Shown here one piece after another: positions 1 to 45,776 of a DNA stretch of 45,776 bases. Source of the stretch: Bacteroidota bacterium. GTDB taxonomy: Bacteria; Bacteroidota; Bacteroidia; Bacteroidales; B39-G9. The stretch lies in NCBI GenBank assembly GCA_030592465.1, contig JAUVJB010000001.1:1-45776 (forward strand), read 5' to 3'. The stretch's first letter is position 1, and each line of letters begins with the position of its first letter. The translations under genes and the position numbers were made by a program. Under the pieces are notes generated by a model. The model made no database searches. It saw only the letters and a program-made list of their open reading frames with translations, and was not told the DNA's origin.

Positions 1-134
1 ATTTTTAACTCTTTATAAATTTGACGAGAATCTGATGAAATAATACAAGTATCTAATTTCTGTGCAATCTTAACACTTAAATCGGTTTTGCCTATACCTG
101 TTGGGCCTAATATAACAATTAAATTCTTGCTCAT
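1..134 (-). CDS. miaA: tRNA dimethylallyltransferase MiaA, N-terminal fragment (continues beyond the window edge)
   Basis: Reverse-strand translation from the ATG at 134-132 gives [44 protein letters not shown]. The P-loop GPTGxGKT followed by S-DS-x-Q-I/V-Y is the MiaA N-terminal signature. It is absent from the ORF track because it is truncated. Confidence 0.75.
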
Positions 135-180
135 TGGTTATATATGGTGGTGATAATGGTTAAAGTTTGTAACTTATATA

Positions 181-205
181 ATAAACGGTTATAATTTTAA
201 CATAT
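181..205. repeat. 25-bp module ATAAACGGTTATAATTTTAACATAT, with an identical copy at 1439-1463 and a core copy at 13855-13868 in opposite orientation
   Basis: Direct string comparison: 25/25 identical between 181-205 and 1439-1463. The core TAAAATTATAACCG reappears reverse-complemented at 13855-13868. Confidence 0.9.
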
Positions 206-220
206 TATAGTCATTAATAG

Positions 221-257
221 ACCGACCTTCCAGTGTCTGAAAGACCTGGAAGAGTCC
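221..257. repeat. Hairpin module splitting the tandem array (stem 227-238 / 242-252, one bulge, GAA loop); related inverted copy at 6520-6556
   Basis: cttccag(t)gtct-gaa-agacctggaag pairs by hand. A gtcattaata unit lies at 210-219 before it and the array resumes at 254. 6520-6556 (ccgacttttccaggtctttcagactctgtaaggtctc) is the reverse-complement relative. Confidence 0.8.
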
Positions 258-552
258 ATTAATTGTCATTGATAGTCATTAAATAGTCATTAATAGTCAT
301 TGATAGTCATTAATAGTCATTAAATAGTCATTAATAGTCATTGATAGTCATTAAATAGTCATTGATAGTCATTAAATAGTCATTAATAGTCATTAATAGT
401 CATTAATAGTCATTAATAGTCATTAATAGTCATTAATAGTCATTAAATAGTCATTGATAGTCATTAATTGTCATTGATAGTCATTAATAGTCATTAATAG
501 TCATTAATAGTCATTAATAGTCATTAATAGTCATTAAATAGTTATGAATGAC
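254..552. repeat. Tandem 10/11-bp minisatellite with core GTCATT; 27 clean units (265-540) plus degenerate end units
   Basis: Hand-parsed units: 14x gtcattaata, 6x gtcattgata, 6x gtcattaaata (11 bp), 1x gtcattaatt. There are runs of 6 and 5 identical units. Degenerate flanking units are gtccattaatt (254) and gttatgaatgac (541). Units are head-to-tail with no spacers. Confidence 0.95.
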
Positions 553-613
553 AGCGAAGCAAATGACGGCAAAGCCAAATGCCCCTATAAACTATTGCTA
601 AAACACTTAAGAA

Positions 614-1423
614 CTAACGATGTAAATCCTTCAAACCTCTCTCATTATCCTTTCCTCGTTTCTTATTTTTATCTTTTAATCTCGCATTTATAATTTTACC
701 AAAACGATAACTCACAAACAATGAAGCAAAATAAAAATCATTATCTTTTGTAGCCATTATCTTAATTTTCTTAGGAAAAACTTCAAACACTGCTCCTATT
801 TCAATGGCATTAACTTTTTCGTCTTTTTTGCTAAACTCAAAACTTGCACCAACTTTTGAATAGATGCCGGGAATTACAGATATTTCGTCAAATCCTTTAA
901 AAAAAGATGCTCGTTCATAAATATCAAAAATACTATGAATTGATGTATTAAATTTCTCTGTTTTGATTTGATAATAGCCTGAATAATTATATACAATTTC
1001 ATAATAAATAGGTTTAAGAATGCCGATAGTGGGACCTGCCGAATAGAAATATCTTATTTCAATACCTCCTTTATCAAGCTTACTATAAAGTCTTTTTTGC
1101 TTACCTAAACCAAGCCGAAGACTATAAAAATTATTTTCTTTACCAAAAACAAAACGTTTTAAATTTGGGTAATACGGATTTGATGTTTTTATCTCTTTTG
1201 GATGTCGAATACCGACAATATCAATATTGTAAATTTTTTTGTTAAAAGCGTCAATCATTTTACCATATTGATAATTTACACCCCATCCATTTGAATTAAG
1301 AAGAAAGCTGTAAGTACTCTCATTTCGTTGGAATATCTTTTGTTCGTCATCAATATCACCTTGAGTAAATGCTACTTGACTAATAGCTGTTAAAAATGCT
1401 AATATTAGTAAATGACGTTTCAT
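614..1423 (-). CDS. Hypothetical secreted protein, probably an outer-membrane beta-barrel
   Basis: ORF 614-1471 trimmed to the MKRHLLILAFLTAISQVAFTQ signal peptide (ATG at 1423). It shows alternating hydrophobic beta-strand patterning and a barrel-like SYRFG near the C-terminus, followed by a basic tail. No family recognised. Confidence 0.65.
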   Translation of the reverse strand: MKRHLLILAFLTAISQVAFTQGDIDDEQKIFQRNESTYSFLLNSNGWGVNYQYGKMIDAFNKKIYNIDIVGIRHPKEIKTSNPYYPNLKRFVFGKENNFYSLRLGLGKQKRLYSKLDKGGIEIRYFYSAGPTIGILKPIYYEIVYNYSGYYQIKTEKFNTSIHSIFDIYERASFFKGFDEISVIPGIYSKVGASFEFSKKDEKVNAIEIGAVFEVFPKKIKIMATKDNDFYFASLFVSYRFGKIINARLKDKNKKRGKDNERGLKDLHR

Positions 1424-1438
1424 AAATATCTGTTTACT

Positions 1439-1831
1439 ATAAACGGTTATAATTTTAACATATATTGTCATTGATTGTCATTAAATAGTCAATAAATAAC
1501 CGAATGACCCTATGAAATATTGCTTTGCAATTTACTCACATCCCTGTCTGCGTGCGGCACGCCTGCCTTTGCCTGCTGCACGCAGACAGGCACAGGCAGG
1601 TTTATCTTATTTTTAAGGTGTTCGTGAAATCGCTTCGCTTCGCTTAGTTCACCCAGTGAAATAATTTTGCGGTGCAAAATTAATCAGACAACTGCCTAAT
1701 TATTTCACGGGGTGAACAGGGCAGGCGGTGAAACAAATGACCACAGTGAAATACCTGATAAATCAGGATTTCACGGAGCAGGCAACAAATGATAAATTAT
1801 ATTACACAAAATATAACCACGCAAAGTATAA
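1439..1831 (+). repeat. Composite intergenic repeat, copy B (25-bp module + GTCATT units + GC-rich hairpin + GTGAAAT/ATTTCAC palindrome cluster + TATAACC-GCAAAGTATA end)
   Basis: It aligns by eye, module by module, with the reverse complement of 13589-13875. Examples: ggtgaaacaaatgaccacagtgaaatacctgataaatcaggatttcacgg vs cgtgaaacaaatgaccctgatgaaataacctgataaatcagaatttcacgg, and caaaatataaccacgcaaagtataa vs caaaatataaccgcacaaagtataa. Its left part matches 181-600. Confidence 0.8.
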
Positions 1832-1982
1832 AAAAAACAAGACTAATCTGTGATGCTTTATTTGTATAATTGAATTAAAATTAAACTCCAACCTTTCTTT
1901 TAATGTCAGGCGATTATAAGTATAGGATAATCTGTAAATTATTTTTTAGATTGAATTTGCGTTAAAAAAAAGTAAAAAAACC

Positions 1983-2108
1983 TTATACAGATTTTTCTAC
2001 TTGTACTGTACTTGCCTGACTATAAGCAGGACATTTTTTTGTACTGCAAGAACTTAAAACCGCAATTAGAATAACAAAAGATGCAAATAATAAAATTTTT
2101 CTTTTCAT
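1983..2108 (-). CDS. Small putative lipoprotein (41 aa), not in the ORF track
   Basis: Reverse-strand ATG at 2108 gives MKRKILLFASFVILIAVLSSCSTKKCPAYSQASTVQVEKSV*. It has a signal peptide with the lipobox LSSC. It lies 90 nt downstream of, and co-oriented with, the O-antigen-ligase-like gene. The short length limits confidence. Confidence 0.45.
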   Translation of the reverse strand: MKRKILLFASFVILIAVLSSCSTKKCPAYSQASTVQVEKSV

Positions 2109-2198
2109 TGTAAAATTATTTAATTTAATAATATAAATATACAAAAAATAAAATATAAAGGCTACAAAAATAATTATAATTTTTATATTTGAAAAATT

Positions 2199-4277
2199 TT
2201 ACTTTTGCAAAAGGAATTTTTCAAACTGTATATTTTTATCCTTTGCTTGATTAAACAAACGTATCAGACTTTTGTCATTCTTTTTTATTTTTAATATTTT
2301 ATCTCGTTTTGCTTCATTATCAATCTTGCTTGCCAAAACATTAATTTTTTTCTGCAAAATAGCTTTTAAAACTATTTTATATTTTGGAGGAACAGCTTTT
2401 TTTGCATCACATCTATAAATAGTATTATATGCTTTTTCGTTTTCGCCTCTGTTAAAATAAACTATTGAGAGATTTACCAAAGCATCTTTAAAATCAGGTG
2501 AAATTTCCAATGCTCTGTTATAATAAATCGCAGACTGTTTATGCTCACCTAATAAATCACAACAAGACGCAAGGTTATTTAAAACTTGAATATGATATGG
2601 ATGGATTGTTAATGCTTTTTCATATTCAACTTTAGCATCGGCAAATTTACCAAGTTGTGATAATGCTACTCCTTTATACCAAGCAACCGGAGTTGCATAA
2701 GGATCAAGTGAATAATAATTCCCTTCTATTTTATCAACATCTTTAATTTCTCTGTACCATCGGCGGGCATATTGGTCTTTTATAACTTTTTTTGTCTGAC
2801 TTTCACCTTTTATTTTCTGATCTGTAATAAAAAAAGCATAAGCTCCTATTGTCAGACTAAAAAATAATAAGATGAATCTATGTTTCTCCTTTAATGTAAT
2901 TAACTTTTTTTCTTTATTATAAAACAAAGACACTATTATTGCAAAACCTGAAAAAACAATGATATTATGCGGAACTCTTTCTTTTGGGAAAGTGAAAAAT
3001 GAAATTACTAAATAACCCAGAATACTTATTGCGATTAAGAAAGATAATAATTTTTCTTTATTGTTATCTGAATTAAAAAAAATTTTAATTGATAGAATCA
3101 AAACAAGAATAAAAGCTGAAAAATAAAAAATAAAACCCATAATTCCTGTTTCACAAAGAACCCAAAGATAATCGTTATGAGTTCGTTGAAAATGTTTTAT
3201 GCCCTGCTCAATTCCTGTTTCAAATCCGTTTAATCCATATTTAGGGATATTTATTCGCCAATTTCCAGTGCCAACTCCAAAAAACGGATTGTCTTTAAAC
3301 ATCTCTAACGATTTGTACCATACAAGAATACGTGTTTGAGCAGTACTGGGATTTTCTCCTTTTAATATTAATTCTTTATTAAAATTATCTTTATTTATTA
3401 TTTGTTCAACCTTTTCCTTGGCAACTGCCAATATTTTTGCATTTGAATATTTTAAAACTAATAATATTAAAACAATACTAATTACAGATACAATTAAACC
3501 ATAAATCATGTAGCGTTGCTTTGATGCATATATAGTTTTTCTGTTTTTTATAAGATATATAACAAATAAAACAAAACCACTAATTACCGAGACTGCTATC
3601 GACACCCAAACAGTTTTGGAAACGAGCATGCCAATAAATCCTAAACTTAAAATTAAGAGAATTATTGATAAATATCTCCAAAACTTTTTAAAGTAAACTA
3701 TTCCGTAAATCACAAAAGGGAAACAAAGAAATAAAGCATTAGAAAATAAATTTTTATTTGCCATTGTCGATTTTACAGAAGTTATAGCTAACACAAAATA
3801 ATAGCCTAAATTTTCTTTATGACTTCTGAAATCTGAAAAATCAACTTTCGATAGCTGAAAAACACCAATTGTTAATATAATGAGTGAAAAAATAATTATT
3901 GATTTAATTAACAATTCAAGCTTAAATCTGTCTCCCTGTATTGTAATAACCACATAAAACAGAAATAATAGAAAAAGTGCTGTTTTAAAAATTTCAAAAA
4001 CACTTTCATAGCCATTAATTGCACCAAAACCGGATATTATAGAAATTAACAAGTAGGCAGACAACAAAGCTAATAACCATCCGGCTTTTCTGCCGAGCTG
4101 AATTTTTTCTTTATTTATTAGCCAAACAACTGATAATAAAATAATTAATATTGATAAAACTAAAACACGCGGCATCAATACTCTATCAATAGTAGATTTA
4201 AAGTATATAATAGGTAAAATTATTGCAATAAAAACACTAATTAATAAAGCACTTTTATTTTTATATATTTCTTTCAT
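2199..4277 (-). CDS. O-antigen ligase (Wzy_C/RfaL) family polytopic membrane protein fused to C-terminal TPR repeats
   Basis: About 12 hydrophobic helices. The periplasmic loop has NPFFGVGTGNW and HNDYLWVLCETGIMGF, typical of the O-antigen ligase family. The C-terminal ~190 aa carry TPR-like repeats (GKFADAKVEYEKALTIHP, GEHKQSAIYYNRALEISP, GENEKAYNTI). Confidence 0.8.
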   Translation of the reverse strand: MKEIYKNKSALLISVFIAIILPIIYFKSTIDRVLMPRVLVLSILIILLSVVWLINKEKIQLGRKAGWLLALLSAYLLISIISGFGAINGYESVFEIFKTALFLLFLFYVVITIQGDRFKLELLIKSIIIFSLIILTIGVFQLSKVDFSDFRSHKENLGYYFVLAITSVKSTMANKNLFSNALFLCFPFVIYGIVYFKKFWRYLSIILLILSLGFIGMLVSKTVWVSIAVSVISGFVLFVIYLIKNRKTIYASKQRYMIYGLIVSVISIVLILLVLKYSNAKILAVAKEKVEQIINKDNFNKELILKGENPSTAQTRILVWYKSLEMFKDNPFFGVGTGNWRINIPKYGLNGFETGIEQGIKHFQRTHNDYLWVLCETGIMGFIFYFSAFILVLILSIKIFFNSDNNKEKLLSFLIAISILGYLVISFFTFPKERVPHNIIVFSGFAIIVSLFYNKEKKLITLKEKHRFILLFFSLTIGAYAFFITDQKIKGESQTKKVIKDQYARRWYREIKDVDKIEGNYYSLDPYATPVAWYKGVALSQLGKFADAKVEYEKALTIHPYHIQVLNNLASCCDLLGEHKQSAIYYNRALEISPDFKDALVNLSIVYFNRGENEKAYNTIYRCDAKKAVPPKYKIVLKAILQKKINVLASKIDNEAKRDKILKIKKNDKSLIRLFNQAKDKNIQFEKFLLQK

Positions 4278-4457
4278 TCTATAATTTTTTACTGTTTTTT
4301 TAAAAAAAATAATTTAAAACAAATGTAAAACATAATTTTAAAAAATTTAATTTTTCTTAATCTTAAATTTGTTTGTTCAAAATTTTTATTCATTTTTGTT
4401 CACTGAAATATAAATTTAGTACTTATCTGTAATGATTTTGACAGGTAATTTTTTTTA

Positions 4458-4608
4458 TTGTTAAATTGTTCTATTGTTGAGTCCGCTCCGAAAAGACTTC
4501 ATAGACGTCATTGTGAAAGCGAAAATCGAAGCAATCTGTTAATAATCAACAAAAGGATTGCTTCTCTGCCAGTTGGCGGATCGTAATGACGAAAAACACT
4601 TTTCAGAG
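4458..4608. repeat. Modular palindromic repeat (TTGTTAAATTGTTCTATTG end + cgtcattg...gaagcaatc / gattgcttc...aatgacg long hairpin)
   Basis: Arms pair by hand: cgtcatt/aatgacg, gaagcaatc/gattgcttc, ccgaaaag/cttttcag(a)g. About 80 bp (4481-4560) recur as a direct repeat at 5517-5598. The 3' half recurs at 13885-13960. Confidence 0.85.
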
Positions 4609-4777
4609 TAGTTTCATAATATAAATTATTTTTATTTGCTTATATATAGCGAATTATCAACAAATTGAGAAATATATAATATTCAATATTTTTAAAAAAA
4701 ATCTGACACTATATAATACAATGTAAGTCTAATATGCCCGATTATCTGCAAGTTAAAAGCAAAAATGAAATGTTGAT

Positions 4778-5473
4778 ATGACTAAAAACAAATTAATGAA
4801 AATTGATTCTGTTATCATAAAAAAGAATATCTATTATTTAATTGATAACAATGGTAGAGTGAAAAAATTCAAACCTTGGCTTGGCGATATTTTTTCATTC
4901 TTATATGACAGAATTATGGAAAAATCTATATTCCCTAAAAAATTTGGTGGGGATATAAACAAGCATTTTGAAATATTAAGAAATGAATTTAAGAGCATTT
5001 GTGATAAAAATATTTTGGAAATAGCAACAGGAAGTGGTAATGCAGTTTATTTTCTAAATCGTGATAATAAATATACAGGAATTGACATAAGTGTCGGTCT
5101 TTTACAAAAGGCATATAAAAGGTTAAAAAAAAATGGATTTAAAAATGTGAAATTATACAATGCTAATGCTTGCAACATCCCTTTTGATGATAATGTTTTT
5201 GACATTGGGATATGTAATTTATCTTTAAATTTTTTCAATGACATTGAAATATTTGTCAAAGAATTAAAAAGAGTATTAAAATCAGAAGCATTTTTTTATT
5301 GTAGCGTTCCAATTCCTGAAAAAAATACAAAAAAAAATAAAATAAGGGGAATTTTATATTCTGAAAGTGAATTGAAAACAATTTTTGAAAGACATAATTT
5401 TCATTTTGAAAGCAAACCATATGAAAATGGAACATTATTATATTTTTCAGCAAGTTTAAGTAAAAATAAATAA
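4778..5473 (+). CDS. Class I SAM-dependent methyltransferase (Methyltransf_11-like)
   Basis: Motif I ILEIATGSGN, post-I GIDIS, and FDIGICNLSLNFF / LKRVLK motifs in canonical order. Confidence 0.85.
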   Translation: MTKNKLMKIDSVIIKKNIYYLIDNNGRVKKFKPWLGDIFSFLYDRIMEKSIFPKKFGGDINKHFEILRNEFKSICDKNILEIATGSGNAVYFLNRDNKYTGIDISVGLLQKAYKRLKKNGFKNVKLYNANACNIPFDDNVFDIGICNLSLNFFNDIEIFVKELKRVLKSEAFFYCSVPIPEKNTKKNKIRGILYSESELKTIFERHNFHFESKPYENGTLLYFSASLSKNK

Positions 5474-5516
5474 ACTAATAACAAAAAAAACTGTACACAC
5501 GCTATAATATATATAA

Positions 5517-5681
5517 GTCCCCTATGAAAGGACTTCATAGACGTCATTGTGTGGGAGAAAATCGAAGCAATCTGTTGATAATCAACATAAAAAGATTGTC
5601 AAACTGTGAGATTACTCCGAAACAATTTTTAGCCGATTAATAAATTTTCGGAATGAACTCAGCAATAGAACAATTTAACAA
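5517..5681. repeat. Modular repeat, partner of 4458-4608, ending in CAATAGAACAATTTAACAA
   Basis: 5517-5598 is a direct copy of 4481-4560 (gtccSct..gacttcatagacgtcattgtg..gaaaatcgaagcaatctgttRataatcaaca..gattg). 5663-5681 is the exact reverse complement of 4458-4476 (19/19). Confidence 0.85.
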
Positions 5682-5717
5682 TATAGCAATTTAATAATTT
5701 AACAATTTAATAAATTT

Positions 5718-6464
5718 ATGATGCAGACAATATTAAATCACCGTTCAATAAGAAAATATAAAAATATTACTATTGATGACAATACTTTAAATGAAATACT
5801 TAACGCAGGCATAAGAGCTTCAAATACAGGCAATATGCAAACATACAGTATTGTTGTTACAAAAAATGAAGATATAAAAAAACAACTTTGGGAGGTTCAT
5901 TTTAAACAAGATATGGTTTTGCAAGCGCCGGTTATTTTAACATTTTGTGCAGATATAAACCGTTTTAGTAAATGGTGCAACTTGCGAAATGCAGAACCCG
6001 GATATGATAATTTTCTTTGGCTTTATAATGCTACTATTGATGCAATTCTTGCTTCTCAAAACATTGTATTAGCTGCCGAAAATAAAGGTCTCGGAATTTG
6101 CTATTTAGGCACCACAACATATATGGCTGATAAAATTGTTGATATTCTTAAATTGCCAAAAGGCGTTGTCCCTGTAACCTCAATTACTTTGGGTTATGCT
6201 GATGAAAATCCCGAATTAACAGACCGTTTACCTTTAAGCGGCGTTATTCACAACGATACTTATAACGATTACTCTGACGGCGATATAAATAAAATTTATA
6301 AAGAAAAAGAAAATTTAAAAGAGACTATCGACCTTATTGAAGAAAACAAAACTCAAAACCTTGCTCAAATTTTCACTCAAAAACGTTACACAAAAAAAGA
6401 CAATGTACTTTTCTCTAATCAATTTTTAAAAGTATTAGAAAAACAAGGCTTTATGAATCAATGA
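5718..6464 (+). CDS. NAD(P)H nitroreductase family protein (NfsA-like)
   Basis: N-terminal LNHRSIRKY motif, an internal GLGICYLG segment, and length and overall pattern typical of oxygen-insensitive nitroreductases. Confidence 0.8.
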   Translation: MMQTILNHRSIRKYKNITIDDNTLNEILNAGIRASNTGNMQTYSIVVTKNEDIKKQLWEVHFKQDMVLQAPVILTFCADINRFSKWCNLRNAEPGYDNFLWLYNATIDAILASQNIVLAAENKGLGICYLGTTTYMADKIVDILKLPKGVVPVTSITLGYADENPELTDRLPLSGVIHNDTYNDYSDGDINKIYKEKENLKETIDLIEENKTQNLAQIFTQKRYTKKDNVLFSNQFLKVLEKQGFMNQ

Positions 6465-6703
6465 ATAGAGTTTGATGTTTAGAGTTTAAAGTTTAAAGTT
6501 TACGCCAAGTCGCTAAAATCCGACTTTTCCAGGTCTTTCAGACTCTGTAAGGTCTCAACAATATAACCATTTAACCATTTAACAATTTTTATAATCTGAA
6601 TAATAAAATTTTATCTATTTTAAGGTTCTGTAACGAAATAACTATCTTTGTAAACAATTACAATTTTTCATACTTTTAATACCTTAATTGAACTCAAAAA
6701 AAA

Positions 6704-8467
6704 TTGAAGTACAAAGTTTACATAATTTTTTTAATACTATTTTTATGTATTAATATTTTGAAGTCACAAGATACTCTGTATCACCTTAATATCATTCAAG
6801 TAGATACTTGTAATACTTCTTTTTTAAAAAAATTAAACTATAAAACAAAATTCAACGATACAATTTCAACAAATAAAGAATTGAATAAAATTCTACAATA
6901 CTCATTTACAAAAGGGTTTTTATCATCAACTTTCGACAGTATTTCAAAAAACAATAATAATATTACTGCATATTTATATCTTGGCAGACAATATCTTTGG
7001 AATAGCTTATTGTTTAATAATATTGATAATACAGCCTTAAAAAAAACAGGTTTGAAAAAATCAAACTACTACAATAAACCTATTAACTACAATAAATTAA
7101 CACAGATTAAAAACAACTTAATTCAATATTACGAAAACATTGGTTATCCTTTTGTTTCAGTTCAACTTAAAAATATATCAATAAATAATAACTTAATAAA
7201 AGCAGATTTACAATTGACTAAAAATAATTTATTCACTATTGATAGTATTTACATAAAAGGTAATGCAAAAATATCTCCAAATTATATTTATAAATATATT
7301 GATATAAAACATAATGATTTATATAACGAAAAAAAAATTAAAGAAATAAACTCCCGCCTTAACGAGCTTAAATTTATTCAAATATCAAAACCTTACGAAG
7401 TTACTTTCACAAAAGACAAATCAGATATTTATTTATATCTTGATAAAAAAAATGCTAATCAATTTAACGGCATCATAGGATTTATGCCGAAAAATGAAAA
7501 AAATAACAATAAATTATCTTTAACAGGACAGGTGAAATTGCTGCTACTCAATTCATTAGGAAAAGGCGAAACATTTTTTATTCATTGGAATAAATTAGAA
7601 AAAACGTCACAAGAACTAACAACAAATATTATTTATCCTTATATTTTTTCATCACCAGTAGGAATTGATTTTAATTTTAATTTGTTTAAACAAGATACTT
7701 CATACCTTACAATTAACACAAATTTTGGTTTGCAATTTTTATTAAAACGAAACAATTACATAAAAACTTACTTTGAAACAAAAAACTCAAAACTACTTTC
7801 AATAACAAATATTATAAATGACAACATACTTAAAAATGCAGATTTTAATACAACAATCTATGGTTTATCATATAAATTCGGAAATTTAAACTATCAATTA
7901 AATCCTCGCACCGGTTTCGATATTTTAATAAATTTTGGGATAGGCGAGAAAAAAATTAAGAAAAATGCAAAATTACCCGAAAGTATTTACGATAATTATG
8001 ACTTAAAAACATCTCAAACTAAAGCATATTCCGATATATCATACTATTTCCCTGTTTATAAAAATATGATTATTAAAATTCAAAACCAATCGGGGATTAT
8101 TAGTAATATAAGCAATACAAACAAACAGCTGCTTAACAACGAACTTTTTAAAATCGGTGGTCTTAACACAATTCGTGGTTTTGATGAAAAATCAATTTTA
8201 GCCTCATCATACTCAATCATAAAGCTTGAATATCGATACTTGTTTGAACAAAATTCAAATTTTGTTTTATTTTTTGATGGAGCTTATTATGAAAAACAAA
8301 ATGAAACAAAACTAATATCTGATATCCCGTTTGATTTCGGATTTGGTATTAATTTTCAAACAAAAGCAGGTATATTTACTGCAAGCTATGCACTTGGCAA
8401 ACAATTTAACCAACCCATAAAAATAAATAACGCAAAAATAAATTTTGGTTATATTAACAAATTTTAA
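6704..8467 (+). CDS. Omp85-superfamily outer-membrane protein, TpsB/ShlB-FhaC-like (POTRA + beta-barrel); TTG start
   Basis: Signal peptide (M)KYKVYIIFLILFLCINILKSQ. POTRA-like segment FTIDSIYIKGNAKISPNYIYKYIDIKHNDLYNEKKIKEINSRL. Loop-6-type motif FKIGGLNTIRGFDE. C-terminal aromatic residue (F). At 587 aa it matches TpsB rather than BamA size. An in-frame TGA at 6689 leaves TTG 6704 as the only start before the signal peptide. Confidence 0.75.
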   Translation: MKYKVYIIFLILFLCINILKSQDTLYHLNIIQVDTCNTSFLKKLNYKTKFNDTISTNKELNKILQYSFTKGFLSSTFDSISKNNNNITAYLYLGRQYLWNSLLFNNIDNTALKKTGLKKSNYYNKPINYNKLTQIKNNLIQYYENIGYPFVSVQLKNISINNNLIKADLQLTKNNLFTIDSIYIKGNAKISPNYIYKYIDIKHNDLYNEKKIKEINSRLNELKFIQISKPYEVTFTKDKSDIYLYLDKKNANQFNGIIGFMPKNEKNNNKLSLTGQVKLLLLNSLGKGETFFIHWNKLEKTSQELTTNIIYPYIFSSPVGIDFNFNLFKQDTSYLTINTNFGLQFLLKRNNYIKTYFETKNSKLLSITNIINDNILKNADFNTTIYGLSYKFGNLNYQLNPRTGFDILINFGIGEKKIKKNAKLPESIYDNYDLKTSQTKAYSDISYYFPVYKNMIIKIQNQSGIISNISNTNKQLLNNELFKIGGLNTIRGFDEKSILASSYSIIKLEYRYLFEQNSNFVLFFDGAYYEKQNETKLISDIPFDFGFGINFQTKAGIFTASYALGKQFNQPIKINNAKINFGYINKF

Positions 8468-8558
8468 AGTCTATACTTGTAATTTAAAATCATTTGTTTT
8501 ACTTTTATAAAAATTTATTTAACTTTAACCATATTTTTTAACCAAAAAATATAAAAAA

Positions 8559-9065
8559 ATGAAAAAAATATCACTACTAATCACATTATTTATATCAATA
8601 AGCATTTGCAGTAATGCACAAGTTCCAAAGCTACAATCAATATTTATTTATAACTTTACTAAATATATTGAATGGCCTGCATCATATACTTCAGGTAATT
8701 TTATTATTGGCGTTATAGGGCAATCACCATTAATAAATGAATTAAACAACTTATCAAAATCAAAAAAAGTCGGGAACCAACCAATTGTTATTACTAAATT
8801 TAACAGCGTTTCTGAAATAAGCAAATGCAACATTTTATTTGTGCCAAAAAATAAAAGTTCTGAATTAAATGATGTAATAAATAAACTTAAGAGTACAAGC
8901 ACACTCATTATTACCGAAAAAGAAGGATTGGCAAAACAAGGAGCAGGTATTAACTTTGTTATTGTAGATAATAAACAAAAATTTGAATTAAATAAAACTA
9001 ATATTTCAAAATATAATTTAAAAGTTAGCACCAGCTTAACAAATTTAGCTATATTGGTTCATTAA
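8559..9065 (+). CDS. YfiR-family (DUF4154) periplasmic protein, paralogue 1
   Basis: Signal peptide MKKISLLITLFISISICSNAQ. The pattern IFIYNFTKYIEWP...FIIGVIG...CNILFV...TLIITEKEGLAKQGAGINFV...KFELNK...LKVS is recognised as DUF4154/YfiR. Confidence 0.7.
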   Translation: MKKISLLITLFISISICSNAQVPKLQSIFIYNFTKYIEWPASYTSGNFIIGVIGQSPLINELNNLSKSKKVGNQPIVITKFNSVSEISKCNILFVPKNKSSELNDVINKLKSTSTLIITEKEGLAKQGAGINFVIVDNKQKFELNKTNISKYNLKVSTSLTNLAILVH

Positions 9066-9112
9066 TTTGTTATAAAATAAAATATTTTTTTATTAAAATT
9101 ACACGAAAAAGA

Positions 9113-9547
9113 ATGAAAATAATTTTTATCATTTCTATATTATTATTAGCACCTTTTCTAATTTTTGCACAAAATGACGATACTCTTTCATACGAGTTTT
9201 CTATTGCCGATTTGCAACAAATAAATTTAATAACTGATACGTCTCAATTTTCATTTGAACCTACATATGATATTCCTATTGAAGATTTAATGAAGCTTAA
9301 TATTATTAAAGAACTAAAAATTGACACAACGTTTTCTTTTACAGACAATATGCCGTTAGACGATTTAGTAAAAATGAAAATTAAAATACACCAAAATAAA
9401 ACAACTGTTTCTCCCAATTATGACATGTCTTTAAAAGGAATTTTAGAAGTTACTGCTAACGAAGAATATGAAATTAAAACAAAAATAAAACTTTCTTATG
9501 ATTTATCATTAAATGGAATTATGAATATTGCTATTATTAAAAATTAA
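9113..9547 (+). CDS. Secreted protein built from five copies of a short [S/T/N][Y/F][D/E]..L.DL.... motif
   Basis: Signal peptide MKIIFIISILLLAPFLIFAQ. Five repeats, listed under the finding for this ORF. Same strand and tightly spaced with both YfiR genes. Confidence 0.6.
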   Translation: MKIIFIISILLLAPFLIFAQNDDTLSYEFSIADLQQINLITDTSQFSFEPTYDIPIEDLMKLNIIKELKIDTTFSFTDNMPLDDLVKMKIKIHQNKTTVSPNYDMSLKGILEVTANEEYEIKTKIKLSYDLSLNGIMNIAIIKN

Positions 9548-9560
9548 TAAAAAGAACACT

Positions 9561-10082
9561 ATGAAAAAACATAAACTTATTATTTTTTTATTATTTTTCT
9601 TGTCATTAACATCAATAAAATTGTACTCACAGGAAATTAAATTCAAAGCTATTTTTATATACAATTTTACCAAACATTTTGAATGGCCTCCTAATGCAAG
9701 GTCTGGTGATTTTGTCATTGGGGTAGTCGGTAAAGCACAATTATATGATAAATTAGTTCAAATGACAGCCTCAAAAAAAACAGGTAGTCAGTCAATTGTT
9801 GTGAAAAAATTTCGTTCCACAAAAGATATTACACAATGTCATATTCTATTTATTTCAGAATTTAACAGCGGTACAAACAGCATGAATACTGCAATTTCTA
9901 AAATTGGTAAATTTCAAACATTAATAGTTACAGAAAAAGAAGGAATGGCTTTAAAAAAAGCATCAATCAATTTTATTATCAAAGATCAAAAAATGCAATT
10001 TGAAATGAATAAAGTTAATATATCAAAATGCGGATTAAAAGTTAGTAAATATTTAGAAAATTTGGCTATTATTGTAAAATAA
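9561..10082 (+). CDS. YfiR-family (DUF4154) periplasmic protein, paralogue 2
   Basis: ORF 9528-10082 trimmed to the ATG at 9561 (MKKHKLIIFLLFFLSLTSIKLYSQ signal peptide). IFIYNFTKHFEWP...FVIGVVG...CHILFI...TLIVTEKEGMALKKASINFI...QFEMNK...LKVS is colinear with paralogue 1, with roughly half the positions identical by eye. Confidence 0.7.
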   Translation: MKKHKLIIFLLFFLSLTSIKLYSQEIKFKAIFIYNFTKHFEWPPNARSGDFVIGVVGKAQLYDKLVQMTASKKTGSQSIVVKKFRSTKDITQCHILFISEFNSGTNSMNTAISKIGKFQTLIVTEKEGMALKKASINFIIKDQKMQFEMNKVNISKCGLKVSKYLENLAIIVK

Positions 10083-10199
10083 ATTTTTTTAAAAAATATA
10101 TCAATGAAACCCACATGTTTTATAAACACAAACAAAAATAAATATAAATTCATCTATATGTGGATTCCATCAGACCCTAAAAATTAAAATTACATACTG

Positions 10200-12176
10200 A
10201 TGAAGATTAGATTTACAATCGTAAAAAAACTAACTGTAGGTTTTGGAATCTTAACTTTTGCTGTTTTATTAAATAGCCTGCTAATATATTCAACATTAAA
10301 TAATAGTAAAAAACTTAATGAGGAGATTATTAATATATACACTCCTTCGGTTTCATATTTAAACGATCTTTCTTTTTTAATTAATAACTCAAAAATGTTA
10401 ATTAAAAACTGGGTTTTTGTTGAAAGAAAAAGTGACACTCCCGACAAACTTAATCTAATTGAGATACATGAAGAAAAATTTCCCGAAATGATTAAAAAAT
10501 TATCAAAAATTAGTGAAAAATGGACAAAAAAGGAACAGGCAACTTTTCAAAACTTATCTGTCACTATTAAGGATACTTTATTTGTCAAACATAAAGAGAT
10601 AATGCAAAGTCTTAATTCTTTTGACAGCTACGACGATCCAATGGTTATTTTTGAAATAAATCCAATGGTTGAAGAAGGTGGTGAAGTCATTATTCTTTCC
10701 GACAATATTTTAAAAGAGCTCAATGCTTTATCTGAAAAATTAAATAAAAAAGCAAGTAACCGTAATGTTGAAATGATAAAATCTTTTGTTGGATTTCAAC
10801 GTTTCATCATTTTTTCATCTATATTCCTAATCTTAGCAGCTTTAATAATCGCTTATTTTACTACAACAAGCATAACACAGCCGATAAATTATTTAAAAAA
10901 ATTCCTGCTCACTATGACTAAAGGCATATTGCCAAAAGAAAAACTCAAAGCTAAAAACGATGAAATAGGAGATATGTCATCAGCTTTAAATACTTTTGTA
11001 AGTACATTAATTGAGACTTCGGAATTTGCTCTCGAAATTGGTAAAGGCAACTACAAAACTAACTACAAACCTATTAGCGAACAAGATATTCTTGGTAACT
11101 CATTAATTAACATGAGAAATAATCTTGAAAAGGCTGATGAAGAAGAAAATAAACGCAAACAAGAGGATGAACTAAGGAATTGGGATGCACAAGGAATAGC
11201 TAAATTAGGTGATATTTTACGCCAAAATAATGATAATATAAATAAATTATCATCTAATATAATGAGTTTTATTATTGATTATCTTAATGCTAATCAAGGA
11301 GCATTATTTATTCTCAGCGATAATCAAGAAGAAAATGAAAAATATTTTGAACTAAAATCTGCAATTGCTTATGGCAGGAGTAAATTAATGCACAAAAATG
11401 TCCCTTATAATGAAGGTTTAATTGGAAGATGTGCTTATGAAAAATTACCTATTTACTTAAAAGAAATACCGGAAAATTATTTACATATTACTTCCGGCTT
11501 AGGAACGTCTAACCCCAAAATTTTACTTATTGTTCCTTTAAAACTTAATGAAGATATTTTCGGCATCATAGAAATTGCCTCATTTAATGAAATTAAACAA
11601 TATCAAATTGACTTTCTTGAAAAAGCCGGAGAAAATATCGCTTCAACGATTTCAAGTGTTAAAGTTAATGAACAAACAGCACAACTACTTTCCGAATCAC
11701 AACAAAAAGGTGAAGAATTAGCAGCTCAAGAGGAAGAAATGCGACAAAATATGGAAGAATTACAAGCTACTCAAGAGGAATCCTCCCGACGTGAAGTAGA
11801 AATGAGGGATGTTATTGAAGCTATTAACAATACGGTTGGTAACATTGATTTTGATATGAACGGTTCTGTTATTAACGTTAACGATCGTTACTCTAAAATG
11901 ATTAGTGTTGCACCTGAAAATATTGTTGATAATAAACATATTGACCTTATCTCATCAGACTACAACGAAGAAGATGAAGATTATCAATCTCTTTGGATTA
12001 ACTTACGAAAAGGAATCCCTTGCGAAAAAAAATTCAAATACAATACTCCAAATGGAGATGTTTGGCTACATGAGACATTTACTCCTTTTAAAAATGCCGA
12101 TGGAGACTTCAATAAAGTTGTTGATTTAGTTATTGATATTACCGAAAATAAATTACTCGAAGATAAATTAAAATAG
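10200..12176 (+). CDS. Membrane sensor: 2 TM + extracytoplasmic helical domain + HAMP + GAF + coiled coil + one PAS; no catalytic or output domain
   Basis: TM1 ~aa 12-32, TM2 ~aa 199-221, HAMP ~222-275 (ITQPINYL...DEIGDMSSALNTF). GAF ~345-500 (ANQGALFIL...GLIGRCAYEK...LIVPLKLNEDIFGIIEIASF). Coiled coil ELAAQEEEMRQNMEELQATQEE. PAS ~545-655, ending DLVIDITENKLLEDKLK*. Confidence 0.8.
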   Translation: MKIRFTIVKKLTVGFGILTFAVLLNSLLIYSTLNNSKKLNEEIINIYTPSVSYLNDLSFLINNSKMLIKNWVFVERKSDTPDKLNLIEIHEEKFPEMIKKLSKISEKWTKKEQATFQNLSVTIKDTLFVKHKEIMQSLNSFDSYDDPMVIFEINPMVEEGGEVIILSDNILKELNALSEKLNKKASNRNVEMIKSFVGFQRFIIFSSIFLILAALIIAYFTTTSITQPINYLKKFLLTMTKGILPKEKLKAKNDEIGDMSSALNTFVSTLIETSEFALEIGKGNYKTNYKPISEQDILGNSLINMRNNLEKADEEENKRKQEDELRNWDAQGIAKLGDILRQNNDNINKLSSNIMSFIIDYLNANQGALFILSDNQEENEKYFELKSAIAYGRSKLMHKNVPYNEGLIGRCAYEKLPIYLKEIPENYLHITSGLGTSNPKILLIVPLKLNEDIFGIIEIASFNEIKQYQIDFLEKAGENIASTISSVKVNEQTAQLLSESQQKGEELAAQEEEMRQNMEELQATQEESSRREVEMRDVIEAINNTVGNIDFDMNGSVINVNDRYSKMISVAPENIVDNKHIDLISSDYNEEDEDYQSLWINLRKGIPCEKKFKYNTPNGDVWLHETFTPFKNADGDFNKVVDLVIDITENKLLEDKLK

Positions 12177-12500
12177 ACAAAAATTGTTAAATGGCTAAAT
12201 TGTTAAAACTTGTCAGGCTTTTGACTGATTGTTATAATAATTGTTCTTATATCTTAATAATAACTAACTGGTTTAAGTTTGTAACTTAAACCAAAGTTGA
12301 AAATTACTCGTGATAAGTAACTAAATATAAATAAATTACAAAATCCAACCGAATTTGGCTGTAATACCTTTTAATCTATTAATCTTTAAATCTTGTTTAT
12401 ATTTTTATGCATGATTTTTATACTTGACATGTTTGTCCCCAACTTTTGAACTTGACCCCAGAAAACAATATAACAATTTAACAATTTAGCAATATACAAA

Positions 12501-13568
12501 ATGAATATTAAACAGAGAATTGAAGCTTTTGCAAAACTTGGTAATTTTTTAGCTCAATTTGAAAATAATTCAACAAAAAAAAACAATTCACCTCTTAATA
12601 ATAAATTTTATGACGATTTTAATAAACTTATATCAATAATTGAAATCAAAAATCAATGGTTTACCATAAAACACGTAAGATATTCAATATCAGCAATTGC
12701 GAACTTACTAACTGAAAAGAATCTTTCAAAATGGATTAATAATTACCCGAATATTAATAACAACAACACAAAAAAAACAATAGGTGTTATTATGGCCGGC
12801 AACATTCCTCTTGTTGGATTTCACGACTTGCTTTGTGTTCTAATTTCAGGACATAAGTTTTTGGGTAAAATGTCATCAAAAGATAATCAATTGATAAAAA
12901 AAATTACTGAAATATTAATTTCAATTAATCCTGAATTTAAAGAACTAATTTCATTTACTGAACAAAATTTATCAAATTTTGATGCCATTATTGCAACAGG
13001 GAGTAACAATACATCACGATATTTTGAATTCTACTTTAAAAATTATCCACACATTATTAGAAAAAACAGAAATTCCATTGCAATACTCAATGGAAACGAA
13101 ACTATAAATGAGTTACATAATTTAGCAGACGATATTTTTCTCTATTTTGGTTTAGGATGCAGAAATATTTCAAAACTTTACGTACCCAACGACTATAATT
13201 TCGACATTTTTTTTAAGGCAATTAATCATTATAGAAACATCATAAATCATAAAAAATATGCTAATAACTACAAATATTATAAATCAATATTATTAATAAA
13301 CAAAACACCTCATCTCGACAACGGTTTTTTATTACTAAAAGAAGATTTTTCAATATCATCACCTATATCAACAATTTATTACGAAAAATATCACAACATC
13401 AATGATTTAACCAAAGCCATAAATCAAAACTTAGAAAATATTCAATGTATTGTAACAAACTGCAACGAATTTAAAAATAAAATAGAATTTGGACAAGCTC
13501 AAAAACCAGAGTTATGGGATTATGCCGACAATGTTGATACATTAAAATTTTTAATGCAGATTAATTAG
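12501..13568 (+). CDS. Acyl-CoA reductase, LuxC family
   Basis: The GVIMAGNIPLVGFHDLLCVLISGHK segment and ~355-aa length match the Bacteroidota LuxC-like acyl-CoA reductase family, as I recall it. Confidence 0.7.
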   Translation: MNIKQRIEAFAKLGNFLAQFENNSTKKNNSPLNNKFYDDFNKLISIIEIKNQWFTIKHVRYSISAIANLLTEKNLSKWINNYPNINNNNTKKTIGVIMAGNIPLVGFHDLLCVLISGHKFLGKMSSKDNQLIKKITEILISINPEFKELISFTEQNLSNFDAIIATGSNNTSRYFEFYFKNYPHIIRKNRNSIAILNGNETINELHNLADDIFLYFGLGCRNISKLYVPNDYNFDIFFKAINHYRNIINHKKYANNYKYYKSILLINKTPHLDNGFLLLKEDFSISSPISTIYYEKYHNINDLTKAINQNLENIQCIVTNCNEFKNKIEFGQAQKPELWDYADNVDTLKFLMQIN

Positions 13569-13588
13569 TGTCCATCCGTAAAGTCGAT

Positions 13589-13875
13589 TATACTTTGTGC
13601 GGTTATATTTTGCGTATTGTAATTTGCTTGCCCCGTGAAATTCTGATTTATCAGGTTATTTCATCAGGGTCATTTGTTTCACGTCATTTGTTGTCATTTA
13701 GCTTCGCTGCCTGTCCTGTGAAATTGTTTGCCAAGTGAAATGCAAAGCATATTTCACAATGGCGAAGCAATATTTCACGGGATCATTTGGCTTCATGGTC
13801 ATTCATAACTATTTAATGACAATCAATGACTATTAATGTCCGCCAGCTGGCGGATAAAATTATAACCGAGTGAAG
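13589..13875 (-). repeat. Composite intergenic repeat, copy C (inverted relative to copy B at 1439-1831)
   Basis: Its reverse complement is colinear with 1439-1831: TAAAATTATAACCG, gtcattgattgtcattaaatagt, the GTGAAAT/ATTTCAC cluster, and the caaaatataaccgcacaaagtataa end. It carries 3 exact GTGAAAT and 2 exact ATTTCAC, the same counts as copy B. Confidence 0.8.
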
Positions 13876-14105
13876 TATATAATAGACGGCATTGCGTCTC
13901 TACCTGTTTAAGATTGCTTCTCCGCCAGCTGGTGTATCGCAATGACGAAAACACACTTTTAGTAGTGGACACAACTTTATGATTTAAAAAAATGTGCTAA
14001 CCTGCCACATAATATTAAAAAAAATGCTTTTTTTTAAACTAAATTATTATTAACTTGCTTGCTGATAAATTTTTAGAATTTTTATAAACTTGAAATCGTA
14101 ACATT

Positions 14106-17057
14106 ATGAGAAACAAATACTTATTAATAACACTTGCAGTTGTAACAACAGTTGTTTTATTATCATTTTCCCCTTTTAAAGGAGATGTTACAAAAAATTA
14201 CACTCCTCGTAATACCATCCAACAACAAAAAAGAGGGATAAAAGGCGCAATTGAATGGGTAAGTAGAAGAAGAAATAATCAAATTACTCATACAGTTGAC
14301 CCTAAAGATATTATCAAAGCTCAAAAAAAAATATCAGCTCTAAGAATGCAAAAAAATAAATCATCATTAGGTTTAGAATGGACAGAACTTGGACCCGATA
14401 ATATTGGTGGCAGAACACGTGCAATTTTAATTGATAAAGATAATCCTAATCTTATGTTTGCAGGCGGTGTTGCCGGTGGTTTGTGGAAATCAACAACTGC
14501 AGGTCAAGCATGGTCACAAGTAACAGATGTAAATTTTATTAATCTCGCAGTTGTTTCAATTTGTCAAGCTGCAAACGGTGATATTTATTTTGGCACAGGA
14601 GAAGGTATGGCTCATAACTTAGGTGACGGTACAAGTGGTTTTGAAGGTGCAGGTATTTGGAAATCAACCAACCATGGTGAAACTTTCACTAAACTAACAT
14701 CTACTTGGGACACTCCGGAAGCACAAAGTATTTTTGTTAATGTTAATAAATTAGCAGCCGACCCTGATGATGCCAACTTAATTTATGCTGCTACTAAAAG
14801 AGGCTTGCGGTACACTAACGATGGTGGTACAAATTGGAACAGCGCATTAAGTGTTGCAGAGTATGACACATTAGTTGCTTCTGATGTAAAAATTGCAAGT
14901 GATGGCTCTATTATTGCATCTATCGGGAATATTGCTTTTATCAAACGTAAAGGTACTGATAATGCTTTTCAAAAACGTTCCGGAGACGATGAAGATGAAG
15001 ACGGAACCCAAATCTCAGACTCATTAATAAGTCGTCTTGAATTTGCTTTTTCTCCATCCGACCCTAATTATGTCTATTGTGCTGCAGCAAAAACTGATGG
15101 AACATTAAGAAATATTTATCAATCAAAAGATAAGGGTGATACTTGGAAAATTATTGGTAACGGAGGTGCTGAACAATTCCAACCATTTGGTACACAAGGT
15201 AGTTATAACAATGTTATTGCTGTTTATCCCGATAATCCTGAGAAAATTCTTGTTGGAGGTCTTGATATTTGGAGAGGTACTTCTGTTGCAGGTTCTGTTA
15301 CTTTTGAATGGGAACAAATTACACTATGGGGTTTATTTTCTATACATCCATTATACGTACATGCCGACCAACATGTAATTATTTTCAATCCTCTAAATCC
15401 TTCAATAATATTTATTGGAAGTGATGGCGGTATTACACGTGCTATTGATGATGGAAAAAGCTTTACTTGTCAAACTATGAACACTAATTATAATGTTACT
15501 CAATTTTATTCTGTTGCTTACTCAGGCACCGGAGAACTATTAGGCGGCACACAAGATAATGGTACATTATATTTTAACTTTATGGGAAACACTCCGAAAA
15601 ATGCTTTTGAAATTTTGGACGGAGACGGAGGCTATTGCGAATTTTCTAAATTAAATCCAAATATCTACTTTGCTACAATGTATTATGGAGGACTCGTACG
15701 AACCAGTGATTTAGAAAAATTTGGGCAAGAATTTTATTCCGAGAAATTAATAACTGCTTTAACGAATTATGGTGCAGCATTTGTTACTCCTGTTGCATTG
15801 TGGGAAACAAAAAACGACCCATTAAGCAGAGATACTATTTATTTTGTTGCAAAACGTGATTACTATGAAGGTGAACAAATAACTTTTAAAAGTCATAATG
15901 CTTATGAACAGCCTATTCCATTTACAATTTCTGCAAATGATGCTCATCCTGATTCTTTATCTTACGTTAAAGATGACACAATAAAAATTCACGACCCTTA
16001 TCAATCATTATTTGCTTTAGGACTAACTAAATCTGTTTGGATAACCCGAATGGCTACCAATTTCAACACTACTGTTGGTGATAACGATTGGTGGTCAATT
16101 GTAAAACCAACTGTACTTTCATACGATGAAACTGTTGAATACTTAGCGTTCTCAAACGATGGAAATCATTTATTCTTCTCAACAAACAAAAATAAACTCT
16201 ATCGTTCATCAAACCTTAAAAATGCCCGCAGCTATCTTAACGCTGATGCGGTCTCTGCTGGAGATGCATTAGTTGTTAATACTCAACTCATTGCCGATTT
16301 TAATGATAGAGCTATTACAAGTATCACTACTGACCCTCAAAATGTTGAAAATCTTGTAGTAACACTCGGTAACTATGGTAATGATAATTATGTTTATTTT
16401 TCAACAAATGCAGCAACTACCACAAGTGAAGATGTAAATGTGAATTTTGCCTCACGTCAAGGCGATTTACCTCAAGCACCTGTTTATTCAGCAACTTTCC
16501 ACTACGAAGGCTCTGAAAAAGTTATTCTTGGTACTGAATATGGTGTTTTTGCAACAGATATAATTTCAGGAGGTCATGGACAAGTATCAGAAACTTGTGT
16601 TTGGACAGAAGAAAATACCGGTTTAGACATTGTTCCTGTTTTTATGGTTCGTGAACAAGCTTGGGCAAACTCTTGGCAACCACACATTACTAATCATGGA
16701 TATTTATATGTGGCTACTCACGGCAGAGGCTTATTTTATAGCAAAACACTAAAAGGTCCTGTTTCTATTGATGAAAACCCTATTGCTTTAAATTCATCTA
16801 ATAAGATTAATATTGATGTTTATCCTAACCCGATTGTTGATGTTGCAAATATTTCTTATGACATTACTGATAACTCAGATGTTCAAATTAATCTTTATAA
16901 CATTCAAGGTAAATTAGTTAAAAAAGTTAATTTGTCTGCTCAAACAATTGGTAAACACAACTATCAATTTAACATTAAAGGTATAACCCAAGGTACATAT
17001 ATTTTAAATATTGTAGCGGGTAATAAATCAAACTCAAAAAGAGTTATTATTTACTAA
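14106..17057 (+). CDS. T9SS cargo: BNR/sortilin(VPS10)-like beta-propeller protein with type-A C-terminal sorting domain
   Basis: N-terminal signal anchor. GGRTRAILIDKDNPNLMFAGGVAGGLWKSTTAGQAWSQV plus repeated S-x-D-x-G-x-T/W-type blades (KSTNHGETF, TNDGGTNW, SKDKGDTW, DDGKSF). C-terminus VYPNPIVDVANISYDI...LYNIQGKLV...GTYILNIV is a T9SS CTD. Confidence 0.85.
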   Translation: MRNKYLLITLAVVTTVVLLSFSPFKGDVTKNYTPRNTIQQQKRGIKGAIEWVSRRRNNQITHTVDPKDIIKAQKKISALRMQKNKSSLGLEWTELGPDNIGGRTRAILIDKDNPNLMFAGGVAGGLWKSTTAGQAWSQVTDVNFINLAVVSICQAANGDIYFGTGEGMAHNLGDGTSGFEGAGIWKSTNHGETFTKLTSTWDTPEAQSIFVNVNKLAADPDDANLIYAATKRGLRYTNDGGTNWNSALSVAEYDTLVASDVKIASDGSIIASIGNIAFIKRKGTDNAFQKRSGDDEDEDGTQISDSLISRLEFAFSPSDPNYVYCAAAKTDGTLRNIYQSKDKGDTWKIIGNGGAEQFQPFGTQGSYNNVIAVYPDNPEKILVGGLDIWRGTSVAGSVTFEWEQITLWGLFSIHPLYVHADQHVIIFNPLNPSIIFIGSDGGITRAIDDGKSFTCQTMNTNYNVTQFYSVAYSGTGELLGGTQDNGTLYFNFMGNTPKNAFEILDGDGGYCEFSKLNPNIYFATMYYGGLVRTSDLEKFGQEFYSEKLITALTNYGAAFVTPVALWETKNDPLSRDTIYFVAKRDYYEGEQITFKSHNAYEQPIPFTISANDAHPDSLSYVKDDTIKIHDPYQSLFALGLTKSVWITRMATNFNTTVGDNDWWSIVKPTVLSYDETVEYLAFSNDGNHLFFSTNKNKLYRSSNLKNARSYLNADAVSAGDALVVNTQLIADFNDRAITSITTDPQNVENLVVTLGNYGNDNYVYFSTNAATTTSEDVNVNFASRQGDLPQAPVYSATFHYEGSEKVILGTEYGVFATDIISGGHGQVSETCVWTEENTGLDIVPVFMVREQAWANSWQPHITNHGYLYVATHGRGLFYSKTLKGPVSIDENPIALNSSNKINIDVYPNPIVDVANISYDITDNSDVQINLYNIQGKLVKKVNLSAQTIGKHNYQFNIKGITQGTYILNIVAGNKSNSKRVIIY

Positions 17058-17081
17058 TATCAATAAATATTTACTTATTAA

Positions 17082-17118
17082 ATAAGGGCTTTCATTTTGA
17101 AAACCCTTATTTTTTTTT
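17082..17118 (+). terminator. Rho-independent terminator after 14106-17057
   Basis: Stem ataaggg(17082-17088)/cccttat(17104-17110), with inner tttca/tgaaa pairing, followed by a T-run of ~9. Confidence 0.7.
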
Positions 17119-17217
17119 AAAATTTTTACATTTGGTAAAATATAAATTAAAATAAAATGCAGCATAAATAAAACAGCATCGTCTTTTAAATGATTATTAA
17201 TAATAAAACATAAAAAG

Positions 17218-17916
17218 ATGAAAACAAAAATTTTATTCAACGCATTTGCTCTATTTGTATTATTCTCATGCAGTAACGCAAATTCTGAAGTTATTAAACA
17301 AGAACGTAAGGTTGAGCAATTTTCAAAAATTGATTTAAATATTGCAGCACATGTCTATTTAAAACAAGGAAATAAACAAAGTGTTGTTATTGAAACAGAT
17401 GATGGCTATATCGATAACATAAAAACTGTTGTTAATAACAATACATTAGTAATTAAAATAGACAAATGGATGTTACATTATAAAGATGTAAATGTTTATA
17501 TTACAATACCGAATGTTGATGGTTTAGAAATCTCGGGGTCAGGCAAAATTGAAGCTTTAACTTTAATAAAAACAACGCATCTGAATCTTGATGTTAGCGG
17601 AAGTGGCAAAATTCATATACCTGAGCTAAATGCCACAAACGTTTCTGCAGATATTTCCGGGTCAGGCAGGATAAATTTAGAAGGAAAATCCAACATCAAT
17701 AAATTAAGCTTTGGCATTAGCGGCTCAGGTAAATTTACCTGCACCGAACAAGCACAAAACATAACCGGCAGCATTAGCGGCTCCGGCACAGGTGATGTAT
17801 ATGCTACAAAAAACATGAATATCAATATCTCAGGAAGCGGTAAAGTATATTATAAAGGCAAACCTCTAATAAACTGCGATATTAGCGGTTCGGGTAAACT
17901 TATTGAAAATAATTAG
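17218..17916 (+). CDS. GIN-domain (DUF2807) putative lipoprotein
   Basis: Lipobox LFSCSN and six repeats of the (S/E)GSGK/R-I motif typical of head GIN domain / DUF2807 beta-helix proteins. Confidence 0.75.
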   Translation: MKTKILFNAFALFVLFSCSNANSEVIKQERKVEQFSKIDLNIAAHVYLKQGNKQSVVIETDDGYIDNIKTVVNNNTLVIKIDKWMLHYKDVNVYITIPNVDGLEISGSGKIEALTLIKTTHLNLDVSGSGKIHIPELNATNVSADISGSGRINLEGKSNINKLSFGISGSGKFTCTEQAQNITGSISGSGTGDVYATKNMNINISGSGKVYYKGKPLINCDISGSGKLIENN

Positions 17917-17933
17917 TAAAAATATTTGTATTA

Positions 17934-17983
17934 AATAAGGTTAGTCCTCATTGTCTAATTGACAAGTGAGGACTAATCTTATT
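17934..17983. terminator. Bidirectional hairpin between convergent genes 17218-17916 (+) and 17990-20905 (-)
   Basis: ttagtcctca-ttgtc / gacaagtgaggactaa form a ~15-bp stem with one bulge (17941-17976), extended by aataagg/tcttatt. A T-run follows on the + strand. Confidence 0.65.
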
Positions 17984-17989
17984 GTTTTT

Positions 17990-20905
17990 TTATTGTATTA
18001 ATATTTTTGTTTTAATCAGCTCTTTATCAGTATGTAAACTAATAAGAAATATTCCTTTTCCAAATTTTGATAAATCAATATTCTCTTTTGATTTCATGTC
18101 TTTTTTACAAAAAACAGTTTTCCCTATCATATTTGTTATTTTCAATTCCTTTATCTTTATTGGGTTTTCAACAATAATATTGATTATCCCTGTCGAAGGA
18201 TTCGGAAAAATTTTTATACTTTCATTTGCTAAATTTTTAATGCTTGAAATAACTGATAATGTGGCTATGTTACTTGTAATGTTTCCACAGGCATCTGTCC
18301 CTGTTATTTCGCAGGTATAATCCCCTGCATCATCATTTGTGATTTTATTTATTGTAAGTTGATGTGTTATTGCACCATTAATGTGTGTATTGTTGTTTAA
18401 TACACTATCATCTTTATACCATTGGTAATTAATAATATCTCCTTCGGCTATAACTGTAAATACAGCATCTTCATTTATATTTAACGATTGTGAAATAGGT
18501 TGTGTTGTAATTAAAACTGATTGATCAACAAATAAAGTTGCAGTATCGCTAATAATGCTATCAGTTACACTACTTACTATACATTGATATTGGTATCCAT
18601 CAATGTCTGCCGTTGCATTGGTAATAGTTAGTGTGTCTGTTGTTGCTCCGCTATAAACACTTCCGTTTGTAATATTTATAAAGCCACTGCTTTCATTAAC
18701 TTGCCATTGATAACTTTCTACTCCTGTTACTGTAATACTAAAATTTGTGCTATTGCCTTCGCAAATTGTTTGATTTTCCGGTTGAGATGTAATTATTGGA
18801 AGCGAACCCAGATAATTATCTAATTTTGAAATAAACACATCGTCATCTCCGGCATAAGAATCATCATAAGCCCCTGATGATACCGGATAATTGCTTGATG
18901 TTGTATAACCTGTTACAAATACATTACCTGAAACATCAACAACTATTTCAGTACCGACATCTTCTCCTGCCCCTCCGAGAAAAGTAGAAGCGAATAAAGA
19001 GCTTAAATCAGAATTAAATTTAGAAATAAAGATATCACTTATATCGCCGTTATGCGAATTATCGTAAGCTGTTGTTGAAGTAGGAAAATCAGTTGACCCT
19101 GTATATCCTGTAATAAACACATTACCTGAAGTATCTAAATCAATTGAATAACATTCTTCATAACCTGAACCTCCTATAAAAGTAGATGCAGATAAAGTAC
19201 TCAAATCTGAATTAAATTTTGAAACAAACACATCACGACTTCCATTATGTATATTATCGTAAGCAGATGCAGATGTGGGAAAGTCGTCCGATTTAGTATG
19301 CCCTGTAACATATACATTATTAAAATCGTCAAGTTTGATCGAATAACCATAATCGGTATCGGTTCCTCCAATAAAAGTAGATGCTGATAAAGTACTTAAA
19401 TCTGATGTAAATTTTGAAACAAAGGCATCATAAGAACCATTGTGTGAAGGGTCATAAGCTCCTGCTGTTGAGGGATAATACGATGAGTATGTTTCTCCTG
19501 TAATATATACATTACCGGAACTGTCAAGCCTCAATGAATAACTAATATCACTTTCACTTCCTCCGATTAAAGTAGATGCAGAAAGTATGCTTAAATCAGA
19601 ATTTAGTTTTGATACAAAAACATCAATATTTCCGTTAAACGTTTCATTATAAGCCCCTGATGTTGTTGGATAACCTATGCCATATACAAATCCGGTAATA
19701 AAAATACTATCTGTGCCATCAATCGCAATTGAATAAGCTTTTTCAACATTAGTTCCTCCTATATAAGTTGATGCAAGCAAAGAGCTTAAATCAGAATTGA
19801 ATTTTGCAACAAATACATCATAATTACCGCTAAGTGAATTATCATAAGGTGTTCCGGCCATAGGGAAATCATTTGACCAAGTATTTCCAGTGATATAAAT
19901 ATTACTATTGCTGTCAAAAGCAAGATACCTGCTGTAGTCTGAATTACTGCCACCCACAAAAGTTGATATCAATAAGGTTTGTAAATCAGGACTGAATTTT
20001 GAAATAAAGACATCATAAGCTCCATTAACAGAAGTATTATATGCCCCTGCCGTTGTAGGGTAAAATGTTGAATGTGTTTCACCGGTAACAAAAATATTTC
20101 CCGAATCATCTAAAACCACACACCAACTGTCATCTCTTCCTGTTCCTCCCACAAAAGTAGAAGCAATAAGAGGATCAATTACAAGCTCATAATCAGGATT
20201 GTAATTACCAACTTCAAAACCATAAGTTTTATTGTTTTTTGTGTAAGCAACTTCTACATAATGCTTTTTGTTTTCGATAATCTGATATGCAACAGGAGTA
20301 GTAAATTTAATATTTCCTTGTGTAGTTTTAATAATAAGCTCACCGTTTTTAGCAATCTTTATTTTTTTTGCACCTTTAAGTTTTAGTTGTATTTTTTCAG
20401 GGGAAATGCCAGGACCTACATAAAAAAGTTTTTCTATATTATTGCCATAAGCATTAAGTTTAACTTTTATGCCTTCCCAAATTTGACCAAGATTTACAGT
20501 TTGATATGTTGTGATATTATTTTGCCATTTATTAGGATCATCGCCAATAAATGAGTTTACAATTGTTTGTGACGGCAATTCTGCAGAAACCTGTAATGTT
20601 TTTTTGTTTGTTTCAAAAGTTTCGCGAAAAACATATGAACTCAAACTGTCAACAGACATGTTATAAACTATTTCGCCTTTATGTGTCAGGAAAACCGTTC
20701 CTCCAAATGTTTTGGCATAAAAAGCCACGTCAGAGTGCTTCTGTCCTTTATTTTTTATCCAAGGAATTTTTGTTTTGTCAATTTCTTTTGATATTGCTGC
20801 TTTTTCAATATCAGATAAACTGTTTTGTTGAAAATTGATTTGAGCATTTGTGTTAATATAAATAAAATATAAACATGCTAGTAACAGTAATAATTTTGAT
20901 TTCAT
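17990..20905 (-). CDS. T9SS cargo: seven SBBP beta-propeller repeats + two Ig (I-set-like) domains + C-terminal sorting domain
   Basis: Seven ~63-aa repeats of STF(I/V)GG..D....I.(L)D..GN(V/I)(F/Y)(I/V)TG.T.S..FP(T)...AYD....G..D(V)F(V/I)SKFNSDLS(T)L. Two segments have the YQWQ/YQWYKDD...DAGDYTC Ig pattern. C-terminus IKIFPNPSTGIINIIVE...GIFLISL. Confidence 0.85.
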   Translation of the reverse strand: MKSKLLLLLACLYFIYINTNAQINFQQNSLSDIEKAAISKEIDKTKIPWIKNKGQKHSDVAFYAKTFGGTVFLTHKGEIVYNMSVDSLSSYVFRETFETNKKTLQVSAELPSQTIVNSFIGDDPNKWQNNITTYQTVNLGQIWEGIKVKLNAYGNNIEKLFYVGPGISPEKIQLKLKGAKKIKIAKNGELIIKTTQGNIKFTTPVAYQIIENKKHYVEVAYTKNNKTYGFEVGNYNPDYELVIDPLIASTFVGGTGRDDSWCVVLDDSGNIFVTGETHSTFYPTTAGAYNTSVNGAYDVFISKFSPDLQTLLISTFVGGSNSDYSRYLAFDSNSNIYITGNTWSNDFPMAGTPYDNSLSGNYDVFVAKFNSDLSSLLASTYIGGTNVEKAYSIAIDGTDSIFITGFVYGIGYPTTSGAYNETFNGNIDVFVSKLNSDLSILSASTLIGGSESDISYSLRLDSSGNVYITGETYSSYYPSTAGAYDPSHNGSYDAFVSKFTSDLSTLSASTFIGGTDTDYGYSIKLDDFNNVYVTGHTKSDDFPTSASAYDNIHNGSRDVFVSKFNSDLSTLSASTFIGGSGYEECYSIDLDTSGNVFITGYTGSTDFPTSTTAYDNSHNGDISDIFISKFNSDLSSLFASTFLGGAGEDVGTEIVVDVSGNVFVTGYTTSSNYPVSSGAYDDSYAGDDDVFISKLDNYLGSLPIITSQPENQTICEGNSTNFSITVTGVESYQWQVNESSGFINITNGSVYSGATTDTLTITNATADIDGYQYQCIVSSVTDSIISDTATLFVDQSVLITTQPISQSLNINEDAVFTVIAEGDIINYQWYKDDSVLNNNTHINGAITHQLTINKITNDDAGDYTCEITGTDACGNITSNIATLSVISSIKNLANESIKIFPNPSTGIINIIVENPIKIKELKITNMIGKTVFCKKDMKSKENIDLSKFGKGIFLISLHTDKELIKTKILIQ

Positions 20906-21263
20906 TTATAAATATTTTTTAAATGTTAAATAAAAAATCGGAATTAATTTGTTGTTAATATTCATTGTTATTTTTTGTCTTTACAGGACATAGCTGTTAT
21001 TTGTCTCGTAAAACGATTATTTTTACTTCTTTAGCATTCTGCAATTTTATATCTAATCACTTCTGTTTCAAGTATATATAAAAAAAGATAGAATCTTTAT
21101 AAAAGGCATAAAGTTAATAATAATTGTTGTATTATAAAATGGCTAAATTTTATTTTGAGGTGCTGAGTGAAATTAAATTTATCGTCCGCCAGTAGTCGGA
21201 CACGTGTCCGTCAGCTGACGGATAAATGTAGCTTTCAGGCACTATTTATTTTAAATCAAAAAA

Positions 21264-21294
21264 TTGCATGATAATTCATTTTTTTATATTTTTG
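21264..21294 (+). promoter_or_regulatory. Candidate Bacteroidota sigma-A promoter for gap (-33 TTG at 21264-21266; -7 TATTTTTG at 21287-21294)
   Basis: Matches the TAnnTTTG -7 consensus with TTG 20 nt upstream, ~50 nt before the gap ATG. Pattern match only, in AT-rich DNA. Confidence 0.35.
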
Positions 21295-21332
21295 CAAAAT
21301 AATTTTTAAATAAAGTTTTTAATTTAATATAA

Positions 21333-22349
<1,017 letters not shown>

Positions 22350-22369
22350 ATTTACGATAAAAATATTTT

Positions 22370-22403
22370 ATAGCCTGAAGTTAATCTTTAGGCTATTTTT
22401 TTA
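22370..22403 (+). terminator. Rho-independent terminator after gap
   Basis: atagcct(22370-22376)/aggctat(22390-22396) stem, 13-nt loop, then T7. Confidence 0.65.
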
Positions 22404-22434
22404 TTCAAACAAATTATCATAAAACTTAAACATC

Positions 22435-23850
22435 TTGAGAAAAAGAAAACAATTACCTTTTTTTGAAAAAGTAAAAATTATTGACATTGGTGCCGAAGGA
22501 AAAGCAATCGCAAAAATTAACGACTTAATTATTTTTATTCCATACGTAATACCCGGCGATATTGTTGACATTCAGATAAATAAAAAAAAGAAGAATTATC
22601 TTGAGGGTTATGTTGTAAAATTTCATGAATATTCGCCAAACAGACAAGAACCATTTTGTTCACATTTTGGAATTTGTGGTGGTTGTAAATGGCAAATTTT
22701 ACCATACGAAGATCAATTAAAATATAAACAAAAACAAATTGTTGACAATTTAGAAAGAATAGGAAAAATAGAATTACCACAAGTTAATGACATACTGCCT
22801 TCAGAAAACACCACATATTACAGAAATAAATTAGAATTTTCTTTTTCAAACAAAAGATGGTTAACTTATGATGAAATTGATGATGCAGACAATGAAACAA
22901 AACAAATGAATGCTCTGGGATTTCATATACCAAAGAAATTCGATAAAATATTAAATATTGAACATTGCTATTTACAAAAAGAACCCTCAAATAAAATCAG
23001 ACTTGCCGTAAAAAAAATTGCATTAGAAAATAACCTGTCATTTTTTGATTTAAGAAAGCAAACAGGATTACTACGCAATTTGATTATAAGAACTTCAACA
23101 ACAAATGAATTAATGGTAATTGTTTCATTTTATTATGAAGACAAAGAAAAAAGGGAAAAATTATTAAATTATATTGCTGATAATTTTAATGAGATAACTT
23201 CATTGATGTACGTAATAAACCCAAAACCAAATGATAGTATTACAGACTTGGAAGTCAAACTTTTTAAAGGTAATGATCATATTTTTGAGGTGATGGAAAA
23301 TCTTAAATTTAAGATAGGACCAAAATCATTTTATCAGACAAACTCAGAACAAGCATATAACTTATATAAAATAGTTAGAGAATTTGCAAACCTATCAGGC
23401 AAAGAAATTGTTTACGATTTATATACAGGAACAGGAACAATTGCAAATTTTATAGCCAAACAAACAAAAAAGGTAATAGGCATTGAGTATGTAAAAGAAG
23501 CTATTGAAGATGCTAAAATTAATTCAAAAATAAATAATATTAACAACACTGAATTTTTTGCAGGAGATATAAAAGACGTTTTATCTCAAGAGTTTATCGA
23601 TAATGAAGGAAACCCTGATGTAATAATTATTGACCCTCCACGTGCAGGTATGCACAAAAATGTAATAGAAAGTATTTTATACGCAATGCCTGAAAAAATT
23701 GTTTATGTAAGTTGTAATCCTGCAACTCAAGCTCGCGACATTAATTTATTATCAGATAATTATTCGGTCGAAAAAATTCAACCTGTTGACATGTTTCCAC
23801 ACACTCACCATGTTGAAAACGTAGCTTTATTAAAACTAAAAATGACATAA
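22435..23850 (+). CDS. rlmD: 23S rRNA (uracil-5-)-methyltransferase RlmD/RumA family (TRAM + Fe-S + MTase); TTG start
   Basis: TRAM-like N-terminus (IIDIGAEGKAIAK), Cys cluster CSHFGICGGCKWQ, SAM motif DLYTGTGT, catalytic IIIDPPRAG and VSCNP. Confidence 0.9.
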   Translation: MRKRKQLPFFEKVKIIDIGAEGKAIAKINDLIIFIPYVIPGDIVDIQINKKKKNYLEGYVVKFHEYSPNRQEPFCSHFGICGGCKWQILPYEDQLKYKQKQIVDNLERIGKIELPQVNDILPSENTTYYRNKLEFSFSNKRWLTYDEIDDADNETKQMNALGFHIPKKFDKILNIEHCYLQKEPSNKIRLAVKKIALENNLSFFDLRKQTGLLRNLIIRTSTTNELMVIVSFYYEDKEKREKLLNYIADNFNEITSLMYVINPKPNDSITDLEVKLFKGNDHIFEVMENLKFKIGPKSFYQTNSEQAYNLYKIVREFANLSGKEIVYDLYTGTGTIANFIAKQTKKVIGIEYVKEAIEDAKINSKINNINNTEFFAGDIKDVLSQEFIDNEGNPDVIIIDPPRAGMHKNVIESILYAMPEKIVYVSCNPATQARDINLLSDNYSVEKIQPVDMFPHTHHVENVALLKLKMT

Positions 23851-23972
23851 AAAAATAATTATACATTAAATATGATTGTCAAAATTTTTTAATTAACAAA
23901 TATTTTTTAAATTTGTATGTTTTGTAACATGAAATTTGTTTTTATTAAAAAATATAAAACACACAAAGCCAA

Positions 23973-24674
23973 ATGAACCTTAATAATATTAATTGCAGTA
24001 AATACATAAACGATAAAAATAGTATTTTTAATGTATTGTCTCGCAAAGAAAAAAACACCTTAATAAAAAATCATATTGTATCTTCTTATAAAAAAAACGA
24101 TACCATTTTTAAACAAGGTGAAATTCCAAATGGTTTACTTTGTTTAATTGAGGGTAAGGTTAAAATTTTTAAAAAAGGAGTTGGCGGTAGAGATCAAATA
24201 CTCAGAATGACTAAACCCATTGACATTGTTGGCTACAGGGCTTTGCTTGCAAATGAACCATATATTTCATCAGCTGTTGCTCTCGAAGATTCTGCAATTT
24301 GTGCTTTTGATAAAGACAACCTTTATGAATTAATTCACAACAATAACAATTTTGCTATAAATTTAATTAAACTACTCTCAACAGAATTAGGTTTTTCAAA
24401 TAAAAGAATAGTTGCACTTACTCAAAAACATATTAGAGGAAGACTTGCCGAAACACTTTTATTTTTAAAAAATACTTATGGATTTGAAAAAGATGATTAC
24501 ACCTTAAATATTTGTCTGTCGCGTGAAGACCTTGCTAACTTATCAAATATGACTACTTCAAATGCTATACGCACTTTATCTACTTTTGCTAACGAGGGAG
24601 TAATATCTGTTAAAGGAAGAAAAATAAAAATTAGGGATATTAAACAATTAGAAAAAATTAATTATTTGGGATAA
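23973..24674 (+). CDS. Crp/Fnr family transcriptional regulator
   Basis: cNMP-binding fold (FKQGE...LIEGKVKIF...GRDQILRM) and C-terminal HTH (SREDLANLSNMTTSNAIRTLSTFANEG). Confidence 0.9.
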   Translation: MNLNNINCSKYINDKNSIFNVLSRKEKNTLIKNHIVSSYKKNDTIFKQGEIPNGLLCLIEGKVKIFKKGVGGRDQILRMTKPIDIVGYRALLANEPYISSAVALEDSAICAFDKDNLYELIHNNNNFAINLIKLLSTELGFSNKRIVALTQKHIRGRLAETLLFLKNTYGFEKDDYTLNICLSREDLANLSNMTTSNAIRTLSTFANEGVISVKGRKIKIRDIKQLEKINYLG

Positions 24675-24844
24675 CTTTCTTATCATCAATAAATTATCAC
24701 ATCTTCCTTAAATTTTAAGCATTGATAGAATATTGCTGTTATTAATTTATTAAAAAAGTTTAATAACAATAATAAATTTATATCTTTGTACGAGCTTAAT
24801 TCAAGCTATGTTATAACTTTATAATTTTTTCGTAATTTGCTAAA

Positions 24845-26368
24845 ATGAGCAGTTTAAAAAAAATAAAAACAGCATTAATTTCAGTTTATAATAAAGAAAA
24901 TCTTGCACCTTTAATAAAAAAATTAAACCAATTGAATATTAAGATATATTCAACAGGCGGAACACAAAAATTTATTGAAAATTTAAAAGTTGATGTAAGC
25001 TCAGTTGAAGAACTTACAACATATCCTTCAATTTTAGGAGGAAGAGTTAAAACATTACACCCGAAAATTTTTGGAGGTATCTTATCACGTCGCTCTAACG
25101 AAAGTGATAAAATAGAACTCAATAAATATGAAATTCCTGAAATTGATTTAGTTATTGTTAACCTTTATCCCTTTAAAGAAACTGTTGCATCAGGAGCTAA
25201 TGAAGATGAAATTATTGAAAAAATTGATATCGGAGGAATTTCTTTAATAAGGGCAGCTGCCAAAAATTATAAAGATGTACTAATTATTAGCTCACGACAT
25301 CAATACAACTTATTATTAGACTTGTTAAACCAACACAATGGTGCAACATCATTAGAAGAAAGGAAAATTTTTGCTCGTCAAGCTTTTAATATTTCATCAG
25401 ATTATGATACAGCAATTTTTAATTATTTTAATAAAGACAAGCTTAATGTTTTTAAACAAAGCATTACAACATCAACAGCATTAAGATATGGGGAAAACCC
25501 ACACCAGAAAGGTGTTTTCTTTGGTGAATTTGATAAATTATTTGATAAGCTAAACGGAAAAGAAATTTCATATAATAACTTAGTTGATATTGATGCGGCT
25601 GTTAAATTAATAAATGAGTTTAACGAAACGACATTTGTTATTATGAAACATAATAATGCATGTGGTGTTGCATCACGACCAAAATTAATAGATGCGTGGA
25701 AAGAAGCTTTATCGGGTGATCCTGTTTCAGCTTTTGGCGGAATTCTTATTACGAATACTAAATTAGATAAAGAAACATCTGTTGAAATAAACAAATTATT
25801 CTTTGAAGTAATAATAGCTCCGGAATACGAAAGTGAAGCTTTTGAAATATTACGTCAAAACAAAAAACGAATAATACTCATTCAAAAAGATTTTGATTTT
25901 CCAAAAACCCAATTCAGGTCACTATTAAATGGTGTAATAGCTCAGAATGTAGATACAAGAATTGAATCTGAAAAAGATATGAAAGTTATAACAGAACTTG
26001 CACCAACAAAAGAAGAAATAATTGATTTGCAATTTGCAAACATAATAGTTAAGCATTCAAAATCAAATTCAATAGTTCTTGCTAAAAACAAAAAACTTTC
26101 AGCAAGCGGTGTAGGTCAAACATCACGCGTTGATGCACTAAAACAAGCAATAGACAAAGCCAATTCTTTTGGGAACGAACTCATTGGAGGAGTAATTGCT
26201 TCAGATGCCTTCTTCCCTTTTGGGGATTCTGTTGAAATAGCTCATAATGCCGGCATAACATCAGTTATTCAACCCGGAGGTTCAATTAGAGATAAAGAAT
26301 CTATTGATTTTTGCAATAATAATAACATGTCAATGGTTTTTACAGAAATAAGACATTTTAAACACTAA
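24845..26368 (+). CDS. purH: Bifunctional AICAR transformylase / IMP cyclohydrolase
   Basis: MGS-like N-terminus ALISVYNKENL...STGGT, VKTLHPKIFGGIL, and C-terminal VIQPGGSIRD. Confidence 0.97.
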   Translation: MSSLKKIKTALISVYNKENLAPLIKKLNQLNIKIYSTGGTQKFIENLKVDVSSVEELTTYPSILGGRVKTLHPKIFGGILSRRSNESDKIELNKYEIPEIDLVIVNLYPFKETVASGANEDEIIEKIDIGGISLIRAAAKNYKDVLIISSRHQYNLLLDLLNQHNGATSLEERKIFARQAFNISSDYDTAIFNYFNKDKLNVFKQSITTSTALRYGENPHQKGVFFGEFDKLFDKLNGKEISYNNLVDIDAAVKLINEFNETTFVIMKHNNACGVASRPKLIDAWKEALSGDPVSAFGGILITNTKLDKETSVEINKLFFEVIIAPEYESEAFEILRQNKKRIILIQKDFDFPKTQFRSLLNGVIAQNVDTRIESEKDMKVITELAPTKEEIIDLQFANIIVKHSKSNSIVLAKNKKLSASGVGQTSRVDALKQAIDKANSFGNELIGGVIASDAFFPFGDSVEIAHNAGITSVIQPGGSIRDKESIDFCNNNNMSMVFTEIRHFKH

Positions 26369-26386
26369 TTTTAAATTAACAAATAG

Positions 26387-27409
26387 ATGGGATTATTTTC
26401 ATTTTTAACACAAGAAATTGCAATTGATTTAGGTACTGCTAATACAATTATTATCCATAATGATAAAATTGTGGTTGATGAGCCTTCAATTGTTGCAATA
26501 GACCAAAATACAAAAAAAGTAATTGCAATAGGTACGCAAGCCCGACAGATGCAGGGAAAAACACCTGACTATATAAAAACAATACGACCTTTACGTGATG
26601 GTGTAATTGCAGATTTTAACGCAGCCGAGCAAATGATTCGCGGCATGATTAAAATGATTGATAATAAACCGAGATTATTCTCTCCTGCACTTAAAATTGT
26701 TGTATGTATTCCATCAGGCAGTACCGAAGTAGAATTACGAGCTGTAAGAGATTCTTCAGAGCATGCCGGAGGTAGAGAGGTTTATCTTATTTACGAACCA
26801 ATGGCAGCAGCATTAGGATTAGGTATTGATGTTGAAGCTCCTGAAGGAAACATGGTTGTTGATATTGGTGGTGGCACAACTGAAATTGCAGTAATCTCAT
26901 TAGGCGGTATTGTCAGTAATAAATCAATTCGTATTGCAGGTGATGATTTAACTGCTGATATTAAAGAATATATGAGGCATCAACATAATATTAAAATCGG
27001 CGAACGAACAGCCGAAGACATTAAAATTAATGTTGGTTCATCGCTAACTGATATTGAGGATGCTCCACCTGATTATATTGTTAGAGGCCCTCATCAAATG
27101 ACTGCTCTTCCAATTGAAATTCCTGTTTCATATCAAGAAATTGCACACTGTTTAGATAGATCACTTAACAAAGTTGAAGCCGCCATTTTATCAACTTTAG
27201 AACAAACACCTCCTGAATTATATGCTGATGTATTAAAAAACGGGGTATTTCTTACCGGTGGTGGAGCTTTACTTAGAGGATTAGATAAAAGATTGAGCGA
27301 AAAAACTAAAATAAAATTTCATATAGCAGAAGATCCTCTTCATGCAGTTGCAAGAGGTGCGGGTATTGCTCTTAAAAATGTTGATAAATTTCCTTTTTTA
27401 ATGAGATAG
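26387..27409 (+). CDS. mreB: Rod shape-determining actin homologue MreB
   Basis: IAIDLGTANT, DIGGGTTEIAVISLGG and GGGALLRGLD motifs. Confidence 0.97.
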   Translation: MGLFSFLTQEIAIDLGTANTIIIHNDKIVVDEPSIVAIDQNTKKVIAIGTQARQMQGKTPDYIKTIRPLRDGVIADFNAAEQMIRGMIKMIDNKPRLFSPALKIVVCIPSGSTEVELRAVRDSSEHAGGREVYLIYEPMAAALGLGIDVEAPEGNMVVDIGGGTTEIAVISLGGIVSNKSIRIAGDDLTADIKEYMRHQHNIKIGERTAEDIKINVGSSLTDIEDAPPDYIVRGPHQMTALPIEIPVSYQEIAHCLDRSLNKVEAAILSTLEQTPPELYADVLKNGVFLTGGGALLRGLDKRLSEKTKIKFHIAEDPLHAVARGAGIALKNVDKFPFLMR

Positions 27410-27573
27410 AATAAAGTAAAAAGACTAAAATAAAAAATATTTCAAAATTATTTTTTTCTATATATTTTTTTTACTTTATACTTTGAATTTTTTAGCCCCT
27501 GTTAAATAATTGCTTTGCATTTCACAGGGTAAACTTTAGCCTTTAATTTGAATATTCTTTTTACTTGTTATAG

Positions 27574-28404
27574 ATGAGGACATTAGTTAAATTTTTCTTA
27601 AGATATTATTACTTTTTACTATTTCTTACGTTTGAAATTTTTTCAATATTCCTTGTTATAGAAAATAATAATTATCAAAAAACCTTATTTCTGAATTCTG
27701 CAAACTTCTTTTCAGGGAATATCTACAAAGGCATCGCTAATTTAACTTCGTATATTAATCTAAAACAAACAAACGAAGAATTATCAGCCGAAAATACACG
27801 TTTAAACAACATTCTAAAAAATTCATATAAAACTAATGAAATCTCATTGCTTGAAATTTATGATTCTACTTATTTTCAACAATACACAACAACAGCAGCT
27901 CAAGTTATTAATAACTCTGTAAATCGACAAAATAATTATTTAACAATAGACAAAGGTGAAAAACAAGGTATTTCTCCTGAAATGGCTGTAATATCGCCCA
28001 AGGGCATTGTCGGAATAGTAACAAATGTTTCAAATAACTTTGCTTCAGTAATATCTATCTTAAATACAAACATGCGTATAAGTGCAATGATTAAAAAAAA
28101 CGGGTGTTTTGGTTCTCTCGTTTGGGATGGAAAAAATTACAGAGAAACTATTTTAAAAGATATTCCTAATCATGTTAAAATAAATATAGGCGATACAATA
28201 ATAACAAGCGGATATTCCTCAATATTTCCAAAAGGGAAATTAATTGGGGTTATATCTGATTTTAAACAAAAAAAAGGTGGTAACTTTTATTTAATTACGG
28301 TTAAATTATCAACAAATTTTAAAAAACTTTCTTATGTTTATGTTATTGGTAATTTCCTAAAACAAGAACAAAAAGATTTAGAAAAAATATCAGAGAATGA
28401 TTAA
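27574..28404 (+). CDS. mreC: Rod shape-determining protein MreC
   Basis: N-terminal TM, coiled coil (LKQTNEELSAENTRLNN), then beta-barrel domains (GIVGIVTNVSNNFASV, GDTIITSG). Position between mreB and mreD. Confidence 0.9.
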   Translation: MRTLVKFFLRYYYFLLFLTFEIFSIFLVIENNNYQKTLFLNSANFFSGNIYKGIANLTSYINLKQTNEELSAENTRLNNILKNSYKTNEISLLEIYDSTYFQQYTTTAAQVINNSVNRQNNYLTIDKGEKQGISPEMAVISPKGIVGIVTNVSNNFASVISILNTNMRISAMIKKNGCFGSLVWDGKNYRETILKDIPNHVKINIGDTIITSGYSSIFPKGKLIGVISDFKQKKGGNFYLITVKLSTNFKKLSYVYVIGNFLKQEQKDLEKISEND

Positions 28405-28903
28405 ATTTATATTAAGAAATATATGGCGATTTGTAATTTTAGTAATTCTGCAAATAGTAATATTTAATAATATTCAATTTAGCGGTTACATCAATCCTTA
28501 TATCTATGTATTATTCATTTTATTACTTCCTTTTGAAACACCAAAGTGGCTTTTAATATTATCATCATTTTTATTAGGCTTGTCAATTGATATTTTCTCA
28601 AACACTTTAGGCATGCATGCAGCTGCCTGTGTATTTATGGCTTTTATGCGACCCCATGTTTTGCAATATATCTCACCTCGTGAAGGATATGAAGCAAGTT
28701 CATTACCTCGTATCTCTTATTACGGGTTTAATTGGTTCATTAAATATTCTATAACATTAATTTTAGCACATCATATTTTTTTATTTTATATTGAAGTTTT
28801 TACTTTTTCAGGGTACTTTTTTACATTATCAAGAGCTTTATTAAGTTCTTTATTTTCAATTATTCTTATTGTCTTTAGTCAGTATGTTATTTATAGAAAA
28901 TAG
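28397..28903 (+). CDS. mreD: Rod shape-determining protein MreD
   Basis: Polytopic 168-aa membrane protein. It overlaps the mreC stop by 8 nt and sits at the canonical operon position. Confidence 0.85.
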   Translation: MIKFILRNIWRFVILVILQIVIFNNIQFSGYINPYIYVLFILLLPFETPKWLLILSSFLLGLSIDIFSNTLGMHAAACVFMAFMRPHVLQYISPREGYEASSLPRISYYGFNWFIKYSITLILAHHIFLFYIEVFTFSGYFFTLSRALLSSLFSIILIVFSQYVIYRK

Positions 28904-28977
28904 TTGTGAGATTGTGAAGTTGTGAAGTTGTGAAATCTTAAATCATAAATCTAAATTCTAAATTGTTCAATTGCTAA

Positions 28978-30822
28978 ATGGATATTTATAAGCAAAGGAA
29001 ATATTTTATTCAAATAATATTTATACTCGTCGGTGTAGTATATATAATACGTTTGTTCGCATTACAGATGGTTGACGCGTCTTACAAAATTTCGGCAAGT
29101 AATAATGTTTTAAGATACATTACGCAATACCCTGCCCGAGGATTAGTATATGACAGAAACAATGAATTGCTTGTATATAACCAAGCAACTTATGACTTAA
29201 TGTTAGTACCGCGGCAACTTACATCTTTCGACACTACAAATCTTTGTAATATTATAAATATTTCAAAGCCGCAATTAATCGAAAAAATTAACAAAGCAAA
29301 ACACTATTCATATTTTAAACCTTCACTTTTTTTAAAGCAGATGTCGTCTGTAACTTATGCCGATTTACAAGAGAAGCTATATAAGTTTCATGGTTTTTTT
29401 GTTCAAACAAGAACCTTAAGGAAATACCCGAAAAAATTTGCAGCACATGCATTAGGCTATGTAGGTGAAGTTGACAAGGCTATTACCAAAAAACACAAAT
29501 ATTATAATCTTGGAGATTATATAGGTATAAGTGGAATTGAAAAATCATACGAAAAAGAACTCAGAGGTAAAAAAGGAGTGCAAATATTTCTTGTTGACGT
29601 TCATAACAGGATAAAAGGTAATTACAAAAAAGGAAAATATGACACGAGTGCTGTTGCCGGTGCAAACTTAACAACCACATTAGATGCGACTTTGCAAGCT
29701 TATGGTGAAAAACTAATGCAAAATAAAAAAGGTAGTATTGTTGCCATTGAACCATCAACCGGTGAAATATTAACTATAGTAACGAGCCCATCGTACAACC
29801 CTAACCTACTTATTGGTAGAATAAGAACAGAAAACTACTTAAAATTACTTAAAGACACATTAAAGCCCTTGTTTAACCGTGCATTGATGGCAAAATATCC
29901 TCCCGGCTCAACATTTAAGATAATTACTGCTTTAGTAGGATTACAAGAAAAAGTGCTTTATAAAAGTACACAATACTCTTGTCATGGAGGTTATCACTCA
30001 GGCAGAGTAACAGTTAGATGCCACTACCACCCATCACCATTAAACTTAATTCATGCAATTCAATATTCGTGCAACACTTATTTTTGTAATGTTTACAGAA
30101 ACATTATTGATAATTCCGAATTTGCATCTACCGATGAAGGTTTTAAAGTTTGGAGAGACGATGTTACATCGTTTGGTTTTGGCAATAAATTAGGTTCTGA
30201 TTTTCCCAACGAACTAAGTGGGAATATTCCTACATCTGCATATTATGATAAATATTACGGACAAGGGCATTGGAGTTCTCTCACAACAATATCGCTTGCC
30301 ATTGGGCAAGGAGAATTAGGAATTACTCCTCTGCAAATGGCAAACATGACAAGCACTGTTGCTAATCGAGGATTTTACTATACCCCTCATATTGTAAAAA
30401 ATATCAGCAACAAAAAAAGTATTGATGAAAAATTTTTTGTTAAACACTATACAAAAATAGATTCATCATATTTCCCGATAGTTATTGACGGCATGGAAAA
30501 AGTTGTTAATGGCGAAGCAGGAAGCACAGCGAGAATTGCAAAAATTAATGACATTATTGTTTGCGGTAAAACAGGAACAGCTCAAAACCCACATGGTGAT
30601 AATCATTCAATTTTTATAGCATTTGCTCCAAAAGACGATCCTAAAATAGCTGTTGCCGTATTTATTGAAAATGGAGGATATGGTGCAAGATGGGCTGCTC
30701 CTACTGCCAGCTTAATGATTGAAAAATATATAAAAAAAAGCGTTTCCAGAAAATGGTTAGAAAACTATATACTAAATTGTGATTTAATAAATGTACAAAC
30801 GCAAGACAAACATATGGAATAA
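28978..30822 (+). CDS. mrdA: Penicillin-binding protein 2 (elongasome transpeptidase)
   Basis: SxxK (PGSTFKIITAL), SxN (YSCN) and KTG (CGKTGTAQ) in order. N-terminal TM anchor. Confidence 0.95.
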   Translation: MDIYKQRKYFIQIIFILVGVVYIIRLFALQMVDASYKISASNNVLRYITQYPARGLVYDRNNELLVYNQATYDLMLVPRQLTSFDTTNLCNIINISKPQLIEKINKAKHYSYFKPSLFLKQMSSVTYADLQEKLYKFHGFFVQTRTLRKYPKKFAAHALGYVGEVDKAITKKHKYYNLGDYIGISGIEKSYEKELRGKKGVQIFLVDVHNRIKGNYKKGKYDTSAVAGANLTTTLDATLQAYGEKLMQNKKGSIVAIEPSTGEILTIVTSPSYNPNLLIGRIRTENYLKLLKDTLKPLFNRALMAKYPPGSTFKIITALVGLQEKVLYKSTQYSCHGGYHSGRVTVRCHYHPSPLNLIHAIQYSCNTYFCNVYRNIIDNSEFASTDEGFKVWRDDVTSFGFGNKLGSDFPNELSGNIPTSAYYDKYYGQGHWSSLTTISLAIGQGELGITPLQMANMTSTVANRGFYYTPHIVKNISNKKSIDEKFFVKHYTKIDSSYFPIVIDGMEKVVNGEAGSTARIAKINDIIVCGKTGTAQNPHGDNHSIFIAFAPKDDPKIAVAVFIENGGYGARWAAPTASLMIEKYIKKSVSRKWLENYILNCDLINVQTQDKHME

Positions 30823-32218
30823 TATTGACTGGCTAACAGTTGTATTATATCTAATATTAATTACTTTTGGATGGATAAATATCTACTCAGCAGTATATAA
30901 TGATGGTCATCAAAGCATTTTTGACATAACACAACGCTATGGGAAACAACTGCTATGGATTTCTGCTTCTTTTATCTTAATTCTTATAGTATTTTTGATT
31001 GATGTGAAATTTTATAGTTTTTTTGCATATATTATTTACTTTGCCACAATTCTATTACTAATATCTGTGTTATTTTTGGGGAAAGAAATACATGGAGCTC
31101 GCTCATGGTTTGTAATTGGCAACTTTAGATTTCAACCCGCCGAATTTGCTAAAGTAGCAACAAGTATTGTTCTATCTAAATATATTAGCTCTTTTAATCT
31201 AAAGATTAAAAAATTTAAAACACTGTTTACTATTGCTGCTATTATACTTACTCCTGTTGCCTTAATTTTCTTACAAAACGATACAGGCTCTGCTTTAGTC
31301 TATTTTGTTTTTATTCTTGTTTTGTATCGCGAAGGATTATCAATAAATTATATTTTTATTGGAATATTAATTACTGCTCTTTTTATTGCTTCTCTTTTAG
31401 TTGATAAGTTAATAATATTTTTTTCAATAGAGATAATTGCTTTAATTATTTTCATCTTAAGAAATAAAAATATTAAACATATTATTATAGCATTAATAAC
31501 TATTTCATTAACTACATTTATTGTTTGGAAAATTAACAATCTTTTCAATTATAACCTGTCGTTTTATATAGTCAACTTAATCGGATTAACTATATCATCA
31601 ATAATATTGAGTATTATAGCTTATTGGCATAAAATGAATTACATTTTTATAATACTTGGAGTTTTATATTCATCAATAATATTTTCAAACTCAGTTGACT
31701 ATTTTTTTAATAATATATTAGAACCTCATCAACAAAAAAGAATAAATATCCTTCTAAGAATTGAAAACGACCCATTAGGTACAGGCTATAATGTAAATCA
31801 ATCGAAAATTGCCATTGGCTCCGGAGGTTTTTCAGGAAAAGGATTTCTACAAGGCACTCAAACAAAATTTAATTTCGTTCCTGAGCAAAGTACCGACTTT
31901 ATTTTTTGCACCATTGGTGAAGAAAGAGGTTTTATTGGAACCTCTATTGTTGTTTTACTCTTTCTTTTTCTTCTGCTGCGGATAATATATCTCGCTGAAC
32001 GACAACGCTCTCGTTTTAGTAGAGTATTCGGGTACTGTGTTGCTTCAATACTATTTTTTCATATTGCCATAAATATTGGCATGACTATTGGTCTAACTCC
32101 GGTTATTGGTATTCCTTTGCCATTTTTTAGCTATGGCGGTTCCTCTCTGTGGGCTTTTACTATTTTGTTATTTATCTTTATTAGATTAGATGCAAGTCGA
32201 TTAGAACTCTTTGGATAA
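30791..32218 (+). CDS. rodA: SEDS-family peptidoglycan glycosyltransferase RodA
   Basis: IDWLTVVLYL N-terminus, FQPAEFAK, EQSTDFIF and PFFSYGGSS motifs. It overlaps mrdA by 32 nt. The central hydrophobic region makes it longer (475 aa) than enterobacterial RodA. Confidence 0.93.
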   Translation: MYKRKTNIWNNIDWLTVVLYLILITFGWINIYSAVYNDGHQSIFDITQRYGKQLLWISASFILILIVFLIDVKFYSFFAYIIYFATILLLISVLFLGKEIHGARSWFVIGNFRFQPAEFAKVATSIVLSKYISSFNLKIKKFKTLFTIAAIILTPVALIFLQNDTGSALVYFVFILVLYREGLSINYIFIGILITALFIASLLVDKLIIFFSIEIIALIIFILRNKNIKHIIIALITISLTTFIVWKINNLFNYNLSFYIVNLIGLTISSIILSIIAYWHKMNYIFIILGVLYSSIIFSNSVDYFFNNILEPHQQKRINILLRIENDPLGTGYNVNQSKIAIGSGGFSGKGFLQGTQTKFNFVPEQSTDFIFCTIGEERGFIGTSIVVLLFLFLLLRIIYLAERQRSRFSRVFGYCVASILFFHIAINIGMTIGLTPVIGIPLPFFSYGGSSLWAFTILLFIFIRLDASRLELFG

Positions 32219-32354
32219 ATTTATTTTTAATTAATTTCTCAACTATTTATTCTCACTTTTTTATAGATACTAATATTTTTTTTGAAAATAATTATTGGCT
32301 AAATTTAGATAATAATGCAAGTTTCAAGAAATAAATATAAAATTAGTAAGGAAT

Positions 32355-32390
32355 AACTATAAAATTAGTTGTATAACTAAATTTATAGTT
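32355..32390. promoter_or_regulatory. 36-bp near-perfect palindrome, candidate BlaI-family operator upstream of blaI-blaR1
   Basis: aactataaaattagttgtataactaaatttatagtt matches its own reverse complement at 32/36 positions (hand check). It is centred on TTGTATAA with TACA/TGTA-type half sites and ends 13 nt before the ATG at 32404. Confidence 0.5.
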
Positions 32391-32403
32391 GTATATTTGT
32401 TGC

Positions 32404-32790
32404 ATGAAAGAATTAACTAAAGCAGAAGAACAAATAATACAAATTCTATGGAAAATAGAAAAAGGATTTGTGAAAAATATTATTGAATACCTGCCGGAAC
32501 CGAGACCTGCATATAATACAGTCTCAACAATAATCCGTATTTTAGAGAAAAAAAGGTTTGTATCTCACAAGGCTTACGGCAAAACTTATGAATATTATCC
32601 TTTAATTAACAAAAAGGAATATACAAAAGTGTATTTTAAAAATTTTATTCACAATTATTTCAGTAATTCATTTCAACAAATGGTTTCTTTCTTTGCAAAA
32701 GAAGAAGATCTATCTCTAACAGAAATGGAAGAAATGAAAAAAATTATTGAACAAGAAATAAAGAAACAAAAAACTGACAAACATGAATAA
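32404..32790 (+). CDS. BlaI/MecI/CopY family transcriptional repressor
   Basis: MKELTKAEEQIIQILW...YNTVSTIIRILEKKRFVSHK winged-helix pattern. The 8-nt overlap with the downstream BlaR1-like gene is typical. Confidence 0.9.
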   Translation: MKELTKAEEQIIQILWKIEKGFVKNIIEYLPEPRPAYNTVSTIIRILEKKRFVSHKAYGKTYEYYPLINKKEYTKVYFKNFIHNYFSNSFQQMVSFFAKEEDLSLTEMEEMKKIIEQEIKKQKTDKHE

Positions 32791-34081
32791 TCTATCAATG
32801 TATTTAATAGAGACTGCCATTTGTTTGGTATTGTTTTATTCTATTTATCGCATTTTTCTTCAAAAAGAAACTTTATTTTTATTTAACAGATATTATTTAA
32901 TTGCTACAGCTTTACTCTCATTTATTATTCCTGCTTTAAACATCAGCTTTAGTTCAGGTTCAGAATTTATTATTTATAATAATGTATTAGACACAATTAT
33001 TGTAAGTGCAGATGGGATTGAGAAAGTTGTTAGTAATAAATTAAACACACAACAAATTCTAATTTATTTGTATGCATTTGGAGCTGTGTTTTTCTTATTT
33101 CGTTTTATTATTCAGTTGTTTCAGATTTTTTTTATTATCAAAAAAAATAAAATACAACATTCAAATAATTTAAAATTTGTAATTACAAATAAAAATATTT
33201 CTCCATTTACTTTTTTAAACATTATTTTTCTGAACAGTTCCGGAATATCAGAAAAAAACATGGAGAAAATAATTGCTCATGAGCAGGCGCATGTTAAACA
33301 ACTTCATTTTATTGATTTACTTATTGTGGAGTTGATAACAATTATTCAGTGGTTTAATCCGGTTATTTGGATGTATAGAAAATCGCTGAAAGAAGTACAT
33401 GAATACCTTGCTGACGAAGACGTTCTTAAACAGGGTTATGATTCTATTAACTATCAAAAGTTAATATTTAATTTAATTGCAGGTGATGAAAACTATAATC
33501 TTACCAGCAATTTTGATTGTTCACTAACTAAAAAAAGATTAATTATGATGACAAAAATTAAAACACCTAAATGGGCAAAACTTAAAGTATTAGTTTTATT
33601 GCCAATTGTTACAGTTTTAATTTTAGCTTTTGCTTGCTCAAAAAATGATGATAAAGCAAAAATTATTGAAAAATCTGCAAACATTGAAGAATCAGTTTCT
33701 AATGAAAAATCTGCTGCCATCGAAAACACAAAAGACCCTGTTTATTATACAGTAGATGAAATGCCAATATTTGAAGGAGGTATAAATAAACTGAAAAGTT
33801 TTATTGCAACAAACATCAAATATCCCGAACAAGCTAAAAAAGATGGCATTGAAGGCAAAGTATATGTTTCGTTTATAGTTGACAAAACAGGCAAAGTTGT
33901 TGACATTAAAGCTATACAAACAAGAAAATTAACTGATAAAAACATAAAAATAGAAGCACCATTGCTCGAAAAAGAAGCTGTAAGAGTAGTTTCTTTATTA
34001 CCTGACTGGAAACCAGGCAAAATGAAAGGAAAAGAAGTAAAGGTTAGTTTTACAGTTCCAATTAAATTTGAACTTAATTAA
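32783..34081 (+). CDS. BlaR1-like M56 metallopeptidase sensor fused to a TonB C-terminal domain
   Basis: Four N-terminal TM helices, HEXXH (HEQAHVKQLH), then a C-terminal TonB_C pattern (YPEQAKKDGIEGKVYVSFIVDKTGKVVDIKA...PGKMKGKEVKVSFTVPIKF). Confidence 0.88.
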   Translation: MNNLSMYLIETAICLVLFYSIYRIFLQKETLFLFNRYYLIATALLSFIIPALNISFSSGSEFIIYNNVLDTIIVSADGIEKVVSNKLNTQQILIYLYAFGAVFFLFRFIIQLFQIFFIIKKNKIQHSNNLKFVITNKNISPFTFLNIIFLNSSGISEKNMEKIIAHEQAHVKQLHFIDLLIVELITIIQWFNPVIWMYRKSLKEVHEYLADEDVLKQGYDSINYQKLIFNLIAGDENYNLTSNFDCSLTKKRLIMMTKIKTPKWAKLKVLVLLPIVTVLILAFACSKNDDKAKIIEKSANIEESVSNEKSAAIENTKDPVYYTVDEMPIFEGGINKLKSFIATNIKYPEQAKKDGIEGKVYVSFIVDKTGKVVDIKAIQTRKLTDKNIKIEAPLLEKEAVRVVSLLPDWKPGKMKGKEVKVSFTVPIKFELN

Positions 34082-34106
34082 ATTTTGAAAAAAAACTTTT
34101 ATTAAT

Positions 34107-34174
34107 ATAGAACACAGATGACGCAGATTAAACAGATAATCGCAGATAAAATTTAGTATCTGTGTTCTATTTTA
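34107..34174 (+). terminator. Long-stem hairpin after blaR1 (13-bp stem, large loop with CAGAT words), weak T tail
   Basis: atagaacacagat (34107-34119) pairs perfectly with atctgtgttctat (34158-34170), followed by tttt. The 38-nt loop is atypical for a simple terminator. Confidence 0.45.
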
Positions 34175-34208
34175 AAACAATTACTTGTCAAAATAAAAGC
34201 TTCTCATT

Positions 34209-35552
34209 ATGCATCACAAAAATTATTTATTAATTATCTTTTTCTTTTGTAGTTTCGGCTTACACGCTCAAAATGAAAAATATGAAATTTTATTTATCGA
34301 GAATAAATTCGATGAGATTATAGAATTAGCCGACAGTAATATTACAACCGGCAGCAAGCTTTCGCAAGATTATTTTTGGAAAGCAACCGCACTCAATAAA
34401 ACAGGGAATTATAATCAGGCTGTAAATATTATAGAAACCGCATTAAAACTCTTCCCAAACGACAGTATAATAAAAGAATTTCTCGTTAATCTATATTTTG
34501 ATAACGGCATGTATATTAAAGCTAAGCCGCTTATTAACAGGCTTTTATGCAACGATTCTGCAAATTTTAATCTTATAAGTAAAAAGATAATAATTTTTGA
34601 GTTTAACAATAAATATAATGATGCAATATCATTATTAGAAAAACAAATATTGCGTGATACAACAAATACATTTTTGATGCTTCATTTAGCCGATAATTAT
34701 TACAAAATAGACAGTATAGATAATGCATTATTTTATTATGAGAAAGTATTTAAACAAAATCCGAATAATATAAAAATAGCATATAAAATTGCAAAAATTT
34801 ATTTAAAAGTTGACACAAAAATGGCTTTGCCTGTATGTGATTCTATAATTAAAAAAGATTCTTTAAACCTAGCTTTTATAAAAATAAAAGCTTATGCCTT
34901 AAAAAAATTAGATAGAAACAAAAAGGCATTAAAATTATTTGAAAATCTTAATAGTCTTGGAGATTCTTCATTTTCAACTTTAAAATATATCGGTATTTTA
35001 AGATATAAAACCAATGATTTTCACAATGCGAAAACAATCATGCAATCTGCATTAGCAATAGATTCTTCTGATGTAGATTTAACATATTTTTACGGATGTA
35101 CATTAGCGTCTGACACAAGCTATTACAAATTAGTAAAAGGAAAAACGTTAAAAGTAATAAAGTGTGCATTAGCAGCTGACTCAATCTATAAAAATAGACA
35201 AGAAGCTTGTTATTATATTAAAAAATCTATTGATTTATTAGCTCCACCATCTACATTATCAATTATTTATGCTCAATTAGGAGGCGTTTATAAAGAATTA
35301 AAGCAATATAAAAATGCTATAAATTATTATAAGCTTGCTTATAAAAACAATCCCAAGAGTTTGAATTTACTCTTTTTCATTGCATCAATTTATGAAATTA
35401 ATCTTTACGATAAAAAAACTGCTCTTAAAAAATATCAACAATTTGTTTCTAAAGCAAATGATATTCGCTTTCAATCTTATTATTTTGACTTAGCCAATCA
35501 CAGAATTAAACATTTGAAAGAAGACCTTTTTTTTACAGGAGATTTAAAATAA
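34209..35552 (+). CDS. Secreted tetratricopeptide-repeat protein
   Basis: Signal peptide MHHKNYLLIIFFFCSFGLHAQ and multiple TPR-like units (GNYNQAVNIIETALKLFPND, DNALFYYEKVFKQNPNN, KQYKNAINYYKLAYKNNPKS). Confidence 0.75.
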   Translation: MHHKNYLLIIFFFCSFGLHAQNEKYEILFIENKFDEIIELADSNITTGSKLSQDYFWKATALNKTGNYNQAVNIIETALKLFPNDSIIKEFLVNLYFDNGMYIKAKPLINRLLCNDSANFNLISKKIIIFEFNNKYNDAISLLEKQILRDTTNTFLMLHLADNYYKIDSIDNALFYYEKVFKQNPNNIKIAYKIAKIYLKVDTKMALPVCDSIIKKDSLNLAFIKIKAYALKKLDRNKKALKLFENLNSLGDSSFSTLKYIGILRYKTNDFHNAKTIMQSALAIDSSDVDLTYFYGCTLASDTSYYKLVKGKTLKVIKCALAADSIYKNRQEACYYIKKSIDLLAPPSTLSIIYAQLGGVYKELKQYKNAINYYKLAYKNNPKSLNLLFFIASIYEINLYDKKTALKKYQQFVSKANDIRFQSYYFDLANHRIKHLKEDLFFTGDLK

Positions 35553-35903
35553 TAAATTCAGCTAACATATAGCCGAAATTCATCTGGCGTTCGTTTTCAA
35601 CAAGTTTCCAACCGGCAAAAACGTCTCGTTTGGGCCTCTGTTACCATTTAGTTTTTTTATTTTACCGAAAAATTTTATCTGCAAATAAAAAAAACCACAA
35701 TAAACTTGCAAAAGTCAAAAAAAATCCTTATATTGTAAAAGGAATTTAAACTTTTTTTCTTATCTCATTAAAGATAACAATAATATTCCAAATTGATTCA
35801 CACATTTTCCTTGGATACAAATTTATAGATTCCTAAATAATTAATTTCAATATTAATAATACTTAGCAACATAGAGTTGTTATGTATAAATAATTCATTA
35901 ACA

Positions 35904-37280
35904 ATGAAATACAAAAGCTATACGTTAAATAATTTTAAAGATATACCACAAATAAGCAAATTAACAAAAGAGCAATTATTTGACATTGAGGTAGTTGGAA
36001 GGGTATTGCCATTTAAAACCAATAATTATGTTGTTAATAATCTTATTGACTGGGATAATTTTGAAAACGACCCAATGTTTATTCTTAACTTCCCACAAAA
36101 AGGAATGTTAATACCGGAACACTATAATATCATATCCGAATTATTAAAAAAGTCAGAAAATCCAACAGCCATAGCTAAAGCAGCTAATAAAATACGTTTA
36201 CAACTCAACCCTCATCCTGATGGTCAATCTCATAATGTTCCAATAGTTAAAGGGGGAAAACTACTTGGTATTCAACATAAATATCAAGAAACAATACTAT
36301 TTTTCCCAACTCAAGGACAAACATGTCATGCTTACTGCACATTTTGCTTTCGTTGGCCTCAATTTACTGGCACGAATAATTTAAAATTTGCCGCAAATCG
36401 CATCCAACTTTTAATCGATTACTTAAAACAACATCCTTCAATTACTGATATTCTTTTTACCGGTGGCGACCCAATGATAATGAAAACCGGAATTATTGAA
36501 ATATATATTAATTCATTATTAGAAGCAGATTTGCCTAATTTAAAAACCTTCCGAATAGGAACAAAATCTCTTAGTTATTGGCCTTATCGTTTTACTGAAG
36601 ATGATGACTATGAAGATTTGCTGCGACTTTTTGAAAAAGTAAATAATTCGGGTAAAAATTTAACAATAATGGCTCATATTAATCATTACACCGAATTAGA
36701 AACACAAGAAGTGCAAAAAGCCATAAAAAACATTCAAAACACCGGAACCATTATCAGATCTCAATCACCATTATTAAATCATATTAACGCTAAACCGGAA
36801 ATATGGCAACGCATGTGGAGTCAACAAGTAAATCTGGGAATAATTCCGTATTACATGTTTATTGCCCGCGATACAGGTGCTCAACATTATTTTGCTGTTC
36901 CATTAGTTAAAGCATGGAGTATTTTTAAAGATGCTTATTCAAAAGTGAGTGGAATATGCCGTACAGTCAGAGGTCCAAGCATGTCAACCGACCCGGGTAA
37001 AATTTTGATTAACGGCGTTAGTGAAATAAACGGTAAAAAGGTAATAGTACTAAGTTTCTTACAAGGCAGAAACCCTGACTGGGTAAATAAACCGTTTTTT
37101 GCTAAATATGACGATAAAGCAATTTGGTTAAACGATTTAGAACCTGCTTTTGATGAACAAAAATTCTTCTATGAAAAAGGCTTATTATTTGATAATAAAA
37201 TTAATATTTTAGAGTATGAGTTCAATTCAGAAAAACATTTATATGAAAAACTGAAAAAAATAGCAACAAATTTTAATTGA
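35904..37280 (+). CDS. KamA-family radical SAM aminomutase-like protein
   Basis: ORF trimmed to the ATG at 35904. CxxxCxxC cluster CHAYCTFCFRW preceded by HKYQETILFF. GGDP motif (LFTGGDPMI). IPYYMFIARDTGAQHYF corresponds to the YYLYQCD..G..HF region of lysine 2,3-aminomutase. A PGK segment lies near the position of the PLP lysine. Confidence 0.8.
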   Translation: MKYKSYTLNNFKDIPQISKLTKEQLFDIEVVGRVLPFKTNNYVVNNLIDWDNFENDPMFILNFPQKGMLIPEHYNIISELLKKSENPTAIAKAANKIRLQLNPHPDGQSHNVPIVKGGKLLGIQHKYQETILFFPTQGQTCHAYCTFCFRWPQFTGTNNLKFAANRIQLLIDYLKQHPSITDILFTGGDPMIMKTGIIEIYINSLLEADLPNLKTFRIGTKSLSYWPYRFTEDDDYEDLLRLFEKVNNSGKNLTIMAHINHYTELETQEVQKAIKNIQNTGTIIRSQSPLLNHINAKPEIWQRMWSQQVNLGIIPYYMFIARDTGAQHYFAVPLVKAWSIFKDAYSKVSGICRTVRGPSMSTDPGKILINGVSEINGKKVIVLSFLQGRNPDWVNKPFFAKYDDKAIWLNDLEPAFDEQKFFYEKGLLFDNKINILEYEFNSEKHLYEKLKKIATNFN

Positions 37281-37288
37281 CCCACGCT

Positions 37289-37359
37289 CTTTCGGATTTG
37301 TAATCCGAAAGTCTAAATAAACGAATGTAAACATAACTTTCGGATTGCAAATCCGAAAG
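37289..37359. repeat. Pair of 23-nt palindromes CTTTCGGATT(T)G(T/C)AA(A)TCCGAAAG, themselves in inverted arrangement
   Basis: 37289-37311 ctttcggatttgtaatccgaaag and 37337-37359 ctttcggattgcaaatccgaaag. The outer gctc/gagc extends the pairing. They lie directly after the KamA-like stop codon. Confidence 0.85.
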
Positions 37360-37646
37360 AGCAAGGAAGGGAAAATACATGTGCTAATACTGCATAGCGG
37401 TTGTAATAGATGGCTTTACTGTCCTTAACCCGAAAAATTAACTTCGTTGAGGGCTTCGCCGTTCATAATTTTTCTGACGATTAAGTAATACCAACAAATT
37501 TAGGGTTTTTAATAACCCCAAATTTGGGTATTACTAAATCGGGGTTTCCCGTATTGCTAACACACATCCCATCGCACATTCATACAATTCACTTCGTTTT
37601 TGTATGAATAATACGGGTTAAATTCTTAAATCTGAAATTTATTGCA

Positions 37647-37681
37647 TGAAAAAAAGGCACAAGAGAGAACACTTGTGCCTT
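37647..37681 (-). terminator. Rho-independent terminator of the 2,533-aa gene
   Basis: aaggcacaag(37654-37663)/cttgtgcctt(37672-37681) stem with an 8-nt loop, 10 nt past the stop, followed on the minus strand by T7 (plus-strand A-run 37649-37655). Confidence 0.75.
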
Positions 37682-37690
37682 CATTTATAA

Positions 37691-40600
37691 TTATTGTTTA
37701 ATAATTCTGTTAACTTTCTGATTGTTTCCTGACATAACTTTTAAATAATAAATGCCTGCCGGATAATTAGAAATATCAATATTTTCATGTAAATATTTTA
37801 CATTTTTAAATTTCTTCATAATAAGATTATTACCAACTACATCGAAAATTGAAATTGTAATATCCGAATATTTACTAATTGATAATTCCACATTAAAAAA
37901 TCCGTTTGATGGATTCGGGAAAACATTAATTGTTTCAACAGATTCAATATCAGATACATCTGTTAAATAAACAGGAACATTGATTAATAGAGTATCAGAA
38001 TTGCAATCGTTTGAAGCAATAAGCTGAACAGGATATGTACCTTCGTTATCATAAGTATGAACAGGATTTAATTCTTCGCTGATTTGTCCATCACCAAAAT
38101 CCCATTTAATATCAATTGCTCCTGTTGAGTAGTTTGAAAAACTAACTGTTTTTTCTGATATTGAAAAACTATAAATCGCATTCACAGCTTCACATGCAAT
38201 AACATTAATATTCATTGTAACAGAATCTCTACTGCAAATGTTATATGCAACAAGTGATACAGAATACATACCATTTTCTGTATAAATATGAGTTGGATTT
38301 TCGTCTTCAATAGTTTGTCCATCGCCAAAATACCATATATAACTTACAGCAAACTGCGATGTATTAGTAAATGCTAATTCTCCTCCATCAATAGAATATG
38401 TATATCCTGCAATTGCATTCCGGCATACCTTAATTTGTTTAAATATAGTATCATTATTACATTCATGATAAGCAATTAAAGACACATTGTAAGTTCCTGC
38501 AGAATCATATTTATGAACCGGATTTACGTCATAACTAATATTTTCATCACCAAAATTCCAATAATAACTGCTTGCATCTGTAGATTGATTTGTAAAACTT
38601 ATTTTAAAATCATCAAACGAATAATCAAATTCAGCATACGCTGTGCTTGTATTCTTTGTAACAATTATTGTATCGCTAACAATACCACAGTTTGAACTTA
38701 TCTGTACCGAATAGGTTCCGGCAACAGTTACAGGAATTGTTCTTGTTGTATCGCCTGTTGACCAAATGTATGTTCCATCAGATTGCCCGGCATCTAATAT
38801 AAAAATATCATTGCCACATATTGAAATATCTTCACCTAAATCAAAATTTTCTACAGAAATAAATTCATAAGCACCAATATCAGGACTATTAATATCTCTT
38901 AAATTACCATTAATATCGGTTGTTACATAATCTGTTGGCAATGCAGTACCATCTAATAAATAATTACAGGTTCGTAAATCATCATCGGAATAAAACACAG
39001 GGTCAATATTCAAACTATTATAATCTTGTGAATAGTTTGATTGTAGTGTAGTTAGATCAGCTATATATGTACCATTCCATCTTGCCAAATAACTTCCTGT
39101 TGTATTTAAAATATTATAGTCAGACTGATACGAATTACTTCCGCAATAACCATATATTGAATATCCTCCTGCATTATTAGAAAATATATTATTTAAAACA
39201 ACAAGACCATAACAATCATCAGTATAAAAACTTTTTGAATCGCTTGCTCCACCATATAGATTAACACTATTATTCAAGACATGAAGATTATTCAATTCGT
39301 CAGCATAAATCCCTATAAATGAAGAGTATGATGAAGTAAATGAGATACTGTTATTTGAAATTATTGAAGGAATTCCTTCGTTGGTATATGAATAGGCAAC
39401 ATATATTGCTATCTCTCCATTATATAAATCAATAAGATTATTTGAAATTTCGAATCTATTATTTATATAATTATCAAAATCTAAATATATTGCATTGTAA
39501 TAATCGTATGAATTGGAATTATTTGTAATCCGGTTGTTGTTTATTGTAATTCCATCAACATAATATGCTTCTATACCTATATAGTATTGTTCTGTGAATA
39601 TATTACCGGTAATTTCAATATTCTTATCGTATTTATTTAGGTCGTTATCTCCTTCCCAATAAATACCATAATCACCATTTTCAAAAATATTGTTTGAGAT
39701 AATATTATAATCATCGTTTTCTTCATTTGAATTATACTCGGAATAAATACAATATCCATTTTCAATTGGAGCAATAAATTTACAATTTGTAATTGTATTA
39801 TTGCATGCACCATTTTTGAATAAAATTCCATAATCTGAATTATCATAAATTTCAAATGTTATATTATCGAAAATAATATTATCTGCACCATTTAGAGAAA
39901 CTAAATATTCTGCATATTCATCGGTAAATATAACCGGATTGTTGTTTTCTGAAACTGAACGGAATGTAATGGTATTTTCTGATGAAACACCAAATATTTC
40001 AGGTATTTCAAAACTTTCATTATAAGTTCCTTCTTCAACATTAAATACTACTGCACTACAAATTCTCGGTGAATTTGTTAAAAAATTAACGGCTTCATTA
40101 AACGAATTAAAGTCGTTATTAATACTTTTCCCAATTGAATATTCACCTGATATTCCTTTTTCGAAATCTTTTTCAAACAAATCGTTTGAAGTATTTTCAT
40201 CAGTAGTGTTATTTGGAAAAGTTGTCCATGCTTTTAAAGTCAATAGTTGTTCGGAAGTAATATCGTAATCTCCTAGAAAAACAGTATCTGTTTTGTTTAT
40301 TTGCAGTTCTCCACTCCAATTTACAGCAGTTTTTAATGTATCATTTACCGACCAATTAACAACATCAGAAGTTAATATTTCAGTTCCGAAATTTGATATT
40401 ATTGCGTAAAAGTTATAATTACCGTTACATAATAAATCACTATCAGTAAATATTTCAATAATTCCCGCATCAATATTTCGTACTGAAAAAATAATTGCAC
40501 CCATATCAGGATTTACTGCATCCCTTTCATAACCATTAATATCATCAGTAATTAGAGCTACAGGACAGCCTGTATTATTTAACAAACTATTATTTGGTGT

Positions 40601-43600
40601 AAGATTGGTTATTGACGTATAATAAGGATTAGCTTGTACAGAATTTGAATCAATACCCGGGCATACTATTCTGTAATTTTCAATTGTGTTAATATTATAA
40701 CCGTTGATATTACATATAAAATCTCCGGAAGAATAAAGATCATTACAATCTGAGGTGTCAACCAATTCAGAAACAATAACATCTGAAAATAATGCATAAG
40801 CATTGCTATAATTAGCAAATATATTATTTATAAGAGTAGTGTTATTACAAGAAGACATTAAATTTATTGCTTTACTGACTTCATTACTATTTGATATATT
40901 TACACTATTATAATAAAAAGCAATGTAGCTGGAATTTTCAACTTTTATACCGGATGTTTCAAAGCCACCTTGCATTGTAATAAAATTATTAGCTACTATG
41001 CCTTTGTTTTCAAGAGTACATAATGTATTATTAAATCTAATTCCATAAACCTCATCAACTTCATTTCCTGATGTTAAAATTCTATTATTTCTTATGTTAA
41101 ACTCTGAATTAATATTATTGATATCAACTCCAAGTATTTTGGAGTTGACATTATTATTTAAAATGTTAAAGGTATCACTTGTTTCAATAATAATTCCGTT
41201 ATCAACCCCTGATATTTCATTTGATATAATTTCAGAATACAAACAATTATCTACATAAATTCCATTTTCCAAACTATTTATCTGGTTTGCTTCAATTGTT
41301 AAAGAATCCATATTGCTTATATGCAATCCTGAATTATTTTCCCGAAAAACATTATTATTTATTATCAGCCCTTTATTATTAAAAATTTCGTCTCCTGAAT
41401 AAATAATTCCATAATTTCCACCGCTGAATAAATTATTATTAAACTCCCAATTGTTTAAATCAGAATCAATGTTTGCAAGTATTAATTCATAATCTGTTTC
41501 GGTAGCATATTTTTGCCCTTCAAATACACAATTATTAAATTTTATACCATAAGTATCATACATTGAAATTACTCTTTGATAATTGCCTGTTGCTTTGAAT
41601 GTTATTTGATTGAATTCTATATTTCCAATTTCGTTTAAAAACATTACATAATTTGAATCGGAACTATTTGAAGCATAAGCTAATATTACTAACGAACTAT
41701 CCTGCGATTCGGAAATGAAAGTAAACAGCGAACTGCTGTCTGCCCCCGGAATGGAATCAATAATAATTTGTTCATTATAAATACCATCACGAATTAAGAA
41801 ATTGAATGTATTAGATTCATATACTCCTCCCAAATTAAAATAATCAGCAAGTTCAGTGAAATTTTCAAAATCAGGTTCAGTTCCACCAATGGTATATGTT
41901 CCTCCTTCTAAAACCCCGTATAAACTAACCTGTAAAGTATCGTTGCTATTTATACAATCGTTTGCTCCATTTGGCATACTTGACCAAACTTTAATATCAT
42001 ATACCTCACCGGCTTCAATGTTTATTGTGCCCGGATTTATTACTGAATCTCTTGTTATTTCTAAAGCTCCCACAAAATTATATGTTGTTTGAGCCACGCC
42101 ATTAACAGTCCAGCAAATATCAGCATTAAAAAGTGTATCAATACATAAATTTTTTATTGTGGTATAAATATTATAATCGCCGGCAAAATAAGGAGCAGAT
42201 TCGGTAGTGTAAATGGATGTTATTGCTGCATCAATTCCTTCAGGAGCAAAAAATTCATCACCACCAATATCAGGATGTTCCATATTTCTGACATCTCCAT
42301 CAATATCGTAGGATAATTCAGTATAAGTAACCGTATCTCCTGTTCTGTCTAAAATTTTGTTATACTCAGTTAAGTGAAGGTCGGTTTCCGAAATAAAATT
42401 CACATTTTCTGAGAATGAATGGCTGTCAAAACCATAGGACTGCCAATTGCTGAGAGTTGAATAATTTACATACGAAGAACTTCCGGTTCGCCTCCTGCCT
42501 GTTGTTTCTGCTACAATATTATTATAATCAGATAAAACTATCCTTGAACCACTATAATAATCAAAATATATTCCGTAACCATTAGGAGCAATAAGAATAT
42601 TGTTTTTTAATTTTATATTTAATGATGTACCTGCAAGACAGTAAGAATATCCAATGCCGTTATTCACAGAAGTATTATTAATAGTCCATTGATAATTACT
42701 ATTTCCAATATATATTCCAAAATTTGTAGTATGAGAACCTTCTACATACACAATATTACCGGCAACTAAACCATAATTATCAGATGTTCCATCACAAGCA
42801 TTAACATCAATTCCCATATATCTTGCTTTAACATTGTTATTAATTATTCTTAATCCATTATCGCAATTAAGAGCATATATCCCCAGATTAGTAGTTTTGC
42901 CAACATCAGTCTGAATAGTATTTGATGAAATAACAGGAGCATCCTGATATCTTAATTGAATAGCCCTGAAAGTTTGATCTTTGAATATATTATTTTCAAC
43001 AATTGTTCCCGGCTCTATATTGCTTGCATTATAACCATAATAAAATATGCCAAGATTGCCATATAAAACATAATTATTTTTAAACACATTATTTATATCT
43101 AAAGCATCGACTGAACTTGCAGAATAAATAACTGCATATTTTTCACTTTCGTTTGTAGTTTGATATCCCTGTAAAAAGCAATTTAATACCTGATTATTAT
43201 TTGCCCCATTTTTTATGGCAATAGCCTGCCCGCTCGAAGTTTGTATTATTGATAATTGTTTTATAGTTACAAAATCAGCTCCATTCAAATACAATACAGA
43301 ATTATTTGATATTCCATATTGAAGCACCACAGATGAACTATCGCCTGATTCTGATTGAAATGTTATGGTTTTTGTTTCATCAGCACCCTGAATTTCATTG
43401 ATTATAACACGTTCGTTATAAACTCCATCTCTGATATTAAAAATAACATTATTTGATATTCCATAATTATTCATTATTTCAACAGTATTTGAAAATGTTT
43501 CAAAATCAGGTTCTGTACCTCCAATTGTATAATTACCATCAAGGGCTGTATAAAAATCATAATTAACAGTATCATTCGCAGCATAAATATCTACTCCGCC

Positions 43601-45292
43601 ATTTGGCTCAGATGTATATACTTTAAAATTATATCTTGAACCCTGAGCAAGGAATTTATAAGCCCCAATTTTTATTGAAATCGTACTATCAACCAATAAA
43701 GTATCATTCCAGTTAACCGGAGTTTGTGCAGTTTCATTTACCGACCAATTTATTGTTGTTGAAAATAAAGTATCAACGCCTTGATTTATTAATGTAACAT
43801 ATACATCTAAGCTATCATTAGCTAAAACTGGCACAAAATTTATTAAAGAATCAACAGACACAATGCCTGCATCACCATAAACATCGGGCATAACAAATTC
43901 ATCAGCACCAATACATGGGAAATCTGCTCTGGCATCTCCATCAATATCATGTGGAACAGACAAGGCTGCTATTGAATCTCCGCCACCTATTAAATTTTGA
44001 TTATAGGTGTGTAAATCGCTTGAAGAATGAAACATAGGGTCTTCAGAAATTGAATTCAGGTCTTTATTTACAGCAGATTGCCAATCGGCTAATGTAGTTT
44101 TATTTACATGACTGCCGCCTGATGTTGTGTACCTTCCTGTAATATTTGCATAAATGTTATTATTGTCAGAATAAAATCCATATACATGATACTGGTGATA
44201 ATAAATACCGTATCCGTTTTCTGCAATTAAATTATTGTTTTTTAAATATAAATACTTACTATCCTGATATGACGTACTGCTTGCATAAAAAGCATAACCA
44301 TTGCCTGTAACTTTTACATTATTATGATAGTATTTAGCATATCTTGCATATTTATTATATAAACCAAATGTTTTTACATTAATAAAATTATTTGCTATTA
44401 AAGCATATCCATAATAAGTACTTCTGTTACTTCCATAATTATTTATAGCGAGATAATAATCACCTTCAATTATATTATTTATAACCTTCATGCTATCTAA
44501 GCAATAATATAAATATATTGCATATATACTTTCATAATTATCAGGATTATAAAAATGATTTCCGGTAATCAGGGGATAATGATTTCTATTTACATGTAAA
44601 CTTCGATAATATTGTTTTATAAATTGGTTGTTTTCAAAAATATTACCTGAGCCATTATTTATATAAACCCCACAACTTCCTTCTTCGATAATATTATTCT
44701 CAAATTTATTATGATTATATGATGTTGAATTAATATCAAAATAAATAACTGCATATAAATAATCAGTATTATCAATAGTTTTTATATCAATTCCTTTTAT
44801 ATGATTACTTGAAAAAGTAATATATGAAGAGTTATTTTTAAAGTAAACTGCACGTGCATATTCACCTGAATCTACTTCGATAGTCAGATTTTTAATTTGC
44901 AAATAACTTGCATTATCAAGAGTAATAACAGCACTATTCTGAGCATTCAAATTCTCTCCATGAATTACAACATCAGCATTGTTTCCCGATTCAGATTGAA
45001 AAACAACTAATGCAGTATCACTTGCTCCAAAAATTTTTCCAATATTTATTGTTTCGTTATAAAAACCATCAGCAATATTAAATATTACCGTATCGGAAAT
45101 TCCCATTCCATTTGGAGTTATGCCATCATTTCTGATACCATACATTAAATCACTAACAGCATTTGAAAAATCCTGATAGTTATTGACACTTGCCGGTAAT
45201 TCCGGGTTAATTGTGTATTCCCCATTTAATTGGGCAAAAATCATTTTTGGTAAAAAACAGATTAAAAATAAAAGTGGTAAAAAAGTTTTCAT
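37691..45292 (-). CDS. Giant T9SS cargo (2,533 aa): 4 x [right-handed parallel beta-helix + CARDB-like domain], 3 PKD domains, C-terminal sorting domain
   Basis: Signal peptide MKTFLPLLFLICFLPKMIFAQ. Four modules start with G(E/N/T)Y(T/S)IG... and end with D(I)(D/N)G..R.....D(I/M)G(A/G).EF. PKD signature (W.FGD....E.NP.H.Y...G.Y.V.L.A) occurs three times. CTD is INVFPNPSNGFFNVELSI...GIYYLKV. Confidence 0.9.
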   Translation of the reverse strand: MKTFLPLLFLICFLPKMIFAQLNGEYTINPELPASVNNYQDFSNAVSDLMYGIRNDGITPNGMGISDTVIFNIADGFYNETINIGKIFGASDTALVVFQSESGNNADVVIHGENLNAQNSAVITLDNASYLQIKNLTIEVDSGEYARAVYFKNNSSYITFSSNHIKGIDIKTIDNTDYLYAVIYFDINSTSYNHNKFENNIIEEGSCGVYINNGSGNIFENNQFIKQYYRSLHVNRNHYPLITGNHFYNPDNYESIYAIYLYYCLDSMKVINNIIEGDYYLAINNYGSNRSTYYGYALIANNFINVKTFGLYNKYARYAKYYHNNVKVTGNGYAFYASSTSYQDSKYLYLKNNNLIAENGYGIYYHQYHVYGFYSDNNNIYANITGRYTTSGGSHVNKTTLADWQSAVNKDLNSISEDPMFHSSSDLHTYNQNLIGGGDSIAALSVPHDIDGDARADFPCIGADEFVMPDVYGDAGIVSVDSLINFVPVLANDSLDVYVTLINQGVDTLFSTTINWSVNETAQTPVNWNDTLLVDSTISIKIGAYKFLAQGSRYNFKVYTSEPNGGVDIYAANDTVNYDFYTALDGNYTIGGTEPDFETFSNTVEIMNNYGISNNVIFNIRDGVYNERVIINEIQGADETKTITFQSESGDSSSVVLQYGISNNSVLYLNGADFVTIKQLSIIQTSSGQAIAIKNGANNNQVLNCFLQGYQTTNESEKYAVIYSASSVDALDINNVFKNNYVLYGNLGIFYYGYNASNIEPGTIVENNIFKDQTFRAIQLRYQDAPVISSNTIQTDVGKTTNLGIYALNCDNGLRIINNNVKARYMGIDVNACDGTSDNYGLVAGNIVYVEGSHTTNFGIYIGNSNYQWTINNTSVNNGIGYSYCLAGTSLNIKLKNNILIAPNGYGIYFDYYSGSRIVLSDYNNIVAETTGRRRTGSSSYVNYSTLSNWQSYGFDSHSFSENVNFISETDLHLTEYNKILDRTGDTVTYTELSYDIDGDVRNMEHPDIGGDEFFAPEGIDAAITSIYTTESAPYFAGDYNIYTTIKNLCIDTLFNADICWTVNGVAQTTYNFVGALEITRDSVINPGTINIEAGEVYDIKVWSSMPNGANDCINSNDTLQVSLYGVLEGGTYTIGGTEPDFENFTELADYFNLGGVYESNTFNFLIRDGIYNEQIIIDSIPGADSSSLFTFISESQDSSLVILAYASNSSDSNYVMFLNEIGNIEFNQITFKATGNYQRVISMYDTYGIKFNNCVFEGQKYATETDYELILANIDSDLNNWEFNNNLFSGGNYGIIYSGDEIFNNKGLIINNNVFRENNSGLHISNMDSLTIEANQINSLENGIYVDNCLYSEIISNEISGVDNGIIIETSDTFNILNNNVNSKILGVDINNINSEFNIRNNRILTSGNEVDEVYGIRFNNTLCTLENKGIVANNFITMQGGFETSGIKVENSSYIAFYYNSVNISNSNEVSKAINLMSSCNNTTLINNIFANYSNAYALFSDVIVSELVDTSDCNDLYSSGDFICNINGYNINTIENYRIVCPGIDSNSVQANPYYTSITNLTPNNSLLNNTGCPVALITDDINGYERDAVNPDMGAIIFSVRNIDAGIIEIFTDSDLLCNGNYNFYAIISNFGTEILTSDVVNWSVNDTLKTAVNWSGELQINKTDTVFLGDYDITSEQLLTLKAWTTFPNNTTDENTSNDLFEKDFEKGISGEYSIGKSINNDFNSFNEAVNFLTNSPRICSAVVFNVEEGTYNESFEIPEIFGVSSENTITFRSVSENNNPVIFTDEYAEYLVSLNGADNIIFDNITFEIYDNSDYGILFKNGACNNTITNCKFIAPIENGYCIYSEYNSNEENDDYNIISNNIFENGDYGIYWEGDNDLNKYDKNIEITGNIFTEQYYIGIEAYYVDGITINNNRITNNSNSYDYYNAIYLDFDNYINNRFEISNNLIDLYNGEIAIYVAYSYTNEGIPSIISNNSISFTSSYSSFIGIYADELNNLHVLNNSVNLYGGASDSKSFYTDDCYGLVVLNNIFSNNAGGYSIYGYCGSNSYQSDYNILNTTGSYLARWNGTYIADLTTLQSNYSQDYNSLNIDPVFYSDDDLRTCNYLLDGTALPTDYVTTDINGNLRDINSPDIGAYEFISVENFDLGEDISICGNDIFILDAGQSDGTYIWSTGDTTRTIPVTVAGTYSVQISSNCGIVSDTIIVTKNTSTAYAEFDYSFDDFKISFTNQSTDASSYYWNFGDENISYDVNPVHKYDSAGTYNVSLIAYHECNNDTIFKQIKVCRNAIAGYTYSIDGGELAFTNTSQFAVSYIWYFGDGQTIEDENPTHIYTENGMYSVSLVAYNICSRDSVTMNINVIACEAVNAIYSFSISEKTVSFSNYSTGAIDIKWDFGDGQISEELNPVHTYDNEGTYPVQLIASNDCNSDTLLINVPVYLTDVSDIESVETINVFPNPSNGFFNVELSISKYSDITISIFDVVGNNLIMKKFKNVKYLHENIDISNYPAGIYYLKVMSGNNQKVNRIIKQ

Positions 45293-45776
45293 AATGTTTA
45301 AATTTTAGTTTATATTTTTTTTTTATTTTTTGTATGCACAATAATTAATTTCTTGGACAAATATATATGGACAATCTTGTTTTATAAAAAAAACAGGTAA
45401 GACAAATAGTAGGACATTGTTTTTTAATTATCAAACACACAGTTTATCTTTTTGATTAATTGGCAGTTACATTAACCCAACTTGTAAATCAAAAGCTATA
45501 ACCTAAATTGAGCGATTGTGTTGCAAGTTGATACGTTTTGATTTTTTATTATTGGGAGACAACTTTTGTTTTTCTGACAAAAGGTCTGTATTTAAAATTA
45601 AGTGCATCAAATATTTTTCTTTGGTCAGTATTTGGTACGGTGCATATTTACATAAATTAATTCATTTATTGTTATTCGTCATAAGCATCCCGAATATATA
45701 TGGATTAAGTTACAAACTTAATCCAGTACACGAATAAAGCGCGTTAACTTTATAAACTAATATCAATTTGATGATA

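What the first reader, a model, noticed from the sequence alone, without database searches (positions are those of the whole stretch)
254..552. 27-unit tandem array with a ~10.2-bp period (one helical turn), an expanded copy of a module present elsewhere with 2-3 units
Seen: 27 head-to-tail units over 276 bp (265-540), in four variants (14 gtcattaata, 6 gtcattgata, 6 eleven-bp gtcattaaata, 1 gtcattaatt). Runs of 6 and 5 identical units suggest recent slippage. The mean period is about one DNA helical turn, so every GTCATT core faces roughly the same side of the helix. Inference: that geometry suits cooperative protein-binding arrays or curved DNA. The same module has only 2-3 units at 1466-1492 and 13796-13838, so this copy is an expansion. 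It fills most of the 480-bp region upstream of miaA (minus strand), downstream of 614-1423, and is interrupted by a 37-bp hairpin module (221-257). It is likely length-polymorphic and easy to mis-assemble.
Basis: partly seen in the sequence, partly recalled or inferred. Interest (0 to 1): 0.6.

Follow-up and report, generated by a model that had tools for sequence, protein, structure and literature searches.

The report
Expanded decamer arm of mosaic repeat
The 27-unit GTCATT array is real, and it is one over-grown arm of a small non-coding repeat element that occurs many times between genes across the Bacteroidota and their sister phyla; this element family appears undescribed, and nothing ties it specifically to the neighbouring miaA gene.

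Summary
There are 27 head-to-tail GTCATT units at 265-540, with a mean period of 10.22 bp. One more unit sits at 210-219, before a nested 33-nt palindrome. The array lies in the 479-bp spacer between ORF270 and miaA.

The array is not a stand-alone microsatellite. It is the left arm of a non-coding mosaic element with this layout: end module, then (GTCATT-N4)n, a short turn, then (AATGAC-N4 or AATGAC plus a GCGAAGC mini-hairpin)m. The window holds three copies.

A scan of reference genomes found the same polar layout in more than 100 intergenic loci. About 88% were from Bacteroidota, Ignavibacteria, Marinimicrobia or Balneolales. In these loci the hexamer never varies while the spacers do. Non-FCB and viral hits were plain uniform repeats without the inverted arm.

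Relatives with the same gene order have an empty site (51 bp), or only 1-3 units, where the window has 28. Copy 2 is missing from all five relatives.

Best reading: a MITE/BIME/BrickBuilt-like repeat family whose decamers are reiterated recognition sites for an unknown protein. This copy was inflated by replication slippage. A specific role at miaA, a defined RNA structure and special curvature are not supported. The unit count inside the two uniform runs is unverified.

The parts
1..134 (-). 5' part of miaA (tRNA isopentenyltransferase). It is the gene downstream of the element. It is a neighbour, not part of the element.
   Evidence: The translation starts [17 protein letters not shown]. Pfam IPT, E 4e-7. 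Relatives keep the ORF270-miaA gene order.
183..209 (+). End ('leader') module AAACGGTTATAATTTTAACATATTATA of the composite element.
   Evidence: The core CGGTTATAATTTTA occurs exactly at 186, at 1444 and at 13855 on the minus strand. The same leader precedes GTCATT units in L153 and, diverged, in L019.
210..219 (+). First decamer unit, GTCATTAATA, cut off from the rest of the array by the nested palindrome.
220..256 (+). Nested small palindromic module (hairpin 224-256) inserted within the decamer run.
   Evidence: DNA fold -9.8 kcal/mol, z -5.5. A second copy lies inverted at 6522-6554, 91% complementary (I11). Logan contigs show the same module with other flanks.
254..264 (+). Degenerate unit, GTCCATTAATT.
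265..540 (+). The 27-unit GTCATT array: the left arm of the element, hyper-expanded.
   Evidence: The unit order is G K A G A K A G K G K A A A A A A K G T G A A A A A K, where A=AATA, G=GATA, K=AAATA and T=AATT. TRF also reports a period of 41.
541..546 (+). Turn: a degenerate core, GTTATG, between the two arms.
   Evidence: Turns of 5-60 nt occur in family members.
547..583 (+). Right (inverted) arm: AATGAC (547-552), a, GCGAAGC (554-560), a, AATGAC (562-567), GGCAAAGCC (568-576), a, AATGCC (578-583).
   Evidence: TRF reports period 15 at 547-581. In the family, AATGAC occurs 261 times downstream of arrays against 10 times upstream, and GCGNAGC-type words 54 against 7.
570..596 (+). Tail with homology to copy 2 (1495-1521). 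The right boundary of copy 1 is uncertain, and no right end module is seen.
   Evidence: family D15 (74%)
614..1423 (-). ORF270, a conserved hypothetical protein of Bacteroidales. It is the gene upstream of the element on the same strand as miaA. It is a neighbour, not part of the element.
   Evidence: 1090 homologues with E <= 1e-10, none with a Pfam domain.
1441..1831 (+). Copy 2 of the composite element: leader, 2-3 units, AATGAC tail, GTGAAAT/CACGG sub-repeats, a nested GC-rich hairpin at 1543-1590, and the inverted end module GGTTATATTTTG.
   Evidence: Alignment with copy 3. Hairpin z -4.5. The element is absent from the orthologous site in L118, L119, L121, L123 and L154.
13588..13868 (-). 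Copy 3 of the composite element. It carries a 15-nt CCGCCAGCTGGCGG hairpin nested in its leader, GTCATT x3 at 13669-13698 and AATGAC x2-3 at 13815-13838.
   Evidence: (I1, I8, I12, I13, I20)
6522..6554 (-). Second copy of the small palindromic module that interrupts the array.
   Evidence: I11. Its fold is weak (z -1.0).

Best explanation
The array is the over-grown left arm of one copy of a non-coding, multi-copy mosaic intergenic repeat, of the MITE/BIME/BrickBuilt kind.

The family is built from a decamer, RTNGTCATTN. Each element has a run of direct units, (GTCATT-N4)n, then a short turn, then a run of inverted units, (AATGAC-N4)m. In the inverted run the spacer is often replaced by a GNA-triloop mini-hairpin such as GCGAAGC.

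Shown here:
- The anatomy of the element.
- Three copies in the window.
- Presence or absence at orthologous sites in relatives.
- Nested insertion of other small palindromes.
- Strictly intergenic location with no orientation bias.
- Spread of the family across the FCB phyla.

Inferred:
- The unit number changes by slipped-strand mispairing or unequal exchange, including multi-unit steps. This copy grew from a few units to 28 in its own lineage.
- The invariant core and the fixed arm polarity persist because each decamer is a recognition site for a trans-acting DNA-binding protein. That protein is most likely the enzyme that spreads or maintains the element, and it may act on single-stranded DNA.
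- The array has no dedicated function for miaA. Any effect on the ORF270-miaA transcript or on local DNA shape is a by-product.
For: Array and arms in the window.

Composite element: copies 2 and 3 align end to end and differ by whole-module insertions and deletions. Their ends carry inverted GGTTATA(A)TTTT.

Family scan: four GTCATT cores at 10/11-bp spacing were found in more than 117 genome stretches. 99 of the 113 with a named taxon are FCB.

Location: 137 of 144 arrays are intergenic. Flanking-gene orientation classes are 23/23/22/20.

Core constraint: the unit logo is GTCATT-N-R(87%)-T(81%)-N. FCB arrays are heterogeneous; the commonest unit has a median share of 0.40. Non-FCB arrays (1.00) and viral arrays (0.67) are simple repeats.

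Polarity, which was not part of the search pattern: AATGAC occurs 261 times within 150 nt downstream and 10 times upstream. Two or more downstream AATGAC occur at 52 of 120 FCB arrays, 1 of 13 non-FCB arrays and 0 of 27 viral arrays.

Clear full examples: L028, L090, L037, L001, L106 and L115. One MAG holds at least 12 copies of a 370-bp non-coding version.

Orthologous site: 51 bp and empty in L119/L120. One to three units in L121-L123. A different end module in L154. Copy 2 is absent in five relatives, including one with 94% amino-acid identity.

Many loci share array words in the same samples.

Long arrays also occur in large MAG contigs that are probably long-read assemblies: L051 has 18 units and L040 has 10, with the same AATA/GATA unit types.
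Against: - No transposase or other candidate trans factor was found in the window or near arrays in 117 loci.
- Target-site duplications and exact element ends could not be defined. Copies 2 and 3 differ by about 10%, so no very recent transposition is seen.
- A hexamer conserved across phyla fits a conserved host protein as well as it fits a selfish element.
- All evidence is comparative. Binding, mobility and slippage were not observed directly.
Confidence: 0.55

Rival explanations
1. The array is a host-selected, helically phased protein-binding or curved-DNA element. It would regulate miaA or organise the local nucleoid through cooperative head-to-tail binding, as iterons, ParR-parC arrays or omega-heptad arrays do.
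For: - The period is 10.22 bp. Ten- and 11-mers are mixed, so neighbouring cores are within about 17 degrees of each other.
- The core plus R8 and T9 are conserved across phyla, as expected for a protein site.
- The fixed converging polarity of the arms recalls orientation rules for repressors that bind repeat arrays. This last point is from memory and was not tested.
- All three window copies and L153 have the leader end within 18-240 nt of a gene start.
Against: - The orthologous spacer is empty (51 bp) in L119/L120 and holds only 0-3 units in other relatives, so miaA does not need the array.
- There is no orientation or gene-class bias over 137 intergenic arrays.
- Arrays occur inside operons, between RND efflux genes, at varying positions.
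- Phase drifts by 274 degrees at 10.5 bp per turn, and modelled curvature is ordinary for a tandem array of this period.
- No partition or cognate regulator gene lies next to the array.
Confidence: 0.17
2. The element works at the RNA level. Transcribed within the ORF270-miaA transcript, it would act as a stabiliser or terminator hairpin, or as a sponge of repeated GUCAUU/AAUGAC motifs for an RNA-binding protein.
For: - ORF270 and miaA are on the same strand, and the element lies between them.
- The element reads the same way on both strands, so either transcript carries GUCAUU runs followed by AAUGAC runs.
- The region folds better than shuffled sequence (z -4.2).
Against: - The predicted fold is diffuse: the minimum-energy structure has ensemble frequency 0.
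- The two arms are not complementary in register. The score is 0.57, against 0.45-0.64 at shifted registers.
- In this copy the arms are 28 units against 2-3.
- There is no Rfam match.
- No contigs match in three metatranscriptomes, two from samples where the DNA is present and one from the same study. This is weak evidence.
- There is no bias towards 3' ends of genes or convergent gene pairs.
- GCGNAGC is known as an exceptionally stable DNA mini-hairpin (PMC13037366); whether its RNA counterpart is weaker is my own recollection.
Confidence: 0.1
3. The array length is an assembly artefact. Reads from several array-bearing loci would have been merged or over-extended.
For: - Short-read contigs break at the array.
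- Array words are 10-35 times deeper than the flanks and join to other flanks.
- The uniform runs of 60 and 50 bp exceed k=31.
- No long-read run was found.
Against: - Exact unitigs from an independent sample tile 150-700, including both unique junctions and the variant-unit transitions.
- Arrays of 10-18 units with the same unit types occur in large MAG contigs (L051, L040). Arrays of about 28 or more units occur in L038 and L079.
Confidence: 0.1
4. The array is a plain neutral microsatellite or minisatellite that arose locally by slippage and is unrelated to any wider element family.
For: - Runs of 6 and 5 identical units indicate recent slippage.
- Non-FCB and viral genomes do contain such simple GTCATT-bearing repeats.
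Against: - The same leader, core, inverted arm and mini-hairpins recur at two other places in the window and in more than 100 FCB loci.
- Arrays with saturated spacers but intact cores cannot arise by neutral decay.
Confidence: 0.03

Closest known systems
BrickBuilt MITE of Porphyromonas gingivalis (Klein et al. 2015, PMC4596501)
   Same: - Found in Bacteroidota.
- Non-coding and always intergenic, with many copies per genome.
- Modular layout: a leader, a tandem run of a short unit with no spacers, then a tail.
- Small inverted-repeat ends.
- Unit number varies widely between copies (1 to 22.8).
- Copies often carry only part of the leader or tail.
   Different: - The BrickBuilt unit is 23 nt, not 10-11 nt, and there is no sequence similarity.
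- BrickBuilt is reported as specific to one species, whereas this core is shared across phyla.
- Here the tail is an inverted run of the same core with GNA mini-hairpins.
- Promoter activity was shown for BrickBuilt and was not tested here.
REP / BIME / REPIN elements with their RAYT (TnpA-REP) enzymes
   Same: - Short extragenic repeats in high copy number.
- Units arranged in inverted and tandem clusters with fixed polarity.
- A short invariant tag (GTAG there, AATGAC here) next to a small hairpin.
- Found within operons.
- Gain and loss between relatives.
- A Bacteroidetes-specific RAYT-like subclass (2.6) with 'atypical' repeats exists (PMC6006769).
   Different: - There is no GT[AG]G tag.
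- Most units have no hairpin at all.
- Units are 10 bp, not 20-40 bp.
- No RAYT was found, and the published subclass-2.6 repeats do not contain GTCATT or AATGAC.
Pneumococcal BOX elements (boxA-(boxB)n-boxC). This comparison is from my own knowledge and no paper was read.
   Same: A modular non-autonomous repeat whose middle module varies in tandem copy number between copies. It is intergenic.
   Different: The units are 45 bp. The host is a Firmicute. There is no inverted arm built from the same core.
Cyanobacterial STRR heptamer arrays. This comparison is from my own knowledge; the searches found only passing mentions.
   Same: - Dispersed intergenic tandem runs of a very short unit.
- Shared across a whole clade, with unknown function.
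- STRR2 (TTGGTCA) is a rotation of GTCATTG.
   Different: The period is 7 bp, not 10-11 bp. The phylum differs. No GNA mini-hairpin arm is described. The shared letters may be coincidence.
Centromere or operator repeat arrays bound by ribbon-helix-helix proteins (R1 parC with ParR; omega heptads of pSM19035). This comparison is from my own knowledge.
   Same: Contiguous 7-11-bp direct or converging repeats bound cooperatively, with about one site per helical turn or less.
   Different: Those arrays are single loci next to their own par or regulatory genes on plasmids. Here there are dozens of chromosomal copies with no cognate gene nearby.

Membership tests
[quoted passage not shown] | Small (under about 500 bp), non-coding, several copies per genome | tested here: met
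   Three copies of 290-420 bp lie in 45.8 kb. No ORF of 40 aa or more crosses the array. One MAG has at least 12 copies.
[quoted passage not shown] | Terminal inverted repeats | tested here: inconclusive
   GGTTATA(A)TTTT lies inverted near both ends of copies 2 and 3, but the exact termini are not defined. Copy 1 lacks the right end.
[quoted passage not shown] | Target-site duplication | tested here: inconclusive
   Comparing the filled site for copy 2 with the empty site in L154 shows no clear duplication.
[quoted passage not shown] | Presence/absence polymorphism at orthologous sites | tested here: met
   Copy 2 is absent in five relatives. The site of copy 1 is empty in L119/L120.
[quoted passage not shown] | A related autonomous element that encodes the transposase | tested here: not met
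   None was found in the window or in 117 loci. Whole genomes could not be searched.
REP/BIME/REPIN-RAYT | A 20-40-nt imperfect palindrome as the unit | tested here: not met
   The array units are 10-11 nt with no hairpin. Only some right-arm units carry a 7-17-nt mini-hairpin.
REP/BIME/REPIN-RAYT | A conserved GT[AG]G tag at the 5' foot of the hairpin | tested here: not met
   The tag here is AATGAC, 0-2 nt before the hairpin.
REP/BIME/REPIN-RAYT | A cognate single-copy Y1 HUH gene flanked by the repeats | not testable with these tools
   No ORF with an HUH/Y1 motif occurs in the fetched loci.
BrickBuilt (P. gingivalis) | A 23-nt tandem unit with the BrickBuilt leader and tail sequences | tested here: not met
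   The unit is 10-11 nt and the leader and tail differ. The logic of the layout is the same, but this is not a member.
Plasmid-type iteron or centromere array | An adjacent cognate rep or par gene and a single locus per replicon | tested here: not met
   The neighbours are housekeeping chromosomal genes. There are many loci per genome.
CRISPR array | Repeats of 24-48 nt separated by unique spacers of similar length | tested here: not met
   The units are contiguous, with only 4-5 variable bases between the cores.
Phase-variation (contingency) simple-sequence repeat | A repeat tract inside a promoter spacer or reading frame, where unit number switches a gene on and off | tested here: inconclusive
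   The tract lies 75 nt or more upstream of the miaA start and after the ORF270 stop. Orthologues lack it. Expression was not tested.

The most novel reading that the evidence does not exclude
The GTCATT/AATGAC decamer arms with GNA mini-hairpins define a previously undescribed repeat system that spans the FCB superphylum and resembles REPINs. A six-base tag, rather than GTAG plus a hairpin, would be read many times over by one conserved trans-acting protein. That protein could be a Bacteroidetes-type single-copy Y1 HUH enzyme working on single-stranded DNA, or a conserved nucleoid protein. The arrays would then be a visible record of that protein's activity in thousands of genomes.
Probability: 0.25. 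Interest if true: 0.7.

Novelty: new variant of a known kind. Interest (0 to 1): 0.5.

Why it matters
- Assembly. These arrays break short-read assemblies of Bacteroidota MAGs. Many of the fetched arrays sit at contig ends. Knowing the motif helps to explain and repair such gaps.
- Biology. The family offers a clade-wide, easily searchable marker whose invariant core points to an unidentified DNA-binding or DNA-processing protein in a phylum where REP-like systems are barely described.
- Typing. Unit-number variation could serve as a strain marker.
- This locus. The practical message is that the array should not be read as a miaA regulatory feature.

Tried and rejected
- Rfam, at gathering and at permissive thresholds: nothing relevant. 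No tRNA or tmRNA.
- Exact-protein look-up of ORF270: not on record.
- Literature searches for GTCATT/AATGAC arrays, GCGAAGC repeats, STRR and RAYT in Bacteroidetes. No description of this family was found. Two hits on the motif were only a toy sequence and PCR primers.
- Metatranscriptomes: two from samples where the DNA is present and one from the same study. No RNA contigs matched, which is uninformative.
- Nanopore runs: none listed.
- Metagenome scan for the leader: only one true extra copy, L153. The other three hits were chance matches.
- Viral scan: only simple repeats. It was useful as a control.
- Neighbour-gene clustering and an HUH-motif search for a trans factor: only RND efflux genes recur, and there is no transposase.
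- Test for in-register complementarity of the arms: none, so a long perfect hairpin is rejected.
- Wedge-model curvature: not exceptional for the period. The parameters were recalled from memory, so this carries low weight.
- Spacer GC tracks genome GC only weakly (rho 0.23).
- A Bacteroidetes-type promoter (TAnnTTTG) was looked for by eye in the outward-facing leader and not found. No claim is made.
- Resemblance of the GATA/AATA units to a Fur box was considered. It was dropped because other family units lack it.
- Annotated plasmids and phages: no match.
Full report
1. THE OBSERVATION

GTCATT cores start at 265, 275... 530. The units are 14 GTCATTAATA, 6 GTCATTGATA, 6 GTCATTAAATA and 1 GTCATTAATT. 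That is 27 units in 276 bp, a mean period of 10.22 bp, with runs of six and five identical units. TRF scores the array 462 at period 10, and gives the same score at period 41, which hints at multi-unit duplication steps. Two cores spaced 3-6 nt apart occur 29 times in the window against 0.03 expected.

One more unit lies at 210-219 and a degenerate one at 254-264. Between them sits a palindromic module at 224-256 (DNA fold -9.8 kcal/mol, z -5.5). A second, diverged and inverted copy of that module lies at 6522-6554.

The array lies in the 479-bp spacer between the stop of ORF270 (1423->614, minus strand) and the start of miaA (134->1, minus strand). No reading frame of 40 codons or more crosses it.

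2. RELIABILITY OF THE ASSEMBLY

The window comes from a Bacteroidales genome found in marine-sediment and cold-seep metagenomes. It has 28.7% GC, cargo proteins of the type IX secretion system (T9SS), and homologues named Bacteroidales.

In an independent sample (X1), exact unitigs tile 150-700. They include both unique junctions and the transitions between unit variants. At k=31, however, the copy number inside the two uniform runs cannot be checked, and no long-read run was found. Array words are 10-35 times deeper than the flanks and join to several other flanks. So the same kind of array exists at many loci in these communities.

Arrays of 10-18 units with the same AATA/GATA unit types occur in large MAG contigs (L040, L051). 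Arrays of about 28 or more units occur in L038 and L079. Long arrays are therefore a real feature of the family.

3. WHAT THE ARRAY BELONGS TO

Immediately after the last unit comes a degenerate core (GTTATG). An inverted arm follows: AATGAC-a-GCGAAGC-a-AATGAC-GGCAAAGCC-a-AATGCC (547-583). Before the first unit lies a leader, AAACGGTTATAATTTTAACATAT.

The leader core CGGTTATAATTTTA recurs exactly at 1444 and, on the other strand, at 13855. Regions 1441-1831 (+) and 13868-13588 (-) align end to end as two copies of one composite element. They differ by whole-module insertions: a 15-nt CCGCCAGCTGGCGG hairpin and a roughly 60-nt GC-rich hairpin. Both carry GGTTATA(A)TTTT inverted near each end. 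Each has 2-3 GTCATT units and 2-3 AATGAC units.

The finding is thus copy 1 of this element. Its left arm is expanded to 28 units, a small palindrome is nested in it, and it has no recognisable right end.

4. THE FAMILY ELSEWHERE

A scan of one genome per species looked for four GTCATT cores at 10/11-bp spacing with any spacer sequence. Of the 113 with a named taxon, 99 are from the FCB group: Bacteroidales, Lentimicrobiaceae, Prolixibacteraceae, Saprospiraceae, Chitinophagales, Cytophagales (Dyadobacter, Spirosoma, Fibrella), Flavobacterium, Ignavibacteria, Marinimicrobia and Balneolales. From my own knowledge, Bacteroidota make up roughly a tenth of species in such collections, so this is a strong enrichment. 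The caveat is that the scan was truncated.

- Location. 137 of 144 arrays are intergenic. The four classes of flanking-gene orientation are equally common.
- Core constraint. The unit logo is GTCATT-N-R(87%)-T(81%)-N. In FCB genomes the units within one array mostly differ in their spacers (the commonest unit has a median share of 0.40) while all cores are intact. The 14 non-FCB arrays (1.00) and 29 viral arrays (0.67) are plain uniform repeats, and several lie inside reading frames. Saturated spacer positions next to 24 or more intact core positions cannot be produced by neutral decay of a slippage product. This holds in genomes from 29 to 56% GC.
- Polarity. This feature was not in the search pattern. 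Within 150 nt downstream of the arrays AATGAC occurs 261 times, against 10 times upstream (chance is about 5). GCGNAGC-type words occur 54 times downstream and 7 upstream, usually 0-2 nt after AATGAC. Two or more downstream AATGAC are seen at 52 of 120 FCB arrays, 1 of 13 non-FCB arrays and 0 of 27 viral arrays.

Clear full examples are L028 (Fibrella aquatica, between two RND-efflux genes), L090, L037, L001, L106 and L115. Because the layout is (GTCATT)n...(AATGAC)m on both strands, the lack of orientation bias is expected. One Bacteroidales MAG has at least 12 copies of a 370-bp non-coding version.

5. BEHAVIOUR OVER TIME

ORF270 has more than 1000 homologues in Bacteroidales. The gene order POTRA protein - nitroreductase - Wzy/TPR - small lipoprotein ORF - ORF270 - miaA is kept in relatives with 76-83% amino-acid identity.

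The ORF270-miaA spacer varies as follows:
- L119/L120: 51 bp with no element.
- L121/L122: 171 bp with GTCATTaaGCTTCGC plus decayed units.
- L123: 162 bp with one to two units in each arm.
- L118: a run of a different octamer repeat, then the contig ends.
- L154 (94% identity): a different end module, then the contig ends.
- The window: 479 bp.

Copy 2 of the element is absent from the orthologous site in all five relatives. The family therefore shows gain and loss at fixed sites.

6. TESTS OF HOW IT MIGHT WORK

Geometry. At 10.2 bp per turn the cores are in phase (R 0.95). At the standard 10.5 bp per turn they drift by about 274 degrees over the array (R 0.33). A wedge model, with parameters recalled from memory, predicts more curvature than shuffled sequence. 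The value is ordinary, however, compared with tandem arrays of permuted units with the same period (14th-20th percentile).

RNA. There is no Rfam match. The fold of the region is better than shuffles (z -4.2) but diffuse. No contigs matched in three metatranscriptomes, two from samples where the DNA is present and one from the same study; this is weak evidence.

Hairpin between the arms. In 16 elements with at least three units per arm, the spacers of the two arms are no more complementary in register (0.57) than out of register (0.45-0.64). They are more alike than arms from different elements (0.37). The arms share a pool of unit types but are not kept as a perfect palindrome.

Trans factor. 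No transposase is present in the window. Near arrays the only recurrent neighbours are RND efflux genes, and no ORF with a Y1 HUH motif was found.

Mini-hairpins. The GCGAAGC family is known as an exceptionally stable DNA mini-hairpin (PMC13037366). This is a hint, no more, that single-stranded DNA is involved.

7. EXPLANATION

I commit to the following, with confidence of about 0.55. The array is the slippage-inflated arm of a non-coding mosaic repeat of the MITE/BIME/BrickBuilt kind. Its decamers are reiterated recognition sites for an unidentified trans-acting protein. It has no dedicated role for miaA.

Shown: the anatomy, the multiplicity, the intergenic location, nesting, gain and loss, the clade-wide conserved core and the polarity.

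Inferred: slippage as the growth mechanism, protein recognition as the reason for the invariant core, and mobility as the mode of spread.

The rivals are set out with their tests in the Rival explanations section. They are a host phased binding array, an RNA element, an inflated assembly and a plain microsatellite.

8. COMPARISON WITH KNOWN SYSTEMS

The closest published relative in layout is BrickBuilt of Porphyromonas gingivalis. It has a leader, a run of 23-nt units (1 to 22.8 copies) and a tail. It is always intergenic and has small inverted ends (PMC4596501). This element is not a member, because the unit and the flanks differ.

REP/BIME/REPIN systems share the idea of a short invariant tag next to a hairpin, clustered in fixed orientations. 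A Bacteroidetes-specific RAYT-like subclass with 'atypical' repeats is on record (PMC6006769). Its listed repeats do not contain GTCATT or AATGAC. The defining GT[AG]G tag and the 20-40-nt palindrome are not met here.

Pneumococcal BOX, cyanobacterial STRR heptamers and plasmid repeat arrays bound by ribbon-helix-helix proteins are analogies from my own knowledge. I found no description of this decamer family in the searchable literature. There was no match in annotated plasmids or phages.

9. VERDICT

Novelty: a new variant of a known kind of element. Interest is moderate (0.5). The single array is ordinary once placed in its family. The family itself has a hexamer conserved across phyla, fixed arm polarity and DNA-type mini-hairpins, and it points to an unknown protein partner worth finding.

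Noticed in passing
window 4446-4478 (inverted), 5661-5718, 6557-6595, 12458-12505; L118 4855-4895: There is a second dispersed tandem family made of AACAATWT octamers. The runs end at or just before start codons (5718, 12501). In the 83% relative L118, such a run occupies the very site where the window has the GTCATT array.
   Followed up: partly
window 4278-5717: The methyltransferase ORF 4778-5473 lies between Wzy/TPR and the nitroreductase gene. In relatives L118-L123 these two genes are adjacent, with spacers of about 180-240 bp. So roughly 1.2 kb looks like an insertion. It is flanked by 75-nt direct repeats (4480-4554 and 5516-5590, 87% identical) and by inverted octamer runs.
   Followed up: partly
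window 1530-1790 and 13630-13790: The composite element carries further sub-repeats (GTGAAAT / ATTTCAC with CACGG) and nested GC-rich hairpins. One hairpin is at 1543-1590 (-21.4 kcal/mol, z -4.5). Another is CCGCCAGCTGGCGG at 13839-13854, and a similar CCGCCAGCTGG lies at 13922-13932. This suggests several families of small palindromes that insert into one another.
   Followed up: partly
window 183-209, 1441-1466, 13840-13868; L153 736-755: In all four copies seen, the leader end of the element faces a gene start 18-240 nt away (miaA, ORF270, the T9SS gene at 14106, and a gene in L153). No Bacteroidetes-type TAnnTTTG box was seen by eye. Promoter activity was not tested.
   Followed up: no
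L028 3731-3860, L042 1951-1987, and L035, L059, L065, L090, L103: Seven array-bearing loci from different genomes contain RND efflux operons (TolC-like, membrane-fusion and AcrB-like genes). In two of them the element lies between genes of the operon, at different junctions.
   Followed up: partly
window 18845-20019: Five to six tandem 195-nt coding repeats lie inside the 971-aa T9SS protein with SBBP beta-propeller repeats (17990-20905, minus strand).
   Followed up: no
L038 7300-8000; L006 and L059; L039: Core variants form their own runs next to GTCATT runs. GTAATT/AATTAC occurs in a Lentimicrobiaceae MAG. GGCATT/AAATGCC occurs in Saprospiraceae. AGTGAC alternates with AATGAC in Dyadobacter. 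The family therefore has lineage-specific core dialects.
   Followed up: no
window 1983-2144 (minus strand): A small lipoprotein-like ORF (MKRKILLFASFVILIAVLSSCSTKKCPAYSQ...) is conserved upstream of ORF270. It is called as a 41-aa gene in four of the relatives (L118, L121, L122, L154), and a similar reading frame is visible in L119 and L123.
   Followed up: no

Follow-up and report, generated by a model that had tools for sequence, protein, structure and literature searches.

Gene content of the locus

The window, a 45,776-nt stretch covering only 45.8 kb of the genome, contains a block of five open reading frames (ORFs) on the + strand, separated by gaps of 91, 47, 13 and 117 nt. A first-pass annotation had described this block with the same coordinates and spacing and had reported no convincing internal terminator; in agreement with this, a scan for terminator-like sites was empty for the + strand inside the block. 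The features are as follows.

6704..8467, + strand: Omp85-superfamily outer-membrane barrel with POTRA and loop-6 RGF motif (Pfam, NCBIfam)
8559..9065, + strand: YfiR-like periplasmic protein A, the typical copy (DUF4154, E 8e-36)
9113..9547, + strand: secreted 144-aa protein with five ~25-residue repeats (homologue alignment)
9561..10082, + strand: YfiR-like periplasmic protein B, a divergent paralogue (DUF4154, E 9e-29)
10200..12176, + strand: two-TM receptor without enzymatic output (Pfam, AF2)
12268..12294, no strand assigned: perfect 12-bp inverted repeat with a 3-nt loop (terminator-like scan and sequence)

A sigma-70 promoter scan gave 44 sites where 47 were expected and is thus uninformative. 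The gap between the barrel and YfiR-like A contains a near-consensus Bacteroidota -7 box (TATACTTG), which is compatible with, but no proof of, a separate promoter. The inverted repeat, which the terminator-like scan lists on the - strand, begins 92 nt past the sensor stop codon and is a possible end point of the transcription unit.

YfiR-like proteins and the receptor

YfiR-like A and B are paralogues, as first proposed, and are 48.8% identical. Both match DUF4154 (Pfam PF13689), and the family profile matches Pseudomonas aeruginosa YfiR structures in the PDB (4yn7 and others, E 1.5e-5), so that the window proteins share the periplasmic DUF4154/YfiR fold of the YfiBNR system. The best NCBIfam match of both is NF053591 (TOL_0243 YfiR-like), at 113.6 bits for A and 96.9 bits for B; these scores fall below the 125-bit cut-off, and proteobacterial members score 140-160. 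The YfiR equivalog NF053586 (cut-off 85 bits) scores only 31.9 and 23.2 bits. YfiR-like A is mostly 41-61% identical (full range 31-73%) to sensor-adjacent YfiR-like proteins elsewhere. YfiR-like B is found only in the window clade and in locus L084, and a single YfiR-like gene is present in L085, L172-L174 and L116-L133.

The receptor is composed of a periplasmic four-helix bundle (residues ~32-198), HAMP (~222-281), a helical linker, GAF (347-485), a coiled coil of ~60 residues bearing the motif QEEEMRQNMEELQATQEE, and PAS (547-657). Pfam matches GAF_2 and PAS and, weakly, 4HB_MCP_1 and HAMP; the PAS domain also matches MmoS, LOV and Aer PAS structures, and the periplasmic part is all-alpha in the AF2 model (pLDDT 80.6). 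There is no CHASE8 match in the receptor, and HisKA plus HATPase, GGDEF and MCP signalling domains are absent from the window receptor and 20 family members, which bears out its initial description as an output-less HAMP-GAF-PAS sensor. The best 120 of more than 2000 relatives are all 649-733 aa long with only GAF, PAS and HAMP domains, a full-length family that argues against truncation of the window protein. Other variants gain only PAS or hemerythrin domains.

In its order of four-helix bundle, TM2, HAMP, helical linker and GAF-type domain, the receptor resembles NarX/NarQ- and MCP-type receptors; in NarX the four-helix bundle and HAMP are likewise followed by a GAF-like domain. The sensor module is interchangeable in both cases, being replaced by dCache in paralogues of the window receptor. 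Unlike these types, the window receptor lacks a DHp/CA kinase core or MCP signalling domain and ends in a coiled coil and PAS.

Linkage of YfiR-like and receptor genes

Among 23 PAS-type loci with enough upstream sequence, 16 have a YfiR-like gene within 400 nt upstream of the receptor, at receptor identities down to 35%, and the gap is 24-36 nt in most loci. Distant pairs are flanked by opposite-strand genes, so that YfiR and receptor form a self-contained two-gene unit. No YfiR was found in the fetched flank of 5 of the 23 PAS-type and 17 of 26 short-type receptors, nor within 10 kb of the Salinivirga orthologue.

An HMM built from residues 32-198, the periplasmic part alone, matches the corresponding region of HAMP-SpoIIE proteins, which have a PP2C phosphatase output (E 1e-34 to 1e-39), and the genes for these proteins also come after a YfiR-like gene. 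Paralogues that combine a dCache sensor with the HAMP-GAF-PAS cytoplasmic part of the window receptor are without YfiR. YfiR therefore co-varies with the periplasmic domain of the receptor and not with the output. The conserved core is a YfiR-like gene directly upstream of a four-helix bundle-HAMP-GAF-coiled coil-PAS receptor.

The five-repeat protein and TonB-dependent receptors

The product of 9113-9547 was originally read as five copies of one motif. These units (residues 25-41, 50-66, 76-92, 101-117 and 127-143) have the consensus P-[ST]-Y-[DE]-[ILM]-[SP]-[LI]-[ED]-[DGE]-L-[ML]-x-[LI]-x-[ILV] and are conserved in an alignment of 25 homologues. The protein has no match in Pfam or NCBIfam and no matching fold in the PDB. 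Its family has 29 representatives in 1.84 billion proteins, all of 138-189 aa save three (two fragments and one of 396 aa), and, as read off the alignment, the signal peptide is followed by a lipobox-like Cys in ~9 of 25 members. The gene lies between a YfiR-like gene and the sensor in L082-L084 and L172-L174, and this position is kept in the last three loci at identities down to 25%. In the AF2 model (pLDDT 76, pTM 0.44) each unit is a short helix with a strand ending. The model packs the units into a sheet, so that the motifs may be structural rather than free ligands, although the pTM is only 0.44.

The repeat unit, as S-[LI]-E-D-L-M-x-L-x-[IV], matches an N-terminal motif of those TonB-dependent receptors (TBDRs) whose genes adjoin YfiR-like genes in Bacteroidota and Proteobacteria. 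It directly follows the signal peptide in all eight TBDRs adjoining YfiR-like genes (three Bacteroidota lineages, Indioceanicola, Sphingobium and two Ralstonia species). In 1.19 million ORF residues the strict pattern matched solely the repeat proteins and these TBDRs, and an HMM of the unit run over 1895 proteins placed five of the eight within the top six. The TBDR motif directly precedes a V-[TS]-S-x-S-K segment at the TonB-box position; for this reason the motif might bind TonB instead of YfiR. In L173 the YfiR-like gene, repeat protein, receptor and TBDR are encoded together in one + strand block.

A triad of TBDR, YfiR-like protein and sensor is already modelled in NCBIfam as NF053590 (TOL_0244 TBDR), NF053591 and NF053592 (HK near YfiR-like), and is present in Indioceanicola, Sphingobium indicum pSRL1 and Ralstonia megaplasmids; we found no published study of it. 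The first-pass annotation overlooked both the shared motif and these models. The window resembles the triad in that its YfiR-like proteins match NF053591 best and its repeat unit is the TBDR N-terminal motif. It differs in its YfiR scores below 125 and in lacking a TBDR, none of the window ORFs scanned being of the TOL_0244 type, and an NF053592 N-terminal domain, the window sensor having no match to this model at NCBIfam E <= 0.1. The outputs also differ, GAF-PAS in the window receptor as against a kinase or GGDEF-EAL in the triad; a Ralstonia GGDEF-EAL protein matches NF053592 with E 3.5e-27.

The Omp85 barrel

The barrel has the POTRA (Pfam E 6e-7), C-terminal barrel and loop-6 [VI]RG[FY] motif of the Omp85 superfamily, the last as GGLNTIRGFD, conserved throughout the family; the POTRA-like segment and loop-6-type motif had been noticed at the outset. 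The accompanying TpsB label is weak. The match to ShlB (E 2.7e-6, 27.5 bits, cut-off 22.7) is partial, covering profile positions 110-265 of 311, POTRA_2 scores 13.7 bits against a cut-off of 24, the top NCBIfam alignment is BamA (residues 36-570), and homologues mostly have the Omp85 domain PF01103. No large exoprotein gene (TpsA) adjoins the barrel in the window, as already remarked, and homologues have no recurrent large neighbour across 80 loci. A TTG start at 6704 restores the signal peptide missing from the 569-aa database version.

GTDB species genomes contain at least 469 relatives of the barrel. At 80 other loci, encoding homologues 35-45% identical to it, no DUF4154 ORF was found nearby; the neighbours vary and include housekeeping genes, and in 37 of these loci a uracil-DNA glycosylase-like gene precedes the barrel homologue. 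L084 keeps the order YfiR, repeat, YfiR, receptor with no barrel match nearby, and the modules in L172 and L173 are also without a barrel (the sequence of L174 is too short to tell). By these comparisons the barrel is a widespread stand-alone Bacteroidota Omp85 gene and very probably a housekeeping bystander outside the signalling module. Family N-termini have signal-peptidase-I signals without a lipobox; the family is therefore not TamL. In general features it can be likened to the stand-alone TamA-like Bacteroidota Omp85 proteins (Fjoh_0402 class; PMC12045153): like them it is ~580 aa long, combines POTRA domains with a barrel, has a signal-peptidase-I signal peptide and lacks a tamB neighbour.

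Proposed mechanism and alternatives

The first-pass proposal of a five-gene envelope-signalling module thus holds for four genes and fails for the barrel. The gene order is conserved elsewhere for 8559-12176, which on comparative grounds appears to be a conserved Bacteroidota envelope-sensing unit. From the domain identities, the conserved gene linkage, the motif in common with TBDRs and the way in which YfiR follows the periplasmic domain, we infer a periplasmic sensing module with YfiR-like gating and titration by the repeat protein, the barrel being an unrelated neighbour; this is the reading towards which we lean. The YfiR-like proteins would bind the periplasmic four-helix bundle and set the signalling state through HAMP, in parallel to the action of YfiR on YfiN. 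The repeat protein would offer five copies of a short helix-plus-strand motif. Given the same motif at the N-terminus of YfiR-linked TBDRs, its most likely role is to bind and titrate the YfiR-like proteins, which would release or engage the receptor. In function it could correspond to YfiB sequestration or to the exposed N-terminal extension of the TBDR. In P. aeruginosa, YfiR-YfiB binding occurs by beta-strand augmentation (PMC4655355), which is compatible with a helix-plus-strand peptide ligand. As the receptor has no catalytic domain, the conserved GAF/coiled-coil/PAS portion may itself be the output, probably by contacting an effector protein whose gene lies elsewhere. A search for a conserved cytoplasmic partner gene gave none, which makes this output conjectural.

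If the barrel belonged to the module, it might export or anchor the small periplasmic proteins, as initially suggested. Its shared strand and 91-nt gap fit such a role, and a barrel followed by YfiR and/or receptor is kept in L082, L083, L085 and L089 (48-85% receptor identity). However, DUF4154 is missing from the 80 barrel-homologue loci, the barrel from L084, L172, L173 and the distant YfiR-receptor pairs, and the outer-membrane partner linked to YfiR-like genes, where present, is a TBDR. The exporter model is largely refuted by these comparative data, and we regard it as very unlikely. Least credible of all is a decayed two-component or GGDEF locus with a truncated kinase or cyclase as sensor. 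Some databases name relatives "histidine kinase", but none of the best 120 has a kinase or GGDEF domain, further variants add no such domain, and no ORF continues past 12176. Truncation is refuted by the full-length output-less relatives.

The repeat units could instead be TonB-box mimics, the protein binding the TonB C-terminal domain or another strand-pairing protein and modulating TonB-dependent transport, with only an indirect link to YfiR. The placement of the TBDR motif directly before the TonB-box-like segment and the beta strand ending each AF2 unit speak for this. Yet outside the window clade the repeat gene lies between YfiR-like gene and receptor in 3/3 loci checked, tonB and exbBD never lie directly beside it there, and the TonB boxes of E. 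coli BtuB, FepA and FhuA are not known to contain the helical half of the motif (S-L-E-E-L-M); we consider the mimicry unlikely. Rather unlikely, too, is inherited synteny without functional coupling, in which the YfiR-like proteins serve an unlinked partner, for instance a TBDR or GGDEF protein, while the receptor responds to a signal of its own. In its favour, many family receptors are without a nearby YfiR, and the window covers only 45.8 kb of the genome. Against this, adjacency persists to 35% receptor identity with short gaps and changed flanks, and YfiR tracks the periplasmic domain over two outputs and is missing from the dCache paralogues.

Comparison with known systems

YfiBNR of P. 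aeruginosa has counterparts in DgcN-YfiR-YfiB of E. coli and HmsCDE of Yersinia. A DUF4154 periplasmic protein encoded beside a two-TM HAMP receptor is common to this system and the window. In the window there is no GGDEF, a four-helix bundle takes the place of CHASE8, and the YfiR gene is duplicated. No OmpA/Pal-like YfiB is present among the 18 window ORFs scanned or in the annotation of the syntenic L082. The output is not c-di-GMP synthesis, and the original idea of a YfiR-based relay with a non-c-di-GMP receptor gains support from the conserved adjacency and co-variation. An analogy, and only that, can be drawn with FecA-FecR-FecI: the proposed logic of the wider triad has a TBDR N-terminal extension addressing a periplasmic or inner-membrane regulator. 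Unlike FecA-FecR-FecI, it has no STN domain, anti-sigma or ECF sigma factor, and the mediator is a soluble DUF4154 protein. As in YfiBNR, a third secreted component of the window could titrate the YfiR-like proteins, and the repeat-protein family, with its lipobox-like Cys, appears to be lipidated in some lineages like the lipoprotein YfiB.

The locus

The window has a GC content of about 28%, and its proteins have their closest relatives in MAGs annotated as Bacteroidota or Bacteroidales. The first-pass annotation had read five plus-strand genes, separated by gaps of 91, 47, 13, and 117 nt, as a single envelope-signaling module. The ORFs are present at these positions, and HMM scans upheld the domain calls made for them (POTRA/ShlB, two DUF4154, HAMP, GAF, and PAS):

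6704–8467, plus strand, Omp85-superfamily barrel (587 aa)
8559–9065, plus strand, YfiR-A
9113–9547, plus strand, five-repeat protein (144 aa)
9561–10082, plus strand, YfiR-B
10200–12176, plus strand, receptor (658 aa)

The two YfiR-like proteins, each of about 170 aa, match the DUF4154 model with E values of 8e-36 and 9e-29. The locus is nevertheless a four-gene module rather than a five-gene one: linkage of the YfiR-like, repeat, and receptor genes recurs in relatives, whereas comparative loci exclude the barrel. The module varies the YfiR theme: the receptor domain and the output both differ, YfiB is missing, and its logical place is taken by a motif-repeat protein. A sigma-70 promoter scan gave no informative signal.

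Directly downstream of the receptor lies a gene for a LuxC-like acyl-CoA reductase (12501–13568, plus strand). It keeps this position within the clade of the window (comparison loci L082–L085 and L089), with DUF2752 and MpPF26 genes intervening in some cases. As a candidate module partner it was rejected, its synteny being confined to the clade and absent at distant loci.

The Omp85-superfamily barrel

The barrel matches POTRA (E = 6e-7) and, in part, the ShlB barrel (E = 2.7e-6), and its residues 36–570 align to the BamA model. A scan that took a single genome for each GTDB species found at least 469 relatives, and the neighborhoods of the best 80 were examined. A DUF4154 ORF occurs at none of these 80 loci, and membership of the barrel in the module was rejected on this basis; it is a bystander. 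Its commonest neighbor is an upstream uracil-DNA glycosylase-like gene (37 of 80 loci), while the downstream genes vary. The N-termini of the family carry typical signal-peptidase-I sites and no lipobox, which rules out identification as TamL. Given these signals, the variable neighbors, and the lack of DUF4154, the family resembles the stand-alone TamA-like Omp85 proteins recently noted in Bacteroidota (PMC12045153), a resemblance rather than an established orthology.

In the window lineage, the order nitroreductase, barrel, YfiR genes (where present), receptor, and LuxC-like gene is found at L082, L083, L085, and L089. At L084, where receptor identity is 62%, the YfiR/repeat/YfiR/receptor/LuxC order is kept with no barrel match, and a 596-aa gene without a Pfam match lies upstream of the module on the opposite strand. 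The database version of the window barrel is 569 aa long, starting 18 codons later and lacking a signal peptide; with the TTG at 6704 as start codon, a signal peptide is recovered, and about 55 nt before this codon there is a -7 box of the Bacteroidota type (TATCTTTG).

Receptor architecture

The receptor gave weak 4HB_MCP_1 and HAMP matches along with GAF and PAS, and nothing C-terminal to the PAS domain. Its AF2 model (pLDDT 80.6) resolves the following parts, in order:

periplasmic part, all-helical bundle
HAMP and helical linker
GAF, residues 347–485
coiled coil, about 60 residues
PAS, residues 547–657

The receptor has more than 2000 relatives, the best 120 of which are all 649–733 aa long and contain GAF, PAS, and HAMP domains only. 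Among 20 diverse family members, GAF and PAS are present in all, HAMP in 16, 4HB_MCP_1 in 7, and a kinase or cyclase domain in none. A full-length family without such domains rules out a decayed or truncated kinase or cyclase; the receptor is not a truncation. An exact-sequence look-up of the receptor found no match, and no gene family other than YfiR recurs beside receptors as a candidate output partner, the other neighbors being lineage-specific housekeeping genes. The searches also draw attention to the very large size of this family of Bacteroidota membrane receptors.

Conservation across the family is highest in the QEEEMRQNMEELQATQEE stretch of the coiled coil. That the coiled coil could serve CheR/CheB as a substrate, or pair like a zipper with CheBR-PAS kinases, is a thought for which we make no claim. 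Matches to LOV, Aer, and MmoS raised the possibility of a flavin-binding PAS domain, which was dropped because the family consensus shows no conservation over the stretch in question. Some paralogs keep the same cytoplasmic part and have a dCache sensor instead, sometimes with an extra C-terminal hemerythrin or further PAS domains. Since the sensor is swapped and the cytoplasmic part retained, the GAF/coiled-coil/PAS block behaves as a constant output onto which different inputs can be fitted, as in chemoreceptors. Tandem arrays of two to four dCache/HAMP/GAF/coiled-coil/PAS paralogs, some hemerythrin-ended, occur at five comparison loci (L128, L130, L143, L147, and L162). One of these paralogs is 1553 aa long with at least five PAS domains, and none in the arrays has a catalytic output.

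YfiR-like proteins and their link to the receptor

A PDB search with the single YfiR-A sequence found no match; the profile of the YfiR-like family reaches the Pseudomonas aeruginosa YfiR crystal structures (E = 1.5e-5). YfiR-A, the typical copy, is 48.8% identical to YfiR-B. Linkage was assessed among relatives obtained by exact look-up and by scanning metagenomes with the alignment of receptors. A DUF4154 gene lies within 400 nt upstream of the receptor at 16 of the 23 PAS-type loci whose upstream sequence was long enough, in most cases with a gap of 24–36 nt, and three further loci with shorter upstream sequence have YfiR fragments at the equivalent position. Such pairs persist down to 35% receptor identity, and because opposite-strand genes flank these distant pairs, they form a two-gene unit. 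The conserved core is the YfiR-like gene plus the receptor. The link is not universal: no YfiR was found in the flank at 5 of the 23 PAS-type receptors and at 17 of 26 shorter, PAS-less receptors, nor within 10 kb of the orthologous receptor gene of Salinivirga cyanobacteriivorans.

Outside the clade, the closest homologs of YfiR-A (51–55% identical) lie in a different setting, in which the DUF4154 gene is followed by a gene for a secreted TPR-like protein of about 300 aa and then by one for a HAMP-SpoIIE (PP2C) protein. The carriers of this set (L166–L171) are Flavobacteriales-type MAGs. An HMM of receptor residues 32–198 alone matches the periplasmic part of the HAMP-SpoIIE proteins end to end (E = 1e-34 to 1e-39), and on this match the periplasmic domain of these phosphatases is homologous to that of the receptor. 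No YfiR was found beside the dCache paralogs. What YfiR goes with is the periplasmic domain rather than the output. The bundle shared by YfiR-linked phosphatases and the dCache paralogs without YfiR are the strongest indirect evidence that a YfiR-like protein may act on the periplasmic bundle.

The five-repeat protein and a motif shared with TonB-dependent receptors

HMM scans gave no family match for the repeat protein, and among 1.84 billion representative proteins, searched exhaustively, it has only 29 relatives, of which nearly all measure 138–189 aa. Five units can be recognized in nearly all of 25 aligned sequences and follow the consensus P-[ST]-Y-[DE]-[ILM]-[SP]-[LI]-[ED]-[DGE]-L-[ML]-x-[LI]-x-[ILV]; a single-unit peptide reads PTYDIPIEDLMKLNIIK. 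A lipobox-like Cys is present in about 9 of the 25; the window copy has a plain signal peptide. In the AF2 model (pLDDT 76, pTM 0.44) each unit forms a short helix and then a strand, and a Foldseek search of the PDB with this model returned nothing at E ≤ 0.001. At the distant loci L172, L174, and L173, genes for repeat proteins 25–38% identical stand with a YfiR-like gene on one side and the receptor gene on the other. The repeat protein is a real module member, and this arrangement makes the second YfiR gene of the window a clade-specific addition.

At L173 the block runs on into a TonB-dependent receptor (TBDR) gene whose product has the mature N-terminus FNLSLEDLMNTPIVSASK, and at three other Bacteroidota loci a YfiR-like gene accompanies a TBDR bearing ELSLEELMDIQV or VSIDELLNMKTNV. 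In Proteobacteria, the TBDR gene is followed by a YfiR-family gene and then by a sensor gene, with overlapping start and stop codons. Four such triads (L175–L178), from Indioceanicola, Sphingobium indicum pSRL1, and Ralstonia megaplasmids, have CHASE8-type sensors (kinase or GGDEF-EAL).

Proteobacterial triads (organism; sensor; TBDR motif). The comparison unit from the window repeat protein is IPIEDLMKLNI.
Indioceanicola profundi; CHASE8 hybrid kinase; MSIDELVKVEITSVSR
Sphingobium indicum pSRL1; annotated "ATP-binding protein", by annotation a probable kinase; SLEELRDMPI
Ralstonia solanacearum; GGDEF-EAL; LPLEQLMQVQV
Ralstonia wenshanensis; annotated EAL domain-containing; LPIEQLMQVQV

In 1.19 million residues of ORF translations, the strict motif pattern matches repeat proteins and YfiR-linked TBDRs only, and by unit-HMM score 5 of 8 TBDRs are among the best 6 of 1895 proteins, the match always lying directly after the signal peptide. 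These results show that, in sequence terms, the motif match between repeat protein and TBDRs is specific.

The triad occurs in 36 Ralstonia plasmid records, and NCBIfam holds three consecutive models for it (NF053590, NF053591, and NF053592), so curators have recognized it. No published study of the triad was found in the literature; searches on DUF4154, TOL_0243, and YfiR with TBDR, Bacteroidota, PP2C, or kinase returned just YfiBNR papers or irrelevant ones. At L097 and L105, genes for a NikR-like regulator (RHH plus NikR_C) and an NTP-transferase-like protein lie between a short receptor and a YfiR-TBDR pair; the intervening regulator hints that the TBDR there may handle a metal such as nickel.

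Proposed mechanism

In the YfiBNR system, YfiR represses YfiN from the periplasm, and YfiB sequesters YfiR by beta-strand augmentation on its C-terminal face (PMC4655355). From this analogy and the linkage data we infer every contact of a three-step mechanism, and its output. YfiR-like proteins would bind the periplasmic bundle of the receptor; the repeat protein, or elsewhere the TBDR N-terminus, would compete for them through its helix-plus-strand units; and the receptor would signal through its GAF/coiled-coil/PAS part to an unlinked partner.

The short motif common to the repeat protein and the TBDR family is the likely handle. The main alternative is that the motif binds TonB rather than YfiR-like proteins, since in the TBDRs it stands directly before a TonB-box-like segment. 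Tentatively, and with the odds somewhat against it, we propose instead that S-[LI]-E-[ED]-L-M-x-[LIV]-x-[IV] is a docking peptide for YfiR-like proteins, such that in the triads a substrate would induce exposure of the TBDR N-terminus, which would capture the repressor and turn the sensor on. The output of the inner-membrane sensor could then be a kinase, GGDEF-EAL, a PP2C phosphatase, or GAF-PAS, and the five-repeat protein would offer the same peptide in multivalent form, either free or anchored by a lipid. If docking of this kind proved true, it would constitute a second, sigma-factor-independent form of TonB-dependent cell-surface signaling, common to Bacteroidota and Proteobacteria.

To our knowledge, the one role described for YfiR has been repression of a single cyclase, in a system investigated in connection with Pseudomonas small-colony variants. 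The present comparison shows that DUF4154 proteins serve HAMP receptors generally as periplasmic partners, across at least four kinds of output, and it turns an annotated but unstudied three-gene system, for example that of Ralstonia solanacearum megaplasmids, into a testable signaling mechanism.

Other genes in the window

Two large type IX secretion cargo proteins are encoded at 14106–17057 (plus strand) and 17990–20905 (minus strand). The latter contains DUF7948, SBBP beta-propeller repeats, Ig domains, and Por_Secre_tail; the tail of the former is presumed from the annotation of its L082 ortholog. An ordinary cell-shape cluster (26387–32218, plus strand) comprises mreB, mreC, a 168-aa ORF without a match that is probably mreD, PBP2, and rodA. 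At 32389–34081 (plus strand), a BlaR1-type M56 peptidase carries a fused TonB C-terminal domain; the 133-aa ORF that precedes and overlaps it may, at a guess, encode its repressor. A 2533-aa ORF occupies 37691–45292 on the minus strand.
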